54,213 nucleotides of DNA from a virus. How positions within the stretch are numbered: position 1 is the first letter of the stretch; the number at the start of each line of letters is the position of its first letter. The stretch lies in the UHGV virus genome UHGV-0121358; one strand, written 5' to 3'. Below, piece by piece: positions 1 to 54,213 of the stretch. The position numbers and the translations under genes are program-made. The notes beneath the pieces are model-generated. The model had not been told where the DNA came from and did not search any database. It saw only the letters and a list, made by a program, of their open reading frames with translations.

Positions 1-1392
1 ATGTACCTCACAAAGAACCGTAAAAGGAAGATTATAAAGGTTATTCTTGATTGGGGCTGTCACCATATCGCTTGCGCGCGTCGCCGCCGTCGTTTCTGAT
101 ATAATAAAAGATGATGCGCAAGGGCCATTTTCAACCTGGGGGGTAGCCAGATAAATATAGTCACCAGATTCAACGACGCCACCAGATTTTGGTGCGTATT
201 GTATTGCAGAGGTTATGTAAGTTTCTTCACTTGCTTGAATCGTTGCCTCTACAAAAATCCAGCCCGCAGCTTCATCTTTGTTAACTCGTGCGGTAAGCCT
301 GTCGGCAGCTACACCAGTGATTTCAACCAATAAAGACCGCGTATTAACAATGGCATATCCAAGATTAGATGAAGCGCTGCCATCGAAGGCTTCAAACCTG
401 ATCCTTAACAGGAGTTCCAGATCCGTTTTAAATCTGCACGATGTCGTCACACACTTATTATCGCCTGATACATCGACAGCCCCCGAGGTTGAAACTACTG
501 CCATATTAAGGGCTGTACTTTGCCCAATTAATGATTCATTACAAACAAACTTTCCATAAGTAAAACCAAAACTATCAGTTCCAACCTCAGCGATATTCAT
601 ATTTGCAGATTTACCCCAAGAAGCTGGAGTTGCTGAATTCAACATGTAGTTTGTTCGCTGACCTTCAATCAATAAACCTTCTTTTTCAAATCGTGGCTCA
701 TTAATTTCCGCCGTTTTCAGTTCGCCAGATTTGTTGATATATGTTGCCGTTGATGCGCGACTGAAATTAACCTGTTTATCACTGGCAACCTGAACCACAT
801 TATCACCAATCTTCACTTTTTTATAACCCGGAGAATAGCCCGTAATCATATCCAGCGAATCATTAAAGGGCATCCACACATCCGGCAGAGGCTGTAAAAC
901 ATACGCGTAAGGCTGCGCCGTCTGATTGGCGTATTCGTGGGCTTCGTCTCTGTATGTCTTAGCTGAATCTGCGGCGCTTGTCGCTGTTGTTGCAGCGTTG
1001 GTTGCAGTTGTAGCTGATTCTGATGCTAATTTTGAGGCTGAAATTACATCTTTGTTGTCGCTGAAAAACTCCACAGCGTCCGCTATTTCTGATTCTTTGC
1101 CCTGATAGTAACGCAGTGTTTCTGCAACATCCTGAGCAAGACCATCCACAGAGATCGAATCTGAAAGCAGGATGCTAAATTTAGTCCCAGCCGGAATAGA
1201 CGGACTTGCCGCCGGAGTTACCGACAAACTTGTTGCGCTTTTTACTTCTGTAATTGAGAAAATCTGCACCGGATTGCTAATGGCAATAAGAGTGCAACCA
1301 ACTCTGATCAGAGATAACGCGGCATTGAATTCAGTCCCTGTTCCGGTAACTGTGTTTCCGCTAACGGCTATCGTGCCAGTTGTGTAAATCAT
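1..1392 (-). CDS. side tail fiber protein, 5' portion (gene continues past window start)
   Basis: Own minus-strand translation: ATG at 1390-1392 with GGAG 8 nt upstream; uninterrupted 464-codon frame to the window edge (MIYTTGTIAVSGNTVTGTGTEF...). Lies directly downstream of J, as stf does in lambda. Absent from ORF track because no stop lies inside the window. Confidence 0.55.
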   Translation of the reverse strand, partial: MIYTTGTIAVSGNTVTGTGTEFNAALSLIRVGCTLIAISNPVQIFSITEVKSATSLSVTPAASPSIPAGTKFSILLSDSISVDGLAQDVAETLRYYQGKESEIADAVEFFSDNKDVISASKLASESATTATNAATTATSAADSAKTYRDEAHEYANQTAQPYAYVLQPLPDVWMPFNDSLDMITGYSPGYKKVKIGDNVVQVASDKQVNFSRASTATYINKSGELKTAEINEPRFEKEGLLIEGQRTNYMLNSATPASWGKSANMNIAEVGTDSFGFTYGKFVCNESLIGQSTALNMAVVSTSGAVDVSGDNKCVTTSCRFKTDLELLLRIRFEAFDGSASSNLGYAIVNTRSLLVEITGVAADRLTARVNKDEAAGWIFVEATIQASEETYITSAIQYAPKSGGVVESGDYIYLATPQVENGPCASSFIISETTAATRASDMVTAPIKNNLYNLPFTVLCEVH

Positions 1393-1574
1393 CGCAATGA
1401 CTCCATTATGTTAATTAACGGAATAATTCTACCATTTTGTGATCTGTGTTGCATTTTATGCTTGCACAAAATGTATTTATTGATTTACGTCAATACAATA
1501 AATCATTTACAGTGAATGTAACTTGCCACAATTTATGATGTAAATTATTGGCGTAAAAATAAAAACAATGCATA

Positions 1575-1598
1575 AAAACGGGGCTTATACCCCGTTTT
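1575..1598. terminator. bidirectional rho-independent terminator between J and side tail fiber genes
   Basis: Perfect 9-bp stem AAAACGGGG / CCCCGTTTT with 6-nt loop CTTATA, T-run on both strands; immediately 3' of J stop (1603). Confidence 0.65.
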
Positions 1599-1602
1599 GT
1601 TT

Positions 1603-4600
1603 TTATGCTGTAGTTGATGCGCTGAATGATCCTGTTCCTCTTGATACTAGCATTGTTGGAGAATACAAAGCTGTACAATATGAGTAGCCTTCTGATGCTG
1701 ATGTTTGTGGGCAATATATTTGCCCGGTAATACTTGATGCCGTTAAACCAGAAAAAGCGCATTGCACTGTTAATGTGCATCCACCATAAGGAACGTAATA
1801 TTGAATTGTTTTACTTTTACCTCCGCAACTAAACGTTACGTTATAAGTTGATCTATATTCACCAGATGCTAATGAAATCGTCGCCATAAGCATAACTGAT
1901 TTCCTCAATGGACTATCCGTGCTGTCGTTATATGTGATGGTTGCGTTATAACTTCCGTTATACCCAAGCACTCGATCTGGACCAACCCCCATGTTAGCAA
2001 CATCACCAACAAACGTTTTAGCTTCCACCGTTCCTGTGAATTTACCGCTACTTGCATACACCTTGCCCCTTACAGTTACGTTGTTGAACTCCGCGTTGCC
2101 ATTTTTATCAATCATCCACCCGGCAGATCCTGATGCGTAGTTTGTTGACTGTATTCGCTGTGCAATCTTAGCGGTAGTGATAGCTGCATCTGCAATTTTA
2201 GCCGTCCCTATTGATGCGTCTTTAATAAACGCTTCGCGCACATACATTGCGCCATTGGTGACATAGAAAGGCGATTGATATGTGCCGTTTGCCGCAGTCA
2301 TTAACACGAAGCGATCAACCAGGAAAATACACTGCGATTGAAAGTTAGTCCCGTCACCAGTAAGGCCAAGCGACATACCTGTTGCGTATGTTCTGCCGTT
2401 GCTATCTGTTGCCAGCTTGATTGAATACGACGCATCTACATTACCTTTAAAGTCGGTAAGCGCTTTCGATGTTGTCTCTATAGCGGTTTTGTTCCCGTTA
2501 ACGGTCACTGTCAACTGATCAATTTTGCTTGATAATGCTTCGTCAGCCGTTGCCATAGCCTGCGACCATTCCGTGATGCTTGAATTTACATCTTCGAAAG
2601 ACGCCGAGATCTGGACAAATTTTTCAGCGCTTGATGCCTCGTGATTTGCGAGTGCCGTTGAGACATCCATTATTTTTGCTGAAATGTTTTCATTAATATT
2701 TGCCTCAAGCGATGCTATAGCCTCCGCGCGGGCCTGGGTTTCGTCTGCTATTGCTGTATCGATCCTTGCTATTTCCGCTTTTGTTTTTATCTGGCCTTTC
2801 CTGTATTTCGCCTCAATAACAGTGCCCATCTTGCTTTGCGCTATTGAGTTGTTGATAAGTGCAATCGAGGCGTTTTGCAGACTTGCTTTCGCCTGTTCTA
2901 TCTTGTCGCTGTTTTTATCAACATCACTTTCAACAGAACCAAGCTCCGCGCTGATGCCTGATATTGCCTGTGCGCGGGCGCTTGATTCATCGGCAATCGC
3001 CTGATCCAAGCGTTTAACGCTGGCGTTCGTGCTATTTTCAAGCGTTGTTAAATCAGCCTTAACATCCGTTATTGCGTCGCTTCTTGCCTGCGTTTCATCT
3101 GATATTGCTTTATCAAGGCGGGAAACGCTGGCGTCAGTTTTCTTATCAAGATTGCTTATTGCTGCGTTTACACCGTTAATAGCTTCAGCGCGGGCGCTGG
3201 CCTCGTCAGCAACTGCGCGTTGCACGTTAGAGATTTGGCCTTTAAGGTTGGAATCCATCGTATTCATTTCTGCCGTGATGGTTTCCAGTGATTCCGCAGT
3301 CGCTTTTTTCTCTTCAGCGATAACGTTGTCAATACGGTCAATTTCCGCCTTCGTCTCTGTTCTACCTTTTTTGTACTGAGCGGTAAGAGTTACACGGGTG
3401 TTAGTCTGTGCAAGTGAGTTATTAATAAGAGCAATAGAAGCGTTTTGCAGGCTTGCTCTTGCTTGCGCCAGTTCGCTGTCAACTTTTTCGCTAGATACCT
3501 CCAGCGAGTCTATTCTAGACTCATGCTGTCCAATATCATCGGCGTTTTCCTTAACCTTTTTATAAAGATCTTCCGTTTCTTTTTTAAGTGTATCCGTGTC
3601 AGCTTTTATTGACCCTGTTTCTGTGATTAGGTTGTCAGTAGCAGTTTTAAGGTCATTCGTAGCGCTTTCGATAAGATCGGTGCGGTCGCCAAGATCCTTA
3701 ATATCACTTACCATTCCCTTAAATTGCTCTGAATTCATCACGTCTTTGGTGACGTAATCGGTGATTTCATCAAAGTTTTCTGTTGGCTTGCCTGATGCTT
3801 CAACGAAGTCTGACACACCAAAGGCATTACGCGTGCGCACATAAACGTAATAGGTGTGCCCCGTGTTCATGCCGCCAAAAGTCCACTGATGACCACGCCC
3901 GGTATATTGTGCTTTAGTGGTTACTGATGCCGGATCGGTGATTTGTGTTTCACCTGAGTAATAAAACTCATAACTAGTGTCAGTGGTAAGCGTTGTTCTG
4001 CTGATCGGGTAAACTGTAGCCTGAAATACACCGGGAACCCAGTTAACTCCTACCGGGGCCGCTGGTGCGCCAATAACCAGATCCACAATGCTTTCCGCAC
4101 CCTTCATGCCCGTGTCATTTCTGCCACGAATGCCTAGTGAGTAGTTGCCAGCATCAATACCATAAAAATCATAACTGTAATTCGTAGTTTCGTAGCTTTT
4201 AACTACGGCCCCCTCTGAATTATATACGCGGATTTCAAATGTCAGGCGATGAGTTGTCGTCAGTGTTTCCCATGTTGCGCGGCATTGAACTGTTTCAGAT
4301 CCAATATTTAACACCTTCAGGTTTTCAATGTTCGGTACGCGGAAGTGATTAAGCGTGTCGTTGTTGACCTCAAAGATTGCGCCATTATCTACTACAGCCT
4401 GTTTGTGCGGGTCATGCTGTGATGCCTCTACAGTGTACACGCTATTATTTTCTGTTTCTGCTACGCTGGTGATTCGACACAATACGGGTTTTGCTGCGTT
4501 AGTTGACACAGCAAATACAGTACCGTTACGAATCCATGCCGGGGCGGATGCAAGGGTAATTTTATTTCCGCTAACTCCGGTGATCTGGTGTTTTTTAAAT

Positions 4601-6183
4601 TTGCCATCACTATCAAGCAGGCTGATGGTGTCACCAGGGGCGATATATTCAGAATCAACTTTATCGACCGTGATAACCCTGCCATTGTTTGCCACGATGC
4701 GACCGCCTAAACGAGCGCCTGCGCGGTTATTGTCGAGTATCTCGATAATATCACCAGGGGTGAAGTGAATTGCGTCACGGGCCATTTTAAACGTGAATTT
4801 TGACGGCTCGCGTTTTGCTGTTTCTATCAGCCATTTGCCAGCGCGGTACGCTTGCCCGCGTGACGTGCAACCGAAAGCCTCTAGCGTGGTTTCGTTATAA
4901 CCATCGCGGGCGATCAGTTCATCATCTGCCACATATTCTTTTGATTGCTCCCAGCCGTTTTCTGGGTCAGTCCATGATACGATCACGGCGTTGTAACATT
5001 CTGCAAGCGGAAGGCTTGAGCGAGTAAACGCGCCATCAACGACGTTTGCATTTGTGATGGTGGCAATTGGATCTTGTGGCGCATCAATCATCACGGTAAG
5101 GCGTTGCCCGTCCCATAACGCGATGCCACGGAACATACCTGCGATGTTATCCAGTAGGTCGCGGGCGCTCATTTGCTCCGTAATGTAAGCGTTGAGAGTC
5201 ATGCGAGGTTCAAGGCCACCATAGCCATCATCAACCAACTGATCGCAGTATTGAGAAAGCACATACAAAGCGCCATCATCAACATCAATGTAACCAGCAT
5301 GTCTAGCAAGCCCAAAGCGCTCGTTTTTAACCAGATACCGGAAAATCCACGCAGGGTTATTGGTGTACGCTTTTTTGAATCCACCAAGCCATAAACCCGA
5401 ATATGTGCGCGTTTCTGTGTTGTAGTTATCAGGAACATCAACAATCAGGCCGCGAAGGTGATAGGTACGGGTGGGCGTATCAGTATACTGATCATGGTCA
5501 ATTACAGCGCCAGCCACGGCGGTATGAGGATAAGACAGGTTATCATCTATTATTTCGCTGTAACTACTCCACCGCGTATCATTCCGCAATAGATCGCTGT
5601 TGCTGTCTGCTGTTATGCGACGAACGCGAATATCAAACGGCTTTTCATCAGGCGCGTTGATAACGTGAGCTTCCAGGTATTCACCACTCTGTTTACCAGG
5701 CCCGATTGTAATGTATTTAACAGGCGACCACGTCGATGATAATGATGGCTTAACATCAACCATTAACACAACGGATGTATTGTATTGATTGCCCTTATCA
5801 TCTGACTGAACGAGAGCATCAACACCAAGATTCAACCTGACGCGGGTAACGTTTGGATCTGAAACAGTCCTGATTATTGGCGTGTCGTGAGTTACCTTTG
5901 CGTTGACGATAACGGTTGATTCGATGGCATTAAAACCATTAATCGGCGATTGGTCAGCCGTGCCGTTGCGCCAGGCTATACTAATCCCCGGGATTGATGT
6001 ATTCCCGTTTGCGTCAGTAACAGGTGTGTCATTAAGCATCACATCATTTAGTGGCGCCTTCTGGTTTACCGGACCGTATATCGGCCCTTCGCTGAGAATA
6101 TCTAAAACACGATAAAACTGTTTATGATACAGGTTATCGTTTAATAATACTGGTGTCTTGGCTTTGCCGCCGCCGCTACTCAT
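1603..6183 (-). CDS. J: host specificity / central tail fiber protein J (tip attachment), 1526 aa with expanded coiled-coil middle region
   Basis: Track ORF. N-terminus and several blocks (GPIYGPV, DTPIIRT, WSSYSEIID, RTYHLRGLIVDVPDNYNTETRTYSGLW, FGCTSRGQA, HFTPGDIIEILD) match my recollection of lambda gpJ; sits after I/K/L as in lambda. Confidence 0.9.
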   Translation of the reverse strand: MSSGGGKAKTPVLLNDNLYHKQFYRVLDILSEGPIYGPVNQKAPLNDVMLNDTPVTDANGNTSIPGISIAWRNGTADQSPINGFNAIESTVIVNAKVTHDTPIIRTVSDPNVTRVRLNLGVDALVQSDDKGNQYNTSVVLMVDVKPSLSSTWSPVKYITIGPGKQSGEYLEAHVINAPDEKPFDIRVRRITADSNSDLLRNDTRWSSYSEIIDDNLSYPHTAVAGAVIDHDQYTDTPTRTYHLRGLIVDVPDNYNTETRTYSGLWLGGFKKAYTNNPAWIFRYLVKNERFGLARHAGYIDVDDGALYVLSQYCDQLVDDGYGGLEPRMTLNAYITEQMSARDLLDNIAGMFRGIALWDGQRLTVMIDAPQDPIATITNANVVDGAFTRSSLPLAECYNAVIVSWTDPENGWEQSKEYVADDELIARDGYNETTLEAFGCTSRGQAYRAGKWLIETAKREPSKFTFKMARDAIHFTPGDIIEILDNNRAGARLGGRIVANNGRVITVDKVDSEYIAPGDTISLLDSDGKFKKHQITGVSGNKITLASAPAWIRNGTVFAVSTNAAKPVLCRITSVAETENNSVYTVEASQHDPHKQAVVDNGAIFEVNNDTLNHFRVPNIENLKVLNIGSETVQCRATWETLTTTHRLTFEIRVYNSEGAVVKSYETTNYSYDFYGIDAGNYSLGIRGRNDTGMKGAESIVDLVIGAPAAPVGVNWVPGVFQATVYPISRTTLTTDTSYEFYYSGETQITDPASVTTKAQYTGRGHQWTFGGMNTGHTYYVYVRTRNAFGVSDFVEASGKPTENFDEITDYVTKDVMNSEQFKGMVSDIKDLGDRTDLIESATNDLKTATDNLITETGSIKADTDTLKKETEDLYKKVKENADDIGQHESRIDSLEVSSEKVDSELAQARASLQNASIALINNSLAQTNTRVTLTAQYKKGRTETKAEIDRIDNVIAEEKKATAESLETITAEMNTMDSNLKGQISNVQRAVADEASARAEAINGVNAAISNLDKKTDASVSRLDKAISDETQARSDAITDVKADLTTLENSTNASVKRLDQAIADESSARAQAISGISAELGSVESDVDKNSDKIEQAKASLQNASIALINNSIAQSKMGTVIEAKYRKGQIKTKAEIARIDTAIADETQARAEAIASLEANINENISAKIMDVSTALANHEASSAEKFVQISASFEDVNSSITEWSQAMATADEALSSKIDQLTVTVNGNKTAIETTSKALTDFKGNVDASYSIKLATDSNGRTYATGMSLGLTGDGTNFQSQCIFLVDRFVLMTAANGTYQSPFYVTNGAMYVREAFIKDASIGTAKIADAAITTAKIAQRIQSTNYASGSAGWMIDKNGNAEFNNVTVRGKVYASSGKFTGTVEAKTFVGDVANMGVGPDRVLGYNGSYNATITYNDSTDSPLRKSVMLMATISLASGEYRSTYNVTFSCGGKSKTIQYYVPYGGCTLTVQCAFSGLTASSITGQIYCPQTSASEGYSYCTALYSPTMLVSRGTGSFSASTTA

Positions 6184-6196
6184 GGTTTTTCTCCTG

Positions 6197-6727
6197 TTAA
6201 CTTACAACGTCTAGAGCGTCTCTGTTATTACTTGTGTCTATGCCTAACGACCCGACGTTTGAACCTATTTTCATTTCGCCCAACAGGATCGGCACTGGTC
6301 TACCCTGGCCTACCTTGTTTTCAATGCTGGTGTAGGTGTTATTAGATATGGTGTTATCTTGTGCGCTTTCTGCTGATGTTTTTATCTTCATGTTGCGAGA
6401 CATAAAGATCGAGAACGCAACGCTAACAACCGAAACACCGATCAAAATCCAGCCTACAACGCCAATTCCTGCAATACCGCCTTCCACCACTGGCGCAACA
6501 ATGACAGTAGTCCCGTCCGGGTATTTACTGTTAACCGCTGCTGGCGCGGTCTTTTCGTCATAATCTTTCCCGGCAATTCGTAAGCGCAACGGAGTGCTTA
6601 AAAACGCCTTTTTGAACTCATGATTCTGCGCAACCAGCAAGCCAAGTCCTTGCGCTGGCGTATCAACGTTTAAACACACCTTGCCGTAATATCTTCGAAG
6701 ATTGCCCGTAAATCTAAATTTGAGCAT
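6197..6727 (-). CDS. I: tail assembly protein I
   Basis: Track ORF; position between K and J; C-terminal ILLGEMKIGSNVGS resembles lambda gpI (VLYGEMRVGSRV). Confidence 0.75.
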   Translation of the reverse strand: MLKFRFTGNLRRYYGKVCLNVDTPAQGLGLLVAQNHEFKKAFLSTPLRLRIAGKDYDEKTAPAAVNSKYPDGTTVIVAPVVEGGIAGIGVVGWILIGVSVVSVAFSIFMSRNMKIKTSAESAQDNTISNNTYTSIENKVGQGRPVPILLGEMKIGSNVGSLGIDTSNNRDALDVVS

Positions 6728-7407
6728 TTGTCAGATCTCCATATTGAGTTGGTCTGTCGAACATACGCGGGCCGCATTTGTTCGCGGCGGCTTAACAGTC
6801 CGGCATTGTCATGATGCAAAACAGTGTTATCGCCCAGGTAAATCATCGCGTGACATGGGTCAGCGCCTTTAAACGGCTGGCGGATAATCACATCACCAGG
6901 CTGAATACTTTTCGCGTCAACCATGAAAAACCCGTTCAATGGCAGGTTTTTTATGTACAGGTTTTCCCCACGCAGCCACCATCCGTCGTGGCGTTCAAAA
7001 TCCGGTAGATCCACGCCGCAAAGGTGATAGGCGTCACGAAAAAGCGAGTAGCAGTCTGTTTTCCCGTGCTCAAATTTACGGCCTAACAGGTGCGCCACCG
7101 GGCGGAATTTTCTAACCCTGCCACCGGAACACAAATACCACGGCAGGCCTGAAATAACCTGCTGTTGTCGATCCCGTGCTGACAATACCAACGAATTGTC
7201 AGTATGGGAGTGAAAAACGGCAGTTATAACGCCTAATTCGTCAGCTTTGATATAATCGTCAGGCGAGATTTTAAAGCTGTTGTGCGGCGTTTCAGACACG
7301 TTGGCGCACGGGTAAAAATAATCGTTATCTATCACCAGCCCGCACACTTCCTCGCACTGGTGGGCTGCCGCATAGCGAATCATTTTATCTTCAAGTGCCA
7401 TAATCAA
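6670..7407 (-). CDS. K: tail assembly protein K (JAB/MPN plus NlpC/P60-like)
   Basis: Track ORF; JAMM-like HSHTDNS...S..D motif and Cys/His NlpC/P60-like residues (DCYSL, HHDN); overlaps L stop by 4 nt and I start as in lambda. Confidence 0.8.
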   Translation of the reverse strand: MIMALEDKMIRYAAAHQCEEVCGLVIDNDYFYPCANVSETPHNSFKISPDDYIKADELGVITAVFHSHTDNSLVLSARDRQQQVISGLPWYLCSGGRVRKFRPVAHLLGRKFEHGKTDCYSLFRDAYHLCGVDLPDFERHDGWWLRGENLYIKNLPLNGFFMVDAKSIQPGDVIIRQPFKGADPCHAMIYLGDNTVLHHDNAGLLSRREQMRPAYVRQTNSIWRSDKCSNLDLRAIFEDITARCV

Positions 7408-8108
7408 CCCACCTTACTGGACCCAGGGAAGCACGAAATCGGTAACGGATTCGGGCGTGGAAAACGCAAACGGCAACCGCTAAGGCGGTGGCTGCATTTG
7501 TCCAGCTTTGGATCACTGGTAGATTCGTCTTTATCGGTAGCTACAGGTCCACCACTATATCCGCAACCGTCGCCGCGATATTGCCATTGGCAAACGTCAG
7601 CGAGGATTGTGCGCCCTGGGATAACCGCCTTGTCAGCATCAATTGGCGTTGACAGTTCATATTGCACCTGGTCGGCTGTTTCTTCGCTCATCGCCTCAAC
7701 GACGTAAAAAGACACCGCCTCGATAGATGGATCTGCATCCGGGTTGCCGTTTGGGAAGTTGATGGCGTCCAGGTATTTTACTTCCACCTGGCGGCGTGTA
7801 ACCTTCATTCCTCGCAGGTCGTTGAAATCGTTGTTCATCCCGGTGATTAGCCCGCCAATGTTGGCTACTACCATCTGCGGGCGTGAGTAAACGCCTTCGT
7901 TTTTCATTTCGAAGCCAGTGGCCTCGATTGGGTAGCTGTTGTAAGTCACTCCCTTCCAGATAACCGGGCCGTAATAGCCATTCGCTCCGGAATGGAAGCG
8001 GATAACCTCGCCACCCATGGGCGTGAGGTCTAATTCAAACAAGTCAATGACCGCGCCGACTCCGGCATCGACGGAATCAATAATCATCTCTCTCGGAATA
8101 TTGCGCAT
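7404..8108 (-). CDS. L: minor tail protein L
   Basis: Track ORF 7404..8141 begins at a GTG; internal ATG (MRNIPRE...) has GGTGAG SD. C-terminal CGYSGGP...DKCSHRLSGCRLRF matches lambda gpL (CGYSGPA...DKCSKCLSGCKFR). Confidence 0.85.
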   Translation of the reverse strand: MRNIPREMIIDSVDAGVGAVIDLFELDLTPMGGEVIRFHSGANGYYGPVIWKGVTYNSYPIEATGFEMKNEGVYSRPQMVVANIGGLITGMNNDFNDLRGMKVTRRQVEVKYLDAINFPNGNPDADPSIEAVSFYVVEAMSEETADQVQYELSTPIDADKAVIPGRTILADVCQWQYRGDGCGYSGGPVATDKDESTSDPKLDKCSHRLSGCRLRFPRPNPLPISCFPGSSKVG

Positions 8109-8161
8109 TTTCTCACCTTGTAATTTTGTGATCTGCGTCACGCTAAATCATACCAAAACGG

Positions 8162-8190
8162 TTGATCGCGATTTTTACAATATGTATATT
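8162..8190 (+). promoter_or_regulatory. sigma70-like promoter for plus-strand moron cassette
   Basis: -35 TTGATC (8162-8167), 17-nt spacer, -10 TATATT (8185-8190), directly after the L gene start on the opposite strand. Confidence 0.35.
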
Positions 8191-8206
8191 GTACTCAAAA
8201 GGAAGC

Positions 8207-8392
8207 ATGGTTAACAAAATGGCGCTGAGGTGTGAAATGGATGATAAGGTGTGGAGGTTGACGGTGTTCCTTGCTGATGGCAGGAAAATGACTGTGGCCC
8301 TGTATAAAGATGAAGGCGAGGCACTTACCGACGCGCTCTTACTCGCTGAAGATGAACGCGTTTTGGGGTACAGGATCGAACCTGTCAAATGA
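8207..8392 (+). CDS. hypothetical small protein (moron gene 1); alternative start 8237
   Basis: Track ORF 8162..8392; in-frame ATG at 8207 after AAGGAAG, or ATG at 8237 after GAGGTG. Confidence 0.4.
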   Translation: MVNKMALRCEMDDKVWRLTVFLADGRKMTVALYKDEGEALTDALLLAEDERVLGYRIEPVK

Positions 8393-8404
8393 GAGGTTAA
8401 CGAA

Positions 8405-8755
8405 ATGCAAAAATATAGTTTAGAAATATGGACTGATAAGTGTGAATGGGAGCGCATGGGCCTGTTTGACACATACGCCGCAGCGCGTGATGAAGGTAGT
8501 GAGTTACTTCGCTGTTGGTCTGGCGCTCGTGATTTTGATATTACTCCGGTCCAAGTACCGGACCTGGTGGAAGAGATGAACCCGAAAGATATTAACTTTA
8601 ACGTCAATGTTGAATTTGCAGACTCTATGGATCAGGCTTGCCCTGGTGAAATACACGCAAAAGGTTTTCCGGCTGACGATCCAGAAGCAAAACGAGAATA
8701 CGAAAAAGCTGCGAAAGACTTCTGCATAGATAACCTGGCCGCATTCGATAAATAA
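8405..8755 (+). CDS. hypothetical protein (moron gene 2)
   Basis: Track ORF; GAGAGG SD 8 nt upstream of ATG; no recognised motif. Confidence 0.5.
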   Translation: MQKYSLEIWTDKCEWERMGLFDTYAAARDEGSELLRCWSGARDFDITPVQVPDLVEEMNPKDINFNVNVEFADSMDQACPGEIHAKGFPADDPEAKREYEKAAKDFCIDNLAAFDK

Positions 8756-8764
8756 GGCGGCAAC

Positions 8765-9013
8765 ATGGGGCGGCGCAATCACGGCGATTATGTGTACACG
8801 CTGAAACAGGCCGCCCGCCTCATCGGTTATCATGAGCACGAATTTATTGATTTGCTGATTGAGCGCGGGATACTGTACCAGGTCTGTTTAACGCTGTACC
8901 CGAAAGCGAAATACCTACAGGAAAAGTTATTCATCATCATGACGGATGAAAACCAGGTTAATCATTCATTCGTCACTGATAAGGGATTGACATATTTGAA
9001 GGGGGCGTTATGA
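8765..9013 (+). CDS. hypothetical protein with possible AlpA/excisionase-type HTH (moron gene 3)
   Basis: Track ORF; segment YTLKQAARLIGYHEHEFIDLLIERGIL resembles HTH_17/MerR-type DNA-binding helices (pattern recognition only). Confidence 0.5.
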   Translation: MGRRNHGDYVYTLKQAARLIGYHEHEFIDLLIERGILYQVCLTLYPKAKYLQEKLFIIMTDENQVNHSFVTDKGLTYLKGAL

Positions 9014-9014
9014 G

Positions 9015-9089
9015 ATGTGCGAACATTACGTTCTGGAAATGATCATTATCATTATTGGATTGTTATGCATTCTGCTATCGACACTATAA
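9015..9089 (+). CDS. possible 24-aa hydrophobic mini-protein (MCEHYVLEMIIIIIGLLCILLSTL)
   Basis: Own translation; ATG 1 nt after the stop of the preceding gene, ends 3 nt before the terminator hairpin. Very short, so weak. Confidence 0.25.
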   Translation: MCEHYVLEMIIIIIGLLCILLSTL

Positions 9090-9117
9090 ACCCCGCCGTG
9101 GCGGGGTATTTTTTAAT
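9090..9117 (+). terminator. rho-independent terminator closing plus-strand moron cassette
   Basis: GC hairpin CCCGC-CGTG-GCGGG followed by TATTTTTT. Confidence 0.7.
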
Positions 9118-9295
9118 CGTAGGATAGAAATGCTACTTCTTTGCCATCCCAAGTCGTACAGCCGATATATCCATCACCCATATCATGAAGATACCACGTC
9201 TCGCCGTTATCAGCTTGTACAGTTAGATCATTAATTTCATAGTCGGCAAACAATGTAAAAGCGCCAGTGCGCTCCACTACACAAAAATAAGGCAT
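9113..9295 (-). CDS. hypothetical small protein
   Basis: Track ORF 9113..9325; internal ATG at 9295 preceded by AGGGGAGGGG SD; lies between M and the moron terminator. Confidence 0.4.
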   Translation of the reverse strand: MPYFCVVERTGAFTLFADYEINDLTVQADNGETWYLHDMGDGYIGCTTWDGKEVAFLSYD

Positions 9296-9305
9296 ATCCC
9301 CTCCC

Positions 9306-9659
9306 CTAATTAATAACTTGCTCAAATGTTGCGTTTAGCGTGTATAGCGGTCCGTCTTTAGTCATGCTCCAGCTACGGCAAACAAAAAGCCTTTGCACGT
9401 TATCCATTGACGGCGACCAGTAAAAAGCCTCGACCGCGCCGCGCGCCCTCAAGAATGCTTCCGCCTGGATTGCTACGTTTTCACCATCACCACATCCGGC
9501 GCTACTGCCCTTAAACACCAGGGTGTAGCTATCAAGTAACGGGTTGATACCTTTAACCTGTCTTTGCTCATAACCATCGCCCAGCTTAACAACTGATACG
9601 TCCGGCTCCCTGGTCACGCTGTAGCTTCGTTGCGGCGTCCATCTGAACACTTCCGGCAT
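9306..9659 (-). CDS. M: minor tail protein M
   Basis: Track ORF 9306..9677 begins at GTG; ATG at 9659. FRWTPQ..., GDGYEQRQ and C-terminal FEQVIN match lambda gpM (FRWKV..., GDGYSQRA, FEQVVN). Confidence 0.8.
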   Translation of the reverse strand: MPEVFRWTPQRSYSVTREPDVSVVKLGDGYEQRQVKGINPLLDSYTLVFKGSSAGCGDGENVAIQAEAFLRARGAVEAFYWSPSMDNVQRLFVCRSWSMTKDGPLYTLNATFEQVIN

Positions 9660-9757
9660 AAAACCCCCATAAGTCACATTTTGTATATATCTTTACGCGC
9701 CTCTACGCGAAAAATGAGATCTTAATCACAATGATTATAGCTAGTTTACAAAATGGC

Positions 9758-9786
9758 TTCACATAGTGCGCAACAAGATGTATATA
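9758..9786 (+). promoter_or_regulatory. sigma70-like promoter for second plus-strand moron cassette
   Basis: -35 TTCACA, 17-nt spacer, -10 TATATA; immediately preceded by the recurrent motif TACAAAATGG (9747-9756). Confidence 0.35.
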
Positions 9787-9827
9787 GAAAGCAAGAAGAA
9801 AAGCAGTACCAACGAAGGAGGCCAAAA

Positions 9828-9983
9828 ATGAAACGCTATGTAGTGGTAATGCTGAACAACGCATTCGAACAAGTGGAAATAGCAATCGTTAAGGGCTTCG
9901 ACGACGCATTCAAATACGGTCAATTCATGATGAATGCAAAAGAAGATGAATACCGTGATTTCTTCCTGAAGGCACTCAACTAA
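9828..9983 (+). CDS. hypothetical small protein
   Basis: Track ORF 9753..9983; in-frame ATG at 9828 with strong AAGGAGG SD 7 nt upstream. Confidence 0.5.
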   Translation: MKRYVVVMLNNAFEQVEIAIVKGFDDAFKYGQFMMNAKEDEYRDFFLKALN

Positions 9984-10000
9984 GGATGATGGGGTGAGTT

Positions 10001-10255
10001 ATGAAACTGGTAGCGATTGATAAAAACCTGAAAGTACAGAAAAACGCACAAGACAGGATTATCAAGAAAGGGAAGGAACTGCTTAAAGCATTTTTGAAGA
10101 AAGAGGCGCGCCCCAAAAAGTTACGTGATGGTTATGGCTTTAAATTCGACATCAACCCTGACTGGAGGCTGTTTAGCGAAGACCTAAAAGTCTGGTTAAT
10201 TATCGATCATCTGGAATATAACAGGCACTGTGGAGTCAAAGGGGTGCATAAGTGA
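10001..10255 (+). CDS. hypothetical protein
   Basis: Track ORF; GGGGTGAG SD; basic, no recognised motif. Confidence 0.5.
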   Translation: MKLVAIDKNLKVQKNAQDRIIKKGKELLKAFLKKEARPKKLRDGYGFKFDINPDWRLFSEDLKVWLIIDHLEYNRHCGVKGVHK

Positions 10256-10364
10256 GGTGGGACATGGAGGACGATAAATTCACCTGGCGGGAGATCTGGA
10301 ATATTTGGTTGGTGATGTTCGGCAGTGGTTACGTCGCACGTAACGGAAGATTATAGGAGGAAAA

Positions 10365-10550
10365 ATGATTATTGACGAAACAGAGTTATGTTACGGAGTT
10401 AGGTTAGATCTTGATGAGGATGGTCGGCTATGGATAACCGAACTCATGGGGACTGACACCCTCGTAATTGACAAATCGCAGGCGACGCAACTTATCGCCG
10501 GGCTTCAAAAATTTATAGATGGCACATTTGAGAACGATCAGGAGGATTAA
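10365..10550 (+). CDS. hypothetical small acidic protein
   Basis: Track ORF; strong TAGGAGGA SD. Confidence 0.5.
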   Translation: MIIDETELCYGVRLDLDEDGRLWITELMGTDTLVIDKSQATQLIAGLQKFIDGTFENDQED

Positions 10551-10552
10551 CA

Positions 10553-10840
10553 ATGGATTTAACCGTCATTGGTCACGCACTGGCTGCGGCGGCTATGCAG
10601 GTTGTTATCGGCCTGCTTACTGGTGATTATCTCACTGGCGGCCTGATTGGATGTACATTCTTTTTTGCACGCGAACACACGCAGGCTGAATATCGTTACA
10701 TAGCGGAATTTTGCGGTGGAAAACGGGAAAGAATGCCGTGGTATGGCGGATTATTACCTAAAGCATGGAATATGGCTAGCGTTTGCGACTTCGCCGCACC
10801 TGTATTCCTGTGCTGTTTGATTTATATTCTCACCATGTAA
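10553..10840 (+). CDS. hypothetical membrane protein
   Basis: Track ORF; CAGGAGGA SD; hydrophobic N- and C-terminal segments. Confidence 0.5.
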   Translation: MDLTVIGHALAAAAMQVVIGLLTGDYLTGGLIGCTFFFAREHTQAEYRYIAEFCGGKRERMPWYGGLLPKAWNMASVCDFAAPVFLCCLIYILTM

Positions 10841-10844
10841 AATA

Positions 10845-10865
10845 AAGGCCGCTTATAGCGGCCTT
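10845..10865. terminator. bidirectional terminator hairpin between moron cassette and tape-measure gene
   Basis: Stem AAGGCCGC / GCGGCCTT with loop TTATA; T-rich flank on the minus strand after the tape-measure stop (10870) and moderately T-rich on plus. Confidence 0.55.
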
Positions 10866-10869
10866 AGTG

Positions 10870-13215
10870 TTATTTGCGGCGCGGTTGCAACATCCCGCCA
10901 GGTCTTTGCGATTCCCTTGTTATCATCTTCATTGCTACACGTTCCATTGTTGATTCAAGTCTGCGGCTGTCTTCTTCGCTAAATCCGTTTGTGGTTTGAA
11001 TACTGATACTGACAGGCATACTAAAACCGCCACCGCCGCCAATATCACGACCAGGAATAACCCTGCCGTTCTCGCCTGGGATCATATATTGGTTGCCGTT
11101 AGACGTCTGGAATAGCTCCGGCCTGTTGTGTTCCCCTACGCGGTACATATTGCCACCAATGACGCTACCACCATTAAAGCGACCGCCGCCGAAAATTGAC
11201 GTAGCCAGCGACATGATCGCAGTGAGCGCAGCCGAACCAGCCGCCGCCCAGCTACCGCCAGTTGATGCAGCCGTTGCCGCCGCCGCCGGGGCCGCCGCCG
11301 CCGCGATGCTTCCCTGAGCGGCAACCGCGCTTGCCGTTGTACTTGCTTGAGTTGCCTTGCTTTGTGTTTCCATCATGATCTGATCTGCTATCCAGTCGGC
11401 TGCTATATCAGAAAGTCTGTTGCCAATATTCCCTAGTATATTGCTCCCTAAGTTAGCAAAAACATCGCTCAATGATTGAGTACCGTTAAGCAGGCCGACA
11501 AGCGCATTGCTCATGCCACCTTTAAGGCCATTAACGCAATCACCGATCAGGCCGTTTGTCTGGCTTTGCGCCTGCCATTGCTCCCATTTCAGATCGCGGA
11601 TCTGTTGCTCATAGGCTAACAATGCCTGTTTCTGTTGCGCTTCGGTAGCGCCCAGGTCGATAAGCATTTGCTTACGGACGGCCCATTCATTTTGTACCTG
11701 CTGAATAGGGTCAACCTCGCCTTTAAGCTGATTCATCGGGCTTACTATTTGCGCCCATTTATCACGCAATTCATCTACCGGAATTTGGGCTAATTCTTCC
11801 TTCAGTTCCTTACCTATCCCTTTTTGCGCGGCGCGGTACTCAAGGAGGGTGATTTTACCCTGGGCGAATGCAGCATCAATGGCCTTGCCGTTCTCTAACG
11901 CTTTGCGCATGGCGGCGGCGTCTTTATTGTACTGGTCAGAAACGCTTATACCCTTGTCACCAAGCGTATCCTCTTTGCTTTTCTTGCTGCCACTCTTCTT
12001 ACCCTTTTTAGGCTTATCAACTGGCTTGTCGAATCCGGTGATCTTGCCGTCGTTGGCTTCTGCCTGTTTCTGCATAAACTCATCATAAGCGGCAGTCGCG
12101 TTTTTAATGTCGTTTGCAAAAGTCATGACTTTACCGACTGTAGGGCCGAATTTCTTCTCATTGTTGCTATTTAGTTCTTCCTTGCGCTTATCTACAACCT
12201 CCTTCATCCATTTGTAGGCGTCCATAAGTGCCTTGATTGGCATCACCATTGCGATGATCTTCTCTGCCACCTCGCCAGCCTTCACAGCCACATCATCAAA
12301 CATGTCGATGAATTCGCCACCAGCCGTTTTGAGTGTATCGAAGCAGGTTTTAGCGAATTTAGCGCCCTCACCTAACCCCTTAACGCCTTTTGTGATTAAG
12401 TCGATAGCTGAGACTACGCCATCTGATACGCCGAAAAGATCATCAAGCTGTTCAACAAGACCCATGATTTCGACTTTAAGCTCATTGATAGCCATGCCGG
12501 ATGTGCGCGGCAACTGAGCAAACTGCTCGTTTGTTTCCTGCGTAGCCGCCTGGATTGCGTTAACCATCCTTTCTGCCGTGATCTTGCCGTCCAGCATTTC
12601 GGCGCGGAACTGGCCCATAGATAACCCCATCTGACGGGCCATTGTCTGTACGATGGTCGGGGTGTTTTCAAGTAGGCTGTTAAATTCTTCAGCACGCAGC
12701 ACGCCGCCGTCTATAGACTGGCGGAACTGGCGCATAGAGTTAGACATCTGTTCCGCTGATGCGCCGCCTAACGCCCCCATTTTCTGAATAGTGCCAACCA
12801 GGTTAAGTAATTGCCCTTCCGTAGCTGACGTGTTCTTCAGTGAGATGGCAAGACCTTGCCATAGCTCGCCAGTATCCTTCAGGCTTTGCCCCGTTTCCCT
12901 GGATATTGCTTTCAGGCCGTCGAAAACCCGTCCGGCGGACTCCGCATCGCCCGTAAGCATTTTGATTTTTACGCGAAGCATTTTTGCTTGCTCCGCCATA
13001 TCCATAAATTGGCGCACAGCCTCGGCAGCAATTAGCAAATGGATAACCCTGGTCAGTGCTTTGATGGATGTTTTCAGGGTGTTTACCTGGCGGTCAGCCT
13101 GTTTTGCGCCGCGCTCTATACGGTCAAAGGCCTGGTCTGCCTGTCGTTGTGCAACGAGAAGTTGACCAGTTTTTGCATCAACTTCGTAATAAATTGTACC
13201 TACACTGGTAGCCAT
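10870..13215 (-). CDS. tail tape measure protein
   Basis: Track ORF, 781 aa, largely alpha-helical with Ala/Gly-rich stretches; located upstream of M-L-K-I-J. Confidence 0.85.
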   Translation of the reverse strand: MATSVGTIYYEVDAKTGQLLVAQRQADQAFDRIERGAKQADRQVNTLKTSIKALTRVIHLLIAAEAVRQFMDMAEQAKMLRVKIKMLTGDAESAGRVFDGLKAISRETGQSLKDTGELWQGLAISLKNTSATEGQLLNLVGTIQKMGALGGASAEQMSNSMRQFRQSIDGGVLRAEEFNSLLENTPTIVQTMARQMGLSMGQFRAEMLDGKITAERMVNAIQAATQETNEQFAQLPRTSGMAINELKVEIMGLVEQLDDLFGVSDGVVSAIDLITKGVKGLGEGAKFAKTCFDTLKTAGGEFIDMFDDVAVKAGEVAEKIIAMVMPIKALMDAYKWMKEVVDKRKEELNSNNEKKFGPTVGKVMTFANDIKNATAAYDEFMQKQAEANDGKITGFDKPVDKPKKGKKSGSKKSKEDTLGDKGISVSDQYNKDAAAMRKALENGKAIDAAFAQGKITLLEYRAAQKGIGKELKEELAQIPVDELRDKWAQIVSPMNQLKGEVDPIQQVQNEWAVRKQMLIDLGATEAQQKQALLAYEQQIRDLKWEQWQAQSQTNGLIGDCVNGLKGGMSNALVGLLNGTQSLSDVFANLGSNILGNIGNRLSDIAADWIADQIMMETQSKATQASTTASAVAAQGSIAAAAAPAAAATAASTGGSWAAAGSAALTAIMSLATSIFGGGRFNGGSVIGGNMYRVGEHNRPELFQTSNGNQYMIPGENGRVIPGRDIGGGGGFSMPVSISIQTTNGFSEEDSRRLESTMERVAMKMITRESQRPGGMLQPRRK

Positions 13216-13257
13216 GATTTAACCTCATGCAAAAATGTGATCTGTGTATCTATTTTA

Positions 13258-13297
13258 TACAAAATGGCTTTACTTCAACGACTCCATTTTGTATAAG
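13258..13297 (+). promoter_or_regulatory. promoter-like region with inverted copies of recurrent motif (TACAAAATGG ... CCATTTTGTA)
   Basis: Perfect 10-bp inverted repeat (13258-13267 / 13284-13293) bracketing -35 TTTACT (13269-13274); -10 TATAAG (13292-13297) after a 17-nt spacer; upstream of lipoprotein gene. Confidence 0.45.
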
Positions 13298-13342
13298 GAA
13301 GCCAAAGGGAAAGGTCAGTAAATCAAGTTAGCGTGGTGGGTT

Positions 13343-14002
13343 ATGAAACGGTTAGCAAAAGTGGCAATGATTGCGGCGGTATTGGGTCTGGTTGGTTGCA
13401 ATGAGGATAATGAAAAAGCGCCTATAGTGACCAATCAAGAACAACAAGCATTAGCAGAGAAAAATGCTAAATGGCTTGCAGAACAACAAGCAAAACAAGC
13501 CGCATACGATGCACAGTTAGAAAAAGAAAATGCTGGTAAACAGTGGCTTGTAGTTGAAAGAAAAGATGATATGCAGGACGCAAAAAACGTATTCCTTTTT
13601 GTGAAAGCAGAACAATTCAGCGGAAGTCTTGATGCTTTCCCGACACTGAAGGCACAGGATAAGAATAAACCGGTATTAACAATCGCTTGCCAGGGTAATA
13701 AAACAAAAATGTTCGTAGCATGGTCACACCATGTAACTGACGCCGGGGACACTACTTATATTAACTACCGGATCGGCGTTCACAAAGCTGTAGCTACTGA
13801 GTGGGGGCGGTCAACTAATTATAAAGCTCTTGGATTATGGGATGGCAAAAAAGCCATCCCAATGATTAAAAAAATGGTTAACGAAAAACAATTCATCATT
13901 GAAGTAGTGCCGGAAGCTGGCGACATTGAGAAAGCAGTGTTTAACATTGATGGTCTTTATAACCACATCGACAAAGTGAAAAACGCTTGCAACTGGAATT
14001 AA
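13343..14002 (+). CDS. lipoprotein, function unknown
   Basis: Track ORF; signal peptide with lipobox LVGC (MKRLAKVAMIAAVLGLVGC); opposite strand to flanking tail genes. Confidence 0.7.
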   Translation: MKRLAKVAMIAAVLGLVGCNEDNEKAPIVTNQEQQALAEKNAKWLAEQQAKQAAYDAQLEKENAGKQWLVVERKDDMQDAKNVFLFVKAEQFSGSLDAFPTLKAQDKNKPVLTIACQGNKTKMFVAWSHHVTDAGDTTYINYRIGVHKAVATEWGRSTNYKALGLWDGKKAIPMIKKMVNEKQFIIEVVPEAGDIEKAVFNIDGLYNHIDKVKNACNWN

Positions 14003-14012
14003 GGGGTAAATC

Positions 14013-14387
14013 ATGAAAAACATAATCAAAGCGGCTCTCATTGGTGTTATGGCTTTAGCTCTTACAGGGTGCGCAAGATCAACTGATTTCGTTAAGTTAG
14101 CTGATAAAAAATTGCAAGTTGGAATGACTTGTGAGCAAGTGAATAAAATAATGGGGGAACCACAAAGAATCGAGCATGACGGTAATTATAGTTATCACGT
14201 ATGGTATTCAGTAACCAGCACGATAGGATTTACTTACATGGATGTTGAAGAATTATCCCCTTCAAGGGTTATCGCAAAGTTTGATAACTGCATCCTAAAA
14301 GAATGGAAAGATCGCAGTAAGGCAAAGTCTGTATACAATACAATCACACACAGTTCACCAGGTACAGCAATTAAAGATTTCAATTAG
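14013..14387 (+). CDS. lipoprotein with BamE/SmpA-OmlA-like segment
   Basis: Track ORF; lipobox LTGC; GMTCEQVNKIMGEP resembles the BamE-type motif (pattern recognition only). Confidence 0.6.
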   Translation: MKNIIKAALIGVMALALTGCARSTDFVKLADKKLQVGMTCEQVNKIMGEPQRIEHDGNYSYHVWYSVTSTIGFTYMDVEELSPSRVIAKFDNCILKEWKDRSKAKSVYNTITHSSPGTAIKDFN

Positions 14388-14401
14388 CAAAACGCCCTGA
14401 T

Positions 14402-15088
14402 CTACCGGGCTTTTTCTTGCTCACGATTTTTCATTCTTTCTAGTGCCTTTTTAGCGGCCTCCATTTGCTCGTCATAAGCACGTTTATTTATGTGAATGTT
14501 TGGCTTGCTTCTCTCGTTTCTTTCGTCTGGCGGCGTTTTAGCGCGTACAGCGGCCCTATATCCGGTCATTGTCATATTCCATGCTTCCGATTCTGACAAG
14601 CCCAGGTGAGCAACGGCAGAATAAACGAATTCCAGCACGTTAAAAGTAGGCTTATATTCCCCTTCCCGGATCTCTCCGGCGTCTTCTTCCGGCCCGTCAC
14701 CGATTAAGCCGTGGTACATGCAATGCTGCGCCAGCGTGATAACGTCACTGGTAGGCATCAGTCCTGGTCTTAGCCGTAACTTGCCGGAAGGAGTAAACCT
14801 ACATTCGCCTAATAGCGTGCCTATTTCGTCGTCTGAGCAACATTTCAGGATGTGCATGGACGTTTGCACCATTTCACCATAACACCGCGCCATAATGCGA
14901 TTGCGAAGGTCTGGATCCGCTGGCAATCGTGATGGATATTTGCCACCGTGTATGGTTGCGAAGTATTCGACCAGTTCGCTGTCACTGCCGATTTTAGCCA
15001 TTGCAGCGAAGCAGGGATTAAACACGTACCGCCTGCCGTCTACCACCGCCGCAAATTGTCCCGTTCGAACATGGATCATAGCTGTCAC
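14402..15088 (-). CDS. putative tail assembly chaperone (between tail tube and tape measure)
   Basis: Track ORF; assignment by position only. Confidence 0.4.
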   Translation of the reverse strand: MTAMIHVRTGQFAAVVDGRRYVFNPCFAAMAKIGSDSELVEYFATIHGGKYPSRLPADPDLRNRIMARCYGEMVQTSMHILKCCSDDEIGTLLGECRFTPSGKLRLRPGLMPTSDVITLAQHCMYHGLIGDGPEEDAGEIREGEYKPTFNVLEFVYSAVAHLGLSESEAWNMTMTGYRAAVRAKTPPDERNERSKPNIHINKRAYDEQMEAAKKALERMKNREQEKAR

Positions 15089-15133
15089 CTTAAAAGAAAG
15101 GGGCCAGATGGCCCCGATTGTTAATATTGATTA

Positions 15134-15610
15134 TTATGCTGCTGGGATGTCGCCAACCGTCACCTTGCCAGCACTTGAACACTCAATGGACCAGGTGGAA
15201 ACGTCGTCGTTAGGGTCTTCTTCTTTAAAGGAAGTGCAAAGAAACGGACCTTCAGTCACATCAGCCGGGGAAACAATTTTAAGCCAAACATATGGTTGCG
15301 ATCCGGTTGTTTCGCCTGGGTTAATAACGTGGCGTTTAAGTGCCTTCTGATTATGAATTTCTTCAGTACGGGATACGCCGTCACCTGAGAAAGAAACAGA
15401 TTTGTAAGTGACAAGTGATTCTTTGGTGTAGTCTGCTGATTTATCAGCGGTGGCGTCTGCGGTTTCCCATTCTACGGAAAGCGTTTTGCCGCGCATCATG
15501 CCTAACGCTTTATAAGAGCCGTCTTCAGGTTTCACGTTAGGACAAGCGATAGCGTAGAATACAGCAACGTCGCGGCCTAAAAACGCGCCTTTTTCGCAAG
15601 TCTGAGACAT
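15134..15610 (-). CDS. major tail (tube) protein
   Basis: Track ORF, 158 aa, between head-tail joining genes and chaperone/tape measure; beta-rich composition. Confidence 0.6.
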   Translation of the reverse strand: MSQTCEKGAFLGRDVAVFYAIACPNVKPEDGSYKALGMMRGKTLSVEWETADATADKSADYTKESLVTYKSVSFSGDGVSRTEEIHNQKALKRHVINPGETTGSQPYVWLKIVSPADVTEGPFLCTSFKEEDPNDDVSTWSIECSSAGKVTVGDIPAA

Positions 15611-15623
15611 GTTTAATTACCTC

Positions 15624-16010
15624 TTATCTGGATATGATGGTTTGAAAAGCTACGGTAAAAATAAAGCGCCCTTCTCTTGTCTGCATCGCAGGAATAGCGC
15701 CAACTGGCTTCATGTGTGTAATTTTATCAGTTTTATATTCTGTTAACATACTTTGACGGATGGCGTCGGCAAGGTCTTCCACTTCACTGATATTTGCATC
15801 ATTACGCGCTGAAATAACCAGGATGCGGAAATAATCACGGGTTATTGCTTCTTCACCAGCCGCGCCGCCGTTCTGCTGGATCACGATGTATCTGTCATTA
15901 TTCGAATTACTTCGCTCATTCCAGAAACGGGCCTGCAAAATATAGCCCTCATCGTATCCGTGAGACTGTATCCAGTCTCTTATATTGTCGTAGACTTCGC
16001 TGCGTTTCAT
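15624..16010 (-). CDS. tail completion / tail terminator-like protein
   Basis: Track ORF; position in head-tail joining block. Confidence 0.45.
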   Translation of the reverse strand: MKRSEVYDNIRDWIQSHGYDEGYILQARFWNERSNSNNDRYIVIQQNGGAAGEEAITRDYFRILVISARNDANISEVEDLADAIRQSMLTEYKTDKITHMKPVGAIPAMQTREGRFIFTVAFQTIISR

Positions 16011-16447
16011 ACTTTGTAACCTTCTACAATCTCTTTATAAATATCGTCTGCGTTGTTTGGATCTTCGAATGCCTTGCGCAAAAATTCCGGCTCCGCGTTT
16101 GGATCCCAATATTTACCTTTTCCAGTACCGCCGCCGAATTCAACCCCTTCGCTAGTCTTGCCGAAATGTTCGCGCGGCTGTCCTTTTAATTTACCTGGCA
16201 TATTGTGCACCCATTCAGCATACCTGGCCGTATATCCCAGCCGTAACTGCATACCATCCGCCGTGCTACCTATATACTGAAATTGGCTGTTAATTAAAAA
16301 ACCCGTATCAACTGGGGTCATGTTCGCCGCGAAGCCACCAGCCAGCATCCCTACTCGCCATAACACCTCATGAGTTTTCTTATCTGTGATTTCCTTTAGC
16401 TCCTGCTTTAATCGCTCCCTGACACGTTTAACACCCTTGATAGGCAT
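16007..16447 (-). CDS. HK97 gp10-family head-tail joining protein
   Basis: Track ORF; N-terminus MPIKGVKRVRERL typical of the HK97 gp10-like family as I recall it. Confidence 0.6.
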   Translation of the reverse strand: MPIKGVKRVRERLKQELKEITDKKTHEVLWRVGMLAGGFAANMTPVDTGFLINSQFQYIGSTADGMQLRLGYTARYAEWVHNMPGKLKGQPREHFGKTSEGVEFGGGTGKGKYWDPNAEPEFLRKAFEDPNNADDIYKEIVEGYKV

Positions 16448-16449
16448 GA

Positions 16450-16818
16450 TTAACCCCCTGTCACGATCTTATAATCCGGCGTGTCATTAAACATACTCAT
16501 GTCCCATTCAACGATTCCGGTTATAACGTTGGCCCCGGCCGCCAGCGGGTCGGAAATATCAGCGGTGTTACCAGTAGCAATCATCCAGCCTTTTTCCGGG
16601 CGCTGTACTGGCTGCATATTGTGAAGCAGTTCGGTAAATACGGTTATTGTATTGCTAACCTCATTGCCGTTTGCGTCTGTTGCCGTGCCGTCGGTGCGCT
16701 CCCATGAGCAATCAATCAGGTATGGTGCACCGTATACATCGGAGTTTGTCCAGTCGTCACGCGTTACGGGGTAAATGGTGGCTAACGCCTTGTAAGTGAA
16801 TCGTGATAATTTACTCAT
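16450..16818 (-). CDS. head-tail adaptor / head closure protein
   Basis: Track ORF; size and position. Confidence 0.45.
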   Translation of the reverse strand: MSKLSRFTYKALATIYPVTRDDWTNSDVYGAPYLIDCSWERTDGTATDANGNEVSNTITVFTELLHNMQPVQRPEKGWMIATGNTADISDPLAAGANVITGIVEWDMSMFNDTPDYKIVTGG

Positions 16819-16996
16819 ATCCGTTGCTCCATTTGATGATTCTCGGATGGGTTTCAGCCACGCGCGGGCAAAGAATTACCCATTCACCAGCATCATTGAG
16901 GTAGGCTGCCACCTGTCGCCCGGTGTCTGTCTTCACCCACACGCGGGTAAACAGTTTCGGCAATAGCGGATCCGGTAATGTCAGGTCGTTCCACAT
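16811..16996 (-). CDS. hypothetical small protein
   Basis: Track ORF within connector gene block. Confidence 0.35.
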   Translation of the reverse strand: MWNDLTLPDPLLPKLFTRVWVKTDTGRQVAAYLNDAGEWVILCPRVAETHPRIIKWSNGYE

Positions 16997-16998
16997 TA

Positions 16999-17385
16999 TT
17001 ACATCCTCCCGCTTTTACCTATCCACAGTCCGGCGTGCGCGGTGTTTTCTGGATCTGCTGGAATTAGTTCGGCTGTACAGTGATGTTTATCAAGTGAGTA
17101 AAGCAACGAATAGGCCGCCTTCCATCGTTTGTTGAAATCGACATAGCGGTATGACTGGCTTGCACCGTTCGGACCCGTCTGCGATGAGACGTATTTATCA
17201 GCCTGGCTGAGTCCTAACAGTCCAATCAGATAAAGCTGAATCAATGTTGCAGTGGAGGCCGGATAGTTGGCATCAAGGCATTCATTAACGCTATTTGCCT
17301 GCTCCACCAGCAAAGATAAGATAATGTCTGGCAGGTCAATACCCTGGCTTTCAAGATATTCCCGCGCCTGTTCTGTAGTGACCAT
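16999..17385 (-). CDS. gp6-like head-tail connector protein
   Basis: Track ORF 16999..17421; internal ATG at 17385 with GGAG SD (MVTTEQAREYLESQGIDLP...). Confidence 0.55.
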   Translation of the reverse strand: MVTTEQAREYLESQGIDLPDIILSLLVEQANSVNECLDANYPASTATLIQLYLIGLLGLSQADKYVSSQTGPNGASQSYRYVDFNKRWKAAYSLLYSLDKHHCTAELIPADPENTAHAGLWIGKSGRM

Positions 17386-17402
17386 TTTGTTTACTCCACA
17401 TA

Positions 17403-17431
17403 CAAAAAAAATCCCCGGCATCGCGCCGGGG
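17403..17431 (-). terminator. rho-independent terminator downstream of major capsid gene
   Basis: Stem CCCCGGC / GCCGGGG with loop ATCGC, followed on the minus strand by TTTTTTTT. Confidence 0.7.
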
Positions 17432-17451
17432 AGTTACAGGAAACGTTCTAA

Positions 17452-18504
17452 TTAAGAATTTTTGCCGTAAACGACACCGGAACGGCCTAACATGTCGCAG
17501 GTGATTTGTAAACCTTCGGCAGACATGATTTTGAAGTTATAGTTATCAGTCGGCATAAAGCGCGGTACAGGTACAACGCCAGTAGTCATACCGATCAGCG
17601 GGGTAATGACATCACGGCGGCGCTGATAAGCAATAATTTCATTGCCTTTCAGTGCAAAGGTCTGGCGGATTTCACCTACCGGGGCGAACGGCATAACCGT
17701 TTGCAGCACGCTACCAACGACAGCACCGTTAACGATGTGCGGGCGGGCAAGGTTAGCCATGATTTCAGGTGATACCCACATCACATCATATTTAGCAACG
17801 AAGTTATTGCGGGCCAGAACACCGAATTCACCAACGGTGAAGAAGTCGATCAGTGCGTCAAATCTTGCAGTGGTCAGGTCAGTTGTCAGGGTTAGTTGCT
17901 GGGTGTTTTTGTGGTTTTTAATACCCATAGCCTTATGACCATCAACCTTGATGTTTTCGTTACCGTTCAGATAGAAGTTAACGCGTGCTTTGTTGAATTT
18001 TTTCAGTTTCAGGCGTTGGCTATCAAGTGCAAGGTCGATACCTACAGTATTCAGACCCTGAGCAAGACGCCAGTTGACACCATAACCAGCCGCGAACATC
18101 GGGATCGGGTCGCCATCGCTGCCGTATTCGGTGTGATCAAAGCCGTGTGGCGCTTGACCATCCATAGACATTACGACTTCATCGTTGATGTCGCCGGATA
18201 CGCTGTACATTTTCAGCGTTTTACCGATAGGAAGTACAGTCTGTACAGCCATAAGGTCGTTTACGATCTCGATGCCGATTTCTTCGGTGTTCAGTTCGAT
18301 GATCTGGTTATCAATTTCTTTCCAGAATGATTTTTCAAAACCACCAACGGCGTTACAAGCAATCATTTCAGCGGTCATGTTTGCTTTGTTCGCTGCAATC
18401 ATGGCGTCATGCTGATCGTTGAAGATATTGCGTTGCGCCCACAGTTCATTCCAGTGTGCCTGCATCCGGCTGTTAGTGGCGAGGTTTTCTTTTGTAAAGT
18501 ACAT
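17452..18504 (-). CDS. major capsid protein
   Basis: Track ORF, 350 aa, follows decoration and scaffold genes and precedes a strong terminator. Confidence 0.8.
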   Translation of the reverse strand: MYFTKENLATNSRMQAHWNELWAQRNIFNDQHDAMIAANKANMTAEMIACNAVGGFEKSFWKEIDNQIIELNTEEIGIEIVNDLMAVQTVLPIGKTLKMYSVSGDINDEVVMSMDGQAPHGFDHTEYGSDGDPIPMFAAGYGVNWRLAQGLNTVGIDLALDSQRLKLKKFNKARVNFYLNGNENIKVDGHKAMGIKNHKNTQQLTLTTDLTTARFDALIDFFTVGEFGVLARNNFVAKYDVMWVSPEIMANLARPHIVNGAVVGSVLQTVMPFAPVGEIRQTFALKGNEIIAYQRRRDVITPLIGMTTGVVPVPRFMPTDNYNFKIMSAEGLQITCDMLGRSGVVYGKNS

Positions 18505-18521
18505 GTTTTTCCCCTTTTAAA

Positions 18522-18893
18522 TTAAGCGACGCGAACGCGGATGAAGTCTTCCGCTTCCAGTTTTACGTCTTCCTGGCAGTATGCGACGGTTACATCACCG
18601 ACCTGGATGGCCTGGTCTTTAGTGTAAGTACCCATGGCAACGCGCATTGCAAACTCGCGGCCTTGTTCCACGTAGTCAGCTACAACGGTTTCACCTGCTG
18701 CGATCGCATCGGCAATGGTTTTACCTTCATGAAATGCAGGGTTAACGATATACAGACGTCCTTCTGCGGTTGTTGCTTTGACGAATTTACCGCTTTCCAG
18801 TTTCACCAGTTCACCCGGTTTTAATTCAGCACCAGCGAGGCGGGTTTCTGTGATTGATTTACCATCAATATTTACACGACGAAAACGAAACAT
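18522..18893 (-). CDS. head decoration protein
   Basis: Track ORF, 123 aa, immediately upstream of capsid gene. Confidence 0.5.
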   Translation of the reverse strand: MFRFRRVNIDGKSITETRLAGAELKPGELVKLESGKFVKATTAEGRLYIVNPAFHEGKTIADAIAAGETVVADYVEQGREFAMRVAMGTYTKDQAIQVGDVTVAYCQEDVKLEAEDFIRVRVA

Positions 18894-18909
18894 TGTGATC
18901 CCCTTTTAA

Positions 18910-20238
18910 TTAGAAATAAGTGTTAAAGTCTGGTACTTCGCCTTTTTTACCTTCGCTTGCTGCGTTGGTAGCCATCGGCGCTGCTTTGCCCAGGGATTTA
19001 AACATTGCATCGAGCGCATCACCGCTTAATGCGTTAGCAACAATTTCGCCGTGTACTTTCGCAACTGCGGCGCGTTTTTCTGCTTCTTCTTTATTTGCGT
19101 TTGCTGCAATTTCTTCTTTAATTGCTTTCTGGTTGGTCTGCAATTCTTCTTGGTTGGTCTGTAATTCTTCAACGCTTGCCTGTAATGGTTTTAATGCCTC
19201 TGCTACTGCATTAGCGATATTGGCGGATAAGCCTTCGTTAATTTCTTTTACCAGTTCGGCGCGTTCTTCTTTGGTCAAAGGCATGGGATCGTCCTCCGAT
19301 TTATTGGCCTTAATTTTTTCATTCAGGGAGAAAAGATTAGAAAGGTGTTCAGCGAACTGAGCAAACCATGATTTACTTTCCTCGTTGGTTGCAAGCTCGC
19401 CATTATTGAGAATAATTTTATCAGCCTGTTTTTCGTATGCGCAAACTTGAGCACTTTCAGTATTAGTGGCGATCGTCACTTCTTTATCAGTGAAGTCCAC
19501 CACGTACACATAATCGGCATCAGGGAATAATTCCCGCGCCGCGTCGGTTAATTGTTTCTCAAGCGTGCGGTAGCTGTTTTCTTTCATTGCCACCGCCATT
19601 AACGGTTTCGCCTGGTCAGTATTAACCATCAACCCTACACCCTGTTCAGGTGAGGCTGCTGGCGGCTCATGCAGCAAAATAGCGTCATGGTCGATCGACA
19701 TAATTTTAACAACGCTGTCAGCGCCCTGGGCTTTCATCTCTTCAGTAGCTGGCATACGTTGACGATATACAGCGACGGACGACCAGATAGGATCTTTGCT
19801 TTCACCTTTTTCCAGTGCTTCCAGTCTGCTTAATAATTCGCGGCCTTGTTCTGAATGGCTGGCGGTTTCCACATCCACCCATTTTTCCACATAAACACGG
19901 TTGCCGCGTAATTCAACGTTTCTGTTCCACGCCCCACAAAAACCAGTGTTTAATCCTTCCGGGCTAAATGCGGAAACAAATTTACCGTCAACGGTAGGAT
20001 GACCCAGCGGGGCGAGTGTCCCCTCCAGTGACTGGTAATTAGCGATAATTTCAGCTTCAGGGTAATATTCCCGATTCATAACGATGTTAAATGGTAACGT
20101 GTAGGACGGGACGACAATATGTTCCCGCCCGTTATACGTTTCCCGGCGGATGGTATTAGCGGTTAATTTGGTATTAACCTGAATCAGTTCTTTACTCACG
20201 GTTTTACTCCCAATCTTCGCCATATTTAGCGTGCGCAA
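18910..20238 (-). CDS. prohead scaffolding / maturation protein (coiled-coil C-terminus)
   Basis: Track ORF, 442 aa, between morphogenesis and decoration genes; C-terminal heptad-like Glu/Lys/Ala-rich region. Confidence 0.5.
   Translation of the reverse strand: MRTLNMAKIGSKTVSKELIQVNTKLTANTIRRETYNGREHIVVPSYTLPFNIVMNREYYPEAEIIANYQSLEGTLAPLGHPTVDGKFVSAFSPEGLNTGFCGAWNRNVELRGNRVYVEKWVDVETASHSEQGRELLSRLEALEKGESKDPIWSSVAVYRQRMPATEEMKAQGADSVVKIMSIDHDAILLHEPPAASPEQGVGLMVNTDQAKPLMAVAMKENSYRTLEKQLTDAARELFPDADYVYVVDFTDKEVTIATNTESAQVCAYEKQADKIILNNGELATNEESKSWFAQFAEHLSNLFSLNEKIKANKSEDDPMPLTKEERAELVKEINEGLSANIANAVAEALKPLQASVEELQTNQEELQTNQKAIKEEIAANANKEEAEKRAAVAKVHGEIVANALSGDALDAMFKSLGKAAPMATNAASEGKKGEVPDFNTYF
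19130..19171. repeat. 21-bp tandem duplication inside scaffold gene
   Basis: TGGTTGGTCTGCAATTCTTCT / TGGTTGGTCTGTAATTCTTCA (2 mismatches), encoding EELQTNQ twice. Confidence 0.6.
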
Positions 20239-21148
20239 CCTTATAGTTTTCTTGCGCCCGATCTAATATTCGTTTGTTTAATATGTTACCGTCTTCGTCA
20301 ACCAATACGGTAATCGTGCTACATTTGCAGTTAATTGAATTTGGGGATCTGCTCCACCATTCGCGCTGCTCATCTATGGTGTATGTTTTCCCGTGCCGCT
20401 GCGCGTGCGATAGCCTGGTAGTCGGTGACAATGCCGAAATGTGCATTTGCATGGTGCGCAGATTAAGCTCTTCTGTCGCCGCTTCTGCCTCATCCATACG
20501 CGCTGTGCGTAACGCTGTGCATATTTCAGTTCGGGCAATACGTTTGCACCTGTATAGCGGCAATTGCGTTTCCTGCTGCAATGTGCGCGCTATTTCCAGT
20601 GGATTTAAACCACGGGCCATCCCTTCGGTTAATCGTCGGGCCATATCCTTCTTGATCTGTGCTGTTAGCCCGCGCATTTCCTCAAATACACGGGTACGAA
20701 CAAGGGCAAGGCGCGTGCGGTAAGTCGTACTTGATAGCACGGCGGATACATCAGGATAAGCGCTTGAGTAAGTAACAGACTGGTTGGCAAGGTTGGCGTA
20801 CTCCTGTGCCGTGCCGCGCTGATATGCCACCTTCACGTATTCCTGCCAAAACCAAAAACTTTCCGGGTCGGTTAGCTCGAATATCTCATCAATCATGTCG
20901 CTGGCGTCCTCCAGCATGTCGTGCAATTCATCCATGTAAATCTGGAAGGTGTATTTTTTATTAACAGCCAGGCTATATTGTATTCTGTCCAGTATGGCGA
21001 TATACGGATCTGCAACTTTCTTCAGGCAGGCTTTAAAACGCTTAATAGCACCAGACCGTAACTTCCATGTCATGGTCGGGTCTTCGGTGTTAGATGGCAT
21101 TATCGCGGCTGGAGGTATTCGCCTGATTATCTTCTTCACCTTCATCAT
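20204..21148 (-). CDS. head morphogenesis protein (Mu gpF / SPP1 gp7-like); true start may be 21100
   Basis: Track ORF, follows portal; overlaps portal 3' end; alternative in-frame ATG at 21100 or 21073. Confidence 0.65.
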   Translation of the reverse strand: MMKVKKIIRRIPPAAIMPSNTEDPTMTWKLRSGAIKRFKACLKKVADPYIAILDRIQYSLAVNKKYTFQIYMDELHDMLEDASDMIDEIFELTDPESFWFWQEYVKVAYQRGTAQEYANLANQSVTYSSAYPDVSAVLSSTTYRTRLALVRTRVFEEMRGLTAQIKKDMARRLTEGMARGLNPLEIARTLQQETQLPLYRCKRIARTEICTALRTARMDEAEAATEELNLRTMQMHISALSPTTRLSHAQRHGKTYTIDEQREWWSRSPNSINCKCSTITVLVDEDGNILNKRILDRAQENYKVAHAKYGEDWE

Positions 21149-22460
21149 CGTCTTCCTCTTCCGTTTCCACTACACTGGCAGGGCCGTCGTATCCGGCAGC
21201 CTCGCGGATTTCGTCACCGCTAAATATTTCTTCACCAGTAGCCAAACAAGCCTGATTGATTTGTGCCATCTTGTCTGCGGCTTCCAGTAGCTCTGCTTTG
21301 GTCATGGCGTTCAGGTCGTCCCATATAACCGATACGTCAATTGGCATACTGATAAGGCGGAGATCTGCCATCTTGCGGAATAGATCCTCAAGCTCACCGC
21401 CGATTTCCTCCCTGCGGGTCATGCAGCGGCTGTTGAAGTAACGCAGGTCTTCGGTTGATGCGCGTTCTCCCTGCTGGTTCCCAACCAAGATGCGGGTTGG
21501 AATATCAACACCAGCGGCGGCGGTTTGCAGGTTTACGTCATAGGTTGATGACGGGTCAGATACGGCAGTAACCAGCGGGCTTACTGTCGCACCCTGTAAC
21601 GCCATCATTACGTCATTACCCTTATTCATTTCAGCCGTAGCCTCATTGAATCTTTCGCGTAACTCTGTAACGTCGCAATCGTATGTTGCAGCCAGGGAAC
21701 GGAAGTCAATCTCTTTATCGAACGAAATGGCAAGCTGACGCGCTGCGTTTTTCAGGAATGATTCACCACTACCGCCTTCCACTTTTTCCAGTGATACGAA
21801 TGCGTTGTAGGAAGGTTCAAGGAAAGCGATGACATCATCAGAATAGTCGCCAAAGATGAATATGCGGTCAGGGTGGATCTTTCTGGCAATGGTCTTACTG
21901 TTAATGCGTTCTTTGTATTCCCACCACGTTGGCAGGCCATAGTTTTCATTATCCGGGTTTTCTTCGAAGTCCTTCGGTGTAAGAGCGCCAGCCCACACAG
22001 GGGTAAATTTTGCAATGCCTACGCCTTTTGTCACTGGCTGATCCCACGGCTTGTTATCTCTGATATGAATTAACAGACCAGAGTAACGACCAATGAGGCG
22101 GCGGCGATCACATTCAGCAACAGTGCGCCAAAATCTGTTGTTAAATTTCTTCTTGATTTCTCTTTCCCACGGTGTTTCCTTTTTCGCTTTCTCGTCTTCA
22201 GTTCCTTCAATCATCTTTGGCTTGGTGCGCCAGCAAGTAGTAACAATCTTTTCTACAGCACCGTGAGCGATGCCGCCGCGTCTGTACAGTTTGTATAGAT
22301 CGTGATACGTGATCTCTTCTTTAAATCCGTATTCACTCCACGCAGCATCACGTTTGGCATCTATCCCCATAGTGAACGGATGTGCCGCTGCATAGCGGGC
22401 AAAGGCCGCCTGTCGTTGTGACAAGGCAGCATTAACCGCCAGTTCTATATTAGATGGCAT
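21090..22460 (-). CDS. portal protein
   Basis: Track ORF 21090..22481; ATG at 22460 with AGGAG SD; ~456 aa with acidic C-terminal tail; directly downstream of terL. Confidence 0.8.
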   Translation of the reverse strand: MPSNIELAVNAALSQRQAAFARYAAAHPFTMGIDAKRDAAWSEYGFKEEITYHDLYKLYRRGGIAHGAVEKIVTTCWRTKPKMIEGTEDEKAKKETPWEREIKKKFNNRFWRTVAECDRRRLIGRYSGLLIHIRDNKPWDQPVTKGVGIAKFTPVWAGALTPKDFEENPDNENYGLPTWWEYKERINSKTIARKIHPDRIFIFGDYSDDVIAFLEPSYNAFVSLEKVEGGSGESFLKNAARQLAISFDKEIDFRSLAATYDCDVTELRERFNEATAEMNKGNDVMMALQGATVSPLVTAVSDPSSTYDVNLQTAAAGVDIPTRILVGNQQGERASTEDLRYFNSRCMTRREEIGGELEDLFRKMADLRLISMPIDVSVIWDDLNAMTKAELLEAADKMAQINQACLATGEEIFSGDEIREAAGYDGPASVVETEEEDDDEGEEDNQANTSSRDNAI

Positions 22461-22538
22461 AATGTTTACTCCTGAATACATGTTTACGCGTTGCTACGCG
22501 AAAAATAGAAAAACTTGTGGGTAGTTGTGAGTCAGATT

Positions 22539-24053
22539 TTAAAATCCGCGCAGGCGCTTCGGTAACATGAGGCCCATCGCCTGTGGCTGGCTTAGTTCGG
22601 TAATGCCCCATACCATTGCGTCCATACGGTCAGGGGATTTTTTTGCGGTAGCTGGCACGTATTCCATCATTTGATTTTCCAGCGTGTACAGCTCACCAGT
22701 GTGGGCTACTCTGCCCTGTGCATACAGTGCAGATATTGGTTCAGCGCGGGCGAATTTGCCTTTGCTTGCGTGTACCTTAACAATGCGGCCTTTGAATCCG
22801 GCATTGCGTAGCGTGGCCTCTGCCATTTCACCGCCCTGGTTTGTTTCGATAACTATCGCGTCAGCTTCATGGATGTTGTAGGCGTTCATTGCTGCTTGCG
22901 CCCAGTCATTAGGTGACATGCGGCCTGAGTAGTCACCGTCTACTGAATACTGAGCATTCTTGCCACCACCATAAGCGGAACAGGCTACAATCCCTGTTTC
23001 GTCTGACTCATCAGATGATGTTGTCGCCGGGTCGATGGCTATCACCGTGCGAATTTTCTCCTGCGTTATCTGCATCATGTGCGCGGCGGTTATCATCGCT
23101 TCAGTCCACAATGCGCCCTCTTGATCGAACTTGCGCGGACACTGCATATATTGAGCTTCGAATGTTCGGCGATGTGATTTAAGAGTTGATTCATCTTTAT
23201 CACTATGCTTATGCAACCATAGCCAGCCATCCGGCAGGTTGTGAGGAACAGGAATAGCAAATTTGTTTTCCGGGTACAGATCCCAATAGTCAAGACTGTT
23301 GTCGATCTTCACTGGCAGGCAAAGGTGATGCCATTTCTCACCACTACCGCCACGTAACAGGTAGCCGGATAAATCATCGTAGTGGATACGCTGCATGATG
23401 ACGATCACTGGCGTTGTTTGCACAGCCAGGCGCGAAGAAAGCGTGTCGTTGTAATTGGTATTAACCTGCTTTCGCACCACATCAGAATAAGCGTCAGCTG
23501 GTTTCAGGGGGTCATCAATAATCATTGCGCCGTTAAACCCAGGTTCCATGTACCCGGCGCGGAACCCTGTCACCTGTCCAAGCGATGACGTCGCATACAC
23601 GCCGCCACCCTGAGTGGTCCACCACAGGTTTTTCGCGTTCGAATCGTTGCGCATTTGCATAGGCCACAATTCCTGATATTGCGGCATCGTGATTATGTTT
23701 CTTGTCTCTGAGGAATTAAGCAAGGCGAGTCCGTGTGAATACGATACATGCAGGAATCTGGTGCGGGGTTCTATTGCGAGGCAGCGGGCCATCATGTGAA
23801 TTGTGGCAATCATTGTTTTGCCATAGCCCGGTGGGATGTTGATTATCAACCTGGTGATTTCACCATTAATAACTCGTTGTAGCGTATCGGCAATTATTCT
23901 GTGATGACGCCCAACCAAAAAGTCCTTGCCAACCTGTTGCTTATAAAAGTAGGAACTAAAAAACAAAGGTGCTGATATGTCTTTGGGAGCACAACCTTTA
24001 ACACACAACCCCCTTAGAACCTCTCTGTCAATCTTTGTCGTCGCAGTCTCCAT
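22539..24053 (-). CDS. terL: terminase large subunit
   Basis: Track ORF, 504 aa; Walker A-like PPGYGKT near N-terminus; follows terS with 26-nt overlap. Confidence 0.9.
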   Translation of the reverse strand: METATTKIDREVLRGLCVKGCAPKDISAPLFFSSYFYKQQVGKDFLVGRHHRIIADTLQRVINGEITRLIINIPPGYGKTMIATIHMMARCLAIEPRTRFLHVSYSHGLALLNSSETRNIITMPQYQELWPMQMRNDSNAKNLWWTTQGGGVYATSSLGQVTGFRAGYMEPGFNGAMIIDDPLKPADAYSDVVRKQVNTNYNDTLSSRLAVQTTPVIVIMQRIHYDDLSGYLLRGGSGEKWHHLCLPVKIDNSLDYWDLYPENKFAIPVPHNLPDGWLWLHKHSDKDESTLKSHRRTFEAQYMQCPRKFDQEGALWTEAMITAAHMMQITQEKIRTVIAIDPATTSSDESDETGIVACSAYGGGKNAQYSVDGDYSGRMSPNDWAQAAMNAYNIHEADAIVIETNQGGEMAEATLRNAGFKGRIVKVHASKGKFARAEPISALYAQGRVAHTGELYTLENQMMEYVPATAKKSPDRMDAMVWGITELSQPQAMGLMLPKRLRGF

Positions 24054-24543
24054 GAGTATTGTACTCCTTATTCAGGTTATCGATTATCTCAAGGACAGTA
24101 GTCTGATTTACTTCTACCTGGACGGGTGCTTCTTCCTTGTTACCGACGATCTCCTGTGTGACGCGTTCGCCGTATTTACGCGGTTGCAGTTTTGCCAGTA
24201 ACCATTTACGAGTTTCAATCATCAGTTGATGGCGGCGGCATTGGTCTTTATCGGTGTTCTCCGCTGCGTCTGCTATGTCGATAATCTCATCAGCCAATAT
24301 CTCAAAACCGATCTCCTTCGCGCGCATGTACATGTCCGAGAACTCCGGCACGTCTCTGAACCATTTAAGGATTGTTGAACGCGCAGGCATATCAGGCATC
24401 TTCGAAATTTTGTTAATACTCTGACCGTCCGCCACCAGCTCACAGATTTCTAATGCCTTTTCTTCGGTATAACCATGCGGACGGCCCGTCTTTTTGGCTG
24501 CTGGCTTTTTATCGTCAGCATTTGCCTTTTTAGTGCGGGCCAT
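24028..24543 (-). CDS. terS: terminase small subunit
   Basis: Track ORF, 171 aa; basic N-terminus (MARTKKANADDKKPAAKKTGRPHGYTEE) with HTH-like segment; immediately upstream of terL. Confidence 0.7.
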   Translation of the reverse strand: MARTKKANADDKKPAAKKTGRPHGYTEEKALEICELVADGQSINKISKMPDMPARSTILKWFRDVPEFSDMYMRAKEIGFEILADEIIDIADAAENTDKDQCRRHQLMIETRKWLLAKLQPRKYGERVTQEIVGNKEEAPVQVEVNQTTVLEIIDNLNKEYNTHGDCDDKD

Positions 24544-24553
24544 AATTCACCTC

Positions 24554-24697
24554 TTAATCATCTTTACCAAATCTTAATTTAAATTCATTCATCATCTTTT
24601 CTACTTCCTGTTCGGAAAGATAGATGGTTTCATTATTTTCTGCTGAATCAAGTGCCTTTCTTATTTCATCTGCTATTTTTAGTTCTTCATCGTTCAT
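24554..24697 (-). CDS. small acidic protein (47 aa)
   Basis: Track ORF 24554..24838 truncated to ATG at 24697 with AAGAGGTGA SD (MNDEELKIADEIRKALDSAENNETIYLSEQEVEKMMNEFKLRFGKDD). Confidence 0.4.
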   Translation of the reverse strand: MNDEELKIADEIRKALDSAENNETIYLSEQEVEKMMNEFKLRFGKDD

Positions 24698-24708
24698 ATC
24701 GTCACCTC

Positions 24709-24792
24709 TTAATATTTGTTGATGATATATACGCAAGCTACAAAACTTGCGCAGTATGTTAAAACTTCCAACCAGTCGAACAGCTCTTTCAT
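24709..24792 (-). CDS. mini-ORF P9, 27-aa hydrophobic peptide (MKELFDWLEVLTYCASFVACVYIINKY)
   Basis: Own translation; AAAGG SD 7 nt upstream; stop TAA lies in the SD region of the next gene. Confidence 0.35.
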   Translation of the reverse strand: MKELFDWLEVLTYCASFVACVYIINKY

Positions 24793-24801
24793 TGTTTACC
24801 T

Positions 24802-24846
24802 TTATGCGAAGAAAACGATAACGACTAACAACGTGCATATAGCCAT
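24802..24846 (-). CDS. possible mini-ORF P10, 14 aa (MAICTLLVVIVFFA)
   Basis: Own translation; no clear SD; may be a decayed array member. Confidence 0.15.
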   Translation of the reverse strand: MAICTLLVVIVFFA

Positions 24847-24862
24847 AATTAAGAAGTCACTG

Positions 24863-24937
24863 TCAGACGTTGATAATCACCCCAATAATAATTAACGCAA
24901 CGGTACACACGATCAACATAATATCAATAGCATTCAT
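24863..24937 (-). CDS. mini-ORF P8, 24-aa hydrophobic peptide (MNAIDIMLIVCTVALIIIGVIINV)
   Basis: Own translation, verified codon by codon; AGGTGA SD 5 nt upstream. Confidence 0.45.
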   Translation of the reverse strand: MNAIDIMLIVCTVALIIIGVIINV

Positions 24938-24945
24938 GCGTTCAC

Positions 24946-25014
24946 CTATTGAGTTAACGCGATCATGGTAAAAACAATCGCAACGATCAGGAAAAAGAAA
25001 TCAAGCCATTTCAT
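24946..25014 (-). CDS. mini-ORF P7, 22-aa hydrophobic peptide (MKWLDFFFLIVAIVFTMIALTQ)
   Basis: Own translation; GGGAGATG SD; ATG overlaps stop of P6 (ATGA). Confidence 0.45.
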   Translation of the reverse strand: MKWLDFFFLIVAIVFTMIALTQ

Positions 25015-25091
25015 TTTTTCATCTCCCGGTATACGTCCACAGCAATAACCACAACTACAGCCACCAGCAATAGCATCTCATATGCGTTCAT
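25011..25091 (-). CDS. mini-ORF P6, 26-aa hydrophobic peptide (MNAYEMLLLVAVVVVIAVDVYREMKK); alternative start 25076
   Basis: Own translation; start overlaps 3' end of P5; AGGTAG SD-like. Confidence 0.4.
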   Translation of the reverse strand: MNAYEMLLLVAVVVVIAVDVYREMKK

Positions 25092-25185
25092 TGACACTAC
25101 CTATAACCAGACCAATGATGATAATTACGGCTACTACGCAAAACATCATCCCGCACATAATCGCCAGTAATTCGAATATATCCAT
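25078..25185 (-). CDS. mini-ORF P5, 35-aa hydrophobic peptide (MDIFELLAIMCGMMFCVVAVIIIIGLVIGSVNERI)
   Basis: Inner part of track ORF 25078..25290; ATG at 25185 with AGGTGA SD 5 nt upstream. Confidence 0.45.
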   Translation of the reverse strand: MDIFELLAIMCGMMFCVVAVIIIIGLVIGSVNERI

Positions 25186-25193
25186 GCCGTCAC

Positions 25194-25268
25194 CTATACA
25201 ACATTCTTCCACCAGAAACAGATAATGACGGCGACCAACGACCACCAGATGAGATCGTAAATATTCAT
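25194..25268 (-). CDS. mini-ORF P4, 24-aa hydrophobic peptide (MNIYDLIWWSLVAVIICFWWKNVV)
   Basis: Own translation; GAAGG SD-like 8 nt upstream. Confidence 0.4.
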   Translation of the reverse strand: MNIYDLIWWSLVAVIICFWWKNVV

Positions 25269-25279
25269 GGTGAATACCT

Positions 25280-25354
25280 TCAGCTTTCAATGAGTATCAT
25301 GATCGCCAGCCATACAGCGACGCAGACAGAAAGGATAATTAGCGGGTCAATCAT
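25280..25354 (-). CDS. mini-ORF P3, 24-aa hydrophobic peptide (MIDPLIILSVCVAVWLAIMILIES)
   Basis: Own translation; GGGGTGA SD 6 nt upstream, overlapping the stop of P2. Confidence 0.45.
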   Translation of the reverse strand: MIDPLIILSVCVAVWLAIMILIES

Positions 25355-25359
25355 ATTTT

Positions 25360-25464
25360 TCACCCCACCAAATACTTGATATATACGTTTATCAGCGCAA
25401 CTATAATAGAACCCACAAGAAACACAGAAACGCCGATTAATCCGGCGATGATGTAAGCATCCAT
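25360..25464 (-). CDS. mini-ORF P2, 34-aa hydrophobic peptide (MDAYIIAGLIGVSVFLVGSIIVALINVYIKYLVG)
   Basis: Own translation; weak SD, but ATG lies 4 nt after P1 stop (translational coupling). Confidence 0.4.
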   Translation of the reverse strand: MDAYIIAGLIGVSVFLVGSIIVALINVYIKYLVG

Positions 25465-25468
25465 AATA

Positions 25469-25537
25469 TCAATGTCCGTATATCAAGATCACAGCGGCAG
25501 CTATGCCAACAAATACGCCTAACAGAAAAGTAAACAT
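25469..25537 (-). CDS. mini-ORF P1, 22-aa hydrophobic peptide (MFTFLLGVFVGIAAAVILIYGH)
   Basis: Own translation; GAGAGGG SD; ATG 2 nt after the stop of the upstream 190-aa gene. Confidence 0.45.
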   Translation of the reverse strand: MFTFLLGVFVGIAAAVILIYGH

Positions 25538-25539
25538 AA

Positions 25540-26112
25540 TTACCCTCTCTTAAAGCTCATAACGCGCGGTACAAGCGCCTCTTTTGCTTTCGGCTTACGT
25601 TTGCCTTTCTTAGCTGGTTTTTTCTCTTCTTTCGGCTCCTCTGCCTGTTCTGCTGCATCAGTCGCCTGCTCTGCCTTTTCTAACGCCTGCTCAACGACTT
25701 CAGCCGCCTGCATCGCTGTGATCTGTGCTTCGTTTGATTCAGCCAGGATTGGGAAGAATGCGTCAAAGATACGTCCAACCATGTAAGCGTAAGTCTCATT
25801 CGCAGGATGAGTAGGATCAGTGGTCGCCACGACGCCTACATCACTTAAAACGTGGAATGTAGTGTGAGCGCATTCATGGACCAGCGTTCCAGTCTCATTG
25901 TTGAATACTGCGATCACGTAGAAATTACCGCCGGTCTCACCAGTACAGGTTAACGTCAGACCGCCAGCTAGTTCGAAATCAGGTTCGATTGGTATTCCGG
26001 CCTTTTCGCAAAATTCATAGAACATCTCGCGGGTCGGGCAAAAGAAAACGGTTGTATGCTCAAAGAGCGGGACTTTGAATTGAGGCAACTTAATGCCTTT
26101 AGCCTTAGCCAT
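25540..26112 (-). CDS. hypothetical protein with HExxH motif (HECAH) and Lys/Ala/Glu-rich C-terminal tail
   Basis: Track ORF, 190 aa; GGAG SD; motif LVHECAHTTFH; low-complexity basic tail. Confidence 0.6.
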   Translation of the reverse strand: MAKAKGIKLPQFKVPLFEHTTVFFCPTREMFYEFCEKAGIPIEPDFELAGGLTLTCTGETGGNFYVIAVFNNETGTLVHECAHTTFHVLSDVGVVATTDPTHPANETYAYMVGRIFDAFFPILAESNEAQITAMQAAEVVEQALEKAEQATDAAEQAEEPKEEKKPAKKGKRKPKAKEALVPRVMSFKRG

Positions 26113-26381
26113 CAGAATAATCTCCTGTCTGGTTTGCTTTTACTTCCTGTTTATACAGCGGCAGGAATGACATAAAACACTGAGAACGGCGCTTCATCAG
26201 TACCGTTTCCAGAATTTTATAAAATTGGTGAATGGCGCTTTCTTCTACCCAGGTAGCGCCCGACCTGTTAATGGGACTGTTGATCCGGTATTACGTGTTT
26301 TTGACTATTCCGCCGTCGCTCGCGGGAAGGATTGACCCGGTTATGGCTGGCTGGCAGAAACGGCGACACGTCCACGCGCTG

Positions 26382-26870
26382 TTATTCTTTGCGTAAGCAC
26401 TGCGTATTGATGTAGTCCTGCAATCCGGTGATCTTCGCGTCTTTTTCTTTTAATTGTTCTCTGAGGGATAGATAAGCCGATTCAGCGTCTGGAGTGAGTC
26501 TACAGGTGGCTCCATCAATGCGGCTGGCGGTTCCGGTATTGTCGAGCAATCGCACTGGTTCGGCGTTGACGTGCAACCGGATAGCGCCGCTATCAATACC
26601 AGTGCGCAGATCGGCAATGTCAGATCTGATAGCTTTAATCTCATCGTGATACCTCTTATCAAGTTTTGACAGTTCGGCGTTTCGCTCCTTCATCTGCTGA
26701 ATAGTGTTACTTGCCGTTTTCAGTGCGCCTTTCGTTACCGTGACTTCTTCCTGTAACCTTGCCGCCTCACCCTGGTAATAACATGTTACGGCGGTCAGTC
26801 CGGCAATAATGCAAACAACAGCGGCGATAATTAACGCCTTCACCTTGTCCACGTTTCCCCCCATTCGCAA
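26382..26870 (-). CDS. Rz: i-spanin Rz
   Basis: Track ORF; N-terminal TM segment then coiled-coil; follows endolysin; contains embedded Rz1 frame. Confidence 0.75.
26450..26644 (-). CDS. Rz1: o-spanin Rz1 (embedded in Rz, alternate frame)
   Basis: Track ORF 26450..26662; from ATG at 26644 gives [24 protein letters not shown]... with lipobox LSGC and Pro-rich mature region. Confidence 0.65.
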   Translation of the reverse strand: MRLKLSDLTLPICALVLIAALSGCTSTPNQCDCSTIPEPPAALMEPPVDSLQTLNRLIYPSENN

Positions 26871-27331
26871 ACGGCATATTCAACCTCGCGGCGGTTTACC
26901 AGGCCTTGCCACTTCTTACCGCCAGCGTATACCCAGCGTTTAAGCTGTGCGCACGCTTCTGATTTCTTGCCGTCATTGAGTAGTTTTAGTAAGGTTGATG
27001 TTTTGAAGTTGGTAGCGCCTACGTTATAGGCGAAGGAATAAAGTGCAGCGCGGGTAAAATCTGATATTTCGACTTTGATATATGGGTCAATCGCTTTTGC
27101 GGTCTTGTGTAGATCTTTATTTAACAAAGCATCGCATTCTGATTGCGTGTAAGTCTTACCAAGCATGATGTCTTTTCCGACGTGTCCATAACATATCGTG
27201 TAAACACCGATGACATCTCTGTACGGCTTATACTCAACGCCTTCAAGATCTTTTATCATCATCCCCGCAATAGCGATCGCCCCACCAGCCGCCGCCGCAA
27301 TAATCTTATTTTTCAGCGATTGGCTAATCAT
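26840..27331 (-). CDS. SAR endolysin (phage-21 R21-like lysozyme)
   Basis: Track ORF 26840..27412; ATG at 27331. N-terminal signal-anchor ([13 protein letters not shown]) then [21 protein letters not shown]...[11 protein letters not shown]...LLNKDL...NPYIKV...[14 protein letters not shown] closely matches my recollection of phage 21 R21. Confidence 0.85.
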
Positions 27332-27332
27332 G

Positions 27333-27533
27333 TTACTTATTCCCCATTCGCGCGTCGTGTTCCTCTTGCGCTCGCTTGTTCTCCTGTGATTTGAAGTAAT
27401 AATTAACGGCAAATGTGCCTACGGTTGATAAGATACCCACAAAGACGGCAATATCATTGATGGTTATCGCGCCGAAAAAAGCAGTTACGGCCCCAGTCAC
27501 ATACGCACATGCCTCCCGTATTCTGTCGAACAT
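27333..27533 (-). CDS. holin (pinholin-like, two TM segments)
   Basis: Track ORF 27333..27578; ATG at 27533 with GGAGGT SD; 66 aa, two hydrophobic segments and charged C-terminus, paired with a SAR endolysin. Confidence 0.75.
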
Positions 27534-27550
27534 AGATTTACCTCCAACAA

Positions 27551-27575
27551 AGCAAAAACCCGGCGCGTGGCCGGG
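27551..27575 (-). terminator. rho-independent terminator immediately upstream of holin (tR'-like)
   Basis: Stem CCCGGC / GCCGGG with loop GCGTG, followed on the minus strand by TTTTTGCTTTG. Confidence 0.65.
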
Positions 27576-27638
27576 CAATTACAATTTCGCATTGTTAGGA
27601 AATATTTTAATCTATTTGTTTTTTATGCGCGATTATGG

Positions 27639-27836
27639 TTACAAATCACCAACCTTGCGCCAGTATCTATGATTAACCATCGTGATAACTTCTTTCGCTG
27701 TCATAGGTAAAAATGGCTCATGCCACCGATCAAGACTACCGAGGCGCATCAAAACGTGCTCACCTTCGAGGCGGTAATAAGCTCGCGTAGCCAATGACTG
27801 ATAAACGCCATCATATTCATGGTCGCTATTTCCCAT
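27639..27836 (-). CDS. hypothetical protein
   Basis: Track ORF; co-oriented with late operon; no recognised motif. Confidence 0.4.
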   Translation of the reverse strand: MGNSDHEYDGVYQSLATRAYYRLEGEHVLMRLGSLDRWHEPFLPMTAKEVITMVNHRYWRKVGDL

Positions 27837-28068
27837 TTTTACGCTCCTTAATGGCTCGCCTGATTTGCTCTGCCGTAGCGTCGAAGAAAGCGATAAACAC
27901 AGTCACAGGCCAAAAAGGAATCTCAAGTCCACCATGTTCGGCACCGCTAAACTTAATAAAACATGACATCAGGATCGCGCCAGCGATATAAAGCAAAACA
28001 GTCACAGCAATAAGGCATTCAATCATAATCATCGTCCTCGTCGTCATGTTCAGCCATGAAATCATCAA
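27826..28068 (-). CDS. hypothetical membrane protein
   Basis: Track ORF; two hydrophobic segments. Confidence 0.4.
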   Translation of the reverse strand: MMISWLNMTTRTMIMIECLIAVTVLLYIAGAILMSCFIKFSGAEHGGLEIPFWPVTVFIAFFDATAEQIRRAIKERKNGK

Positions 28069-28273
28069 CGTCGCGGTAAGTTATCGGCGGGATGTATTCG
28101 AAATCATCAGAATCAAGACCAAGCGTCCTGCTGTCGCCATCGTCATCAATCGTATTCATCCCTAACTCACCGAAAGGACCGTATCCAATGTGGCCCAGGT
28201 ATTCGCAACCAGTCGTAAAGCCAGGGTATTCACCTTTACACCTGATTTTGTATACCTTATTTGATGCGCTCAA
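28019..28273 (-). CDS. hypothetical protein, acidic C-terminus
   Basis: Track ORF; Asp/Glu-rich tail (EHDDEDDDYD). Confidence 0.4.
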   Translation of the reverse strand: MSASNKVYKIRCKGEYPGFTTGCEYLGHIGYGPFGELGMNTIDDDGDSRTLGLDSDDFEYIPPITYRDVDDFMAEHDDEDDDYD

Positions 28274-28580
28274 TTTTAATTCCCCCTTCTTCTCCTTCAG
28301 TCATTTTATATTCTGCCACTAGTTCAGCTCCAACCAATCCCACATCAGCATTAGCTATGCCAGGGAACGCCAGATAGGCAAAAATAAGGCTTTTAATTCT
28401 ATTCAGGTCTTCAAGATGGTCTGCATTAAAAGGCGGTTCAGATACGTGAAAGCATTTAACGTGCGCATCGTCTTCAGTAGCTACACGGAAACATACGCCA
28501 CGTTCACCTGCGAATTGTCCAATTTCTTTATCTTCTGGAAAATTGCCACGAAAAACCTTAACGCTGATAAACTTAGACAT
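28257..28580 (-). CDS. hypothetical protein
   Basis: Track ORF; tightly packed with neighbours. Confidence 0.45.
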   Translation of the reverse strand: MSKFISVKVFRGNFPEDKEIGQFAGERGVCFRVATEDDAHVKCFHVSEPPFNADHLEDLNRIKSLIFAYLAFPGIANADVGLVGAELVAEYKMTEGEEGGIKIERIK

Positions 28581-28603
28581 TTATTATTCCCCTTCGTAAT
28601 AAA

Positions 28604-28903
28604 TTAAAACTCCGCACCAGGTAAGCTACGCGCTTTATTTATAACATCTTGTTTTAACAATAATAGTGAGTGATAATGCATGTTAAACATGCTGCAAAGT
28701 GGCGTTTCACTATTTTCTGACTTAATTTTGAATAACTGGTTTGCAGTAAAAATCATGTCGTCGTCTGTTATGTATAACCAGTCTCCGCGCTTGCCAACTA
28801 CAACATGAGATTTTCCCCAACTGTCTTTAAATTCATAATCGCAGAAGGCATCACCTTTAGGCACTTCAACAAAACAGCACGCAATGAATTTATCGCTTTT
28901 CAT
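28604..28903 (-). CDS. hypothetical protein
   Basis: Track ORF 28604..28972 truncated to in-frame ATG at 28903 (MKSDKFIACC...). Confidence 0.4.
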   Translation of the reverse strand: MKSDKFIACCFVEVPKGDAFCDYEFKDSWGKSHVVVGKRGDWLYITDDDMIFTANQLFKIKSENSETPLCSMFNMHYHSLLLLKQDVINKARSLPGAEF

Positions 28904-28975
28904 GATTAAACCCTTCTGGCTTGATGGGGTCATTTGCCCCACTGGTTCGCATATCTTCCGTGAAAGTAACATTAA

Positions 28976-29227
28976 TCAGAAAACACCTTTATAATCGACA
29001 GTGTATTTTGCTACTAATTTCCATTCACAATAGTTTTCCATGTCGCGCGGTTGCCAGCCTTTCATGCCTACCGCACTCCGCGCACCGTGACGACGATAAT
29101 CATCGTTATAGTCAGCTATGCACCACGGCTGAAGTACAAACATATAATTGGCCTCGTTAACCAGGATCGCCATCTGCTTTCCTGTTGCCTTATCTTTCGC
29201 CCGGAAATAACTTACCCTGATTTTCAT
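28976..29227 (-). CDS. hypothetical protein
   Basis: Track ORF. Confidence 0.45.
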   Translation of the reverse strand: MKIRVSYFRAKDKATGKQMAILVNEANYMFVLQPWCIADYNDDYRRHGARSAVGMKGWQPRDMENYCEWKLVAKYTVDYKGVF

Positions 29228-29438
29228 TTTTAATTACCTCAATCAACATTTCTTCTTCCAGGTTAGCCGGACGTTTACGAAATATCCCGGCAAAAACCAG
29301 ATCGTCGAGTAGGTCTTTACGCTTAAATAACCACTCCTTCATTACCATCCCGTCGTCGCTGCGATATACAACGCCGTTTTTCAAAAAATAAAAAGTGTGG
29401 GTATTCGTCTGAAGGTATAGATCTTCGTAAACGTCCAT
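29190..29438 (-). CDS. hypothetical protein
   Basis: Track ORF 29190..29537 truncated to in-frame ATG at 29438 (MDVYEDLYLQ...). Confidence 0.4.
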   Translation of the reverse strand: MDVYEDLYLQTNTHTFYFLKNGVVYRSDDGMVMKEWLFKRKDLLDDLVFAGIFRKRPANLEEEMLIEVIKNENQGKLFPGER

Positions 29439-29442
29439 GATA

Positions 29443-29670
29443 TTAACCCTCGACCACTTGCAGCCCGCGCCCCTTGTCGCCAACGAAGTCACCCAGGCTG
29501 AACGTATACGACCACGCCGGATTGATGTAATGATCATCAGCGCCAGCGGCGATTAAATCAGCACCGTTAATCATGCAAGTGACATCATCGCTATGAACGA
29601 CATTAACGACCTTACCAACAACCTGTTTCAATGACGGATAACCGTGATCGTGCAAGAATTTGACTTTCAT
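29443..29670 (-). CDS. hypothetical protein
   Basis: Track ORF. Confidence 0.45.
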   Translation of the reverse strand: MKVKFLHDHGYPSLKQVVGKVVNVVHSDDVTCMINGADLIAAGADDHYINPAWSYTFSLGDFVGDKGRGLQVVEG

Positions 29671-29672
29671 CT

Positions 29673-29951
29673 TTACCCCTTATAAGTAACAGCATCAGAG
29701 ATCAACAACACCGCCAACATCTCACCGTCATGTAACGGATCTGGAATACCAAAAAATATATCGCTTTTACTGTCAGGCACTACTACGCGCATATTGCCTT
29801 GTTTATCTTCATGTACGAACCACGGCTTTTCGTGTGGCTCAAACATTCCAAAAAGCAATTTAAGATCTATCTCTTCACCCTTCGTGAATAACGATACATC
29901 CGTTGTAGCGATAACTAACGCTTTCTGATCTGCTGTTTTCTTTGTTCTCAT
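29673..29951 (-). CDS. hypothetical protein
   Basis: Track ORF; stop/start overlap with next gene. Confidence 0.45.
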   Translation of the reverse strand: MRTKKTADQKALVIATTDVSLFTKGEEIDLKLLFGMFEPHEKPWFVHEDKQGNMRVVVPDSKSDIFFGIPDPLHDGEMLAVLLISDAVTYKG

Positions 29952-30226
29952 TCTTCTGTCCCCCAGCGCTCAATGCTGATTAAAAAGTCCCGGATAGCGT
30001 GGCGCTCGTAGCGCGTTGGTTTACGCTTGCGGTATATTTTGAAATCGAACCATTCTTTTTCCTGCTCGAAATCCAGATCGTAAGCAAGCGCCTCAATGTA
30101 TCCGCATTCGTGATACTGGTATGCAACGCCAGCACGAACAAAAAAGCGGGTTTTATCCCGCTTGTGCTCATAGATACGCATATTTACCCCGTTATGCAGT
30201 TGTGTAGCTGTCAACCAGCTTTTCAT
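29948..30226 (-). CDS. hypothetical protein
   Basis: Track ORF. Confidence 0.45.
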   Translation of the reverse strand: MKSWLTATQLHNGVNMRIYEHKRDKTRFFVRAGVAYQYHECGYIEALAYDLDFEQEKEWFDFKIYRKRKPTRYERHAIRDFLISIERWGTEE

Positions 30227-30422
30227 CTTTCATTCTGGCAAGCTGGTCGATGTTCATCGTGTAGCCGCCATCGGAGAAAAGCAATTCCGCCGCTGCGCGA
30301 CGAAAAGCAATATCATCGTGGTTGCGTGTCCATGTAGCGATCACAACGCGTTTCCCGTTAGTGGCGAACATAGACAATTCATTATCAACTACGTCGATAG
30401 CCTGCCAGATTTTTAGCTCCAT
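30192..30422 (-). CDS. hypothetical protein
   Basis: Track ORF. Confidence 0.4.
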   Translation of the reverse strand: MELKIWQAIDVVDNELSMFATNGKRVVIATWTRNHDDIAFRRAAAELLFSDGGYTMNIDQLARMKDEKLVDSYTTA

Positions 30423-30778
30423 GATTTACCCCCGTAAATTTTGAATAATTCCCGTGCCTCCTGATCTCCAAATATCTTCATATGCAGGTCATGCAGTCGT
30501 CGCATTGTGCGGAAGCGCGGTCTAAATTCCTGACTTCGTTTAATGTATTTACCGCCAATTGAATAAATATGCCCGTATGCATACCATCTGTTTCCTACCC
30601 ATATGTCATATTCTTTGCCTTCGTAATTAAATTTGATTGTTAGCTCCCCGAATTCCATTATTAACCCTTTGTCGAGGATGTCATTAAGCATTTCGTCCCA
30701 TTCTTTCAGGAATGGTTGCTGATAAAAACCGAAAAGCGTATTTGCAGCGTGGCAAAGGTAATCAATGATTATTTGCAT
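30413..30778 (-). CDS. hypothetical protein
   Basis: Track ORF. Confidence 0.45.
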   Translation of the reverse strand: MQIIIDYLCHAANTLFGFYQQPFLKEWDEMLNDILDKGLIMEFGELTIKFNYEGKEYDIWVGNRWYAYGHIYSIGGKYIKRSQEFRPRFRTMRRLHDLHMKIFGDQEARELFKIYGGKSWS

Positions 30779-30782
30779 ATTA

Positions 30783-30998
30783 TCACCACATCATATAATA
30801 AACGTTATCGTTAGCTACTTCGTCGGCTCGTTCTTGTGTTAATAGCGGCGCACTTTCCATAAAAGCATCAAAATAATGCCACTTATAAACAAGCATACGC
30901 GCCCATTTGCGGCGCTGGCGCTTATTGTGTCGCAGATCATCAAAAGCCTTTAACGCTTTGTCATACGCCCTTACCAGGCGTTTACGGTTACTTTTCAT
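30783..30998 (-). CDS. hypothetical basic protein
   Basis: Track ORF. Confidence 0.4.
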   Translation of the reverse strand: MKSNRKRLVRAYDKALKAFDDLRHNKRQRRKWARMLVYKWHYFDAFMESAPLLTQERADEVANDNVYYMMW

Positions 30999-31203
30999 TT
31001 TTCACCCTTCCTATTTCCTTGATCTCAATATTGCGCAACCGGACGTCGCACGGCGTTTCAGATTTACCAGTAAGCGCCAGCGTCAGGTTTTCAGGTGTCG
31101 TGTAAAGAATTATCTCTTTACCAGTGCTAAATTTAATTTCTATGCGGATCTCGTTTTCATCACCGCACAATACGCGGCTAATTGACAGGCCAGCTTTTTT
31201 CAT
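30988..31203 (-). CDS. hypothetical protein
   Basis: Track ORF. Confidence 0.4.
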   Translation of the reverse strand: MKKAGLSISRVLCGDENEIRIEIKFSTGKEIILYTTPENLTLALTGKSETPCDVRLRNIEIKEIGRVKNEK

Positions 31204-31231
31204 TGCTCAACAAACCTTAAAATCTGTATTG

Positions 31232-31516
31232 CTAGTAAATATCACACTTTATTGCGAATACCTTCACCGGATCAGGGCCGAATAGTGGATGTTGAATCAA
31301 CTTGATTTCGTACCCCATGTAAGGCAATACGATAATCCGGTCTTTCTCATCATCCGATGGATAACCCCATTTAATGATTAATCTTGTGTACTCCCGCCCC
31401 TCCAGGCGTTTACGCCAGTATTCATTGTAAAGCCGGTATTCCTCAACCTTCTTCCCCGCCCGGATAGCGTGGAAGTATTCTCCTTTTAAATTCAAATGCA
31501 GGTGTTTATTTGCCAT
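31232..31516 (-). CDS. hypothetical protein, possibly ASCH/DUF3850-like
   Basis: Track ORF 31232..31549 truncated to ATG at 31516 (MANKHLHLNLKGEYFHAIRAGKKVEEYRL...); family guess from motif memory only. Confidence 0.4.
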   Translation of the reverse strand: MANKHLHLNLKGEYFHAIRAGKKVEEYRLYNEYWRKRLEGREYTRLIIKWGYPSDDEKDRIIVLPYMGYEIKLIQHPLFGPDPVKVFAIKCDIY

Positions 31517-31853
31517 CACTATCACCCTTAAAATATTGCTCAAGCGCACGTTTGACGTTCATTTCACGCTGATAATTGTTATCGCCGTAGATTGCGGCTG
31601 CCGATACGTGATCGATAATTTGCTGTAATAAATCAGGATGAATTTTTATTTTTTCATCAAGGACAATGCGCTCTGGTTCTTGCGCTACGGCGTTATCTTC
31701 AATAATTTCTATCTCACCACTACCACCGCATCGCGGACAAACAAACTTATCGCCTTGATACAGAAGGAGGCCGCAGCCTTTTTCAGTCTTAACAACCATG
31801 CCGTCGTCGTCGCAGTTTTCGCAATATAACCAACCGATATTAATCATTTTCAT
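31506..31853 (-). CDS. zinc-ribbon protein (CxxC...CxxC)
   Basis: Track ORF 31506..31913 truncated to ATG at 31853 with AAGGGG SD; CENC-x19-CPRC. Confidence 0.45.
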   Translation of the reverse strand: MKMINIGWLYCENCDDDGMVVKTEKGCGLLLYQGDKFVCPRCGGSGEIEIIEDNAVAQEPERIVLDEKIKIHPDLLQQIIDHVSAAAIYGDNNYQREMNVKRALEQYFKGDSDGK

Positions 31854-32040
31854 TGTCGCCCCTTTTATAGATATGCACTGGCTTAACAGGGATGGCGGGC
31901 AATTCGCCATCATTTAACGCGCTTGCCATACCCAATATTAAGCGCGCTTCAGCACCAGTGACTTTTTTTACAACATGCGCCGCCTGTTTTATCTTCGAAT
32001 AAGATAACGGCAAACTGATCGTTTATTTCCAGTTTATCCA

Positions 32041-32763
32041 TCATTCACCTCGCGTCACTCGTTTAATTTCGTTATCAGCCCGCGCCTCTTCTTTGAACAA
32101 TTCAGCGATGGCGTCTTCATAGAAAACCCGGTATTTTTTCCACCATGTTGATCGGCTTACCGGAAATACAAGCTGATTAACCGCACGCCGGACAAGATCT
32201 ACAGGGAAACGCGAGTACCCGCGCCCGCCGCAATGCTGGCACGTTTTGAACACTGGCATTTCCGCTGCTTCACTGGCTGCTTTATCCGGTATCTCGCCGC
32301 GCCCTTTGCATCGTTTACAATGATTGCGAACTTTTCCATGCCCCTTGCATTTTTTGCAAAGGTGTTTTTCTCCGTAGTCGTCAAACGTAAATTTATATCC
32401 GCCGCAATCCATACAAGTTTTTTCTGTCGCGGCACTCTGGCAGTAATCCCGAAACGCGAAAACGGCAACAAGAATAATAAGATCATTGCGTTTGTCCTCG
32501 TCCAGCTCCATGACGTATTCGTAATCTTTTGCCATAGCTCTTAAACGCTCTGTAAGCAAAACTACGGCCCTGTGTTTTTCGGCTTGCGATAGTTCCATCT
32601 TCCCTAAAAAAGCGCTGTAACCAAGCTCTACGCGCGATTGCGCCATACCTGCAGCGGTTAGCGCATCAGTCGTATTAAGCGCATCCGGGGATGTGCCCCG
32701 GCTTTCGTCTGATAATCGCGGTGATTTGGGAAAGTGGAATTTCAGAATGGATTCTAAATTCAT
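32041..32763 (-). CDS. Q: late-gene antiterminator Q (lambda Q family)
   Basis: Track ORF; N-terminus MNLESILKFHFPKSPRLSDESRGTSPD...AAGMAQS and C-terminal Cys-rich motifs (CKRCKGRG, CQHCGGRGYSRFP) match my recollection of lambda Q. Confidence 0.8.
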   Translation of the reverse strand: MNLESILKFHFPKSPRLSDESRGTSPDALNTTDALTAAGMAQSRVELGYSAFLGKMELSQAEKHRAVVLLTERLRAMAKDYEYVMELDEDKRNDLIILVAVFAFRDYCQSAATEKTCMDCGGYKFTFDDYGEKHLCKKCKGHGKVRNHCKRCKGRGEIPDKAASEAAEMPVFKTCQHCGGRGYSRFPVDLVRRAVNQLVFPVSRSTWWKKYRVFYEDAIAELFKEEARADNEIKRVTRGE

Positions 32764-32945
32764 TATTTCCCCCCGTAACGAGCAATAAGTTGTTTACGAT
32801 CAGAAATAGACTGGACTAACTTTTTCTCAAGCTCTTTCAATGCAAGCAATTCGCGCATATGAAAAGCCCGGATTTGTCGGACTGTAGCTAAATCATGCTC
32901 ATCGCGCTGAATATCTATTTGCAGATCTTTAACTTCGTTTTTCAT
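32763..32945 (-). CDS. hypothetical coiled-coil protein
   Basis: Track ORF; overlaps neighbours by 1-4 nt. Confidence 0.4.
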   Translation of the reverse strand: MKNEVKDLQIDIQRDEHDLATVRQIRAFHMRELLALKELEKKLVQSISDRKQLIARYGGK

Positions 32946-33349
32946 TGCTCACCCCACATATTAGTCGCGTATTCGTCAATATCCGGTAGTAGGTCGCCGC
33001 GTTCGCGGATCTTAATAAACAAGCGTCCGCCTTTTACCTTCCGGCAGCGGACAATTTTTATTGAGTCAATTTGTCCATCATCTTTCCAAAATCCGGCATA
33101 AGTAAGGCTGTCAAATAGGCATTTAGGGATATTATCAAGATCCCTGGTCCGGTTATCAGGCGGCGCGGCATAAATGGCGATTGCCAGTCGGCAAGACAGG
33201 TTAATGTCTAGATTTAATAATTCGATGATGTCTTTTACTTGTTCCCGGTATTCCTTCCCCACTTCGCTGATATAGTGAAAACCCCGTGAATGTCGGTAAT
33301 AGCGGTTATTCGATGGCGGGTAAGGCAGGCTAAAAGTATATTCATTCAT
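32942..33349 (-). CDS. rusA: Holliday-junction resolvase RusA
   Basis: Track ORF; LPYPPSNNRYYR...RDLDNIPKCLFDSLTYAGFWKDDGQI matches the RusA family signature (E. coli RusA LPWPPSNNRYYR). Confidence 0.85.
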   Translation of the reverse strand: MNEYTFSLPYPPSNNRYYRHSRGFHYISEVGKEYREQVKDIIELLNLDINLSCRLAIAIYAAPPDNRTRDLDNIPKCLFDSLTYAGFWKDDGQIDSIKIVRCRKVKGGRLFIKIRERGDLLPDIDEYATNMWGEQ

Positions 33350-33951
33350 GCTGCCTTTCTCCTTAAGGCGTCCAATTTCGCCTGATAGATGTTTATTAGC
33401 TCCTTACATTCTGCGATCGTCCATTTATGCGTATCATTGTTGTTTTCCAGTGCTACCACCCTTGCGAGGCCAATTTTTCGAATCAGTGCCGGGCGATACC
33501 CTCCGATGCTGCCGTCTAGTGTCTGGTTGCAGTGCCTACATTGCTTATGGCAATTATCCTCGTTGAAGCGAAGGTGTCCGGCGGCGGCTACCGTCCTGTA
33601 ATGACCTGCATCCCACCCGCATTGCTCACCGTAGTAAGTCCCGCAAGATATACACGGCAAGCGCGCGTCACGTTCGCGAATATAGGCGTTAAATACATTT
33701 TGAACTTGTTTGATCCAATAACTACGCGGATTTAACTGTTTACGCTTCCGGTTGCGTTCTTCCCTCTGGCTATCACGGCGTTTCTTCCGCTCCATAGCCT
33801 TCATAGCCTTCTCACGGTCGCGGCATAGCTGGTCAAACTTCAGTTCTTCCAGACATTCATCGCTGCACCACGTTTGATTGTGATATTTAGGCTCAAAAAA
33901 AACGCCGCAGCATTTGCAACGGCGTCTTATTGGTTTCTTAGGGTTTTGCAT
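33346..33951 (-). CDS. ninG: NinG (Rap) recombination protein
   Basis: Track ORF 33346..34041 truncated to ATG at 33951 with GGGGTGG SD; RRRCKCCG...PRSYWIKQVQ...FNAYIRERDARLPCISCGT...WDAGHYRT...HKQC...WTIAECK matches lambda NinG as recalled. Confidence 0.85.
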   Translation of the reverse strand: MQNPKKPIRRRCKCCGVFFEPKYHNQTWCSDECLEELKFDQLCRDREKAMKAMERKKRRDSQREERNRKRKQLNPRSYWIKQVQNVFNAYIRERDARLPCISCGTYYGEQCGWDAGHYRTVAAAGHLRFNEDNCHKQCRHCNQTLDGSIGGYRPALIRKIGLARVVALENNNDTHKWTIAECKELINIYQAKLDALRRKAA

Positions 33952-33965
33952 AAAAACCACCCCGA

Positions 33966-34142
33966 TTATTCTTGATTCTCTGTTTCGTTCAGCCTTTCGG
34001 CGTGTCCAGCCCTTAGCAAGCGATCTACGCATTCGTTGCACTCGTTACATTCTCCCTTCTTCGTGCTGCATACACTGCACATTGCACGCATGACACTTTC
34101 CCGTTCATAGTCGTCATGCCATTGGTAATTCTCAAAAGACAT
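33966..34142 (-). CDS. ninF: NinF-like Cys-rich small protein (58 aa)
   Basis: Own translation (below track cutoff); AAGGAGAGAG SD; MSFENYQWHDDYERESVMRAMCSVCSTKKGECNECNEC...; RESVMRAMCSVC resembles lambda NinF (KESVERALTCANC). Confidence 0.5.
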   Translation of the reverse strand: MSFENYQWHDDYERESVMRAMCSVCSTKKGECNECNECVDRLLRAGHAERLNETENQE

Positions 34143-34302
34143 AATGCTCTCTCCTTTTTCAGGTGATTTTTACGCATTTCAGCGTTACCGGATTTTTAAA
34201 GAGCATTTTGTTTGTTTGAAGTATACAAAACGGATACATGCGAACAAACAATAAAGCGCCATTATGTGATCCGCATCACACAATGACGCCATTTTGTAAA
34301 CA

Positions 34303-35067
34303 TCAATCCGGTAAAACGCGGTTAAGAGTAGTCCGCGTGATTGCCCGGTCATTAGCCAGGAATACAGCACGGGCGAATCCTCGCGGCGTGAGTGAGCGGA
34401 TCATCTTAGTGCGCTTCGACTTCCCGCCTAACTTCGCGTGCTGCTTACTATCTTCCCACTCATCAGGCATTGGTACAGGCCGAAATAGCGGCTGTTTAAA
34501 TCCGTTGCCGCACCAGATACAAGTTTTCTTCGTGTAGGCGTCGCGGTCGGCGATGTATTCCGGGAAAGCTGGATGCTTATCATCTTCCGGCAGGTAGCCA
34601 CCGTAAGCGCACGGATTAAAAATGAAATCCGGCTTACGCCATAACGTTGACAGTGCTCCAACCGGGTTTTCCACCATCCACGGGACGTGGTACATGTCAG
34701 CAAGCGTTTCTACCAGTTTTGCGTTGTATGCCGCCTTCTGCTGGAAGTAAGGATCTTTTTCACGCTTGCTTGAAAACCAACGAGCGCCGGACACCGCAAG
34801 ATCGTCGCACGGAGGAAAGCCCAGGATAATGTCAGGATCTGGATAAACAGACAATTCAGGGGAGAACATTACCAGGAAATGGCTGTCAATCCATACGTTG
34901 ACATATTCAATGTTAGGATGAATGATCTTGACGCCTTCATAATCGCCATGATTAGCGCCGTCATAATTGAAACAATAACACTTATAGCCAGCGTCGGCCC
35001 AATCTTTAACGGCGTACCCGCTGCCGTCGTACAGCGACCACACCACCCAATTTCTAAGCCCACTCAT
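34303..35067 (-). CDS. C5 cytosine DNA methyltransferase-like protein (noncanonical PCD motif)
   Basis: Track ORF; motif-IV-like GFPPCDDLAVSG and motif-VI-like VENPVG; 254 aa is short for a C5-MTase. Confidence 0.5.
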   Translation of the reverse strand: MSGLRNWVVWSLYDGSGYAVKDWADAGYKCYCFNYDGANHGDYEGVKIIHPNIEYVNVWIDSHFLVMFSPELSVYPDPDIILGFPPCDDLAVSGARWFSSKREKDPYFQQKAAYNAKLVETLADMYHVPWMVENPVGALSTLWRKPDFIFNPCAYGGYLPEDDKHPAFPEYIADRDAYTKKTCIWCGNGFKQPLFRPVPMPDEWEDSKQHAKLGGKSKRTKMIRSLTPRGFARAVFLANDRAITRTTLNRVLPD

Positions 35068-35639
35068 TTCCTACCCTCGAACGTAAAATAGCGACGAATG
35101 ATGATAGTGATCACCGTTACAGCCGCCATTTTTGAGATGAATTGCATAGCTGATATTTCCGGCATAAATGCCATAAACGATAGCGTGGGAAAAATTAACG
35201 CATCACCAATGGCGGACGCTATATTCGCAGGCCAGCGTTTTGAATCGAAATCGCCAGGTAAAATCCGGTAAACACCGCCAGAAATAAGCGCACCGGAAAC
35301 AACCGCGACGAATGACGCGATCGCCACCATCCCGGCATCGTAGTTTATCAGCACCGTGATTGCGCCAGCGGCGGCGCATGTTGTAGCCGACCATTTCAGG
35401 CCGCCGTCATATAACAGGAAGTCACGGATCATCATATTGACGCACACGGCGGCTACCGTGGTGATCGGAATTACCCACGGGCCGCAGTGGTTAACAATAA
35501 GGTTAATGATCACGAAAACGGCGACATAAATGCAGGCCAATAACCTGTCAATTGTCACCCTTTCCATTTTTATGATACCCCGCCGCGCGTAGTAGTGATT
35601 CGTTATCACACTTACCATCAAGCCTGTTTGCAAGGACAC
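35064..35639 (-). CDS. integral membrane protein, unknown function
   Basis: Track ORF; several hydrophobic segments; start uncertain (M1, M8 or M25). Confidence 0.5.
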   Translation of the reverse strand: MSLQTGLMVSVITNHYYARRGIIKMERVTIDRLLACIYVAVFVIINLIVNHCGPWVIPITTVAAVCVNMMIRDFLLYDGGLKWSATTCAAAGAITVLINYDAGMVAIASFVAVVSGALISGGVYRILPGDFDSKRWPANIASAIGDALIFPTLSFMAFMPEISAMQFISKMAAVTVITIIIRRYFTFEGRK

Positions 35640-35705
35640 TATTTAGCGTTACCTTGCTGCTGGCGATTAAGTCGCCTGGTATTGAGGCATTCTTACAGCC
35701 GCAAT

Positions 35706-36056
35706 TTAACGGTATATCAAAACAGCCCGTTTCTTTCTTTGGGCTTCCTCCCGCTCCGTTAATATTTGCTCCGCTTTTAGCGCGTTATAGCTAATCAAAT
35801 CAATTAGCGTGTCTGTCGGATCTGATTTATTGCTTAAAATGGCCTCTAAACGCGCCTCCTTGAGACAAATTAGCAGATCCCATACATCAAGCGGGGTTAA
35901 ATCTGCTCCCTTCTTAGCGTTGTAAATAGTGGCTATTTTTGGCGCTGATTTTTCCTCTTTTTTGTCGTAGCCGTTTTGTTTACCTCTTTGCTCTATGGTT
36001 TCCGCTGCAAGTCTCAATAAATCTGCTGCCTTAGTCATTATCTGCACCTCTTGCAT
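35706..36056 (-). CDS. hypothetical protein
   Basis: Track ORF; overlaps 3' end of methyltransferase gene. Confidence 0.45.
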   Translation of the reverse strand: MQEVQIMTKAADLLRLAAETIEQRGKQNGYDKKEEKSAPKIATIYNAKKGADLTPLDVWDLLICLKEARLEAILSNKSDPTDTLIDLISYNALKAEQILTEREEAQRKKRAVLIYR

Positions 36057-36570
36057 ATAGCTCTTTACGTGTTATCTGCGTGAAAATACATTCATGTCTG
36101 CACCGTGGATGCCAGATCAAGAACAAGCTCCCCTTATTGTTTCCGCTTGCTGGTTTACCCGTCGCGGCATTAATAAACGCCAGCCGCCCGCGCGTGATTA
36201 ATCGGCATTCATTTGCCGTCTCCACGCCGTTCATAAACCAACTAACAGAAGTGTCGGCTGGCAATAACATTACACAGCCAATATGATTTCGGTGGTGTTC
36301 AAACGCCGCCTTATCAACGAATGGTCCCGGATTAGAATATGGTGGATTCATCCAGACATATTCACCAGGCATCGCCACCGCTCCCCACGGGTAATTAAGC
36401 GTGTTCATTTCTTCGGTTATATATCGCGGAACTAATGCATTTGCCTTGTTTGCCGCCACGTCCGCGACGAATTCGAATTCCCGATCCATTCCTCTAAAAA
36501 CAGGTTTCGGCGTCTGCCATAGGTCTTTTATTTCTTTCGGCGTATGACTGCCGCCGTAATCATTTTTCAT
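36031..36570 (-). CDS. phage N6-adenine DNA methyltransferase (Dam-like)
   Basis: Track ORF; NPPY catalytic motif (VWMNPPYSNPGPF), size ~180 aa typical of small phage Dam-type MTases. Confidence 0.7.
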   Translation of the reverse strand: MKNDYGGSHTPKEIKDLWQTPKPVFRGMDREFEFVADVAANKANALVPRYITEEMNTLNYPWGAVAMPGEYVWMNPPYSNPGPFVDKAAFEHHRNHIGCVMLLPADTSVSWFMNGVETANECRLITRGRLAFINAATGKPASGNNKGSLFLIWHPRCRHECIFTQITRKELYARGADND

Positions 36571-36580
36571 TGCGTCCCCC

Positions 36581-36814
36581 TTAGAAATAATCCTGCTCCG
36601 TCCCCCAGCGGTTATTCAGATACCCCACCAACCACACAAAACGCTCAATGCTGATTAGCGGGGCGACCTTGCGATAATGCTTGTCGAGTATCAGCCGCGT
36701 GGCTTTATCGCTGTAGCCGTTCTTCTCTACCTCCGCTTTGCAGGCCGAAAGCGCGGCGCGGGCGGCAGTCTTTACGGCGTTAAATTGCGGCTCTGACATA
36801 TTGAATAAGGCCAT
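36581..36814 (-). CDS. hypothetical protein
   Basis: Track ORF 36581..36973 truncated to ATG at 36814 (MALFNMSEPQF...). Confidence 0.4.
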   Translation of the reverse strand: MALFNMSEPQFNAVKTAARAALSACKAEVEKNGYSDKATRLILDKHYRKVAPLISIERFVWLVGYLNNRWGTEQDYF

Positions 36815-36818
36815 AGGA

Positions 36819-37070
36819 TCACCATGTGTCAGTCCAATCCGGCGCGGCAGTCCAGCAAAAACCAATGAATGCGCTAACAGCCAATAAAGCGCGGGCTGCA
36901 AAAAGAATATTCCCAATGTCGTTAAATTCAGGAAGCGACCACGTAATAAACATAGCCCCCAGCATAATAACACCGATAACAGTCAGGGCCGCCAGGAAAA
37001 CAAAAAGCGTAGCCAAAAGCCACGCCCCCAACCAGTTAAAAAAGCTCTTAAGCATTTTAAACGTCCTCAA
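36819..37070 (-). CDS. hypothetical membrane protein
   Basis: Track ORF; three hydrophobic segments. Confidence 0.4.
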   Translation of the reverse strand: MRTFKMLKSFFNWLGAWLLATLFVFLAALTVIGVIMLGAMFITWSLPEFNDIGNILFAARALLAVSAFIGFCWTAAPDWTDTW

Positions 37071-37260
37071 TTACCCCGCCTTTCACGCGCTCTTTAATAT
37101 CCCATACGTGAGGCTTGCATATTTCTTGATAGTAGTGATCCGGCCTGCTGCCGAAATACCATTTGCCATCCATATAAAAATAAACGCCAGAAAAATTTCC
37201 TGGCGCTGCCTTTGTTGCTGCTTCTGGAATTTTCCATTCCATGTAATGTTTAAATTTCAT
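37057..37260 (-). CDS. hypothetical protein
   Basis: Track ORF. Confidence 0.4.
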   Translation of the reverse strand: MKFKHYMEWKIPEAATKAAPGNFSGVYFYMDGKWYFGSRPDHYYQEICKPHVWDIKERVKGGVIEDV

Positions 37261-37444
37261 GAGTTTTTAAATAACCTCTTCTGAATGCTTTGATGTAAAT
37301 TCCTAATCTCCTTATATGTTGAACGCCATCAATAAGACGTATTAAATAAATCGCTCCTTTTGCGTCAGATACAAATCTACACCCGAAACCAATGCCAACT
37401 AATTTTAGGCTATCAGGTATTCGATAATCAGTTTCTTGTTCCAT
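37250..37444 (-). CDS. hypothetical protein
   Basis: Track ORF. Confidence 0.35.
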   Translation of the reverse strand: MEQETDYRIPDSLKLVGIGFGCRFVSDAKGAIYLIRLIDGVQHIRRLGIYIKAFRRGYLKTHEI

Positions 37445-37542
37445 ACATTACCTCATATGGTATTCAATAAACCACCTGATAAACAGGTATAAGGCAATAA
37501 AACCCCAGAAACAGCACATATAAAACAATGTATCGTCCATAA

Positions 37543-37818
37543 TTAAGCCTCAATAACACCGTAATCAAACGTGCCTAAATACCGTTCGATACTTACAACC
37601 TCAATACCATCAATACACCGTTTCCACACAGACACCTGGCTTTCATTTTCTCTGAAGTGCATATTAGAAAGCACTTCATCGGCTGGATAGTCTTTCCCGG
37701 CGACGTAGGCATCGTGACCTACGCCACCTTCTACGCAATAAAGCATCAATTCGCGTTCCATTTTTGCTTCCTCCGCACCGTAAACCTTTTGATTTCGGCT
37801 TACAAAACGGATATACAA
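37543..37818 (-). CDS. hypothetical protein
   Basis: Track ORF; start uncertain. Confidence 0.4.
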   Translation of the reverse strand: MYIRFVSRNQKVYGAEEAKMERELMLYCVEGGVGHDAYVAGKDYPADEVLSNMHFRENESQVSVWKRCIDGIEVVSIERYLGTFDYGVIEA

Positions 37819-37860
37819 TCACAATACAAAATGTATATTTATGTGATCGGAATTACTCGG

Positions 37861-38481
37861 TTAATGCAGTACACGTTTTCCCTGTTCAGGCGTCGGCTGT
37901 GCGTTTTTCCGTGCGTAATTAAGCACAGCGATAGCCGCCTGTACGCCGAAATCATTTGCACGCATATCATTGCCAACCATTTCACCGTAAAACAATGGCA
38001 TGAGCGCTTTTACTTCTTCCTCTTTGTGGCCTTCCTCAATGCATTTCTGCAACATCTTAACCTCAAAGATATTTTTCATCAGGACGCGCATAGAATGCAG
38101 TGAAACACTACCAAGCTGTTCCTTGTTCAACGGGAAAATGACAGCACTTCCGAACGCGAGCGGATCAACCTCTTCCGGCACTGGTACGCGTCCGAATTCT
38201 TCCTCCATGCGCTTCACAAAAGTAAGAGAGAATACATAACGCGCTACCGATGTTTTTTCTTCCATACTTAAAGACACGTAATCGCGGATTGACGCACCCA
38301 TCACAATATCAACAACCTGTAGCGCCAGATTCAAATCAGCGTCATACGCGCCAGCTTCCATATCTTTCAATACTTCGTGATAATCTTTAATTTCCACTTC
38401 GTGAAAGTTTGCATCATCTGTATAGCGAGTGATCAACATACCTTCATTACCGAGAGAGTAAGCTGTTTTGATGTCGTTCAT
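37861..38481 (-). CDS. hypothetical protein (206 aa)
   Basis: Track ORF. Confidence 0.5.
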   Translation of the reverse strand: MNDIKTAYSLGNEGMLITRYTDDANFHEVEIKDYHEVLKDMEAGAYDADLNLALQVVDIVMGASIRDYVSLSMEEKTSVARYVFSLTFVKRMEEEFGRVPVPEEVDPLAFGSAVIFPLNKEQLGSVSLHSMRVLMKNIFEVKMLQKCIEEGHKEEEVKALMPLFYGEMVGNDMRANDFGVQAAIAVLNYARKNAQPTPEQGKRVLH

Positions 38482-38494
38482 GATATTTATCCTT

Positions 38495-38827
38495 TTATAG
38501 TGGGTGATGCCATTTCATTTCAGTTTCTGAATTAAACGGGTTTCCTTCGCTTGAAAGGAATAAATCACGCTCCCGTTTCAGTTCTTCCGGGCTTATTTCT
38601 ATTTCATCAATCTGACCGAACGATCCCGGCATCATTCGTTTTAAATCAGATAGCGGACGCATAAGGCCGCAGCCGCGTAACAGCATATCGACCGCGAATT
38701 GTCTACGTCCGCCAGCGTCATTGAAGCGCCGCGCCCAGGGCACAACCACGATCCGGCGTTCGAATTCGATAAATAGTGATAGCTTGTTTGTTTCGCTATC
38801 ATATGCTTTATGGAATTTAATTTTCAT
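38495..38827 (-). CDS. hypothetical protein
   Basis: Track ORF. Confidence 0.45.
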   Translation of the reverse strand: MKIKFHKAYDSETNKLSLFIEFERRIVVVPWARRFNDAGGRRQFAVDMLLRGCGLMRPLSDLKRMMPGSFGQIDEIEISPEELKRERDLFLSSEGNPFNSETEMKWHHPL

Positions 38828-39008
38828 TTAACACCTCAACATATTGTTCAAGATGCCATTGACCCACCTCATCATCTTCCTCGTCAAATAATGTTACCTG
38901 ACCACCAGGCCCAAAAGAAAAGGCAGCTATGATAAATTTATACCCATACCACGTACGGATCTTTTCGCCGCCTTTTAAATCTTTAACTTTTACCAATTTT
39001 ATAGCCAT
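38817..39008 (-). CDS. hypothetical protein
   Basis: Track ORF. Confidence 0.4.
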   Translation of the reverse strand: MAIKLVKVKDLKGGEKIRTWYGYKFIIAAFSFGPGGQVTLFDEEDDEVGQWHLEQYVEVLNEN

Positions 39009-39271
39009 ACGCCGAACATCCCATTCAGTCCGGCGAACAATTTCCGCCAGTGGTCTTCAACATAAGCCCGGAACGGCTTAACGCGAACGTTACGGGCCTT
39101 CAGTTCGATCTTGTCAAAGAAGCGCGGCTCTATAATTGTTCCGTCCAGATATTTAACCAGGATCGGACGCTCAAGATCGTTATATGTCTTATTCAGCACA
39201 ACCAGACCAGGGTCTTTACGGTATTCCGGGAGCACGACCAGATCACCCGTTTTGATATTCATGAATGGCAT
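38999..39271 (-). CDS. hypothetical protein
   Basis: Track ORF 38999..39274 (GTG) with ATG at 39271; ATG overlaps stop of upstream mini-ORF. Confidence 0.45.
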   Translation of the reverse strand: MPFMNIKTGDLVVLPEYRKDPGLVVLNKTYNDLERPILVKYLDGTIIEPRFFDKIELKARNVRVKPFRAYVEDHWRKLFAGLNGMFGVWL

Positions 39272-39387
39272 CACATCACCCCGCCGATATAGCTAATAAT
39301 TGCCGCAGTCGCGCCAGCTATTACCACCATGAAGACGAAAGCGACCACATAGAAAACAGCCTTGACAGTATTTTTGTCGACTCGCAT
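39271..39387 (-). CDS. possible 38-aa membrane mini-protein (MRVDKNTVKAVFYVVAFVFMVVIAGATAAIISYIGGVM)
   Basis: Own translation; GAGG SD 6 nt upstream; below track cutoff. Confidence 0.3.
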   Translation of the reverse strand: MRVDKNTVKAVFYVVAFVFMVVIAGATAAIISYIGGVM

Positions 39388-39394
39388 ATAAACC

Positions 39395-39502
39395 TCACAT
39401 GTCAGTAATCAGCTTAACAATCGCCACAGTGATATAGAGTGACGCACTAAGGTAAACAGCCGCCACAGCAACGGCGGCGGATAACATTGCAATCTTTTTC
39501 AT
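39395..39502 (-). CDS. possible 35-aa membrane mini-protein (MKKIAMLSAAVAVAAVYLSASLYITVAIVKLITDM)
   Basis: Own translation; GGAGGGTGG SD; ATG overlaps stop of upstream gene (ATGA). Confidence 0.3.
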   Translation of the reverse strand: MKKIAMLSAAVAVAAVYLSASLYITVAIVKLITDM

Positions 39503-39750
39503 TTGCCACCCTCCGCAATGAACTTATCAAGCCATTTGTTATTAGCCAGCCGTTCGGCATCTTCGCCAAATGATTTACGTTCGCTTAATTCCTTGCGCGT
39601 CGGGAAAGGCCATTTATCGTGCCAGCCCGCCGACGTTTCGAATTCATAGTTATCGCCACCGAATTCGACAAATACATCACCATCGTCTGAGGTTTCCGCA
39701 GTCCCCTGAAAACCGCGCCCGTTATTTTCGCTTAATGTTGTAGCTGTCAT
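39499..39750 (-). CDS. hypothetical acidic protein
   Basis: Track ORF. Confidence 0.45.
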   Translation of the reverse strand: MTATTLSENNGRGFQGTAETSDDGDVFVEFGGDNYEFETSAGWHDKWPFPTRKELSERKSFGEDAERLANNKWLDKFIAEGGK

Positions 39751-39762
39751 GGTAATACCTCA

Positions 39763-40041
39763 TTAATCGTTAATAACCTTGCCCATACGCCCGCGATATT
39801 TGCGCATTCGTGGATCAACATATTCAGGCCACTGCATATCATCAGTTTTCTGTAGCGGGTAAGAACTCGCTCGCCAGTTGTCAAACCAGATTTGCTTCGC
39901 GTACAGGTCACTAAATCTTTTCGCCATTCGATCCGCTGCCGTGCCGCATAAAAAAAGCCCGCGATCGATTTGATCGCGGGCTTCTTTTAATACTTGCTCT
40001 TTTGTTCGTGGTTGCGGTGGCGGTTTTAGACAATCACTCAT
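39763..40041 (-). CDS. hypothetical protein
   Basis: Track ORF 39763..40173 truncated to ATG at 40041, 16 nt after the SSB stop. Confidence 0.4.
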   Translation of the reverse strand: MSDCLKPPPQPRTKEQVLKEARDQIDRGLFLCGTAADRMAKRFSDLYAKQIWFDNWRASSYPLQKTDDMQWPEYVDPRMRKYRGRMGKVIND

Positions 40042-40057
40042 CGCTAACACATTGATT

Positions 40058-40477
40058 CTAAAAAGGAATATCGTCGTCGAAGTCCATCGGAGGCGGATTA
40101 TTCCCGTTATTATTCTGCTGCTGCGGCGGCGCTTTCTGCTGCTGTCCTTGCTGCTGGCCTTGTTGGTTAACATTCATGAATTCAAATTCATTAACCGCCA
40201 CTTCTACCGCAGTCCCCTTCGTGCCGTCGTTCCGGTCATATTGCCGAACATCCAGGCGACCGCTTACCACTATTTTTCCACCCTTGCGGATATGTGGCGC
40301 TAATTTTTCCGCACGCTCACCAAATACCAGGCAAGTGATCCACATTGTCCGCTTGTTATCACCGTAGCCATTCGTTACAGCTAACGGAAAACTACCAATC
40401 GCTTTACCGTTTTGCGTGTAGCGAACTTCCATGTCGTTTCCGATATTCCCGCCCAGCGTAATTGAATTCAAACTCAT
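40058..40477 (-). CDS. ssb: single-stranded DNA-binding protein
   Basis: Track ORF; OB-fold-like N-terminal region, Gln/Gly-rich linker and acidic C-terminal tip DFDDDIPF characteristic of SSB. Confidence 0.85.
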   Translation of the reverse strand: MSLNSITLGGNIGNDMEVRYTQNGKAIGSFPLAVTNGYGDNKRTMWITCLVFGERAEKLAPHIRKGGKIVVSGRLDVRQYDRNDGTKGTAVEVAVNEFEFMNVNQQGQQQGQQQKAPPQQQNNNGNNPPPMDFDDDIPF

Positions 40478-41121
40478 TAACCCATCTCCCCGTTAAGCTC
40501 TGCGACCCGGATGTCATAAACATCTTTTGCCTTGATTCGATGTTCCGATCCTTCCGGTAGTAATTTCCAGCATTTGCCAAATATTTCACGCAGCTTGTTA
40601 GCGTCCTGCGCTTTCGCTGCTGCATCACAGAAACGTGCTAATACTTCATCAGGATTTGGCGGCGCTTTCTTCTGCTGCGGTTGTTGTTTTGGTGGGTTTT
40701 TCTGTTGTCGCGGCTGCTGGCCTGTCTGCTTCGCGTAAGCATCAGTATCAGGATCGCGAGCATCATCTATACAGAATAAACCGTTCAAAGCATATTTACG
40801 CGCGTAACTTGATGTTGCTCCTGTTAGCTGGCTGGCGTCCATACCCTTCTTGTTTTCTTCCTCCCTGGCATAAGCAGTTACCGCTATTACGTCTTCACCG
40901 TCGCTTAGCGTCGCCGTTGCTTTCACATAATAGCGATTGCCGATCAGGACAATTTCATCACTAACAGTCAGCGTGATATTTTGAAGCAGTGGTTTAACCG
41001 CCTCTAAAATATCCTCCGCCGACCTGTAATTATATCCACCAAAATTATTACGCTGATTTTTCGGCGCGTTCAGCGTTTGCTGAATCGTCCATAGCTTTTT
41101 ATGTAACTCTGTTTTCACCAT
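40477..41121 (-). CDS. erf: Erf single-strand annealing recombinase
   Basis: Track ORF; blocks LNAPKNQ, EDILEAVKPLL, DEIVLIGNRYYVKATAT, AREEENKKGMDASQLTGATSSYARKYALNGLF closely match my recollection of P22 Erf. Confidence 0.85.
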   Translation of the reverse strand: MVKTELHKKLWTIQQTLNAPKNQRNNFGGYNYRSAEDILEAVKPLLQNITLTVSDEIVLIGNRYYVKATATLSDGEDVIAVTAYAREEENKKGMDASQLTGATSSYARKYALNGLFCIDDARDPDTDAYAKQTGQQPRQQKNPPKQQPQQKKAPPNPDEVLARFCDAAAKAQDANKLREIFGKCWKLLPEGSEHRIKAKDVYDIRVAELNGEMG

Positions 41122-41267
41122 TTAATCTCCCGTGCTGTTAACACTATGTATAAGGCTTTATTCGCGGCGCTCCACATTTCGGCATCGTGAAGCATTTCCG
41201 CTACTGCCAGTTTGAATTGAAGCGCCTGAATAACCATAATGTCATCTCCGGATGTTTACATTTTGTA

Positions 41268-41558
41268 TTAATGGTAGCGGACTTTATCCAGGGGTTTTTC
41301 CCCTAAATGGCGTGGTTGCGTTGCGTGGTAGTAGCTGCCGCTTTCATTTTCCGTATACCATTTTACTGATCCTTTGCGACGTTCTTTAATGCTATTTGGT
41401 TTGCATCTTTCCTCGTTTGCAAATCGAATAGCTTTATCCACATTGTCTGTTTTATTGATTGCAGGTGATGATTTTCTTTCGTTTTCTCTTTTTATCCTTC
41501 TGCGTTCCCTGGCATTCATTTTGCTATCACATTTACCATATATAATTGTAACGCTCAT
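41268..41558 (-). CDS. N: N-like transcription antiterminator (P22 gene 24-like)
   Basis: Track ORF; GGAG SD; N-terminus MSVTIIYGK...NARERRRIKRE with arginine-rich motif resembles P22 gp24 (MTVITYGK...AKTRRHERRR); nut-like site upstream. Confidence 0.7.
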   Translation of the reverse strand: MSVTIIYGKCDSKMNARERRRIKRENERKSSPAINKTDNVDKAIRFANEERCKPNSIKERRKGSVKWYTENESGSYYHATQPRHLGEKPLDKVRYH

Positions 41559-41614
41559 AATCTGATCTCCGTATATCCTTGATGATACTTAATAAAAAAT
41601 CATCTTCGTTAATT

Positions 41615-41652
41615 GCCGCACTTCCAGCGGCTGACCAGATTGTTAATGAGCG
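41615..41652 (-). promoter_or_regulatory. putative nutL (boxA-like CGCTCATTAA plus boxB-like hairpin)
   Basis: On minus-strand transcript: CGCTCATTAA (41652-41643), 11-nt spacer, hairpin GCCGC-UGGAAGU-GCGGC (41631-41615), between pL candidate and N start. Confidence 0.4.
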
Positions 41653-41906
41653 GCTTAACATCTTTCAACTAATCCCGCAATCATCGCCGTTCCCGGCGTG
41701 ACCTTGCTCACTCCAAGCAAGCTGACTCGTCGCCTTGCGTGCGGTTTCGTGGGGGATGTAACGCTTTAAACACCCCATGCGCCTTGTTATCAGTGCCGCT
41801 TTCGGTCCCCCATCGGGGAGTTACTCCACGGTTGACAAGGTGTTAAGCCTGATTTTTAAAGTGCCAGGAAGTTGCTTTTGTTACCTGCGCCCTTCCTTTG
41901 ACTCGC

Positions 41907-41935
41907 AATATACGCCCCGTAAAACATCGAGTCAA
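41907..41935 (-). promoter_or_regulatory. candidate early-left promoter pL
   Basis: Minus strand -35 TTGACT (41935-41930), 17-nt spacer, -10 TATATT (41912-41907); recurrent motif TACAAAATGG abuts the -35 on its upstream side. Confidence 0.45.
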
Positions 41936-42035
41936 TCCATTTTGTATACTTTTTTAAAATATTTTATATGCCATTGATATTTAAATAATAAATAACGTTT
42001 TCTGTTTACGTTTTGGTGTTTTCCAGGCAAAGAAA

Positions 42036-42053
42036 AGCCGCCATTCGGCGGCT
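42036..42053 (-). terminator. rho-independent terminator after repressor gene
   Basis: Stem AGCCGCC / GGCGGCT with loop ATTC; T-rich tract follows on the minus strand; 6 nt downstream of cI stop. Confidence 0.6.
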
Positions 42054-42058
42054 AATGT

Positions 42059-42706
42059 TTATGGCAGGTTTACGATCTTCGCATCAACCACCACGCCTAT
42101 AATTTTTGATTCTGGATTCATAGGGATTGGCGGATACAGCGGATTGAGCGAACGTAAAAGCCTTTGACCTCCATCAATAATCAACTGTTTAAACGTCGGT
42201 ATCTGCCCTTCCTCAAGCTGGGCTATAACCAGTTTGCCGTCAATAGCTGGCGCGTGCGGGTCCACAAGTATCATCGTCCCCGCCGGGATGCTCAACCCCT
42301 GCGGCGCGTTCATTGATTCACCTTTGGCAACCAGCCAGTAACTGTCATCTGAACAAATAACGCTAGTCGTAACGTGTCGTAATGCTGAACGCCTTGCGTC
42401 ATCCATATTGTTTACTGTGTCCTTCCAGTCAATAACCGGGTAACTACCTAAATCACGCGGCGGCACGGCCTGAAGTGTATTAGAAACAGAATCATCAATG
42501 ACCATGCCATCATGTGTAACAGTAAACTGCCGACGACCAAGCTCGCGCATAATCCGCGCAATATCTTCAAGATTTGGCTCTCGGCGACCGTTCAGCCAGT
42601 GTGACAGGCCGCCTTTAGTTATCCCCATACGATCCGCGAGCGAATCCTGGCTCATGCCCTGCGCCCGCATGAGCTGCTTTGCTAAGTCATACCATTTTGT
42701 TTTCAT
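42059..42706 (-). CDS. cI: cI-type repressor (HTH_XRE N-terminus, LexA/S24 peptidase-like C-terminus)
   Basis: Track ORF; N-terminal HTH (QDSLADRMGITKGGLSHWLNG), C-terminal S24-like region with conserved Ser (GESM) and Lys (PTFKQL); divergent from replication operon. Confidence 0.85.
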   Translation of the reverse strand: MKTKWYDLAKQLMRAQGMSQDSLADRMGITKGGLSHWLNGRREPNLEDIARIMRELGRRQFTVTHDGMVIDDSVSNTLQAVPPRDLGSYPVIDWKDTVNNMDDARRSALRHVTTSVICSDDSYWLVAKGESMNAPQGLSIPAGTMILVDPHAPAIDGKLVIAQLEEGQIPTFKQLIIDGGQRLLRSLNPLYPPIPMNPESKIIGVVVDAKIVNLP

Positions 42707-42736
42707 GTCGCTACCCTATAACCTCAAAAAGTTTGA

Positions 42737-42820
42737 TGCAAGTCACAAAACGTGTATTTTAAGCCTTGATCTTAAAATTCCATTTTGTAAACTTGCAGAC
42801 AAGGTAAGGCCATACTTGCA
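42737..42820. promoter_or_regulatory. candidate operator region: three copies of heptamer ACTTGCA/TGCAAGT
   Basis: TGCAAGT at 42737-42743; ACTTGCA at 42791-42797 and 42814-42820, each followed by CAAGG; in the cI / right-operon intergenic region. Confidence 0.35.
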
Positions 42821-43011
42821 AAGACGCAAGGAAAAAGATAACGGAAGGCACAAAAAGGCACTTACCTTATGCTCTTTAAAAATCCGGTGTCGCTGCGAAG
42901 CGAAAAACAAATATCACGCAACGGCGGGATCTGTTGAGCGGTCAGTCACTGCTATCTAATGCTAATGGGATGCCCGCCCGCGCGTTCACTCTAACCATAG
43001 GAGAAAATGCG

Positions 43012-43269
43012 ATGAGTATAAACATGATTAGTAAAGCATGGAACGTAAAACTTAATAGCCCGATTCAAAAACTTGTCTTAATGGCTCTGGCTGAAAAGGC
43101 AGATAACAAAGGACGGGTACATGATGCATCACGCAAAGAAGTAGCCGCAATGTGTGAACTTCCTGTTCATACGGTACATGATGCCTTCGCCGCGTTAATG
43201 GATAAAGGATTTGTTTGTCGTCTTGATGCATTCAGTGATGTCTATGTAGTGATGTTGCCGGAGGGATGA
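43012..43269 (+). CDS. HTH DNA-binding protein (first gene of rightward operon)
   Basis: Track ORF 42934..43269 truncated to ATG at 43012 with AGGAG SD; KLVLMALAEKADNKGRV...SRKEVAAMCELPVHTVHDAFAALMDKGFV resembles HTH domains of replication initiator N-termini. Confidence 0.55.
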   Translation: MSINMISKAWNVKLNSPIQKLVLMALAEKADNKGRVHDASRKEVAAMCELPVHTVHDAFAALMDKGFVCRLDAFSDVYVVMLPEG

Positions 43270-43272
43270 TCT

Positions 43273-44325
43273 ATGAAGTGGTTTAAGCATGACAGCGATG
43301 CGAACCGCGATGAAAAACTTCAAAACGTTTTGTTAGATTATGGCCTGGAAGGGTACGGGCTTTATTGGTATTGCCTCGAACTAATAACTTATGACGTAGA
43401 TCAGCACAATCTGACTTTTGACCTACGACATGACGCGAGAATCATTGCGCGAAACGTCGGATCGACTGAAAAACGTATAGAAGAAATGATGAAATACTTC
43501 ATCGAAATTGGTTTGTTTGAATGTTCTCAAGGCCACATAACTTGTTTAAAGTTATTGAAAAGGCTTGACCAATCAATGACTTCTAAAAGCGCGTACAGGG
43601 CCGCCATAAACACAGCTAAGGAGCAATTAAAATTAGAAAAGTTAATCAATCCAACACAAAAAGGTCATGATAGGGTCATGACCGGGTCAGGAAAGGGTCA
43701 TGAATTAGAATTAGAAGTAGAAGAAGAAAGAGAAAAAGATATATACACTTCGTGTATTGTCGAAAATGAACAAAAAATGGTCAATCATGATGGCGTAAAC
43801 GAAGCGGCGTTGCGTTGCCTGGCCTTCTACAACGACAAGGCAGGATGCAAATGTCGTGATGCGAAGCCATTCATCGAACTACTGACAGAAACAAAAACAC
43901 GTAAAGCGTATACGGAGGATGAGATCACATTAGTGATTGAGTGGGCTTTAACGCAATGGCGTAGCCGTGGTGGAACACCTAAGCCTATCAATATTTGCCG
44001 GGTAACTAAATTTGATGGGTATCTGACTGATGCTGAACAATGGCGCAAACTGTCAGCCACTGCAAACGCTGCCGACGTGGTGGAAGCATTTAACAGCACG
44101 TTTGACGGCCTGTTACCACCTGTCGAACTGGATCGGGATCTTGAACGCAAGATCTATGCGTTCACTGACTACCTGAAAGACAAAAGCATTAACGGCTTTG
44201 TCGCCTACTTCGAAACATTCAAAAACACGGCTTCAGATTTTTACTTCGGCAATGGCTTCACAGCGACACTTGATTTCCTGCTTAAACCAAAAACGCTACG
44301 CGACACACGCGCAGGCGCTCTTTGA
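43273..44325 (+). CDS. replisome organizer / replication initiation protein (DUF4373-like N-terminus)
   Basis: Track ORF; N-terminus MKWFKHDSDANRDEKL...YGLEGYGLYWYCLEL matches the Lin1244/DUF4373 pattern as I recall it; followed by helicase gene. Confidence 0.7.
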   Translation: MKWFKHDSDANRDEKLQNVLLDYGLEGYGLYWYCLELITYDVDQHNLTFDLRHDARIIARNVGSTEKRIEEMMKYFIEIGLFECSQGHITCLKLLKRLDQSMTSKSAYRAAINTAKEQLKLEKLINPTQKGHDRVMTGSGKGHELELEVEEEREKDIYTSCIVENEQKMVNHDGVNEAALRCLAFYNDKAGCKCRDAKPFIELLTETKTRKAYTEDEITLVIEWALTQWRSRGGTPKPINICRVTKFDGYLTDAEQWRKLSATANAADVVEAFNSTFDGLLPPVELDRDLERKIYAFTDYLKDKSINGFVAYFETFKNTASDFYFGNGFTATLDFLLKPKTLRDTRAGAL

Positions 44326-44458
44326 CCAACCACGATTCGCAAAAATCCAAAATTACCCACAAAACAACCTCACCAGCGAGCTAAAACACGCATGGTGCTA
44401 CGATTGCATATCTTTAGCTATTTAGCTCGTTATAGAGCGTTTTAGAGAGGATTTTAAA

Positions 44459-44560
44459 ATGGACGGTAAACACGTTTTCGCCCTGGCCTTTGCCATCGCT
44501 GCTGCAATCGCTGTTAACGTCGCTTTGTTCGGCGGTTTGTTCCTTCTTATCAATCCATAA
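44459..44560 (+). CDS. possible 33-aa hydrophobic mini-protein (MDGKHVFALAFAIAAAIAVNVALFGGLFLLINP)
   Basis: Own translation; GAGAGGA SD 8 nt upstream. Confidence 0.3.
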   Translation: MDGKHVFALAFAIAAAIAVNVALFGGLFLLINP

Positions 44561-44713
44561 CCTTCATACCAGCCTGTAAATCAAAAATTAGCCACCTGAG
44601 AGCGCCTCTGACGCAATAAGACACTGCAACCTGTGCAAACGGGTTACGCGGTGGGATTTTTGCGTTGTAGCACGTCTGAGGCGTTATATATAAAATTAAG
44701 AAAAGAGGTACAT

Positions 44714-45769
44714 ATGATTGCCACTTATCATGTGAAACTAAATTGTAAGGACACGCAATTACTATCTGTTAATAATCTTGTTTCTGAACTTGAAATCGAT
44801 AGGCTTAAATCATTTGTTAAATACTCTGATCTTTACGGATTTGAGGAATACAAGGATTTTATTATTGATGGTGATGATGTGTATATCACACCTATAACGT
44901 TTATTAGATTCGTTACACCTGGTAAATATAGACATTATGAATATAATGAAAATTGGGTTAAGCCAGTTATTGAATCTTGTGGATTAGTTGATTTACAAGA
45001 TGTGTTTAATAAATATTCAAATAATACCAGAAAAGATAGTCCTTATGCTTATAATTATGTTTTATGGTGTAACAACTATGTTGAAACTAGTGATACTCCC
45101 GGGCGATGCTCTGTGTATGTGTCAAAGGAAGATGCTGAAAAGTATAAAAAATGGTTGTTCGTTACTCGCGGAGTATCAATAGAAAAACTATGGGTAAGGT
45201 TGTTTCATTCAAGCGATATTGCAGATCCAGATACGTTTTTAAATGAACATCTTAATAATGATGAGTTTACCATTGATTTAAATATTGAATATTTTACAGT
45301 TAAAACAAATTATGGATATGAAAGATATATTAGCGATAAGATAGCGGAAAAGTATCATACATGGGGTCAAAATAAAGGTCTTAGTAATAATTTTGAATGC
45401 GGTAATTATAACGACATAGAAAACTTTATTGAATTAAAAAGCGACAAGAATGTAATTGAGGAAATAAAAAGGGAATGTGACGAGAAATTATCAGAAATGA
45501 GTTATAATTGTAAAAATATGATTAGGAAGCGTTATGAACATGCTGGATTAACTATGTACGAAAAACTAAAAGGAGTTAAATTAATAAGGCAATATCCTGT
45601 TAATGTTGCTGGCAACAAGTATTTTATTGATGGCTACGATCTTGTGAATAATATTGCTGTAGAAATTGATGAATCACATCACAAACGGCAAGCAAAAAGC
45701 GATGCGATAAGACAAAAACGCATTGAGGATTATTTGGGGTGCAAGTTTTTTCGTTGTGCTATATCCTGA
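44714..45769 (+). CDS. AT-rich moron protein with C-terminal Vsr/DUF559-like PD-(D/E)xK endonuclease motif
   Basis: Track ORF 44633..45769 truncated to ATG at 44714 with AAGAGGTA SD; strongly AT-rich codons; C-terminus YFIDGYDLVNNIAVEIDESHH...D..R...I...LG..FFR. Confidence 0.6.
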   Translation: MIATYHVKLNCKDTQLLSVNNLVSELEIDRLKSFVKYSDLYGFEEYKDFIIDGDDVYITPITFIRFVTPGKYRHYEYNENWVKPVIESCGLVDLQDVFNKYSNNTRKDSPYAYNYVLWCNNYVETSDTPGRCSVYVSKEDAEKYKKWLFVTRGVSIEKLWVRLFHSSDIADPDTFLNEHLNNDEFTIDLNIEYFTVKTNYGYERYISDKIAEKYHTWGQNKGLSNNFECGNYNDIENFIELKSDKNVIEEIKRECDEKLSEMSYNCKNMIRKRYEHAGLTMYEKLKGVKLIRQYPVNVAGNKYFIDGYDLVNNIAVEIDESHHKRQAKSDAIRQKRIEDYLGCKFFRCAIS

Positions 45770-45803
45770 TGTATACAAAATGTAAACCTGAGGAATTAAC
45801 ATT

Positions 45804-46922
45804 ATGTCGCAAAGAAAAATCAGCGATGAGCAATTGATCGCTGAATATAACAACGGTTTAACGTACAAGCAGATTGCTGAAAAATATGGCATGTCAAAAC
45901 GCAATGTCGAGCGCCTGGGCGCAAAACTGGCGAAACGTGGTTTATTATCAACACGCCGCGCTCCTGGTTTTGGCGTCAATGGCGAGTCGTTGCTAGTCGA
46001 TAAGAACGGCAATGTTATCATGCGCTGGATTAAAACAGCCCGTGACCGCGAAGAAATGGAACAGCTAATGGAAGCGGCCCGCGACGCTTTCACTGATGAA
46101 ATACCACGCGCGGAGGCTGTGCCAGTGCCTGAAATTGATTTTCAAAAAAGCCTGGCACTTTATCCGGTGTTTGATCTGCATATCGGGGCGCTTGCTCATA
46201 AAGCTGAATGCGGTGAGAGCTACGATACTGGGATCGCTGAGCGCGTGTTGAATGACTTCTTTGACTACGCTGTTGGCGCTGCTCCGATGTCTGAAAAAGC
46301 TGTTTTACTTCTCGGCGGTGATGTGCTTCACACTGACGGCCTGTTACCAGTGACGCCATCAAGTAATCACGTTTTAGATTGTGATTCACGCTACGCAAAA
46401 CTGGTTTATGTGGCGATCCGGTCGGTCCGGCGTGCGGTCGGGAAGATGTTACTAAATCATAAGGATGTCGAGATCCAGGTATTATCCGGTAATCACGACC
46501 AATCAGGTATGATCTGGCTACGTGCTGCGCTTGCGGCTTTTTACGAAGATGAGCCGCGCGTGACTGTTGACGTGTCACCTGCCATTGTCCACCACACACA
46601 GTATGGCAAAACATTCCTTGCTTACCACCACGGGCACACTATCAAAAAGCCGGAAAATTTATTGTCTGCTTGCGTAGCTGACTGGCGGGAGGATTTCGGA
46701 AGGTCTGTGGCTGTTTACGCTCACACTGGACATCTGCACCATCAATCAGTTGTTGAAACATCACTTGGAATAGTTGAGCACCACGGCACATTAGCTGGCA
46801 AAGACGCATATTCAACTAATGGCGGCTGGCGGTCGCGGCGTCTGGCAGCGGTGATTATTTACAGCCCGGATCATGGGGAAATTGGGCGCTTTGTTTATTA
46901 CCCTGAATATTCCATTTTGTAA
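45804..46922 (+). CDS. HTH-containing calcineurin-like metallophosphoesterase
   Basis: Track ORF; GAGGAA SD; N-terminal HTH (LTYKQIAEKYGMSKRNVERLGAKL); phosphoesterase motifs DLH, GGDVLH, GNHD, GH-H. Confidence 0.65.
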   Translation: MSQRKISDEQLIAEYNNGLTYKQIAEKYGMSKRNVERLGAKLAKRGLLSTRRAPGFGVNGESLLVDKNGNVIMRWIKTARDREEMEQLMEAARDAFTDEIPRAEAVPVPEIDFQKSLALYPVFDLHIGALAHKAECGESYDTGIAERVLNDFFDYAVGAAPMSEKAVLLLGGDVLHTDGLLPVTPSSNHVLDCDSRYAKLVYVAIRSVRRAVGKMLLNHKDVEIQVLSGNHDQSGMIWLRAALAAFYEDEPRVTVDVSPAIVHHTQYGKTFLAYHHGHTIKKPENLLSACVADWREDFGRSVAVYAHTGHLHHQSVVETSLGIVEHHGTLAGKDAYSTNGGWRSRRLAAVIIYSPDHGEIGRFVYYPEYSIL

Positions 46923-46940
46923 ACCGGAGGCAATAACATA

Positions 46941-48362
46941 ATGGTAACTGAGCAAATAAACTCACTACGGCAGGAACGTGAAGCGTCAGTTATCGGCGGG
47001 CTACTGTTAGGTGGCCTTACTCCTAACGCGCAAGATGTTCTCGCCACACTTGATCCTGAAGTGTTCACGATCCCGCTTTATAAACGTGCGTTTGAAGTTA
47101 TCCGGGCGCAAGCCAGAAACAGAAATCTTATCGACGCGTTATTGGTTGGCGATGAGATTGGCAATGAAAACTTTGTACCGCTAATGCAAACGGCACGATC
47201 GTGCCCTTCTGCTGCCAACCTGAAAGGATATGCGCAACTACTACAGGAAGAACACCAGCGTCGGCAAATGCTGGAACTAATGGAAGACATTCGCTACAAG
47301 CTGGAAACAGGGACGCTTGAAGTCGTCAGGGAGACGATGAAAGATTTTGATTCCCGGTATTCAAAATTAAAGGTAACAAAAGATCAAATTATCCCGGTGC
47401 TGTTGCGCGATGCGGTCCAGGAATACACGGAAGTGTTAAGTAAACGCATGGAGTGTGGCGTGAACTCTGACAACATCAAAACAGGGATTGACCCACTCGA
47501 CGAAATGTTAGGCGGCATTAACGCTACTGATCTGGTGCTTATCGCCGGACGCCCAGGGTCTGGTAAATCGGCGTTGGCGTTGGCAATTGCCCGCGCGGCG
47601 GCTGAACGCCCATACCCTGGAGGCGAAGGTCAGCGGGTCGGCGTTTTGCTGTTCACGCTTGAAATGTCGCTCGATCAGATGACTGAACGCGCTATCGCTG
47701 GCGCAGGGAACTTGTCAACGGATTGCTTACGTAATCCGGTAAAACTGGATGACGAAGGATGGGCGCACGTTGCCCAGGGAATGAGCGCACTTGCTGATCT
47801 CGATGTGTGGATTGTTGATGCATCACAGTTAACTGTCGAGGAAATACGCGCCACAACTGAACGAATGAAGCAGGATTATCCCAACCTGGGTATGGTAATG
47901 ATTGACTACATCGGGTTAATGAAGCTGGCTAAGGCAGAACGTCACGATCTCGCTGTAGGGCAATTGTCGTGGTCATTGAAAATGATGGCGAAAGAATTGC
48001 GCGTACCAGTGGCGGCGCTGGCGCAATTATCCCGCCGCGTCGAGGAACGACCGAACAAGCGACCGAACAATTCTGATCTGCGCGATTCCGGCAATCTTGA
48101 ACAGGACGCAGACCGGATCATCATGGTATACCGCGACGGCTACTACAACGAACAATCTGTTGCACGCGAATACATGGAGATTATCGTTTCAAAAAACCGT
48201 CACGGAAAAACCGGGACTGTTTACCAGCGTTTTGACGACAACGGCAACATATTACCGTGTGACCAGGCCCGCGCGGCGTCAGCTTGCATCCAGTCAATGC
48301 AACAACGTCCGGCGGTAAGCCGATTCTCGCCACGAAACAACCAGAATAAAGCATCTTTTTAA
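46941..48362 (+). CDS. replicative DNA helicase (DnaB family)
   Basis: Track ORF; GGAGG SD; Walker A GRPGSGKS, Walker B-like VMIDYIGLM, and C-terminal motifs typical of DnaB-type helicases. Confidence 0.9.
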   Translation: MVTEQINSLRQEREASVIGGLLLGGLTPNAQDVLATLDPEVFTIPLYKRAFEVIRAQARNRNLIDALLVGDEIGNENFVPLMQTARSCPSAANLKGYAQLLQEEHQRRQMLELMEDIRYKLETGTLEVVRETMKDFDSRYSKLKVTKDQIIPVLLRDAVQEYTEVLSKRMECGVNSDNIKTGIDPLDEMLGGINATDLVLIAGRPGSGKSALALAIARAAAERPYPGGEGQRVGVLLFTLEMSLDQMTERAIAGAGNLSTDCLRNPVKLDDEGWAHVAQGMSALADLDVWIVDASQLTVEEIRATTERMKQDYPNLGMVMIDYIGLMKLAKAERHDLAVGQLSWSLKMMAKELRVPVAALAQLSRRVEERPNKRPNNSDLRDSGNLEQDADRIIMVYRDGYYNEQSVAREYMEIIVSKNRHGKTGTVYQRFDDNGNILPCDQARAASACIQSMQQRPAVSRFSPRNNQNKASF

Positions 48363-48441
48363 TTAACTTGAGCAAACGGCTTACCGGAAAGTTTACCGCT
48401 TTCTGGTGGCTGTTTTCGCGCTTAAATTGAGGCTAAAAACA

Positions 48442-48999
48442 ATGAGCATTGAACTTGAAACAAAAATTATCAACATCCTTGAACTGGATGGCATCGACAC
48501 AATGCAGCAGTTACGCCAGAAAACAGGATTATCAGCGGAATATGACGAAGCAGGATGCTTGCCTGAGACAATTAAACACTTAATCGACACTGGCATTGTC
48601 GAGCGTGTATATACATATTTCGGACCACGCCGCCGCTTGCTTGGTTATCGGATTAAATATTTGTATGCACAACGTCGCGATCGTGTGGCGGCGTTATTTA
48701 GTGACTACAGCGTCAAAAAGCGTATGCGTGACATTAGCGCTGAAACAGGTATCCCGTGGAATTATCTTTCGCGCACCCTGCGTTTAATGGTGCTTGATGA
48801 GACACTTTGCATTGATACAAATAAACATGGCCTTAATTTTTATTCACTGTTTAAACCTGGGCGCTTCGGTCACGCTAATGATCTTGCATTTGATTTTGAC
48901 AGCCGCCTGAATGAATACCGGAAAAATAACGGCCTGCTGCCGGATAAACCAGTATTTGAGATCGAAAAACTTAATGGTGAAACTGGATTGGAATTATGA
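48442..48999 (+). CDS. hypothetical protein
   Basis: Track ORF 48406..48999 begins at GTG; in-frame ATG at 48442 with GAGG SD. Confidence 0.5.
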   Translation: MSIELETKIINILELDGIDTMQQLRQKTGLSAEYDEAGCLPETIKHLIDTGIVERVYTYFGPRRRLLGYRIKYLYAQRRDRVAALFSDYSVKKRMRDISAETGIPWNYLSRTLRLMVLDETLCIDTNKHGLNFYSLFKPGRFGHANDLAFDFDSRLNEYRKNNGLLPDKPVFEIEKLNGETGLEL

Positions 49000-49202
49000 G
49001 ACGTGTAATCTTTTATTTAGTTGAAACATTCATTGATGAATCACATTTCCGTTTCCCATGCAATTCTTGCGGCGCGATGGTTTATACACCGCCACTAATG
49101 CGGAAATATAAACACGTAAAATTTAACCGGTTTTTTGTACCAATGCGTGATGCACTGCGCGCGCTGCGCGGTGAATTACGAAACACAATGCGTATTGTGT
49201 GA
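48996..49202 (+). CDS. hypothetical small protein
   Basis: Track ORF; start overlaps previous stop (ATGA). Confidence 0.4.
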   Translation: MRRVIFYLVETFIDESHFRFPCNSCGAMVYTPPLMRKYKHVKFNRFFVPMRDALRALRGELRNTMRIV

Positions 49203-49211
49203 GGTGGCGTT

Positions 49212-49409
49212 ATGGATAAGGAATTAGATTTAACAGTTGAAGACCTGAGCACGATTGCGGAATACATGCGCGGCGATGATCCTGATCGTCCTGTCGTCGT
49301 TGATATGAAAAAACTAAAAAACGACCATATGGCTAGTTCAAGGCTCATTTCTTTATGGGCGATCATGTATGCGCGTGCACCGCGTGAAAATAGTAACGGT
49401 GTATCATGA
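49212..49409 (+). CDS. hypothetical small protein
   Basis: Track ORF; GAGGTGG SD. Confidence 0.4.
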   Translation: MDKELDLTVEDLSTIAEYMRGDDPDRPVVVDMKKLKNDHMASSRLISLWAIMYARAPRENSNGVS

Positions 49410-49837
49410 AACAAATTAGATTTGAAATAGTTAATGACGCTGTGAAAGAAAATGCTATCAGGCAGATAATGGAAATACAGCCTGATAGCAAAAGCCCGCT
49501 GATAATTACCATCCAGGAGAAAACCCGCTCGCTGAGTCAAAATGCGTTGCTTTGGGCGCTGTTAACCGACATTAGCGATCAGGTTAATTGGTACGGTAAA
49601 AAGCTATCGCCGGAAGACTGGAAATCGGTATTCACTGCCGGGCTTAAAAAATATGGCGTCGTCCCTAATTTGGATAAATCAGGCTTTGTTGTGCTGGGAA
49701 CGTCAACCAGCCGGATGAGTAAATCAGAATTCAGTGAACTAATAGAACTGATCTACTCGTTCGGCGCGGAACATGATGTTCAATGGTCGGGTGATACGAA
49801 ATTAAATGATGAATTCATAAAACGCTGGGGGCAATAA
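49406..49837 (+). CDS. ninB: NinB (Orf-family recombination mediator)
   Basis: Track ORF; blocks FEI...QNAI, ITIQE.TRSL.QNALLWA, VFTAGLKKYGVVPNL, GFVVLGTSTSRMSKSEFSELIELI match lambda NinB as recalled. Confidence 0.85.
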   Translation: MKQIRFEIVNDAVKENAIRQIMEIQPDSKSPLIITIQEKTRSLSQNALLWALLTDISDQVNWYGKKLSPEDWKSVFTAGLKKYGVVPNLDKSGFVVLGTSTSRMSKSEFSELIELIYSFGAEHDVQWSGDTKLNDEFIKRWGQ

Positions 49838-50013
49838 TGGTTAGTTATTACATGGCTAGATCAACGGGGATTTTGTACAAAATAGATCGCCATACGGTGT
49901 ACTACTTCAATAATCAAGCGAATGAATGGCGGGAATGTTTTTCTAAGTTTAAATCTGAAATAGAAAACAACCATGAATATTACATTAAGGTTGACAATGT
50001 AACCGTGGCGTAA
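49837..50013 (+). CDS. hypothetical small protein (58 aa)
   Basis: Own translation (below track cutoff); ATG overlaps NinB stop by 1 nt. Confidence 0.35.
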   Translation: MVSYYMARSTGILYKIDRHTVYYFNNQANEWRECFSKFKSEIENNHEYYIKVDNVTVA

Positions 50014-50027
50014 TTGAGGATAAATAA

Positions 50028-50684
50028 ATGAGTGAATCTAAAGCAATTGGCGTGATTAGCCATCGCACTAACCCTGAATGCTACCCATCGTTTGAAGTAT
50101 CGACATGCAGGGAAGAATATAATTTTGGATCATGTTATTTGGTTGGTGTTCGCGCTGATCGCGACACTTATTCTGTTATGGCGGCAAGCTGGAAGTTTGA
50201 TAAATATGCCAATTTATCTAATAAAGATGATGATGGCATGAATAAAGAAAGTGAAATCATTGACGAATTAATCGAAGATGAGCGGCATGATTGCGATACG
50301 CCAGAAGTTACGGAATGGATGGCAGGAGAAAAGCCTCCATGCGGAGTATGGCTTGAGCTTCTAGATCCTGTCGATGGTCGGAAATATGTTATTCTGAAAT
50401 ACAAGTATATAAGTGATCGCCTTGCTCTTTTTGTAGAAATGGATGCGCCTGATTTTGAACAAGCCGGGGAATGGAAGCATTTCGCTCATAAGTTGTATGT
50501 AGATCCGAAAGAAAAAACACTGGCTGAAATTGCGTTTGCACTTGCTACTAAGGTTATCGGCGAAGATGCTGCAAAAGAAATTGATTTTAACCGCGACAAC
50601 GAATTTTCGTGCGATTATCGCAATATGGCGCAAGCTATTATAGACGGATGTATAGGACACGTTGAATATACGGGTGGTGAATAA
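50028..50684 (+). CDS. hypothetical protein (218 aa)
   Basis: Track ORF; GAGGA SD. Confidence 0.5.
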   Translation: MSESKAIGVISHRTNPECYPSFEVSTCREEYNFGSCYLVGVRADRDTYSVMAASWKFDKYANLSNKDDDGMNKESEIIDELIEDERHDCDTPEVTEWMAGEKPPCGVWLELLDPVDGRKYVILKYKYISDRLALFVEMDAPDFEQAGEWKHFAHKLYVDPKEKTLAEIAFALATKVIGEDAAKEIDFNRDNEFSCDYRNMAQAIIDGCIGHVEYTGGE

Positions 50685-50902
50685 TGGATAAGATCGGGAC
50701 AATACTTATTAATCGTGAGCAAGTGCAAAAAATGTTAGGCGGGCTTAGTAAGTCCGCCTTTTTTAAGCTCGTTAAAAAATGGAAAGATTCTGGAACTCCT
50801 TTTCCTGAACCTGTTAAGGGGATGCCAGCATTAAAGCGCGGCGGATCTCTTTACCGTTATCAGGACGTTATTTCATTTTGTAAATCAATGGGCTTCATGT
50901 AG
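50684..50902 (+). CDS. AlpA/excisionase-like small DNA-binding protein
   Basis: Track ORF; INREQVQKMLGGLSKSAFFKLVKKWKDSGTPFPEPVK fits the AlpA/Xis HTH pattern; 3' end overlaps the integrase 3' end on the opposite strand. Confidence 0.55.
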   Translation: MDKIGTILINREQVQKMLGGLSKSAFFKLVKKWKDSGTPFPEPVKGMPALKRGGSLYRYQDVISFCKSMGFM

Positions 50903-52059
50903 TAATCAGCCAGTTTATTCATCGCCTCGATTTGTTCCCTCACATAGTCATACTGATCATATATAGCCATCATTCCCGCCAGTTTATGACCTAAAACCTT
51001 TTCGGCTACGTGTGGCGCAATGCCAAGCGCTGAAAGGTTTGTCCTTACAGTGCGGCGCAGATCGTGACATGACCACGACTCGCCGCCCATCCTTAGCATT
51101 AAATCCCTTGCAGCTGTTTTCGGCACGCTCCTGTCTACCGCTTCATTCCTTCCAGAAAGCACGGGAACGAAGATAAAATTAAAGCCGTGCAAATCCATAG
51201 CCTCACGCAATAAATCAACGCTAACTGCGGATAAACCGCGTTTAAACTCGTTTCTGTTCTTACTCAATGCGCCAGGAACGGTCCACACACAATTATCAAG
51301 ATCAAAATGCTCGCGTTTTGCGTTTGTTAGTTCGCTTGTTCTGCATCCGGTGAATATAATCAGCTTCATCAATATCTGATTTAGCCGCGCCATTTTTGAA
51401 CTGTCTATAATGCTGATTAGATGGTGAATTTCTTGTATTGATAAAACTCGCTTCCTTTGCGCCGGGTTTTTCCCTACATCCTTCACGCGTAGCAACGATA
51501 TGTCGTCACGCTCCACGCGGCGGCGGCGCATGGCATATTTTATAACCGCCTTCATCCTGTTTAAGACTATTCCGGCCTGAACGGGTGCGCCACCATTAGC
51601 AACCTTTCTAAAAATCCCCTCCCACATTATGGCGTCCATATCATCGACGATATAGCTACCGCATGGTCTGACAATATGCTTACTTAGCATCGCCTCGACT
51701 TGCTTATAGTTGACCATGTTTCTTGCCTGCGGTGATTCCATGTACTCCCTAACAATATCTTCAATCGTTGCCCGTGTAGTAACGCGGGACAAGTGCATTC
51801 TTTTTACGATCGATGGATCTCGCCCTGAGTTTAATACCTCCTTATGCTCCGCCACCGCCGCGCGGGCTTCTTTGAGTGTTATTTCTCCGTAAGTGCCAAT
51901 CTTCATCCGTCGCGGCTTGCCGTTGAATCGGTAGCGATACTGAAAAGATATAACGCCGCGCGGGCTTATCCTGGCAGACAATCCGCCCGCGTCCGGGACT
52001 TCTTCCGGGCCGTCATATGGCTTGCCGTGGATGTTTCGTAATTTGGTATCTGTAAGCAT
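50860..52059 (-). CDS. int: tyrosine integrase (P4-type)
   Basis: Track ORF 50860..52107; ATG at 52059 gives MLTDTKLRN... typical of P4-like integrase N-termini; C-terminal R...HDLRRT...Y catalytic region. Confidence 0.85.
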   Translation of the reverse strand: MLTDTKLRNIHGKPYDGPEEVPDAGGLSARISPRGVISFQYRYRFNGKPRRMKIGTYGEITLKEARAAVAEHKEVLNSGRDPSIVKRMHLSRVTTRATIEDIVREYMESPQARNMVNYKQVEAMLSKHIVRPCGSYIVDDMDAIMWEGIFRKVANGGAPVQAGIVLNRMKAVIKYAMRRRRVERDDISLLRVKDVGKNPAQRKRVLSIQEIHHLISIIDSSKMARLNQILMKLIIFTGCRTSELTNAKREHFDLDNCVWTVPGALSKNRNEFKRGLSAVSVDLLREAMDLHGFNFIFVPVLSGRNEAVDRSVPKTAARDLMLRMGGESWSCHDLRRTVRTNLSALGIAPHVAEKVLGHKLAGMMAIYDQYDYVREQIEAMNKLADYYMKPIDLQNEITS

Positions 52060-52105
52060 AATTTGGTCACTATTTGGTACACACATTTTATGCATGGATA
52101 GTATC

Positions 52106-52198
52106 ATGATAGAAAACGATATGACACGATAGAATAAATATTTCTTTTAGAATCAATATGAAGCGGTGACGATGTGACACGATATGAAATGATAGAAA
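52106..52198. repeat. direct repeats upstream of integrase (candidate arm-type sites)
   Basis: ATGATAGAAA at 52106-52115 and 52189-52198; TGACACGATA at 52122-52131 and 52175-52184. Confidence 0.4.
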
Positions 52199-53413
52199 TG
52201 GCGTTATCCGCTTATCGGTTAAGCCGGTAAGTTGAGTGATAAACGCCATGTCGACCATCTGGTCATCCATCAGCGAAACAGGGGTAGCCATGAGAATGTT
52301 CCTCCGGATGTTGTTAAACCAGCCGGTGTGGTCATGAAAACAGCGCGCCACCTTCACTGGCATAACAACCGGGGAGAAACGTAAAAAATAATCGGGAATG
52401 TGGCTGTCCGGAGATAAACGGGGGGATTGCGATGGCAGAGCCGTAGCGGAATCCCGGGGGGTTGTTGCGAAAAGATGCTTCCGCACGCACGCGCGATAAA
52501 GGAGGGAGGACTTTCGTGAGACAAGGGGAAAACTAGCGTTCTGATAATTGCAGAGTTGTTTTCGGAGGTGGTTACAGTGAGTCAGCCCGTTCCTGGCGAG
52601 GAGGAGACTGATATCACCGATGGGATAAGGCTGTCTGATTGGTATTATAAATATAAGAAGTCATCAGAGAGTAACGTAAAGGATTTGCCAGAGTAAGCTA
52701 AGAGAGTAAATCTCTCCGGTAACAGAGCGCTGTGAAGCATTCTGTATCAGAGTGCAAATACATGAACGCTGATGCGTAAAATCAGCAGTGACACGCCAGC
52801 TCCCCCTGTGCCCATTCCTGTATAAGACATGAACTGAGCGTATTAATGCTCCTGCCCTGAGACTGAGCCGGTGAGTGAGGGGCTGAGAAATCCCTCTTGA
52901 CACTGCTCTAACCAGAAATACTTCCCCGGTTGTTGCGGTGCGTCCGGATCCCCGATAACGGAACACTAAGGCTGTATTGCGGGACACCGGGTAAGTGGCA
53001 GCCTGTAATGTGTTCTGTCAACGCCAGAAAAAATGATTTTTCACACGCGTTATAGACTCACTCCTGTGGACCTGGAAGCCCGTAACTCTGCGGTTGCCCA
53101 CCGACTGACGGAACTGACCGCAAACTTTACGAGTGCGTGCAGGGCTTCAGTCTGGTCACCTGAGCGTTCGGTAACGGAGGCGCGGGCGGTAATAGACTGA
53201 TTTTCAGGTATTACCGGCTTACGGCGTGTGGTTGATATTGAGGGGCTGTGAGTTTCGCGTATTTGTCAGAAACCCAGACGAGTTTTCCTGTATGGGACGA
53301 AATAAGGCAGCGGCAATACCTGGAAAAATTTAATATGGTATGAAGGAGAACCTGTCGGTTACGCTTAATATACCCGGTACACTGTCAGCTCAGGGGATAC
53401 ATGAACCGTTATC

Positions 53414-53614
53414 TCACCAGCTACACAGTATATACACACTGACGCTGACAGTAGTCAGCAGGACCACAATAATCAGTGCCAGCAGTATGGTAACGATACG
53501 GTCTGTATTCCGGTAATAGCCGAAGGGGTCGACAGAACCACAATACGGGCAACACACTGTATTATGAGTAATCGCGTTTCCACAGTCCCTGCACTTCTTT
53601 TTGCGTATCACCAT
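53414..53614 (-). CDS. small zinc-ribbon membrane protein
   Basis: Track ORF 53414..53617; ATG at 53614 with GAGGAGGG SD; CRDCGN...CPYCG then C-terminal hydrophobic helix. Confidence 0.4.
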   Translation of the reverse strand: MVIRKKKCRDCGNAITHNTVCCPYCGSVDPFGYYRNTDRIVTILLALIIVVLLTTVSVSVYILCSW

Positions 53615-53813
53615 CACTCCCTCCTCACAGCCTTACCCGTAACCGGTTTTTTACATTAAAAAAACAACGCTGAAAATTCAACCGTCAGTCCGGAGACGAC
53701 CGTTCGGGTTATCACAGAGTGCCTGAGACAGTGTCCTGCCGGAGGTCACCTCAGGGGCTCTGCGCATTTTTTACGACGTGGTTATTCCGTATGAACCATA
53801 CGGAGATTTAACC

Positions 53814-54213
53814 ATGACCTACAAATACAACCCCTTCTGGCAGCAACGTATTCGTGAGACGGTGCGGCACGCACTGAATGTTCATCCCCGCCTGACGGCA
53901 TTGCGGGTTGACCTGCGTTTCCCGGATGTACCGGCAGCAACGGACGCAGCTGTGATATCCCGCTTCATCAATGCCCTGAAAGCCCGAATCGACGCTTACC
54001 AGAAACGTAAGCATCGGGAAGGTAAACGCGTGCATCCCACAACCCTGCATTACGTCTGGGCCCGGGAGTTTGGGGAGTGCAAAGGTAAAAAACACTATCA
54101 CCTGATGCTGCTGGTCAACCGGGATACCTGGTGTCGTGCCGGCGATTACCGCGCTCCGGGATCACTGGCCGGGATGATTAAACAGGCGTGGTGCAGTGCC
54201 CTGGGAGTGGATG
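53814..54213 (+). CDS. YfjJ/YagK-family (inovirus Gp2-type) protein, 5' part (runs off window end)
   Basis: Own translation from ATG at 53814 with GGAG SD: MTYKYNPFWQQRIRETVRHALNVHPRLTALRVDLRFPD..., resembling E. coli cryptic-prophage YfjJ/YagK proteins as recalled; no stop before window end. Confidence 0.55.
   Translation, partial: MTYKYNPFWQQRIRETVRHALNVHPRLTALRVDLRFPDVPAATDAAVISRFINALKARIDAYQKRKHREGKRVHPTTLHYVWAREFGECKGKKHYHLMLLVNRDTWCRAGDYRAPGSLAGMIKQAWCSALGVD

Follow-up and report, generated by a model that had tools for sequence, protein, structure and literature searches.

Small transmembrane ORF families of phages and enterobacteria (Entero67K, PMC11188072) are composed of reading frames of fewer than 50 codons that evolve under purifying selection, carry no known domain, are hydrophobic with a predicted transmembrane segment, and are missed by standard gene callers. 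Families of small phage ORFs are also attributed, as cited in PMC11188072 (ref. 33), to Fremin et al. (2022, Cell Rep). The two reading frames considered here, orfA and orfB, share all of these properties. Whereas those families are catalogue-level classes and not groups of homologues, orfA and orfB form a pair seen in mEpimmI phages only, whose members are adjacent, coupled and fixed in their operon position. As a lineage-specific pair they add to a familiar kind of gene, and databases already carry them as hypothetical proteins.

Among proteins with assigned roles, the nearest in form are the small inner-membrane regulators AcrZ, MgrB, MgtS/MgtR, KdpF and YohP, single-helix proteins of 26–50 residues that have no enzymatic domain and an N-in/C-out or similar orientation, as is predicted for the orfA and orfB products (PMC12648545, PMC12719787). 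Such regulators bind larger membrane proteins or perturb the membrane (PMC12648545; for YohP, PMC12719787). They have no sequence similarity to orfA or orfB, and they are encoded by stress-regulated chromosomal genes, whereas orfA and orfB are phage genes of a lytic early operon. The type I toxins Hok/Gef, Ldr, TisB, Ibs and Fst likewise match the pair in size, hydrophobicity and possession of a single membrane helix, and by analogy with them orfA and orfB are likely to be toxic on overproduction. The pair differs from these toxins in having no family match and no recognizable promoter or antisense RNA of its own, and in a layout that points to translation by coupling rather than to silencing.

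Phages themselves offer two further comparisons. Lambda cIII and Kil are, like the products of this locus, small accessory early products that depend on N and are encoded beside recombination genes, but they are not integral membrane helices, as the orfA and orfB products are predicted to be. T4 Imm, P22 SieA and HK97 gp15 are phage-encoded inner-membrane proteins, again as predicted here, but they are larger or multi-spanning, and SieA and gp15 are expressed from the prophage. Searches of Pfam and PHROGs gave no sequence similarity of orfA or orfB to any of these five proteins.

The locus within the mEpimmI early operon

The window, that is, the whole 54,213-nt viral DNA UHGV-0121358 that was analyzed, is by sequence similarity a phage of the mEp021/MagusPhagus (mEpimmI) group of temperate coliphages. 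An IMG/VR contig (3300045988_111075) is identical to the window across the orfA–orfB stretch; Escherichia phage MagusPhagus is 98.6% identical to the stretch, and mEp021 and mEp010/013/044/515/554 are 67–70% identical to it. The mEpimmI phages are Nus-dependent, non-lambdoid temperate coliphages, in which the Gp17 antitermination system and its position in the operon are established (PMC11893012).

Mapping of known genes onto the window delineates a single minus-strand early operon in the order gp17 (an N-like antiterminator), gp18, erf, ssb, abc2, gp22, orfA, orfB, gp23 ... ipe ... Q (Table 1). In mEp021-like phages, the early operon is the rightward one; in the window it occupies the minus strand. 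A preliminary description of this DNA had assigned to the early operon two adjacent minus-strand mini-ORFs, one of 35 and one of 38 codons. Their coordinates and strand proved exact, and both the mapping and the published gene organization (PMC11893012) bear out the placement, with the pair lying between gp17/erf/ssb/abc2 and ipe/methylases/ninG/Q on the same strand. The immediate neighbors are themselves poorly characterized. The upstream gp22 homologue matches DUF2737 at sub-threshold level only. The downstream gp23 homologue is labeled by PGAP as a "toxin-antitoxin system toxin subunit", a label for which our family searches found no support; it has a hydrophobic, invariant C-terminus, and the structure predicted for it to examine the label was of unusable quality (pLDDT 46.8).

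Table 1. Positions, in window coordinates, of orfA, orfB, their signals and the genes mapped around them
Feature	Position	Strand	Basis or remark
gp17, N-like antiterminator	41268-41558	-	Homology mapping
gp18		-	Homology mapping; between gp17 and erf in the operon listing
erf	40477-41121	-	Homology mapping
ssb	40058-40477	-	Homology mapping
abc2	39763-40041	-	Homology mapping
Canonical intrinsic terminator	39950-39983	-	Inside abc2; 12-13 bp GC-rich stem, then T7
gp22 homologue, upstream neighbor, 74-83 aa	39499-39750	-	Stop overlaps orfA start
orfA Shine-Dalgarno, GGAGG	39510-39514	-	7 nt upstream of ATG
orfA, 35 aa, MKKIAMLSAAVAVAAVYLSASLYITVAIVKLITDM	39395-39502	-	ORF list, conserved frame
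Terminator-like hairpin, GCCGCCGTTGCTGTGGCGGC then TGTTTACCTT	39459-39478	-	Inside orfA; hairpin scan
orfB Shine-Dalgarno, GAGG	39393-39396	-	5 nt upstream of ATG
orfB, 38 aa, MRVDKNTVKAVFYVVAFVFMVVIAGATAAIISYIGGVM	39271-39387	-	ORF list, conserved frame
gp23 homologue, downstream neighbor, 90 aa	38999-39271	-	Start overlaps orfB stop
ipe	36581-36814	-	Downstream in early operon
Methylases, ninG		-	Homology mapping; further downstream of gp23, with ipe and Q
Q	32043-32763	-	Downstream in early operon
Holin	27333-27533		Lysis cassette, late operon
Lysis genes (holin, endolysin, Rz)	26382-27533		Late operon, ~12 kb from orfA/orfB

The start signals interlock with the surrounding genes. The orfA ATG (39502-39500) overlaps the TGA of the gp22-like gene (39501-39499) as ATGA, and the orfB TGA (39273-39271) overlaps the gp23 ATG (39271-39269) as TGATG, while the GAGG preceding orfB is partly built from the orfA stop codon (TGAGG). 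The good Shine-Dalgarno sequences reported for the two ORFs are both present; the start/stop overlaps reported with them hold for the outer neighbors but not between orfA and orfB, which lie 7 nt apart without mutual overlap. These arrangements recur among the relatives whose collection is described below. The GGAGG...ATGA configuration at the orfA start is found in all 47 sources, the TGAGG that joins the orfA stop to the orfB Shine-Dalgarno sequence in 46 of 47 (the M1/5 type has TGAG), and the orfB stop overlaps or abuts the downstream start in every source, as TGATG, ATGA or TAATG. The ribosome-binding sites of both ORFs are correctly spaced in the window, and their motifs are conserved across sources; the distance from the orfB site to its ATG varies. 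By this layout both genes are arranged for translational coupling with their neighbors.

The preliminary description had also called the pair unannotated, which is correct for the mEp021 record (MH706966), where both genes are missing, and for most RefSeq PGAP annotation, but not for many other GenBank entries, for UniRef or for PHANOTATE-based records. The exact peptides of the window are public as "hypothetical" or "uncharacterised" proteins on about 420 contigs each, examples being ELC61238.1, WGI_01967/WGI_01968 (E. coli KTE44) and, in UniRef, an orfA variant of 37 aa. Both genes are listed in PHANOTATE-based records (MagusPhagus CDS0112/0113, mEp013_28/29, and mEp010/044/515/554), and in most prophages the RefSeq PGAP annotation is empty over about 230 bp at the pair, UMNK88 alone among those inspected listing orfB. 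Neither orfA nor orfB is mentioned in the paper on the mEpimmI genomes or in its supplements (PMC11893012).

Outside the group, the searches returned very little. Neither Pfam nor NCBIfam (at E<=1) nor PADLOC matched orfA or orfB, PHROGs gave nothing save a chance-level match to orfB (E=0.026), and profile searches of PDB sequences with either ORF found nothing at E<=10. An exhaustive HMMER search of 1.84 billion cluster representatives with the orfB profile yielded three matches, all from its own family; a fused orfA+orfB profile run against a large protein index recovered only 40-aa orfB variants and four frameshifted or fused forms; and tblastn of orfB against phages found only seven phages of its own group. 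The stretch is present in 33 of 5,426 complete E. coli genomes, and species-representative genomes gave no confirmed match. The pair thus appears to be lineage-specific to mEpimmI phages, no homologues having been found elsewhere.

Conservation of the frames and the hairpin inside orfA

Conservation of the frames in related phages had been set beforehand as the test of the two ORFs. A region-anchored set adds 46 sources to the window: 31 contigs from IMG/VR, 8 prophages of E. coli and 7 phages from GenBank. All 47 members of this set have the two frames intact. To guard against circularity, a second set of 47 IMG/VR loci was collected through the downstream gp23 homologue; 46 of these include the upstream DNA, and both ORFs are intact in 45 of the 46 informative loci. 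The exception (L055) carries a 1-nt change that abolishes the canonical ATG of orfA and leaves orfB intact. Wherever the flanking gene is found, orfA and orfB are present and adjacent.

The manner in which the sequences diverge is that of coding DNA. Between the window clade and the mEp021 clade, orfA differs by an indel of 6 nt and orfB by one of 3 nt. Indels inside either ORF come in multiples of three, while the orfA–orfB spacer is free to vary in length, so that the relative frame of the two ORFs changes from clade to clade. By the Nei–Gojobori method, comparison with the mEp021 clade gives pS 0.76-0.86 and pN 0.15-0.21 for orfA, whose synonymous sites are saturated, and pS 0.67-0.74, pN 0.33-0.34 and dN/dS 0.15-0.26 for orfB. 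Inside the mEp021 clade, pS is 0.15-0.46 against a pN of 0.01-0.13, with 8-9 synonymous changes for each non-synonymous one in several comparisons. Parsimony over the distinct nucleotide versions distributes changes among the three codon positions as 45/26/94 in orfA (p=2e-10) and 42/31/84 in orfB (p=3e-7). Every distinct nucleotide version (23/23 for orfA, 29/29 for orfB) keeps its coding frame open, and in each of them stops occur in the other two forward frames. On this comparative evidence, orfA and orfB are genuine, separate protein-coding genes under purifying selection throughout the group. The possibility of one split gene, or of a read-through fusion, was rejected, since clades disagree in the frame of one ORF relative to the other and a separate Shine-Dalgarno sequence precedes each; paralogy of the two was likewise rejected (hhalign probability 1.8%). 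Published mass spectrometry on the group covers virion proteins only (PMC11893012).

A contrary reading would hold that the stretch is a non-coding spacer with an intrinsic terminator, and that both ORFs are chance products of its composition. It draws on record MH706966, which has no genes here and a predicted terminator (TERM_2) inside orfA, on the terminator-like hairpin that the window also possesses (39478-39459), and on the RefSeq PGAP gap at the pair. The hairpin of the window has an 8-bp stem and a tail, TGTTTACCTT, that makes a poor U-tract. It is weakened in a relative of 88.7% identity (L008), and the mEp021 clade has a different hairpin at another position in orfA. Over 19 distinct sequences, the folding energy of orfA does not leave the range spanned by synonymous-codon controls (z -1.8 to +1.2), and Rfam has no match in 39271-39502. 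GC-rich hairpins are to be expected where Ala, Val and Leu codons cluster, and we judge the orfA hairpin to be probably a by-product of its Ala/Val codons and not a conserved element, although it may cause weak local attenuation in individual phages, this one included. A conserved RNA structure or terminator in orfA was rejected on these grounds: unconserved position, folding like that of controls, and an empty Rfam search. Nor would a spacer account for stops that fall in the alternative forward frames of every version and in none of the coding frames, for the third-position bias of substitutions, or for ORF-internal indels in multiples of three. The conservation pattern largely refutes the non-coding reading, which we regard as exceedingly improbable.

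The predicted membrane peptides

Both ORFs had been proposed to encode single hydrophobic helices, and the calculations agree. The best 19-residue Kyte–Doolittle mean is 2.19 for orfA and 2.58 for orfB. Approximate Hessa sums for the best 19-23-residue segment range from about +0.3 to -1.8 kcal/mol across orfA variants and from -1.3 to -4.2 kcal/mol across orfB variants; on this scale, the orfA of the window stands at about +0.3 kcal/mol and is of marginal hydrophobicity. An AlphaFold2 model of orfB is a single helix over residues 5-37 (pLDDT 90.8). When the ATG/GTG ORFs of 25-60 codons in the window were filtered for hydrophobicity together with a Shine-Dalgarno sequence, 12 of 736 passed, orfA and orfB among them, and this joint signal is far more than expected by chance. 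Several further small hydrophobic ORFs are present in the window and in MagusPhagus, which makes plausible the earlier suggestion that the phage carries more genes of this type.

A single long hydrophobic segment makes up most of each peptide. The orfA product begins with one or two lysines, followed by 26-28 hydrophobic residues of which the first half is Ala/Leu-rich and variable and precedes a strongly conserved core, Y-L-S-x-S-L-Y-I-T-V-A-I-[IV]-K-L-I; M1/5-type prophages carry a divergent orfA, MSMVKIAALAAAFVIGVIYITASFYVAVFIAELIVALLG, in which the pattern is kept with glutamate for lysine. The orfB product starts with a short charged, K/R-rich segment, M-[KR]-V-x-K-[DN], and continues with about 28 hydrophobic residues; an alignment of eight variants reveals F12, F17, F19, V21, V22, G25, A28 and A29 as invariant. 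From these features, each product is predicted to be a bitopic inner-membrane microprotein of about 35-40 residues. By the positive-inside rule alone, both would be oriented N-in/C-out, with a short positive N-terminus in the cytoplasm, one membrane-crossing helix, and few residues in the periplasm. Helical (100-degree) periodicity of the variability was not significant, the observed moment being reached by 17% of shuffles for orfA and 56% for orfB; hence there is no single binding face to point to.

Expression, possible function and meaning

The timing of expression can be considered from the surrounding signals. The canonical terminator inside abc2 lies about 450 nt upstream of orfA, and the same site is an ARNold-predicted terminator in five mEp phage records. 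A consensus scan found no promoter-like site on the strand of the pair between this terminator and the pair, nor on either strand at or across 39271-39502, the latter being a weak negative that comes from the consensus scan alone. Given the abc2 terminator and no nearer promoter-like site, transcription of the pair would occur only by read-through or by Gp17-antiterminated polymerase, and such dependence would make the pair delayed-early. We infer that orfA and orfB are delayed-early genes that are not expressed from the prophage.

Taken as a whole, it is highly probable that orfA and orfB are two genuine, coupled and selected genes encoding bitopic inner-membrane microproteins made at delayed-early times. 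Lytic transcription past the abc2 terminator would yield both peptides, which would insert into the inner membrane during lytic development, find partners there by intramembrane contact (each other, the product of the coupled gp23, or a host membrane protein), and so alter host membrane function during infection. Peptides this short cannot accommodate a catalytic domain and would be expected to act through intramembrane contacts, as characterized bacterial small membrane proteins do (review PMC12648545). Helix–helix binding, whether between the two peptides, with a host inner-membrane protein or complex, or both, is, by this analogy, a possible mode of action that we put forward tentatively. 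Direct depolarization of the membrane, in the manner of a kil-type toxin, is less likely, as is a role in keeping out a second infecting phage at the inner membrane.

Other functions deserve weighing against this one. Small phage membrane proteins such as T4 Imm, P22 SieA and HK97 gp15 are known to act in exclusion at the inner membrane, and the orfA and orfB products, being small, membrane-spanning and phage-encoded, could be exclusion proteins of that type or else lysis-timing proteins (holin, antiholin or pinholin-like). Yet the lysis cassette is remote and belongs to the late operon (Table 1), the peptides have neither a charged C-terminal tail nor a dual-start motif, and PHROGs gave no match to holin or exclusion families and PADLOC no match. 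The exclusion factor demonstrated for the group is a lipoprotein encoded elsewhere in the genome (PMC11893012), and expression from a repressed prophage is unlikely because of the operon position and the upstream terminator; together these make the exclusion and lysis roles distinctly improbable. The orfA product alone might instead be a Sec-type signal peptide followed by a 14-residue exported peptide that would be set free in the periplasm or outside the cell, where it might serve as a signal or an antimicrobial. By eye it can be parsed into an n-region with K, an Ala/Leu-rich h-region, and a c-region of S-x-S then LYITVAIIKLITNM, with small residues at -3/-1 (SAS, SVS, SLS, and AAS/TAS in variants), and in most orfA variants conservation is stronger in the second half of the peptide than in the first. 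The putative mature part, LYITVAI[IV]KLI, is however hydrophobic and continuous with the h-region, with no Pro/Gly break before the site, so that the 26-28 residues read as one membrane helix; moreover, in the M1/5 type it is the C-terminal half that has strongly diverged while the N-terminal KIAAL is kept. An exported peptide is accordingly very unlikely.

Prophage-stabilizing or host-killing membrane toxins under antisense-RNA control, resembling the type I toxins Hok, Ldr, TisB, Ibs and Fst, would share the size, hydrophobicity and single-helix architecture of the pair; type I systems carried by prophages have been described (review PMC12648545), and PGAP gives the neighboring gp23 its toxin label. 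That label lacks family support, though, and the pair itself matches none of the toxin families in Pfam or NCBIfam at E<=1, shows no promoter-like site in the consensus scan for the pair or for an antisense RNA, and has no antitoxin RNA in Rfam. Exposed Shine-Dalgarno sequences and coupling in a long operon downstream of a terminator are, in addition, the opposite of an autonomous, silenced layout, and we consider a type I system highly improbable here. To return to delayed-early microproteins acting by helix contacts, a more specific and rather unlikely version is that the pair, possibly together with gp23, would be a core module of mEpimmI phages that forms a two-peptide inner-membrane hetero-oligomer, with a job new for two-peptide phage systems. 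If that were true, the hetero-oligomer would gate or block a host complex (FtsH, a division protein or a transporter) or dissipate the membrane potential early and in a controlled way.

No current view is overturned by the finding. It provides a clean worked example of hydrophobic phage-operon ORFs of fewer than 40 codons being validated by comparative sequence alone, and it identifies an annotation to correct, as neither the mEp021 reference record nor the RefSeq annotation of prophages contains the two genes. In the mEp021 record, a predicted terminator stands in place of the genes, and that terminator lacks support from the comparative evidence. The mEpimmI phages are a recently described and prevalent group of gut coliphages, most of whose early genes are without known function. 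Within that group, membrane microproteins that are always paired and encoded beside recombination and anti-RecBCD genes would be cheap and tractable targets for study.

Candidate terminator within abc2

The coding sequence of abc2, the anti-RecBCD gene of the early operon, contains an intrinsic terminator of textbook form, AAGCCCGCGATC-loop-GATCGCGGGCTT followed by TTTTTTTA, the DNA of which encodes ...EARDQIDRGLFLCG... within the protein. A terminator is likewise annotated in abc2 of five mEp phages, as predicted by ARNold, and Rfam returns leader-type matches to the window terminator, all of them sub-threshold. Such an element, lying within an ORF of an operon under N-type antitermination, would gate all downstream genes, including both mini-genes, orfA and orfB. 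The junction between ssb and abc2 is a variable spot across the group (loci L002, L006 and L007; locus positions 2310-2874): the two genes adjoin in the window and in its close relative MagusPhagus, and mEp021, mEp515 and mEp554 carry ~0.5 kb of additional DNA there, which in mEp554 includes an "endonuclease VII" ORF.

Features in and around the early operon and further small hydrophobic ORFs
Feature	Position	Strand	Description
Terminator in abc2	39950-39983	-	intrinsic
ORF antisense to orfB	39265-39408	+	47 aa
gp23 homologue	38999-39271	-	90 aa, downstream of orfB
ORF upstream of ipe	36819-37070	-	~78-83 aa, two hydrophobic helices; homologue of mEp021_28
Small hydrophobic ORF	37448-37540	-	30 aa
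Small hydrophobic ORF	44459-44560	+	33 aa
Small hydrophobic ORF	25078-25185	-	35 aa
Late-operon array	~25371-25543	-	small hydrophobic ORFs

Reading frames at orfB and its neighbours

A plus-strand ORF of 47 aa runs antisense to orfB. One reverse frame lacks stops in 24 of the 29 orfB versions, but successive NTN codons for hydrophobic residues would be expected to leave the opposite strand open in this way, and substitutions by codon position point to the minus-strand frame as the coding one. Damaged alleles of the mini-genes are rare, each deriving from one contig: orfA of L055 (IMGVR_UViG_3300045988_060283) lacks a canonical ATG through a one-nucleotide change in an A-run, two orfB variants (P0024, P0025) are frameshifted, P0026 fuses orfB to gp23, and in P0027 a deletion has joined the first 24 codons of orfA to the end of orfB, which is read out of frame. 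These alleles may be assembly errors.

For the gp23 homologue, PGAP gives the name "toxin-antitoxin system toxin subunit" and the mEp021 record "putative toxin-antitoxin system subunit", a label that looks unsupported. The protein has no match in Pfam, NCBIfam, PADLOC or PDB, occurs in this mEpimmI phage group only, and yields an AF2 model with a pLDDT of 46.8; its hydrophobic C-terminus bears a near-invariant LFAGLNGM[FY]GV motif.

Further small hydrophobic ORFs

Directly upstream of ipe, the single two-helix ORF of the window corresponds in the MagusPhagus annotation to a pair of distinct ORFs that overlap each other (CDS0103/0102; 42 and 44 aa), reflecting either a frameshift split in MagusPhagus or a gene fusion in the window. 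The remaining small hydrophobic ORFs, including the late-operon array between Rz and terminase, have annotated MagusPhagus counterparts (CDS0106, CDS0006, CDS0058/0059 and the 47-aa CDS0054). These additional candidates fit the remark in the preliminary description that this phage carries many such genes.

Follow-up and report, generated by a model that had tools for sequence, protein, structure and literature searches.

The closest described system is that of the coliphage mEp021 (Valencia-Toxqui et al. 2023, Arch Virol 168:92; Negrete-Mendez et al. 2025, PMC11893012). According to the accessible text of PMC11893012, which cites Valencia-Toxqui et al. 2023, Gp17-dependent antitermination occurs there at three nut sites, one of them upstream of gp17, and Rep021 has an immunity function. 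The same text describes the mEpimmI group as not UV-inducible, with a repressor that does not have an Ala-Gly cleavage site. It defines no promoters or operators, and the supplements of the 2025 paper are without nut or operator sequences.

The window considered here, the whole 54,213-nucleotide stretch of viral DNA that was analysed (UHGV-0121358), contains the early-control and immunity module of an mEpimmI-group (mEp021-like) temperate E. coli prophage. Identity of the region to mEp515, mEp010 and mEp021 is 90-93%, over 41500-43100 it is 100% to a prophage of E. coli M15, and matches to the region occur in 35 of 5426 complete E. coli genomes. Outside the immunity region the window is a mosaic that differs from the M15 prophage, and for that reason the M15 annotation cannot be used as a gene map. 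The gene order is that of mEp021 (rep, terminator, gp16, gp17, gp18, ERF, SSB), the nut site next to the N-like gene is identical in sequence and, by the accessible text of PMC11893012, Gp17 and nutL, nutR1 and nutR2 have the same relative positions; in contrast to these likenesses this is a separate mosaic isolate, a prophage with about 92% identity to mEp021 in this region. All strings that an earlier sequence-only reading had cited are present where it put them, and its outline of an immunity region is sound, with a repressor of CI type (HTH_3 and Peptidase_S24) and a nut site ahead of an N-like gene (PHROG 271), whereas its choice of P22-like phages for comparison was misplaced, the group being the non-lambdoid mEpimmI. 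The finding is largely already known as the nut system has been published for mEp021; its core is a rediscovery of mEp021 Gp17/nut antitermination and so adds no new biology. The operator assignment developed below appears to be new, though of an ordinary kind. A full-text literature search with the motif strings matched only unrelated primers, and a scan of genome contigs with Rep gave no confirmed relative.

The N-like antiterminator gene (41268..41558, minus strand) encodes a 96-aa homologue of Gp17 that matches PHROG 271, 'anti-termination protein N-like', with E=1.3e-13. Its arginine-rich motif, NARERRRIKRENERK, comprises residues 15-29, and its orthologue mEp021_17 is about 95% identical, with R17, R19, R20, R21 and R24 conserved. 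Upstream of the gene is the nut site of the leftward operon (41609..41657, minus strand). Its boxA is CGCTCATTAA at 41652..41643, or in longer form CGCTCATTAACAA at 41652..41640, and the boxB hairpin, GCCGC-UGGAAGU-GCGGC, follows 11 nt after boxA at 41631..41615. The boxA that serves rrn antitermination in E. coli is TGCTCTTTAACAA, and the phage element fits both this and the nut boxA consensus CGCTCTT(T)A. Relatives have TGCTCTTTAACAA, CATTCTTTAACAA or CGCTCATTAAAAA at this position, drifting toward the rrn consensus, from which the window copy is more divergent. Several of them have exactly the rrn sequence, though in the phages, unlike in rrn, a boxB follows and the element works with a phage N-like protein.

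The proposal that a nutL-like boxA/boxB precedes the N-like gene is borne out. A 51-mer spanning the nut site is identical in mEp021 and present in 30 loci, and among relatives the boxB stem has three alternative compensated forms, GCUAC/GUAGC and UGCAC/GUGCA among them. As the mEp021 sites are named by the orientation of the mEp021 map, the site that the earlier reading called nutL-like corresponds to nutR1; on position and sequence identity with mEp021 it should be the published nutR1. Alignment with MAFFT put the class of boxB with a 7-nt loop, found here, out of register with the 6-nt class, and because of this the covariance model and the pair counts were confined to the 6-nt class with the N-proximal site held out. 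Given a model built from the other nut sites only, the N-proximal site ranks third in the window at 12.5 bits (E about 0.1), the best-scoring site outside the training set. The hairpin is the minimum-free-energy fold in all four sequences folded, and its folding energy is ordinary for a sequence of such composition (z = -0.8). That energy, the E value and a 7-nt loop where the other two sites have 6 nt are what could be said for boxA and boxB being a fortuitous likeness, for instance a leader hairpin or processing site with no role in antitermination. Such a coincidence is extremely improbable, since the three-part layout matches two high-scoring sites in the same genome, the stem is compensated while boxA drifts to the rrn form in relatives, the site lies between a promoter and the N-like gene and, by the accessible text of PMC11893012, an experimental nut site is at this position in mEp021, whose sequence here is identical. 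The promoter, pL, is upstream on the same strand, and the same phage encodes the N protein with its arginine-rich motif. Rfam gave nothing meaningful, either for the whole window at the gathering threshold or for 41200-43300 at E up to 5.

The window has three nut sites: 41609-41657 on the minus strand, 42868-42910 on the plus strand and 34165-34207 on the minus strand. The second, in the rightward (replication) operon, lies within the coordinates of the sequence-only reading, which missed it. It scores 69.1 bits with the covariance model, has boxA TGCTCTTTAAAAA at 42870-42882 and boxB UCGC-UGCGAA-GCGA at 42890-42903, and is nearly invariant among relatives; it corresponds to mEp021 'nutL', and its position agrees with that of the nut 'upstream of gp15' in the accessible text of PMC11893012. 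The third (TGCTCTTTAAAAATCCGGTAACGCUGAAAUGCGU, 64.2 bits, mEp021 'nutR2') is upstream of ninG-rusA-Q, with the Q homologue at 32041-32763, and its mEp021 orthologue is at 20172. Its boxA is likewise TGCTCTTTAAAAA, which in both sites resembles the rrn element. All three sites share a common boxA, a CGC-UG..-GCG hairpin and similar spacing between boxA and boxB, the N-proximal site having two additional bases. Within the 6-nt-loop class the boxB stem is paired at 95.5%, two of the four pairs have changes in both partners, and covariation scores 0.373, compared with 0.145 for shuffles, with 0 of 500 shuffles reaching it and slid controls near zero. The loops are either U-GNRA-W (GCGA, GUGA, GCAA or GAAA) or UGGAAGU. 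As with lambda N/nut, there is an N protein with an arginine-rich motif, and boxA with a GNRA-like boxB is downstream of divergent early promoters. Unlike in lambda, the nut sites number three instead of two, their boxB loops are of 6-7 nt and not the lambda pentaloop, the rightward nut comes ahead of the first gene, and neither the virion nor the replication module is lambdoid.

The promoter expected to serve the N-like operon, pL (41907..41935, minus strand), was found by promoter scan and has a -35 TTGACT at 41935..41930, a 17-nt spacer and a -10 TATATT at 41912..41907. With 10 of 12 consensus positions matched, it ranks first among the promoter-like sites of 41200-43300. Among 46 distinct relatives the -35 is kept in 45 and the -10 in all 46, while the spacer, always 17 nt, drifts through 15 sequence variants, so that the near-consensus pL candidate of the earlier reading stands where it had been placed. 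A distant relative, L062, retains the architecture as TTGCAT-16-TATAGT. Transcription is expected to start near 41899-41902. Between pL and the nut site is an optional leader insert of about 215 nt (41654..41867, minus strand) that comparison with relatives shows to be missing in mEp044, Ecol_244 and several IMG/VR relatives. In these short-leader phages pL lies about 40 nt from boxA, and the stretch from the terminator to the nut site has no other conserved promoter. The end points of the deletion are two boxA copies, one of them a boxA-like GCACTTTAAAAATC (41864..41851, 9.2 bits) without a boxB at the promoter-proximal edge of the insert. The insert has a 37-aa ORF (41778..41665), homologous to mEp021_16, with no match in Pfam, PHROGs or Rfam.

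The repressor gene (42059..42706, minus strand) encodes Rep, a CI-like protein of 215 aa with HTH_3 and Peptidase_S24 domains whose match to lambda CI (3bdn) has E=1.4e-20. The gene was said to be followed by its own terminator, and this is real. An AGCCGCC-GAAT-GGCGGCT hairpin occupies 42036..42053 on the minus strand and is followed by the T-run TTTTCTTT, the stem of seven pairs, six of them G-C, beginning 5 nt past the rep stop codon. Among relatives the stem does not vary and the loop comes in four forms, and the terminator is annotated as TERM_1 (score 100) in mEp021 and as T1/T2 in other mEp phages. A putative pRM (42715..42741, minus strand) comprises TTGCAT at 42741..42736, 15 nt, TATAGG at 42720..42715 and then 8 nt to the ATG at 42706. 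With its 15-nt spacer it would be a weak match to the consensus, and L062 has the same layout (TTGAAT-15-TATAGG, 8 nt, ATG). Both the CI-like HTH+S24 repressor and the weak, nearly leaderless pRM-like promoter recall the OL/OR-CI arrangement of lambda.

Conservation points to a divergent promoter, pR, at 42766..42793 on the plus strand with a -35 TTGATC, a 16-nt spacer and a -10 TAAACT. At 8 of 12 consensus positions it is under the promoter-scan threshold, and it too was missed within the interval that the earlier reading covered. Its -35 is TTGACC in 16 relatives, its -10 is kept in all 47, its spacer is always 16 nt with a variable 5′ half, and L062 has TTGAAC-16-TAAACT; the predicted start is near 42800. 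The first rightward gene (43012..43269, plus strand) encodes an 85-aa HTH protein that matches PHROG 4617 and others, 'replication initiation protein', has no Pfam match and resembles the N-terminal domain of O-like replication initiators. The interval of about 70 nt between pR and the nut site has no cro-like gene, and on that account the lambda analogy for the switch is incomplete. Several other candidates in the region were set aside. A potential stem in the pR leader, AAGGTAAG/CTTACCTT, has no clear covariation among relatives. TTTTAAG-N7-CTTAAAA around the pR -35, considered as P22-like operator half-sites, is not conserved within the same immunity group. With its TG directly adjoining the hexamer, the sequence is no fit for an extended -10 (TGn), and a sigma-54 -24/-12 promoter, an IHF site and a CRP site at one of the proposed operators, O_R2, misfit in consensus or spacing as judged by eye only.

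Where Rep binds is the part of this control region for which there is most to add. The sequence-only reading had taken three ACTTGCA/TGCAAGT heptamers in the cI/right-operon intergenic region as rightward operator repeats and an inverted repeat at pL as a possible leftward operator. The heptamers are indeed there, as TGCAAGT at 42737-43, with the heptamer itself on the minus strand, and as ACTTGCA at 42791-97 and 42814-20 on the plus strand, and are kept in 39, 39 and 36 of 47 relatives, respectively, with two of them recurring at the same places in L062 (ACTTGCA, ACTTGAA). The trio, however, is within chance: the window has 10 copies of ACTTGCA against 8.25 expected, and on shuffling the 307-bp intergenic region some 7-mer reaches three or more copies in 23% of cases (p about 0.23). 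The arms of the inverted repeat also exist, TTGACTCG at 41898-41905 and CGAGTCAA at 41928-41935, and TGCGAGTCA at pL is weakly similar to TGCAAGTCA in the pR region. Against the repeat, three 8-bp inverted repeats in 41560-43011 compare with 1.1 expected (p about 0.14), its right arm is the pL -35 hexamer itself, and its left arm is kept in 26 of 46 distinct relatives, being TTGATTCG or another variant in the remaining 20 without a compensating substitution, and the relatives share one immunity group. Neither is it kept in L062, where the sequence downstream of the pL -10 is TCGAGGCAAGG. A single repressor must act at both promoters, and so it counts against these elements that no heptamer is at pL and that the repeat sequence is not in the pR region; nor do the heptamers have dyad symmetry, or a dyad partner at a spacing that a dimer could span. 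That heptamers and repeat are the operators is on this evidence quite improbable, and the TTGACTCG/CGAGTCAA repeat is a -35 hexamer plus a chance match.

A third element of the same reading, a recurrent 10-mer, leads further. This 10-mer, CCATTTTGTA, is the core of a 13-bp motif and has 7 exact copies in the window against 0.21 expected; besides the one reported in the cI/right-operon intergenic region, at 42780, there is a second, at 41937 near the pL -35, that had been missed. Sites of the type ATACA-N3-TGTAT, rather than the heptamers or the inverted repeat, are probably what Rep binds. With a position weight matrix (PWM) trained on other phage types only and then applied to the window, the proposed operator O_L2 (ATCCATTTTGTAT, 41935..41947), which holds CCATTTTGTA, scores 15.8 bits. 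It abuts the pL -35 with a 1-bp overlap, so being upstream of the -35 and not over the core promoter, and is kept in 40 of 46 relatives, with TATACAAAATGGTA-TTGCAT at the same place in L062. A weaker proposed site, O_L1 (ATACGCCCCGTAA, 41910..41922), found by dyad search and scoring 5.0 bits, overlaps the pL spacer and -10 at 25 bp from O_L2. Its standing as an operator is weak; in its favor, ..AC[GA]-NGG-CGTAT is the part of the pL spacer conserved among relatives, and L062 has TCACAAGGCGTAT at the same 25-bp spacing. On the rightward side O_R2 (42743..42755, minus strand ACACGTTTTGTGA, 8.8 bits) would be near the pRM -35, some 41 bp before the point where pRM is expected to start; in mEp021 it is ATACGTTTTGTGA with 12.0 bits, and L062 has CCATTTTGTGACTTGAAT at the same place. 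O_R1 (42778..42790, TTCCATTTTGTAA, 11.2 bits) contains the 10-mer copy and overlaps the pR spacer and -10. The first two heptamers are then the outer flanks of O_R2 and O_R1, coinciding with the pRM -35 and the pR -10/+1.

The motif is thus at both early promoters, overlapping promoter elements, at spacings of 35 and 25 bp, and the best segment common to the pL and pR regions is TCCATTTTGTAWACTT, which matches at 15 of 16 positions, above every shuffle. Of the dyads that an unspecific search returned from both intergenic regions, most were A/T-rich palindromes. The operator copies in the window are degenerate (ATCCA..TGTAT, TTCCA..TGTAA, with TTCCA or ATCCA in place of ATACA), a perfect dyad copy, ATACAAAATGTAT, is at 37824, and a third O_R site is absent from the position in the window where relatives would lead one to expect it. 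In seven other phage types with a repressor of the same clade the dyads are clean and are clustered on both sides of the repressor gene. L066, L069, L070, L071, L065 and L056/L058 each have three between rep and a divergent neighbor gene, which is cro-like where one is called, at spacings of about 33 and 25-27 bp, and in several of them further dyads cluster on the downstream side of rep; some of these clusters had been kept back from PWM training. The Rep of L062 is 56% identical and shares the recognition helix, and in that phage the elements persist at pL, pR and pRM although the sequence around them has diverged. The motif accompanies the conserved recognition helix in L062, L065, L066, L069, L070, L071 and L056/58, and a control locus of P22-C2-like type, L072, has none of it.

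The window copies are extended asymmetrically by TGTAWAC(T), which looks like a -10, and some may be promoter cores instead of, or besides, operators. Taken to its limit, the CCATTTTGTAWAC(T) elements would be phage promoter cores, a spacer with its -10, or the site of another factor, with the true Rep operators elsewhere. At pR and at the promoter-like element before the third nut site the motif does supply a -10 (TAAACT, TATACT) 16 nt from a TTGnnC -35, many of the dispersed copies are upstream of genes in sense orientation with a -10-like TAWAC[TAC], and asymmetry is unusual for a dimeric CI-type repressor. Several copies, however, are antisense or without a -35 (41937, 41258, 34289 and 45783), and a promoter core would account poorly for clean dyads in threes beside rep and again downstream of it in seven other phage types, for a motif that tracks the repressor recognition helix and not the rest of the phage, or for its absence from the P22-type locus. 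This alternative is therefore considered unlikely, and operator and promoter core are in any case compatible, an operator over a -10 being the normal arrangement. Binding of Rep to the 13-bp sites stays the preferred reading.

Copies of the motif occupy about twelve intergenic positions in the prophage. With a cutoff of 12 bits the PWM has 11 matches in the window where 2.0 are expected, with a cutoff of 14 bits it has 7 where 0.5 are expected, and most are intergenic though about 87% of the window is coding. Among them is an operator-like ATCCGTTTTGTAT (34235..34223, 14.8 bits) over the spacer and -10 of a promoter-like TTGTTC-16-TATACT (34220..34247, minus strand), identified by sequence and PWM, that ends about 13 nt upstream of the boxA of the third nut site; in mEp021 the operator-like site is conserved at 20141-20153 with 15.8 bits. 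It is conceivable, at somewhat less than even chances in our estimate, that in a cro-less switch Rep governs some 12-15 dispersed intergenic operators of the ATACA-N3-TGTAT type beyond those at pL and pR. Among its members would be the operator-covered promoter that directly precedes the third nut site and the Q operon, a site that separates N from the gene after it, and pairs 24-25 bp apart at divergent promoters of accessory genes. Repressors with many dispersed operators are familiar from P1 C1, from mycobacteriophage L5 gp71 with its 'stoperators' and from the phiC31 c repressor with its CIRs. The dozen or so intergenic sites here are reminiscent of these. The repressor is, in contrast, of the lambda CI type with HTH and S24 domains, the sites are short pseudo-dyads with several pairs 24-25 bp apart and, unlike the L5 stoperators, they follow no orientation rule. 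If the proposal is true, a lambda-type repressor would act as a genome-wide silencer, closer to P1 C1 or L5 gp71 than to lambda CI, and transcripts would reach the third nut site from a repressible promoter of its own in addition to read-through that begins 7.9 kb upstream.

Considered together, the sequence and its conservation suggest that host sigma-70 RNA polymerase would start at pL (TTGACT-17-TATATT), transcribe the dispensable leader of about 215 nt and then the nut site, with its rrn-like boxA and its boxB of GNRA-type loop, before reaching the gene for Gp17. The arginine-rich motif of Gp17 would bind boxB RNA and, with Nus factors on boxA, make the polymerase resistant to terminators, as the accessible text of PMC11893012 has it for mEp021 and as sequence identity leads one to expect here. 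This would take place at the N-proximal site, at 42868-42910 downstream of pR and at 34165-34207 ahead of ninG-rusA-Q. The repressor gene is read in the same direction as pL, and its intrinsic terminator would insulate repressor transcription from pL. On the grounds of comparative genomics, a dimer of the CI-like Rep would occupy 13-bp pseudo-dyads related to ATACA-N3-TGTAT, with O_R1 over the pR -10, O_R2 at the distance from the putative pRM start where lambda CI activates pRM, O_L2 against the pL -35 and a weak O_L1 over the pL -10, 25 bp off, leaving the heptamers as flanks of O_R1 and O_R2 on the side of the promoters. A further likeness to lambda is the pairing of operators at pL, at a distance of about 25 bp; 13-bp sites in place of operators of 17 bp, and operator-like sites dispersed over the genome, are differences from it. 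This explanation as a whole, of antitermination through pL, nut and Gp17, an insulated repressor gene and Rep at 13-bp pseudo-dyads, we hold with fair confidence to be right.

What the comparison adds to the published system is a concrete candidate assignment of the Rep021 operators, as a 13-bp ATACA-N3-TGTAT family met in eight phage backgrounds. The mEpimmI phages are gut coliphages as common as lambdoids. A switch that has no cro gene, a Q operon with a nut site and a putative operator-covered promoter of its own, and operator-like sites scattered through the prophage could explain how they remain silent in their lysogens.

Escherichia phages mEp515, mEp010 and mEp021 share 90-93% identity with the window over 41200-43300, and the gene order of the immunity region is common to the window and mEp021. 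By its sequence the phage is to be placed with the mEpimmI phages, described as a Nus-dependent, non-lambdoid, single immunity group (PMC11893012). E. coli strain M15 carries a prophage that is 100% identical to the window over 41500-43100, a stretch matched in 35 of 5426 complete E. coli genomes; beyond the immunity region the two are different mosaics. The N-like gene (41268-41558, minus strand) encodes a homologue of mEp021_17, Gp17, and matches PHROG 271, 'anti-termination protein N-like' (E=1.3e-13). The repressor gene (42059-42706, minus strand) encodes a protein, here Rep, with HTH_3 and Peptidase_S24 domains and a match to lambda CI (3bdn, E=1.4e-20). An intergenic region of 307 bp separates it from a gene for an 85-aa HTH protein (43012-43269, plus strand), which is followed by a Lin1244-type replication gene.

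Every string that the sequence-only reading had quoted from 41560-43011 lies where it was placed, including a proposed nut-like boxA/boxB, CGCTCATTAACAATCTGGTCA-GCCGC-UGGAAGU-GCGGC, at 41651 on the minus strand. The window has three nut sites of this one layout. The rightward site, TGCTCTTTAAAAATCCGGTGU-CGC-UGCGAA-GCG at 42870 (plus strand), had been missed though it lies within the same span, and the third, TGCTCTTTAAAAATCCGGTAA-CGC-UGAAAU-GCG at 34204 (minus strand), is upstream of ninG-rusA-Q. When a covariance model of eleven nut sequences, with the class of the N-proximal site left out, was scanned over the whole window with filters off, the two other sites ranked top (69 and 64 bits) and the N-proximal site third, ahead of every other sequence that the model had not been trained on (12.5 bits, E about 0.1, full-length alignment). 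Variation in the stem among relatives gives independent support for the boxB hairpin. Most relatives have GCCGC/GCGGC as the N-proximal stem; STEC308 and RM9245 have GCUAC/GUAGC, and another fetched locus, L051, has UGCAC/GUGCA. In the class with a 6-nt loop, 95.5% of cells pair, both sides change in two of four pairs, and the covariation score is 0.373 versus 0.145 in shuffles (none of 500 reaches 0.373), with slid controls at about 0. The loops are all U-GNRA-W (GCGA, GUGA, GCAA, GAAA) or UGGAAGU, and boxA drifts toward the rrn consensus, with exact TGCTCTTTAACAA in several relatives. A 51-mer spanning the N-proximal site is identical in mEp021, where early antitermination by Gp17 is reported at nutL ahead of the repressor gene, at nutR1 ahead of gp17 and at nutR2, and where arginines 17, 19, 20 and 24 of Gp17 are described as conserved (PMC11893012); the N-like protein of the window carries all four. 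Equating the N-proximal site with mEp021 nutR1 rests on position and sequence identity. With copies of its layout, stem covariation and identity to mEp021, the proposed nut site is real and was rightly interpreted; the nut system of the mEpimmI group is already published.

Gp17 has two variants of its arginine-rich motif, NARERRRIKRENER and NARARRRMKRAAEQ. STEC308 and RM9245 (L002/L003, about 1454-1530) and L051 (3344-3700) have a second N-like allele, with the motif NAR(A/K)RRRMKRAAEQ, and with it goes a different N-proximal boxB, of loop UGAAAU and stem GCUAC or UGCAC. In these three, sequence homologous to the window begins again at window position 41633, which lies between boxB and boxA; the one other nut in the loci fetched for them, next to rep, is unchanged. 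From the rightward nut to the first gene, the 100 nt at 42911-43011 are almost invariant in 47 distinct relatives, more conserved than third codon positions of the repressor gene. No intrinsic terminator is predicted there, and a Rho-dependent terminator or other signal is possible.

The leftward early promoter pL (TTGACT-17-TATATT, 41935..41907, minus strand) retains its -35 in 45 of 46 distinct relatives and its -10 in all 46. The spacer is 17 nt in every one and has 15 sequence variants; hexamers that stay fixed while the spacer sequence varies are the signature of a working promoter, and pL had been correctly recognized. The same holds for the terminator of the repressor gene, whose stem is invariant with four loop variants among relatives, and which the depositors of four mEp genomes mark as a terminator. 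Between pL and the N-proximal nut, about 215 nt of leader (41654-41867) are absent from mEp044, Ecol_244 and others, and present in other members of the group. This optional leader carries a 37-aa ORF, a homologue of mEp021_16 without a family match. The end points of the deletion are boxA and a second boxA-like sequence, GCACTTTAAAAATC (41864..41851), that has no boxB. To judge from these sequences the leader is apparently dispensable and looks to have been gained or lost via recombination between boxA copies. In short-leader relatives and in L051, pL is about 40 nt from boxA, as it is in lambda.

The operators that had been suggested fare differently. The heptamer ACTTGCA shows no enrichment across the window (10 copies versus 8.25 expected), and 23% of shuffles of the 307-bp region contain some 7-mer with three copies. 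Of 8-bp inverted repeats in 41560-43011 there are three versus 1.1 expected (p about 0.14). In the one at pL, with arms TTGACTCG/CGAGTCAA, the right arm is the -35 itself, and just 26 of the 46 relatives, which share one immunity group, keep the left arm, the others showing no compensating change. Neither heptamer nor inverted repeat is at both early promoters, and neither is supported as an operator. What does recur is a 10-mer, CCATTTTGTA, with 7 exact window copies versus 0.21 expected and 22 versus 5.7 with at most one mismatch. The copy already noted is confirmed at 42780, and a further one, previously unmentioned, adjoins the pL -35 at 41937. The strongest segment common to the control regions of pL and pR (TTGATC-16-TAAACT, 42766-42793, plus strand) is TCCATTTTGTAWACTT, matching at 15 of 16 positions, more than any shuffle gave.

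For a test of this segment, Rep homologues were collected and their loci fetched. The recognition helix, IT[KQ]G[GA][LV][SG]HWLN[GA]RREP, stays conserved in homologues with as little as about 43% overall identity. In L062, with Rep 56% identical, an identical helix, the same rep-N-gp18-ERF-SSB order and nut sites of the same type, the elements at pL (TATACAAAATGG-TA-TTGCAT-16-TATAGT), at pR (TGCAAGTTTACGAATTGG over TTGAAC-16-TAAACT) and at the rep start (CCATTTTGTGACTTGAAT preceding TATAGG-8 nt-ATG) are kept despite diverged flanks. In L066, L069, L070, L071, L065 and L056/L058 the motif is a clean 13-bp dyad, ATACA-N3-TGTAT. Three dyads, spaced about 33 and 25-27 bp, lie between rep and its divergent neighbour (cro-like where called), and in L066, L069 and L065 two or three further copies are downstream of rep; the clusters at L069 2816-2887 and L065 930-1001 were left out of the motif definition. 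A P22-C2-like control locus has P22-type half-sites instead of the dyad.

A symmetrised weight matrix made from L066, L069, L070 and L071 only, scanned over the window, gave 11 hits of at least 12 bits versus 2.0 expected and 7 of at least 14 bits versus 0.5, mostly intergenic though the window is about 87% coding. The candidate operator O_L2 (41935-41947, ATCCATTTTGTAT, 15.8 bits) abuts the pL -35, outside the core promoter. O_L1 (41910-41922, ATACGCCCCGTAA, 5.0 bits), 25 bp away, lies over the pL -10, and the pair is also in L062. O_R1 (42778-42790, TTCCATTTTGTAA, 11.2 bits) lies over the pR -10, and O_R2 (42743-42755, minus strand ACACGTTTTGTGA, 8.8 bits, 12.0 in mEp021) is about 41 bp from the expected start of pRM, the putative Rep promoter. 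The window copies are degenerate, and an asymmetric extension, TGTAWAC(T), resembles a -10 hexamer. The first and second heptamers flank O_R2 and O_R1, respectively, on the promoter side, where they coincide with the pRM -35 TTGCAT and with the last bases of the pR -10 followed by TGCA. No operators or promoters are defined in the 2025 mEpimmI paper (PMC11893012), and no literature description of ATACA-N3-TGTAT was found. The 13-bp assignment, of an ordinary kind of feature, is on comparative grounds the better-supported candidate and replaces the earlier operators.

Within 41937-42055 (plus strand), the operator copy at pL also bears a rightward-facing -10-like TATACT, with no -35 present. 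Downstream are a highly conserved A/T-rich block with a palindrome, TAAAATATTTTA, and, at about 100 nt, the hairpin of the rep terminator, which is bidirectional; one could imagine a small RNA made rightward here, antisense to the 3′ end of rep.

Intergenic 13-mers of the same family are dispersed at 37824, 37800, 8175, 41256, 45773, 9674/9746, 13257/13282, 46910 and 1464, several in antisense orientation. The best of them, ATACAAAATGTAT at 37824, forms a perfect dyad, and 37800/37824 and 13257/13282 are pairs 24-25 bp apart. The site at 41256, between the N-like gene and the gene that follows, has an equivalent in L062 (3281-3293), and in the scanned 30 kb of the mEp021 genome the orthologous sites are kept. 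A 12-mer, TGTGATCTGTGT / ACACAGATCACA, adjoins two 10-mer copies (about 1438-1449 and about 13229-13240), similar TGTGAT/ATCACA strings are near others (9.7 kb, 37.8 kb), and these may be copies of a further recurrent regulatory motif. About 13 nt upstream of the third nut (34165-34207, minus strand) is a promoter-like TTGTTC-16-TATACT; over it lies an operator-like ATCCGTTTTGTAT (34235..34223) that is conserved in mEp021 (20141-20153), and this arrangement suggests that the ninG-rusA-Q block has its own repressible promoter rather than depending solely on read-through from nutR1. A palindrome, TGTGATCCGCATCACA (about 34266-34281), adjoins it, and a weak terminator (TERM_4) is annotated in the orthologous intergenic region of mEp021.

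In the window pR leads after about 70 nt to a nut and then to the HTH domain of an O-like replication initiator, with no cro-like gene at 42800-43012. L062 (1590-1876), a more distant relative, in contrast has the lambda order of pR, a cro-like HTH_3 gene (75 aa) and then a nut (CGCTCTTTAACAATCTGG, UUGC-UGAAAA-GCAA). From sequence and conservation, pL and pR would be divergent sigma-70 promoters, each followed by a nut site at which, going by published work on identical sequence, Gp17 and host Nus factors would antiterminate. The repressor gene would be read from a weak pRM, its own terminator insulating it from pL. Predicted starts are at about 41899-41902 (minus strand) for pL, about 42800 (plus strand) for pR, about 42708 (minus strand) for pRM and about 34213 (minus strand) for the promoter-like sequence ahead of the third nut. 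By genome comparison, Rep dimers would bind the 13-bp sites, occluding pR at O_R1 and pL at O_L1/O_L2, with binding at the 25-bp spacing probably cooperative, and Rep at O_R2 may serve to activate pRM, the role that lambda CI plays from OR2.

Follow-up and report, generated by a model that had tools for sequence, protein, structure and literature searches.

We found that the replication module of a temperate coliphage carries a compositionally foreign gene whose product ends in a domain that, judged by residue conservation and structural models, is apparently a genuine and active Vsr/DUF559-type PD-(D/E)xK nuclease with an intact active site. The gene lies in a 54,213-nucleotide viral genome (UHGV-0121358), the whole of which we refer to as the window, and it occupies an intergenic slot in the early-right (replication) operon of a phage of the mEpimmI group (mEp021-like). 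We propose that this island is a cassette for a free-standing homing-type endonuclease that would be expressed with the lytic replication genes, and we give this reading an even chance of being correct. The features on which the argument draws are listed in Table 1.

Table 1. Features of the island and its surroundings (positions in the window).
Feature	Positions	Strand	Remarks
Gene for 33-aa hydrophobic mini-protein	44459..44560	+	phage backbone, outside the cassette
Conserved hairpin (44622-44653) and U-tract (44657-44661)	44622..44661	+	outside the cassette, just upstream of the slot
Variable cassette, ~1.09 kb	44676..45771	+	from alignment of 10 loci and empty-site junctions
Island CDS, 351 aa	44714..45769	+	ATG start, TGA stop
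Orphan N-terminal region, aa 1-270	44714..45523	+	no family match; dN/dS 0.10-0.13
Long alpha-helix, aa 245-286	45446..45571	+	AF2 models; leads into the core; contains invariant E283
Minimal Vsr/DUF559-type PD-(D/E)xK core, aa 283-349	45560..45760	+	topology alpha-beta-beta-beta-alpha-beta
Conserved right flank (TATACAAAATGTAAACCTGAGGAA...)	45772..45803	+	RBS of the downstream HTH/metallophosphoesterase gene
HTH/metallophosphoesterase gene	45804-46922	+	next gene downstream of the cassette

The island gene is compositionally foreign. A first-pass annotation made from the letters alone had judged it by eye to be much richer in AT than its neighbors, and the computed values bear this out: it has a G+C content of 0.308, where the other 1056-nt segments average 0.462 (sd 0.029) and none falls below 0.385 (z = -5.2 for the island), and a GC3 of 0.233, against 0.43-0.52 for the adjacent genes. 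The Shine-Dalgarno sequence that the same annotation assigned to the gene is present (GAGG at 44705-44708, 5 nt 5' of the ATG), and both other alleles keep it. An alternative GTG start at 44633, which would give 378 aa, was rejected; the reading frame that it opens crosses the flank and the hairpin, which are conserved and non-coding in relatives, and the ATG start is therefore taken as correct. An identical protein is recorded in NCBI as an E. coli 'DUF559 domain-containing protein'. The dN/dS of the coding sequence is 0.13 in comparison with allele L001 and 0.10 with allele L002, values that point to purifying selection over the whole length of the gene, on the N-terminal region and the nuclease alike. 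The earlier suggestion that the gene was recently acquired is doubtful, because two alleles from the same slot have diverged by dS ~1.3. Only three diverged alleles of the gene are available, too few to reveal co-conversion tracts. Across hundreds of assemblies, the exact gene is always found in one slot of one phage type.

The contents of the slot vary. Alignment with relatives that bear another cassette or none shows sharp boundaries: similarity is lost on the left at ~44676-44682 and is back at 45772, and the flanks lie ~10 nt apart in the empty sites of mEp010 and of E. coli STEC308, LSU61, and PAR. In a census of 35 E. coli genomes, the island gene fills the slot in 2, a CapR zinc-ribbon/T5orf172 gene in 12, BRO/KilAC/Ant genes in 8, and Rha in 4 (BRO/Rha/KilAC together 12/35), and the remaining 9 have it empty. 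The same slot is occupied by a Bro-N + nuclease gene in mEp044 and by non-nuclease genes in mEp554. These comparisons show a polymorphic slot with at least five states, the empty one included; the insert-free relatives that the first-pass annotation had proposed for comparison thus exist, as mEp010 and the 9 empty E. coli prophages, and the placement that it gave, after the gene for the replication initiator and ahead of those for the phosphoesterase and the helicase, is right. Cassette and backbone are uncoupled: strain FAH, whose backbone resembles the window most (94.7% identity), bears a different cassette, and the same cassette is found in a less similar backbone (M15, 92.1%). The empty alleles have a distinct flank variant in common, which linkage explains as well as co-conversion of the flanks would.

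The zinc-ribbon occupant of the slot consists of three DUF4379/CapR fingers and a MUG113/T5orf172 domain, an architecture defined as that of free-standing HEGs, which gather next to essential genes and build up HEG islands (PMC10448857). The operon has a further HEG in mEp010, where the next two genes are separated by an HNH-AP2 homing endonuclease. The island gene itself has two features expected of a free-standing HEG: it occurs sporadically at a fixed intergenic site, flanked by conserved genes of essential type, for which an empty allele exists, and its catalytic residues are intact and under selection.

The island gene most likely shares the transcript of the early-right operon. It is on the same strand as the next gene, an essential-looking replication gene that begins 34 nt downstream; no terminator was found in the gap from its stop codon (45769) to the start of that gene (45804); and a conserved hairpin stands upstream. 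This hairpin, with 13 stem pairs, is kept in 10 loci and shows one compensatory change (C-G to A-U), and together with the U-tract it is likely, on its sequence, to be an intrinsic terminator. The mEpimmI phages use N-like antitermination (PMC11893012). A promoter of the gene's own had been suggested from the hexamers TTGTAG (44665-44670) and TATAAA (44689-44694). Both are present, with a spacer of 18 nt, but a consensus promoter scan called no + strand promoter upstream (a weak promoter would escape such a scan), promoter-like sites are no more frequent than in shuffled sequence (13 found, 11.3 expected), and TTGTAG sits in the flank that all relatives keep, those with an empty slot included. 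With no promoter called and no terminator after the gene, the description of the island as a classical moron is not supported either. An Rfam scan of the entire window found no non-coding RNA family.

The hydrophobic mini-ORF that had been described as preceding the gene does exist, but it belongs to the conserved backbone whatever the slot holds and is not part of the island. It is present in all nine loci compared, empty-slot mEp010 included, several assemblies call it a gene, and its differences are mainly synonymous (dN/dS 0-0.21). We considered it as a functional partner in a toxin-antitoxin or abortive-infection pair and rejected this, as every relative keeps it regardless of slot content.

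How firm is the assignment of the nuclease? The Vsr/DUF559-like motif reads as it was first quoted, and Pfam DUF559 scores 22.2 bits for the whole protein and 25.7 for the domain alone, above the gathering cutoff of 20.6; the other proteins of the domain family, 11 members in total, match it as well. PADLOC adds mREase_II, the PvuRts1I family (E 2.3e-7), so the profile search that had been proposed as a check supports a nuclease fold. The predicted active-site residues E283, D306, E317, D319, E320, and H323 are invariant in 11 diverged members from Escherichia and Vibrio phages. The modeled domain has a restriction-endonuclease-like fold resembling the DUF559 structure 3HRL, and its best Foldseek matches are PvuRts1I and AbaSI (4oky, 4par; probability 0.97-0.99). 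The helix leading into the core is a candidate dimerization or linker helix in the models; in AbaSI, dimerization is mediated by N-terminal helices (PMC4081097).

The same nuclease module recurs in sister genes: with Bro-N in mEp044_12 and Vibrio phage 355E48.1, with Rha in Krischvirus pEJ01 and Vibrio phage 1.206.O, and with a KilA-N-like domain in the E. coli phage protein P0026. Like the window protein, the sisters have a core (43-68% identical) with the invariant residues and a preceding 'E-x-x-A-L-x-x-x-E-Q-L' helix, and like the window gene they are accessory genes in variable phage slots. Unlike the window protein, they are short (145-232 aa) and have recognizable DNA-binding domains of ~70-100 aa, whereas the island product has ~270 aa without any. 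The Rha + nuclease gene occurs in 1 of 64 Krischvirus records, directly after gene 32, and relatives of that phage carry other 'endonuclease' genes at the gene-32 slot, including one for a CapR zinc-finger protein. The gene for P0026 (232 aa) adjoins the lysis genes of an E. coli phage rich in HNH genes. The module is also found in strictly lytic phages.

The N-terminal region, presumed to be the target-recognition part, matches nothing comparable. No motif had been recognized there at first reading, and profile databases and 1.84 billion representative proteins likewise gave no family. The region has no Pfam, PHROG, NCBIfam, or PADLOC match, and even at E<=10 Pfam returned nothing in aa 1-262 and no NUMOD or HTH motif. 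An exhaustive phmmer search with aa 1-280 against the 1.84 billion representatives recovered only its own cluster, apart from P0006, a repeat protein of 1045 aa whose weak match (E 7e-4, aa 52-85) we judged spurious. No more than two full-length clusters came out of a word-indexed search of 5.8 billion proteins, and tblastn matches in 50,697 phage records were confined to the C-terminal 80-95 residues. A PDB sequence search gave nothing meaningful for the region, AF2 with a shallow alignment produced no usable model of aa 1-269 (pLDDT < 50), and in hhalign comparisons with Bro-N, Rha, and KilAC the probability stayed under 1%.

Among the three functions that the first-pass annotation offered (defence, abortive infection, or homing), a homing endonuclease best fits the slot, the nuclease, and the sister genes. 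In this scheme, the gene would be transcribed in the lytic phase alongside the replication genes, as its position in the gene order suggests, with the terminator-like hairpin upstream presumably read through under the phage's N-like antiterminator. The orphan region would bind a specific DNA target, and the nuclease domains would pair through the long helix that precedes them. The cut would fall in a related phage genome lacking the cassette, either co-infecting or resident as a prophage, and its probable site is within or close to the replication genes next to the slot. Repair by recombination with the genome that bears the cassette would then copy the cassette along with neighboring markers, so that the gene spreads and competitor alleles are excluded. 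Fusion of the same module to Bro-N, Rha, and KilA-N in known endonuclease slots supports homing, as does the presence of a recognized HEG class in the same slot of 12 of the 35 prophages. Two observations sit less easily with it: the N-terminal region has no recognizable DNA-binding domain, and the closest characterized active sites, those of AbaSI and PvuRts1I, belong to defence enzymes. The confinement of the exact gene to one slot in one type of phage gives no sign of recent movement, and the slot also holds nuclease-free genes (Bro-N/Rha + KilAC), so ordinary recombination between the conserved flanks could explain the polymorphism.

Could the protein instead protect the lysogen? A prophage defence nuclease, whether it acted in abortive infection or as a modification-dependent restriction enzyme resembling type IV, is in our view unlikely. 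Its orphan region would serve to recognize a modified base or to detect infection, and its PvuRts1I/AbaSI-like domain would cut the DNA of the invader or of the cell. The sole defence-database match, mREase_II, speaks for such a function, as do the Foldseek ranking, an active-site string (EIDESHH) that is nearly the EVDEGHH of AbaSI, the foreign composition and accessory nature of the gene, and an N-terminal region of no known family, which leaves room for a reader domain. However, the mREase_II match is limited to the nuclease core (profile positions 37-101 of 294), neither an SRA-like domain nor any other reader was detected, Pfam PvuRts1I-like_N remains below its gathering score (13.2-17.4 bits against 27), and the domain order is reversed. 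Moreover, the gene lies within a lytic replication operon, and neither a promoter nor a terminator belonging to the gene itself was detected, so that in the lysogen it should be silent. The fusion of the module to sequence-type DNA-binding domains (Bro-N, Rha, KilA-N), also in strictly lytic phages, argues against defence as well.

It is less probable again that the island encodes a HEG-derived weapon that no longer homes. By analogy with Odn (Gp88) of vibriophage ICP1, such an enzyme would be directed, during the lytic phase, at the destruction of one particular competitor, be it a satellite, a plasmid, or a rival prophage, having acquired its N-terminal region for that target. There is precedent for HEG nuclease modules recombined with new DNA-binding regions (PMC8263062, PMC10448857), and here the N-terminal region is unique to the island gene and the nuclease module is shared. 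The gene is also stable in its single slot over hundreds of assemblies and under strong purifying selection. However, we know of no element that could be the target, no protein of any element, replication initiators included, matches the N-terminal region, and a useful weapon might be commoner among relatives than 2 of 35.

A further proposal concerns the orphan region itself, which may be a new DNA-recognition fold, perhaps highly divergent KilA-N-like modules in tandem or a reader of DNA modification; we hold this to be improbable. Coupled to a cleavage module of PvuRts1I/AbaSI type in the opposite order, the region would make the protein the founder of an undescribed class of phage-borne nucleases directed by site or by modification. 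There may be two repeats of ~75 aa (aa 76-152 and 153-226), each ending Y-[VI]-S-x3-AEKY-x2-W. The signals for these repeats and for a bridge to KilA-N through P0026 (z 2.4 and hhalign probability 16-25% in the repeat tests; BLASTP E 0.036) amount to weak hints only. A homologue search with the P0026 N-terminus returned only its own cluster. If the proposal is true, nucleases of the new class could serve in conflicts of phage against phage or prophage against phage, and their specificity might be useful as a tool.

Finally, a regulator or antirepressor-like DNA-binding protein that keeps the nuclease-like domain only for DNA binding or dimerization is very unlikely: 'antirepressor-type' Bro-N/Rha/KilAC genes fill the slot in 12 of the 35 relatives, and CapR, reported to be a domesticated HEG-derived repressor (PMC8096241), offers a precedent, but catalytic residues invariant in 11 diverged members are unexpected for a non-catalytic scaffold, and by hhalign the protein is unrelated in sequence to Bro-N, Rha, or KilAC.

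If homing is the correct reading, the island adds a third nuclease chemistry, a minimal DUF559/PvuRts1I-like PD-(D/E)xK core, to the HNH and T5orf172/GIY-YIG chemistries of free-standing endonuclease genes, which shape recombination boundaries in phage replication modules. It would also give a concrete and testable phage role to the very large and functionally blank DUF559 family. The mEpimmI phages are cultivable on E. coli K-12 and experimentally convenient, and natural isolates cover the relevant states of the slot: empty (mEp010), sister nuclease (mEp044), and non-nuclease (mEp554). Homing, marker exclusion, and target mapping are therefore feasible with existing isolates. The orphan N-terminal region, in turn, may hide a new DNA-recognition module.

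How does the island protein compare with known systems? It differs clearly from E. coli Vsr: there is no Pfam Vsr match and no zinc site, identity is 8%, and the residues that recognize the T:G mismatch and intercalate into DNA are absent. Typical DUF559 proteins (PF04480) are bacterial and either stand alone or are fused to other domains, and we know of no established function for the family; the window protein matches only profile positions ~28-87 of 109.

Closer are PvuRts1I and AbaSI, with which the protein shares a Vsr-like cleavage domain with the catalytic residues D, ExDE, and H. Identity to these enzymes, whose active sites are the most similar among characterized proteins, is 24-28%. 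D306, E317, D319, E320, and H323 align to AbaSI D61, E72, D74, E75, and H78. Mutation of D61, E75, or H78 abolishes AbaSI activity, and H77 is dispensable (PMC4081097); the sole variable position here, 322, corresponds to H77. Unlike these enzymes, the island protein has no detectable SRA-like reader, its nuclease is C-terminal rather than N-terminal, its core, at ~70 aa, is shorter and has no evident counterpart of the essential AbaSI K23, and its gene lies in a phage lytic operon rather than among host defence genes.

In overall layout, the protein may resemble I-Bth0305I, a proven EDxHD homing endonuclease with an N-terminal DNA-binding region and a C-terminal Vsr-like domain of ~100 aa (PMC3239194), although DNA binding is only presumed for the N-terminal region here. 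To the I-Bth0305I motif (E170, D196, N208, H213, D222) one can compare E283, D306, and H323, all invariant, and D330, conserved in at least 90%, a putative equivalence of similar spacing and fold rather than of residue-level superposition. A family profile search at E<=10 found no sequence similarity to EDxHD homing endonucleases (I-Bth0305I, Hef type), and unlike them the island protein has no NUMOD motifs, no association with introns or inteins, and an ExDE cluster of the DUF559/AbaSI type.

The CapR/DUF4379 + T5orf172 HEGs (Barth et al. 2023) differ from the island protein in nuclease fold, GIY-YIG superfamily rather than PD-(D/E)xK, and their DNA-binding part is also unrelated. Yet they share with the island and its sisters both this slot and the equivalent Krischvirus slot beside gene 32, and common to both are a modular DNA-binding part joined to a small nuclease, a location beside essential replication genes, and domain shuffling.

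We found that the nuclease gene is a cassette within a sharply bounded and polymorphic slot. In an alignment of ten loci, from which the cassette bounds were taken, the left flank is conserved to about 44676-44682 (...TTTTTGCGTTGTAGCACGT...) and conservation returns on the right at 45772 (TATACAAAATGTAAACCTGAGGAA...), where the next gene has its ribosome-binding region. Phage mEp010, like E. coli STEC308, LSU61 and PAR, has an empty slot; the flanks lie ~10 nt apart there and the junction sequence is identical in all four loci. Among 35 complete E. coli genomes with this replication module, 2 carry the nuclease gene, 12 a 'zinc-ribbon' gene, 8 BRO/KilAC/Ant genes and 4 Rha genes; the 9 with no occupant, together with mEp010, are the insert-free relatives with which the first-pass annotation had proposed a comparison. 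The zinc-ribbon occupant, a 307-aa protein in strain FAH, combines three DUF4379/CapR treble-clef zinc fingers with MUG113/T5orf172. FAH has the backbone closest to the window (94.7%) yet carries a different cassette, whereas M15 is less similar (92.1%) yet carries the same one, and the histories of cassette and backbone are therefore uncoupled. The M15 exonuclease gene differs from that of the window at a dS of 0.71, against 0.13-0.24 in the genes either side, indicating a recombination breakpoint exactly at the right boundary of the cassette. In M15, an additional ~130 nt separate the cassette from the exonuclease gene, and the TAATGTATAC motif is duplicated at the junction.

The 351-aa ORF is as AT-rich as first claimed. 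G+C in 300-nt windows is 0.27-0.34 within the gene versus 0.43-0.52 on both sides, and in the sliding-window calculation no 1-kb bin of the 54-kb window is lower than the one that holds the gene. Its overall G+C is 0.308, against a mean of 0.462 (sd 0.029, minimum 0.385) in all other gene-length windows (z = -5.2), and its GC3 is 0.233, against 0.433, 0.475 and 0.523 in the three adjacent replication genes. The next-lowest 1056-nt window lies at ~24491 (0.385), and two far smaller low-GC patches lie near the immunity region and within the replication initiator gene. The gene does have its own ribosome-binding site, GAGG, 5 nt ahead of the ATG; site and start are kept in both other alleles. A GTG start at 44633 was dismissed because the extended frame would cross flank that is conserved and non-coding in relatives. 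Nothing supports an antisense ORF that straddles the 3' end of the nuclease gene and the 5' end of the exonuclease gene; we regard it as probably spurious.

How long has the gene resided here? It is real and constrained: against alleles of 92% and 80% identity, dN/dS is 0.13 and 0.10 overall, 0.13 and 0.11 over the N-terminal 275 codons, and 0.13 and 0.07 over the C-terminal 76. Recent acquisition of the gene had been suggested. However, dS to the Ecol_244 allele is ~1.27, exceeding the 0.55-0.78 of flanking genes, and therefore points to long residence in the phage group with AT-richness retained, which argues against a 'recent' acquisition. The exact protein occurs in public databases on 127 contigs and in 248 index blocks, in E. 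coli only and in this slot only, auto-named 'DUF559 domain-containing protein'.

The records nearest to the window are mEp021-like 'mEpimmI' coliphages and matching E. coli prophages. The mEpimmI phages are a described Nus-dependent, non-lambdoid temperate group with an N-like antiterminator, Gp17 (PMC11893012). The nuclease gene shares its strand with the replication genes, its stop is 34 nt ahead of the next start codon, and no terminator was detected after it. The first-pass annotation had also pointed to a promoter-like element upstream, which we did not recover as a promoter: no sigma-70-like site was called before the gene, the region is no richer in promoter-like sites than shuffled sequence, and the TTGTAG in question sits in flank common to all relatives. 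Upstream, a 13-pair hairpin followed by UUUUU, conserved in 10 of 10 loci with one compensatory change (C-G to A-U), is probably an intrinsic terminator that lies within the early-right operon, ahead of the genes for the exonuclease and DnaB. Empty-slot alleles have in common a distinct loop variant (ACCCTTACAAGTGGGT). The phage antitermination system would read through this putative terminator, and most economically the gene would be co-expressed with the replication genes in lytic growth and silent in the lysogen.

Features of the window and of the compared loci
Feature	Record	Coordinates	Strand
Low-GC patch (0.36)	window	41350-41649	
LexA/cI-type repressor	window	42059-42706	-
Small winged-helix gene	window	42934-43269	+
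Lin1244-type replication initiator	window	43273-44325	+
Low-GC patch (0.36)	window	43450-43749	
Mini-ORF	window	44459-44560	+
Hairpin, probable terminator	window	44622-44661	+
Nuclease gene	window	44714-45769	+
Antisense ORF, 139 aa, probably spurious	window	45674-46093	-
HTH + metallophosphoesterase/exonuclease gene, phrog_704	window	45804-46922	+
DnaB helicase	window	46941-48362	+
Zinc-ribbon gene (slot of window ~44680-45771)	FAH (L006)	1899-2822	
Region with extra ~130 nt	M15 (L001)	~5460-5636	
HNH_3 + AP2 gene	mEp010 (L004)	4479-5069	
MarR-like gene	PAR (L029)	644-877	
Zinc-finger 'endonuclease'	Phi1 (L017)	1292-2674	
232-aa ORF	E. coli contig (L025)	4539-5237	
Annotated Cas1	Vibrio phage 1.161.O (L013)	267-1157	
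nrdD fragment	Vibrio phage 355E48.1 (L014)	3452-4231	

The mini-ORF, a hydrophobic 33-aa frame (MDGKHVFALAFAIAAAIAVNVALFGGLFLLINP) with a strong ribosome-binding site, is part of the backbone and not of the AT-rich island to which it had been assigned, as it is found in all nine compared mEpimmI-type loci, empty-slot mEp010 among them. Differences among these loci are mostly synonymous (dN/dS 0-0.21), PHROG, Pfam and NCBIfam gave no family match, and the frame, set between the replication initiator and the slot, would seem to encode a genuine small membrane protein. In PAR, where the nuclease slot is empty, and apparently in KKa019, the mini-ORF region ahead of the hairpin has given way to a 77-aa MarR-like gene; here the intergenic region varies at a second place.

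The C-terminal domain is a minimal PD-(D/E)xK nuclease, to all appearance active, and the Vsr/DUF559-like motif first noticed there held up in profile and defence-database searches. Pfam DUF559 matches at 22.2 bits for the whole protein and 25.7 bits for the domain alone (curated cutoff 20.6), scores by which the protein is formally a DUF559 member, and mREase_II, a type IV model of PADLOC, covers the same ~65 residues (E 2.3e-7). The nuclease-module family comprises 11 diverged sequences from Escherichia and Vibrio phages, matched by DUF559 in 11 of 11 cases and by REase_MTES_1575 in 9. The AlphaFold model of the domain is confident (pLDDT 82), in the order helix, three strands, helix, strand, and Foldseek ranks PvuRts1I and AbaSI at the top (probability 0.97-0.99, with no E-value as low as 0.001). 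Invariant in the family alignment are E283, L290, Y294, D306, G307, Y308, N313, E317, D319, E320, H323, R333, I337, G342, C343, F345 and R347. HMM alignment to AbaSI, read with published mutagenesis of that enzyme (PMC4081097), pairs D306, E320 and H323 with the essential D61, E75 and H78, D319 with D74 (partial loss when mutated), E283 and E317 with the conserved E26 and E72, and H322, variable in the family, with the dispensable H77. Unlike AbaSI, which has an essential K23, the nuclease here has no evident equivalent. Overall, the conservation pattern argues strongly that the domain would be catalytically active.

The N-terminus is an orphan, consistent with the earlier failure to recognise a motif. 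Its ~270 residues match nothing in any profile library, even at E<=10; among 5.8 billion proteins searched, just two clusters cover the full length, each of them from E. coli, and exhaustive HMMER over 1.84 billion representatives returned its own cluster plus one repeat match, set aside as spurious. The AlphaFold model of this region is unusable (pLDDT <50), and hhalign finds no relation to the Bro-N, Rha or KilAC domains that other slot occupants carry (probability <1%). Residues 76-152 and 153-226 can be aligned over 59 columns (hhalign probability 16-21%, a weak hint), both ending Y-[VI]-S-x3-AEKY-x2-W. BLASTP (E 0.036) and hhalign (E 0.048) give one and the same weak alignment of residues 71-149 with the stretch after the KilA-N-like domain of P0026, the closest nuclease relative. 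We treat both similarities as leads only.

The nuclease module recurs with other N-termini. In mEp044 the identical slot holds a 203-aa Bro-N + nuclease protein, then a Rha-KilAC gene. In the T4-like Krischvirus pEJ01, alone among 64 related records, a 145-aa Rha + nuclease gene directly follows gene 32, and an HNH-AP2 gene sits just upstream of gene 32. At the equivalent position, the Krischvirus Phi1 encodes a 460-aa CapR/DUF4379 zinc-finger 'endonuclease' related to the FAH zinc-ribbon occupant, MIZ4 has another annotated 'endonuclease', and G2494 has a short hypothetical gene. Vibrio phage versions span 151-178 aa, with Rha, Bro-N or unassigned N-termini. The 78-aa "stand-alone" DUF559 entries from E. 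coli (P0008, P0009) are truncated gene calls; the true ORF, on E. coli contig DAPHJQ010000028.1, encodes 232 aa (P0026), shares the module at 68% identity and has an N-terminal KilA-N match (E 5.6e-5, 23.4 bits vs cutoff 23.8). Its neighbours are the late antiterminator region on one side and, immediately downstream, the holin; the phage carries HNH_3 genes as well, both within its lysis cassette and ahead of the terminase. Near their sister nuclease genes, the 140-kb Vibrio phage 1.161.O has an annotated CRISPR-associated Cas1 adjoining a large P-loop NTPase, and in 355E48.1 nrdD carries the label of a fragment (part 1), which suggests that the gene is split or interrupted.

What might such a gene do? 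The best-supported reading, which we hold at about even confidence, is a gene for a free-standing endonuclease of homing type, or for a close derivative that serves phage-phage competition. Slot polymorphism alone is no proof of endonuclease-driven mobility, because non-nuclease genes also occupy the slot. A type IV-like or abortive-infection defence role would suit the AbaSI/PvuRts1I-like active site and an N-terminus of unrecognised kind, but the absent reader domain, the operon context and the fact that lytic phages have the module joined to ordinary DNA-binding domains leave it unlikely. We consider an Odn-like weapon, in which a domesticated nuclease would target one particular competitor element, quite improbable. 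A non-catalytic regulator, against which the active-site pattern speaks, is very improbable.

The protein falls outside the PvuRts1I family, lacking a reader domain and scoring below cutoff, and outside the EDxHD family, with which it has no sequence homology although it probably works like its members. For the homing-type reading, Barth et al. describe DUF4379/CapR fingers plus T5orf172 as the architecture of free-standing homing endonuclease genes, which cluster beside essential genes and bracket them in 'HEG islands', mark genetic-exchange boundaries and shuffle their DNA-binding modules (PMC10448857). The zinc-ribbon occupant has exactly this architecture. In mEp010, an HNH_3 + AP2 homing endonuclease gene lies one gene beyond the slot in the same operon, between the exonuclease gene and dnaB and overlapping an end of each; the window lacks it, with 18 nt at that junction (46922/46941). 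By these independent criteria, zinc-ribbon occupant and HNH-AP2 neighbour, the slot would itself qualify as a homing-endonuclease site. Finally, in the proven Vsr-fold homing endonuclease family of I-Bth0305I, an N-terminal DNA-binding region precedes a C-terminal catalytic domain of ~100 aa (PMC3239194, PMC2677866), and the protein here may be built in that way too, with its Vsr-like domain after a candidate DNA-binding region.

Follow-up and report, generated by a model that had tools for sequence, protein, structure and literature searches.

An HTH-fused metallophosphoesterase of the phage T1 gp16 family between the initiator and DnaB helicase genes of an mEpimmI-group phage

Genes of the locus

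The DNA analysed here (the window, 54,213 nucleotides) is a phage or prophage of the mEpimmI group (mEp021, mEp554, mEp010, MagusPhagus), whose members are Nus-dependent, non-lambdoid temperate coliphages (PMC11893012). One arm of the region of interest lies on the − strand, starting with cI and running on through Erf, SSB, Dam, NinG, RusA and Q. The + strand arm carries, in order, a small wHTH gene, an O-like initiator gene, an ORF for a 33-aa hydrophobic protein, a low-GC gene, a metallophosphoesterase (MPE) gene and dnaB. Beyond dnaB lie a MarR/Ren-like ORF and NinB, and the arm ends with an integrase gene on the − strand. Coordinates are collected in Table 1.

The MPE gene is the subject of this study. 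It has an ATG start, 372 codons and a TAA stop, with GAGGA ∼9 nt 5′ of the start, and we regard the gene as real. Its GC content is about 0.5, and a spacer of 18 nt separates it from dnaB. A scan for promoters and terminators around the gene returned no more than chance would give, with no convincing internal site of either kind, while a terminator-like hairpin lies just 3′ of dnaB. Given the shared strand, the short spacers and the lack of a convincing terminator-like site before the one after dnaB, the MPE gene is probably co-transcribed with the O-like initiator and DnaB genes in an early rightward operon.

The two flanking genes are as the earlier note had described them. Downstream is the DnaB helicase. 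Upstream is an ORF, called there a nuclease moron, whose C-terminus gives weak matches of DUF559, PD-(D/E)XK and methyl-directed-REase-like type; its true start is likely the ATG that follows AAGAGGT. The O-like gene contains four ori-like iterons (GGTCATGA) at 11-bp spacing, adjoining an AT-rich stretch. Given the position of these elements inside the O-like gene, we rejected the MPE as a candidate replication initiator.

Table 1. Features of the replication arm and of the MPE protein in the window
Feature	Position	Strand	Evidence and remarks
cI	42059..42706	−	
Small wHTH gene	42934..43269	+	
O-like replication initiator	43273..44325	+	Lin1244_N 6.9e-11; phrog_20981, phrog_345, phrog_428; GC 0.36
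Four ori-like iterons	43663..43703		Inside the O-like gene
Variable-slot gene	44714..45769	+	DUF559 E 1.4e-4; PADLOC mREase_II 2.3e-7; GC 0.28-0.32
HTH-metallophosphoesterase gene, 372 aa	45804..46922	+	PHROG 704 E 8.5e-140; 58% to T1 ST16; 95% to mEp554_11
Three-helix HTH domain, aa 8-44, sigma-70 region 4 / LuxR-GerE type	45825..45935	+	Pfam, AlphaFold, matches of relatives
Beta-hairpin and helix linker, aa 58-96, joining HTH to core	45975..46091	+	AlphaFold model; conservation
MPE catalytic core, aa 114-365	46143..46898	+	Protein ends straight after core, without capping domain
MPE motif I, D124-L-H126	46173..46181	+	D124 and H126 in 60/60
MPE motif II, G171-G-D173-V-L-H176-T-D178	46314..46337	+	D173 in 60/60, G172 in 59, H176 in 58, D178 in 57
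Family-specific loop T184-P-x5-L191-D192-x-D194-x-R196	46353..46391	+	Between motifs II and III; conservation in 60 relatives
MPE motif III, G229-N230-H231-D232	46488..46499	+	N230 and H231 invariant; D232 in 55/60
MPE motif IV, H276-G-H278	46629..46637	+	H276 in 60/60, G277 in 59
MPE motif V, G309-H310-L-H312-H313	46728..46742	+	G309 and H312 in 60/60; H310 in 59/60
DnaB-family replicative helicase, P22 gp12 type	46941..48362	+	PF03796 E 2e-75; PF00772; 57% to P22-type gene 12

Related loci and a variable slot

Synteny was followed through 41 related loci: 38 from IMG/VR, mEp554, mEp021 and one ENA contig. All of them have, in constant order, cI, the small wHTH gene, the O-like gene, the slot, the MPE gene and dnaB. 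Counting the stop codon, 36 loci have a gap of 22 nt between the MPE gene and dnaB, and one has a gap of 19 nt. An HNH_3 gene of ∼540 bp is inserted between the two in the other four and is the only separator observed. The MPE gene thus adjoins dnaB in 37 of 41 loci, and in terms of position the idea that it is replication-associated holds.

The slot between the O-like and MPE genes measures 399 to 1622 bp, and its content varies. It holds the gene seen in the window in five loci, a T5orf172/DUF723-like gene in 15, and a Bro-N-like gene in 15; one locus is unclassified, and the remaining five slots are short (399–494 bp), without an ORF of at least 100 aa. The MPE had been suggested as a possible partner of the adjacent nuclease, with co-occurrence of the two genes as the proposed check. 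The two co-occur in only five of the 41 loci, the position being taken otherwise by unrelated genes or by no ORF of at least 100 aa, and the GC content of the slot gene (Table 1) is foreign next to that of the MPE gene. These data argue that the slot gene is an independently mobile insert and no partner of the MPE. The slot can be seen as an insertion hot spot for nuclease-like selfish genes.

The helicase encoded downstream is closest to the gene 12 product of P22-type phages. There, genes 18 and 12 are directly adjacent and no MPE gene separates them; the earlier placing of the MPE outside the canonical lambda/P22 replication modules is therefore sound. Since the closest helicase pairs directly with gene 18, the MPE gene is best described as an accessory gene added to a gp18/gp12-type pair.

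The metallophosphoesterase core

To the four motifs listed earlier (DLH, GGDVLH, GNHD and GH-H, all found in canonical order) we added a fifth, H276-G-H278, which lies between GNHD and GHLHH. Conservation was assessed in 60 cluster representatives, 29–56% identical to the window protein. Eight residues are invariant in all 60 (D124, H126, D173, N230, H231, H276, G309 and H312), and position 310 is H in 59. Position 278 of motif IV is H in 54 and D in the remaining six. The conservation of the motif residues, on which the assignment had been said to depend, is therefore complete for every metal or catalytic ligand apart from the one substitution of H310.

Conservation extends beyond the motifs. 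In the family-specific loop between motifs II and III, T184 is kept in all 60 relatives, R196 in 59, D192 in 58, L191 and D194 in 57 each, and P185 in 54; AlphaFold pLDDT is low at residues 188–193, inside this loop. E135, G137, R252, D334 and R346 are further near-invariant residues of the family.

The series DxH, GD, GNH[DE], H and GHxH that defines the superfamily occurs in order in the window protein, and the beta-sandwich MPE fold is present. No match to Pfam Metallophos (PF00149 or PF12850) was obtained for the window protein even at E 0.1, and NCBIfam likewise gave no match to it. A PDB sequence search, with the single protein and with a 60-sequence profile, yielded no match for the MPE part. 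Among the 60 relatives, eight match PF00149 and eight match PF12850 (Metallophos_2) at E≤0.01, the best values being 1.2e-4 and 2.3e-4. The curated Pfam models do not reach a family as divergent as this one. The MPE assignment accordingly comes from motifs, fold and the PHROG match described below, and the curated general libraries taken alone leave it unproven. The binuclear-metal active site is intact and under strong conservation.

The N-terminal HTH and linker

The N-terminal HTH proposed in the earlier note is borne out. It comprises LTYKQIAEKYGMSKRNVERLGAKLAKRGLL at aa 19–48, and AlphaFold predicts three helices here (8–16, 21–27 and 32–44, pLDDT 72–83), which make up a three-helix HTH. 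The Pfam HTH matches at aa 10–58 are all sub-threshold (Rrf2, Sigma70_r4_2 and HTH_IclR, E 1e-3 to 4e-2). Among the 60 representatives, Sigma70_r4_2 is matched in nine, with a best E of 1.5e-9, and GerE, HTH_8 and HTH_23 are matched too. When the family profile was run against the PDB, GerE was matched, weakly.

In the model, the linker consists of two strands (60–65 and 71–77) and a helix (79–96). Two of its residues, G69 and W75, are near-invariant, being conserved in at least 90% of a diverse family alignment. The alignment of the most distant relatives begins at about aa 50–58 of the query, and all 60 sampled relatives have 49–98 residues ahead of the MPE core. Because an HTH and an MPE occur together in every sampled member, with varied HTH Pfam matches, we consider the fusion to be the normal architecture of the family and no peculiarity of the window.

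Protein P0108, from a locus of the same phage group, is a mosaic: its N-terminal 57 aa are 89.5% identical to those of the window protein, compared to only 48% for the catalytic core. This pattern indicates that the HTH-side and catalytic modules recombine independently, the group-specific part being the N-terminal one. The same mosaic illustrates that the catalytic core can be swapped between lineages.

A search for repeats beside the MPE gene revealed no convincing operator-like site for the HTH. Scored weakly in the window protein, the HTH could instead serve protein contacts or transcriptional regulation.

A widespread phage family

PHROG 704, annotated ‘DNA repair exonuclease’, matches aa 4–368 of the window protein over profile positions 2–387 of 390. 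BLASTP against T1 ST16 (gp16, YP_003929.1) aligns 375 aa (E 7e-158). With this full-length profile match, orthology and an HTH ahead of the core, the protein belongs, as an unremarkable member, to the very large phage family of T1 gp16. T1 gp16 has the same HTH, linker and MPE architecture, the same motifs and a similar length (377 aa, compared to 372 aa in the window). The closest named relative is mEp554_11. It is thus no unusual or novel protein but a T1 gp16 orthologue.

Relatives were found by tblastn in 2048 of 50,697 phage records, about 4% of sequenced phages. Identities are 55–67% in Drexlerviridae, 40–46% in Jerseyvirus, ∼42% in Erwinia phage Era103, 38–40% in Klebsiella and Yersinia phages, and 26–34% in phages of Vibrio, Ruegeria, Pseudoalteromonas and Flavobacterium. 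An exhaustive HMMER search gave 4391 clusters (50% identity) at E≤1e-3 and 953 at E≤1e-30, and most family members are 370–420 aa long. The family is very large and looks restricted to phages, with both modules and the full set of metal and catalytic ligands always retained. Of 5426 complete E. coli genomes, 35 carry the MPE gene; each copy is chromosomal, single-copy and labelled ‘hypothetical protein’.

The T1 ST16 record carries the annotation ‘DNA repair exonuclease’, and the Era103 record has the comment ‘similar to p16 protein of phage T1’. For the PHROG 704 family, ‘DNA repair exonuclease’ is an annotation name and denotes a putative function. We found no functional study of any T1 gp16-family member in the full-text literature, which mentions the family at the level of annotation (PMC13164509, PMC11893012).

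Gene neighbourhoods across the family

We then considered 318 loci with a family member, which fall into 71 lineages when grouped at 70% identity. The five genes to either side were clustered, and the most recurrent clusters were annotated. The commonest neighbour is a phage lysozyme (endolysin), in 20 of the 71 lineages, followed by an HNH_3 endonuclease (12) and NinB (8). HAD_PNKP phosphatase and dNMP kinase recur in six lineages each; SSB, terminase large subunit and N6/N4 DNA methylase in five each; NinG, the N-terminal domain of dATP/dGTP diphosphohydrolase, GIY-YIG endonuclease and HNH endonuclease in four each; and DnaB in three. No universal partner gene is seen among the recurrent neighbours of the 71 lineages. 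Homing endonucleases often flank the gene, a pattern also seen with other conserved genes of phages.

The typical position is at the distal end of a DNA-metabolism block, often just before lysis or packaging genes. In T1-like phages, which have no DnaB, the MPE gene is the last of the replication and nucleotide block before holin and endolysin; in the temperate window phage, by comparison, it sits between an O-like initiator gene and a P22-type dnaB. The genes around it in Salmonella phage ST44 encode a primase, an SF2 helicase, a RecE-like protein, Erf and SSB, and in Era103 it lies between a 5′-3′ exonuclease/endonuclease pair and PseT kinase with DNA ligase. In Jerseyvirus it lies within a small island among tail genes. 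The prominence of endolysin fits a ‘last gene before the lysis cassette’ and is uninformative as to DNA chemistry.

The same proximity to lysis genes is what a transcriptional regulator might show. Such a protein would bind phage promoters through its HTH, for example ahead of lysis or late genes, and its MPE part would act as a phosphoprotein phosphatase or sensor, making it functionally NinI-like. The HTH is similar to sigma-70 region 4 and LuxR, the gene lies immediately 5′ of the lysis cassette in Drexlerviridae (PMC13164509), and NinB and NinG adjoin it in several lineages. Lambda NinI, of the PPP family, is likewise a phage-encoded MPE-superfamily enzyme from an accessory early region near ninB/ninG-type genes. 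Membership of that family was rejected for the window protein, which lacks the GDxVDRG and GNHE signatures and profile homology and whose fold is distant from the PPP fold. Overall, we think a role as regulator or protein phosphatase very unlikely.

The DnaB counts bear on a different proposal, that the MPE is a helicase-specific accessory of the replisome which loads, recruits or regulates the DnaB of the phage at the origin; its MPE fold would then act mainly as a scaffold, after the model of the B-subunits of eukaryotic polymerases. DnaB occurs near the gene in so few lineages that homologues cannot be described as routine helicase loaders or primase partners, a point raised in the earlier note. 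Most family members are in phages without DnaB, T1 has a primase and an SF2 helicase, and HNH genes can insert between the MPE gene and dnaB. The catalytic residues are invariant, which argues against a dead scaffold. Moreover, the nearest helicases, those of P22 gp12 type, function in modules without an MPE. P22 gp12 is independent of DnaC. We judge the chance that the helicase-specific proposal is right to be very small. An obligatory helicase loader was rejected on the grounds of the P22-type modules and the DnaB counts, and no loader family (lambda P, DnaC/IstB-like) occurs among the Pfam, PHROG and NCBIfam matches of the window protein. The MPE is not the initiator, is not required as a helicase loader, and has no connection with the variable upstream gene.

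Comparison with known metallophosphoesterases

By fold, the MPE core comes closest to small phosphodiesterases and to nucleases of the Mre11/SbcD and PolD-DP1 kinds, with PPP phosphatases clearly further away than SbcD, Mre11 and PolD DP1. MJ0936, LpxH and Rv0805 score as high as SbcD and Mre11, and YfcE and an Ap4A hydrolase also score high. Given these equal scores, a fold match cannot separate nucleases from cyclic-nucleotide or lipid phosphodiesterases.

With Mre11 and SbcD the window protein has in common the MPE fold and the style of its motifs (DxH, GDxxH, GNHD, H and GHxH), including the GDxxH form of motif II seen in Mre11. However, Mre11 and SbcD possess a capping domain and Rad50-binding helices, whereas the window protein has neither and carries an N-terminal HTH instead. 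In the model, the last strands of the core span residues 346–365, and the protein stops at residue 372. No Rad50 or SbcC gene was seen among the window ORFs scanned (neighbours and early arm) or among the recurrent annotated neighbours of relatives. In hhalign, the family profile aligned with E. coli SbcD over 17 columns around GNHD only, with a probability of 3%, and neither Mre11 nor SbcD was retrieved when the profile was run against the PDB. For want of a capping domain, a Rad50/SbcC partner and profile homology, we rejected membership of Mre11/SbcD. The profile check proposed earlier, which set Mre11/SbcD against PP-family and NinI-like enzymes, thus supports an MPE of PHROG 704 and neither SbcD/Mre11 nor NinI/PPP. 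The likeness to archaeal PolD DP1 and eukaryotic polymerase B-subunits is at the level of fold only, as the window protein has no OB domain and no polymerase partner.

A phage MPE with a reported activity is A10ZJ24 gp48 of a cluster A mycobacteriophage, an early-expressed protein with five motifs described as a phosphodiesterase/DNase that aids phage DNA replication, its reported role being host genome damage that silences defence genes (PMC12287305). It is a different, shorter MPE, with motif I at residue 10 and no HTH module (PMC12287305). Mycobacterium is absent from the ten most frequent organism names among our tblastn matches.

As modelled, the fold would equally allow a small-molecule phosphodiesterase, in keeping with the scores of Rv0805, MJ0936 and LpxH. 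An enzyme of this kind, phosphodiesterase or phosphatase, would act on nucleotides or second messengers, either for nucleotide supply or to blunt signalling-based defences, with cNMPs, cyclic oligonucleotides, Ap4A and 2′,3′-cyclic phosphates as candidate substrates. The presence of Rv0805 (a cNMP phosphodiesterase), MJ0936, YfcE and the Ap4A hydrolase among the best structural matches is consistent with this possibility, as is the recurrence of dNMP kinase, HAD_PNKP and the dATP/dGTP diphosphohydrolase N-terminal domain nearby, although each of these associations is limited to 4–6 of 71 lineages. That every member carries a DNA-binding-type HTH is difficult to square with an enzyme for soluble metabolites. 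PADLOC models gave no match to the MPE protein at E≤0.01, indicating that it is not a known defence component, and no MPE is known to us among anti-defence enzymes. On balance, we consider a small-molecule substrate unlikely.

Proposed role

Several lines of evidence point to nucleic acid as the substrate: the HTH in every member, the consistent DNA-metabolism setting, the GDxxH and GNHD motifs, and the nuclease branch among the top folds. We infer that the MPE may be tethered to DNA and act there as a Mn-dependent nucleic-acid phosphodiesterase, in support of DNA replication or recombination of the phage; in our estimate this account has about an even chance of being correct. The enzyme would be a phosphodiesterase of the Mn2+/Fe type acting on nucleic acid, with Mre11/SbcD-like nuclease or end-processing chemistry in a stand-alone core. 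As it has no capping domain and no Rad50/SbcC partner, the HTH is proposed as the DNA tether: it would hold the enzyme on DNA, replacing the Rad50/SbcC clamp and the capping domain of Mre11-type nucleases.

In this accessory role, the enzyme might process DNA ends and structures by trimming or opening them, both in replication and in recombination-dependent concatemer formation. It could work alongside the phage Erf, SSB, NinB, NinG and RusA proteins, in Erf-dependent recombination. Alternatively, it might degrade host DNA. Such an attack has been reported for A10ZJ24 gp48, the unrelated MPE of a mycobacteriophage, which sets a precedent for DNase activity in a phage MPE (PMC12287305).

A bolder form of the DNA-tethered nuclease proposal is that the T1 gp16 family constitutes a new class of stand-alone, DNA-tethered, Mre11-like nucleases at the replication fork or origin, and that in mEpimmI phages the group-specific N-terminal module couples the enzyme to the O-like protein or DnaB. 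This version is speculative, and we regard it as distinctly unlikely.

Significance of the locus and the family

What is specific to the window is modest, namely the placement of the MPE gene within the P22-type initiator-helicase pair of mEpimmI phages, beside an insertion hot spot. The locus illustrates how a P22-type initiator-helicase module can take up an accessory enzyme. It would also offer a convenient system for studying function, as it involves a temperate, tractable E. coli phage in which the MPE gene lies between a defined initiator gene and a defined helicase gene.

The wider question is the function of the T1 gp16 family as a whole, rather than of this one locus. The gene is near-core in T1 relatives: it is reported as persistent in 508 of 522 Drexlerviridae, where the lysis cassette follows it directly (PMC13164509), yet it has been named only by guess. 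Were the family indeed a new class of Mre11-like nucleases, T1 and thousands of other phages would share an unrecognised, near-universal factor for replication or recombination.

A variable slot upstream of the metallophosphoesterase gene

An insertion hot spot separates the O-like gene from the gene for the HTH-metallophosphoesterase (MPE): the slot at 44714-45769 (plus strand) in the window and its counterparts in related loci L012-L050. We compared the content of the slot over 41 related loci. A DUF723/T5orf172-like gene occupies it in 15 of these and a Bro-N-like gene in another 15, while a low-GC DUF559/methyl-directed-REase-like gene is found in 5/41; in five loci the slot is short, with no ORF of at least 100 aa. 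Because these unrelated slot genes have the same upstream leader in common, GTG at 44633 is probably wrong as the start of the window's slot gene, which likely begins at the ATG at 44714 instead.

A small hydrophobic ORF, whose product may be a membrane peptide, lies with the O-like gene on one side and the slot on the other. At the matching position, a 102-nt ORF is annotated in the related coliphages mEp554 (mEp554_13) and MagusPhagus (CDS0006).

Features near the replication genes (window coordinates unless a locus is named)
Feature	Location	Strand	Remarks
111-aa wHTH protein	42934-43269	+	matches N-termini of replication-initiator PHROGs (phrog_4617, 4.2e-22)
350-aa Lin1244_N/O-like protein	43273-44325	+	
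GGTCATGA iterons, four copies	43663-43703		11-bp spacing; inside O-like gene
33-aa hydrophobic ORF (MDGKHVFALAFAIAAAIAVNVALFGGLFLLINP)	44459-44560	+	ribosome-binding site GAGAGGA
197-aa ORF	48406-48999	+	after dnaB; weak PHROG matches
P0108 (MPE-family protein of a relative)	L004 3923-5044		domain-level mosaic, as is P0119
HNH_3 insertions, MPE/dnaB gap	L004 5037-5582; L042; L044; L049; mEp021_10 (L334 3963-4466)		

Initiator genes and a probable origin

Two adjacent ORFs, encoding the wHTH and O-like proteins, appear to divide initiator function between them. Among relatives, the wHTH protein is far more variable (28-100% identity) than its O-like neighbor. The iterons adjoin an AT-rich stretch (GC 0.36; AATTAAAATTAGAA repeats at 43625 and 43703), and together the iterons and AT-rich stretch are probably the phage replication origin. 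This putative origin would be embedded in an initiator gene, as is the origin in lambda O.

Mosaicism and neighbors of the MPE gene

In the mosaic of P0108, seen also in P0119, the N-terminal 57 aa match the window protein at 89.5% identity, but the MPE core at only 47-48%. The core of the window protein is closer to T1-like cores (60-78%) than to the P0108 mosaic core, in which H278 is changed to D and H313 to S.

The MPE gene and dnaB are separated in some relatives by an inserted HNH_3 homing-endonuclease gene. Many other phages, among them T1, Jerseyvirus and Vibrio phages, have HNH or GIY-YIG genes flanking their members of the family.

The 197-aa ORF weakly matches a MarR-family regulator (1.3e-7) and a Ren-like exclusion protein (2.5e-4), and in several relatives its place is taken by a version only 34-38% identical.

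Genome arms

The arm layout (32041-41121 and 50860-52107, both on the minus strand) is unusual for a Nus-dependent temperate coliphage. The leftward arm, which runs into the late genes, carries Erf, SSB, Dam, NinG, RusA and the Q antiterminator; the rightward arm carries the replication genes and NinB, followed by an integrase gene in the opposite orientation. This layout agrees with that published for the mEpimmI group (PMC11893012).
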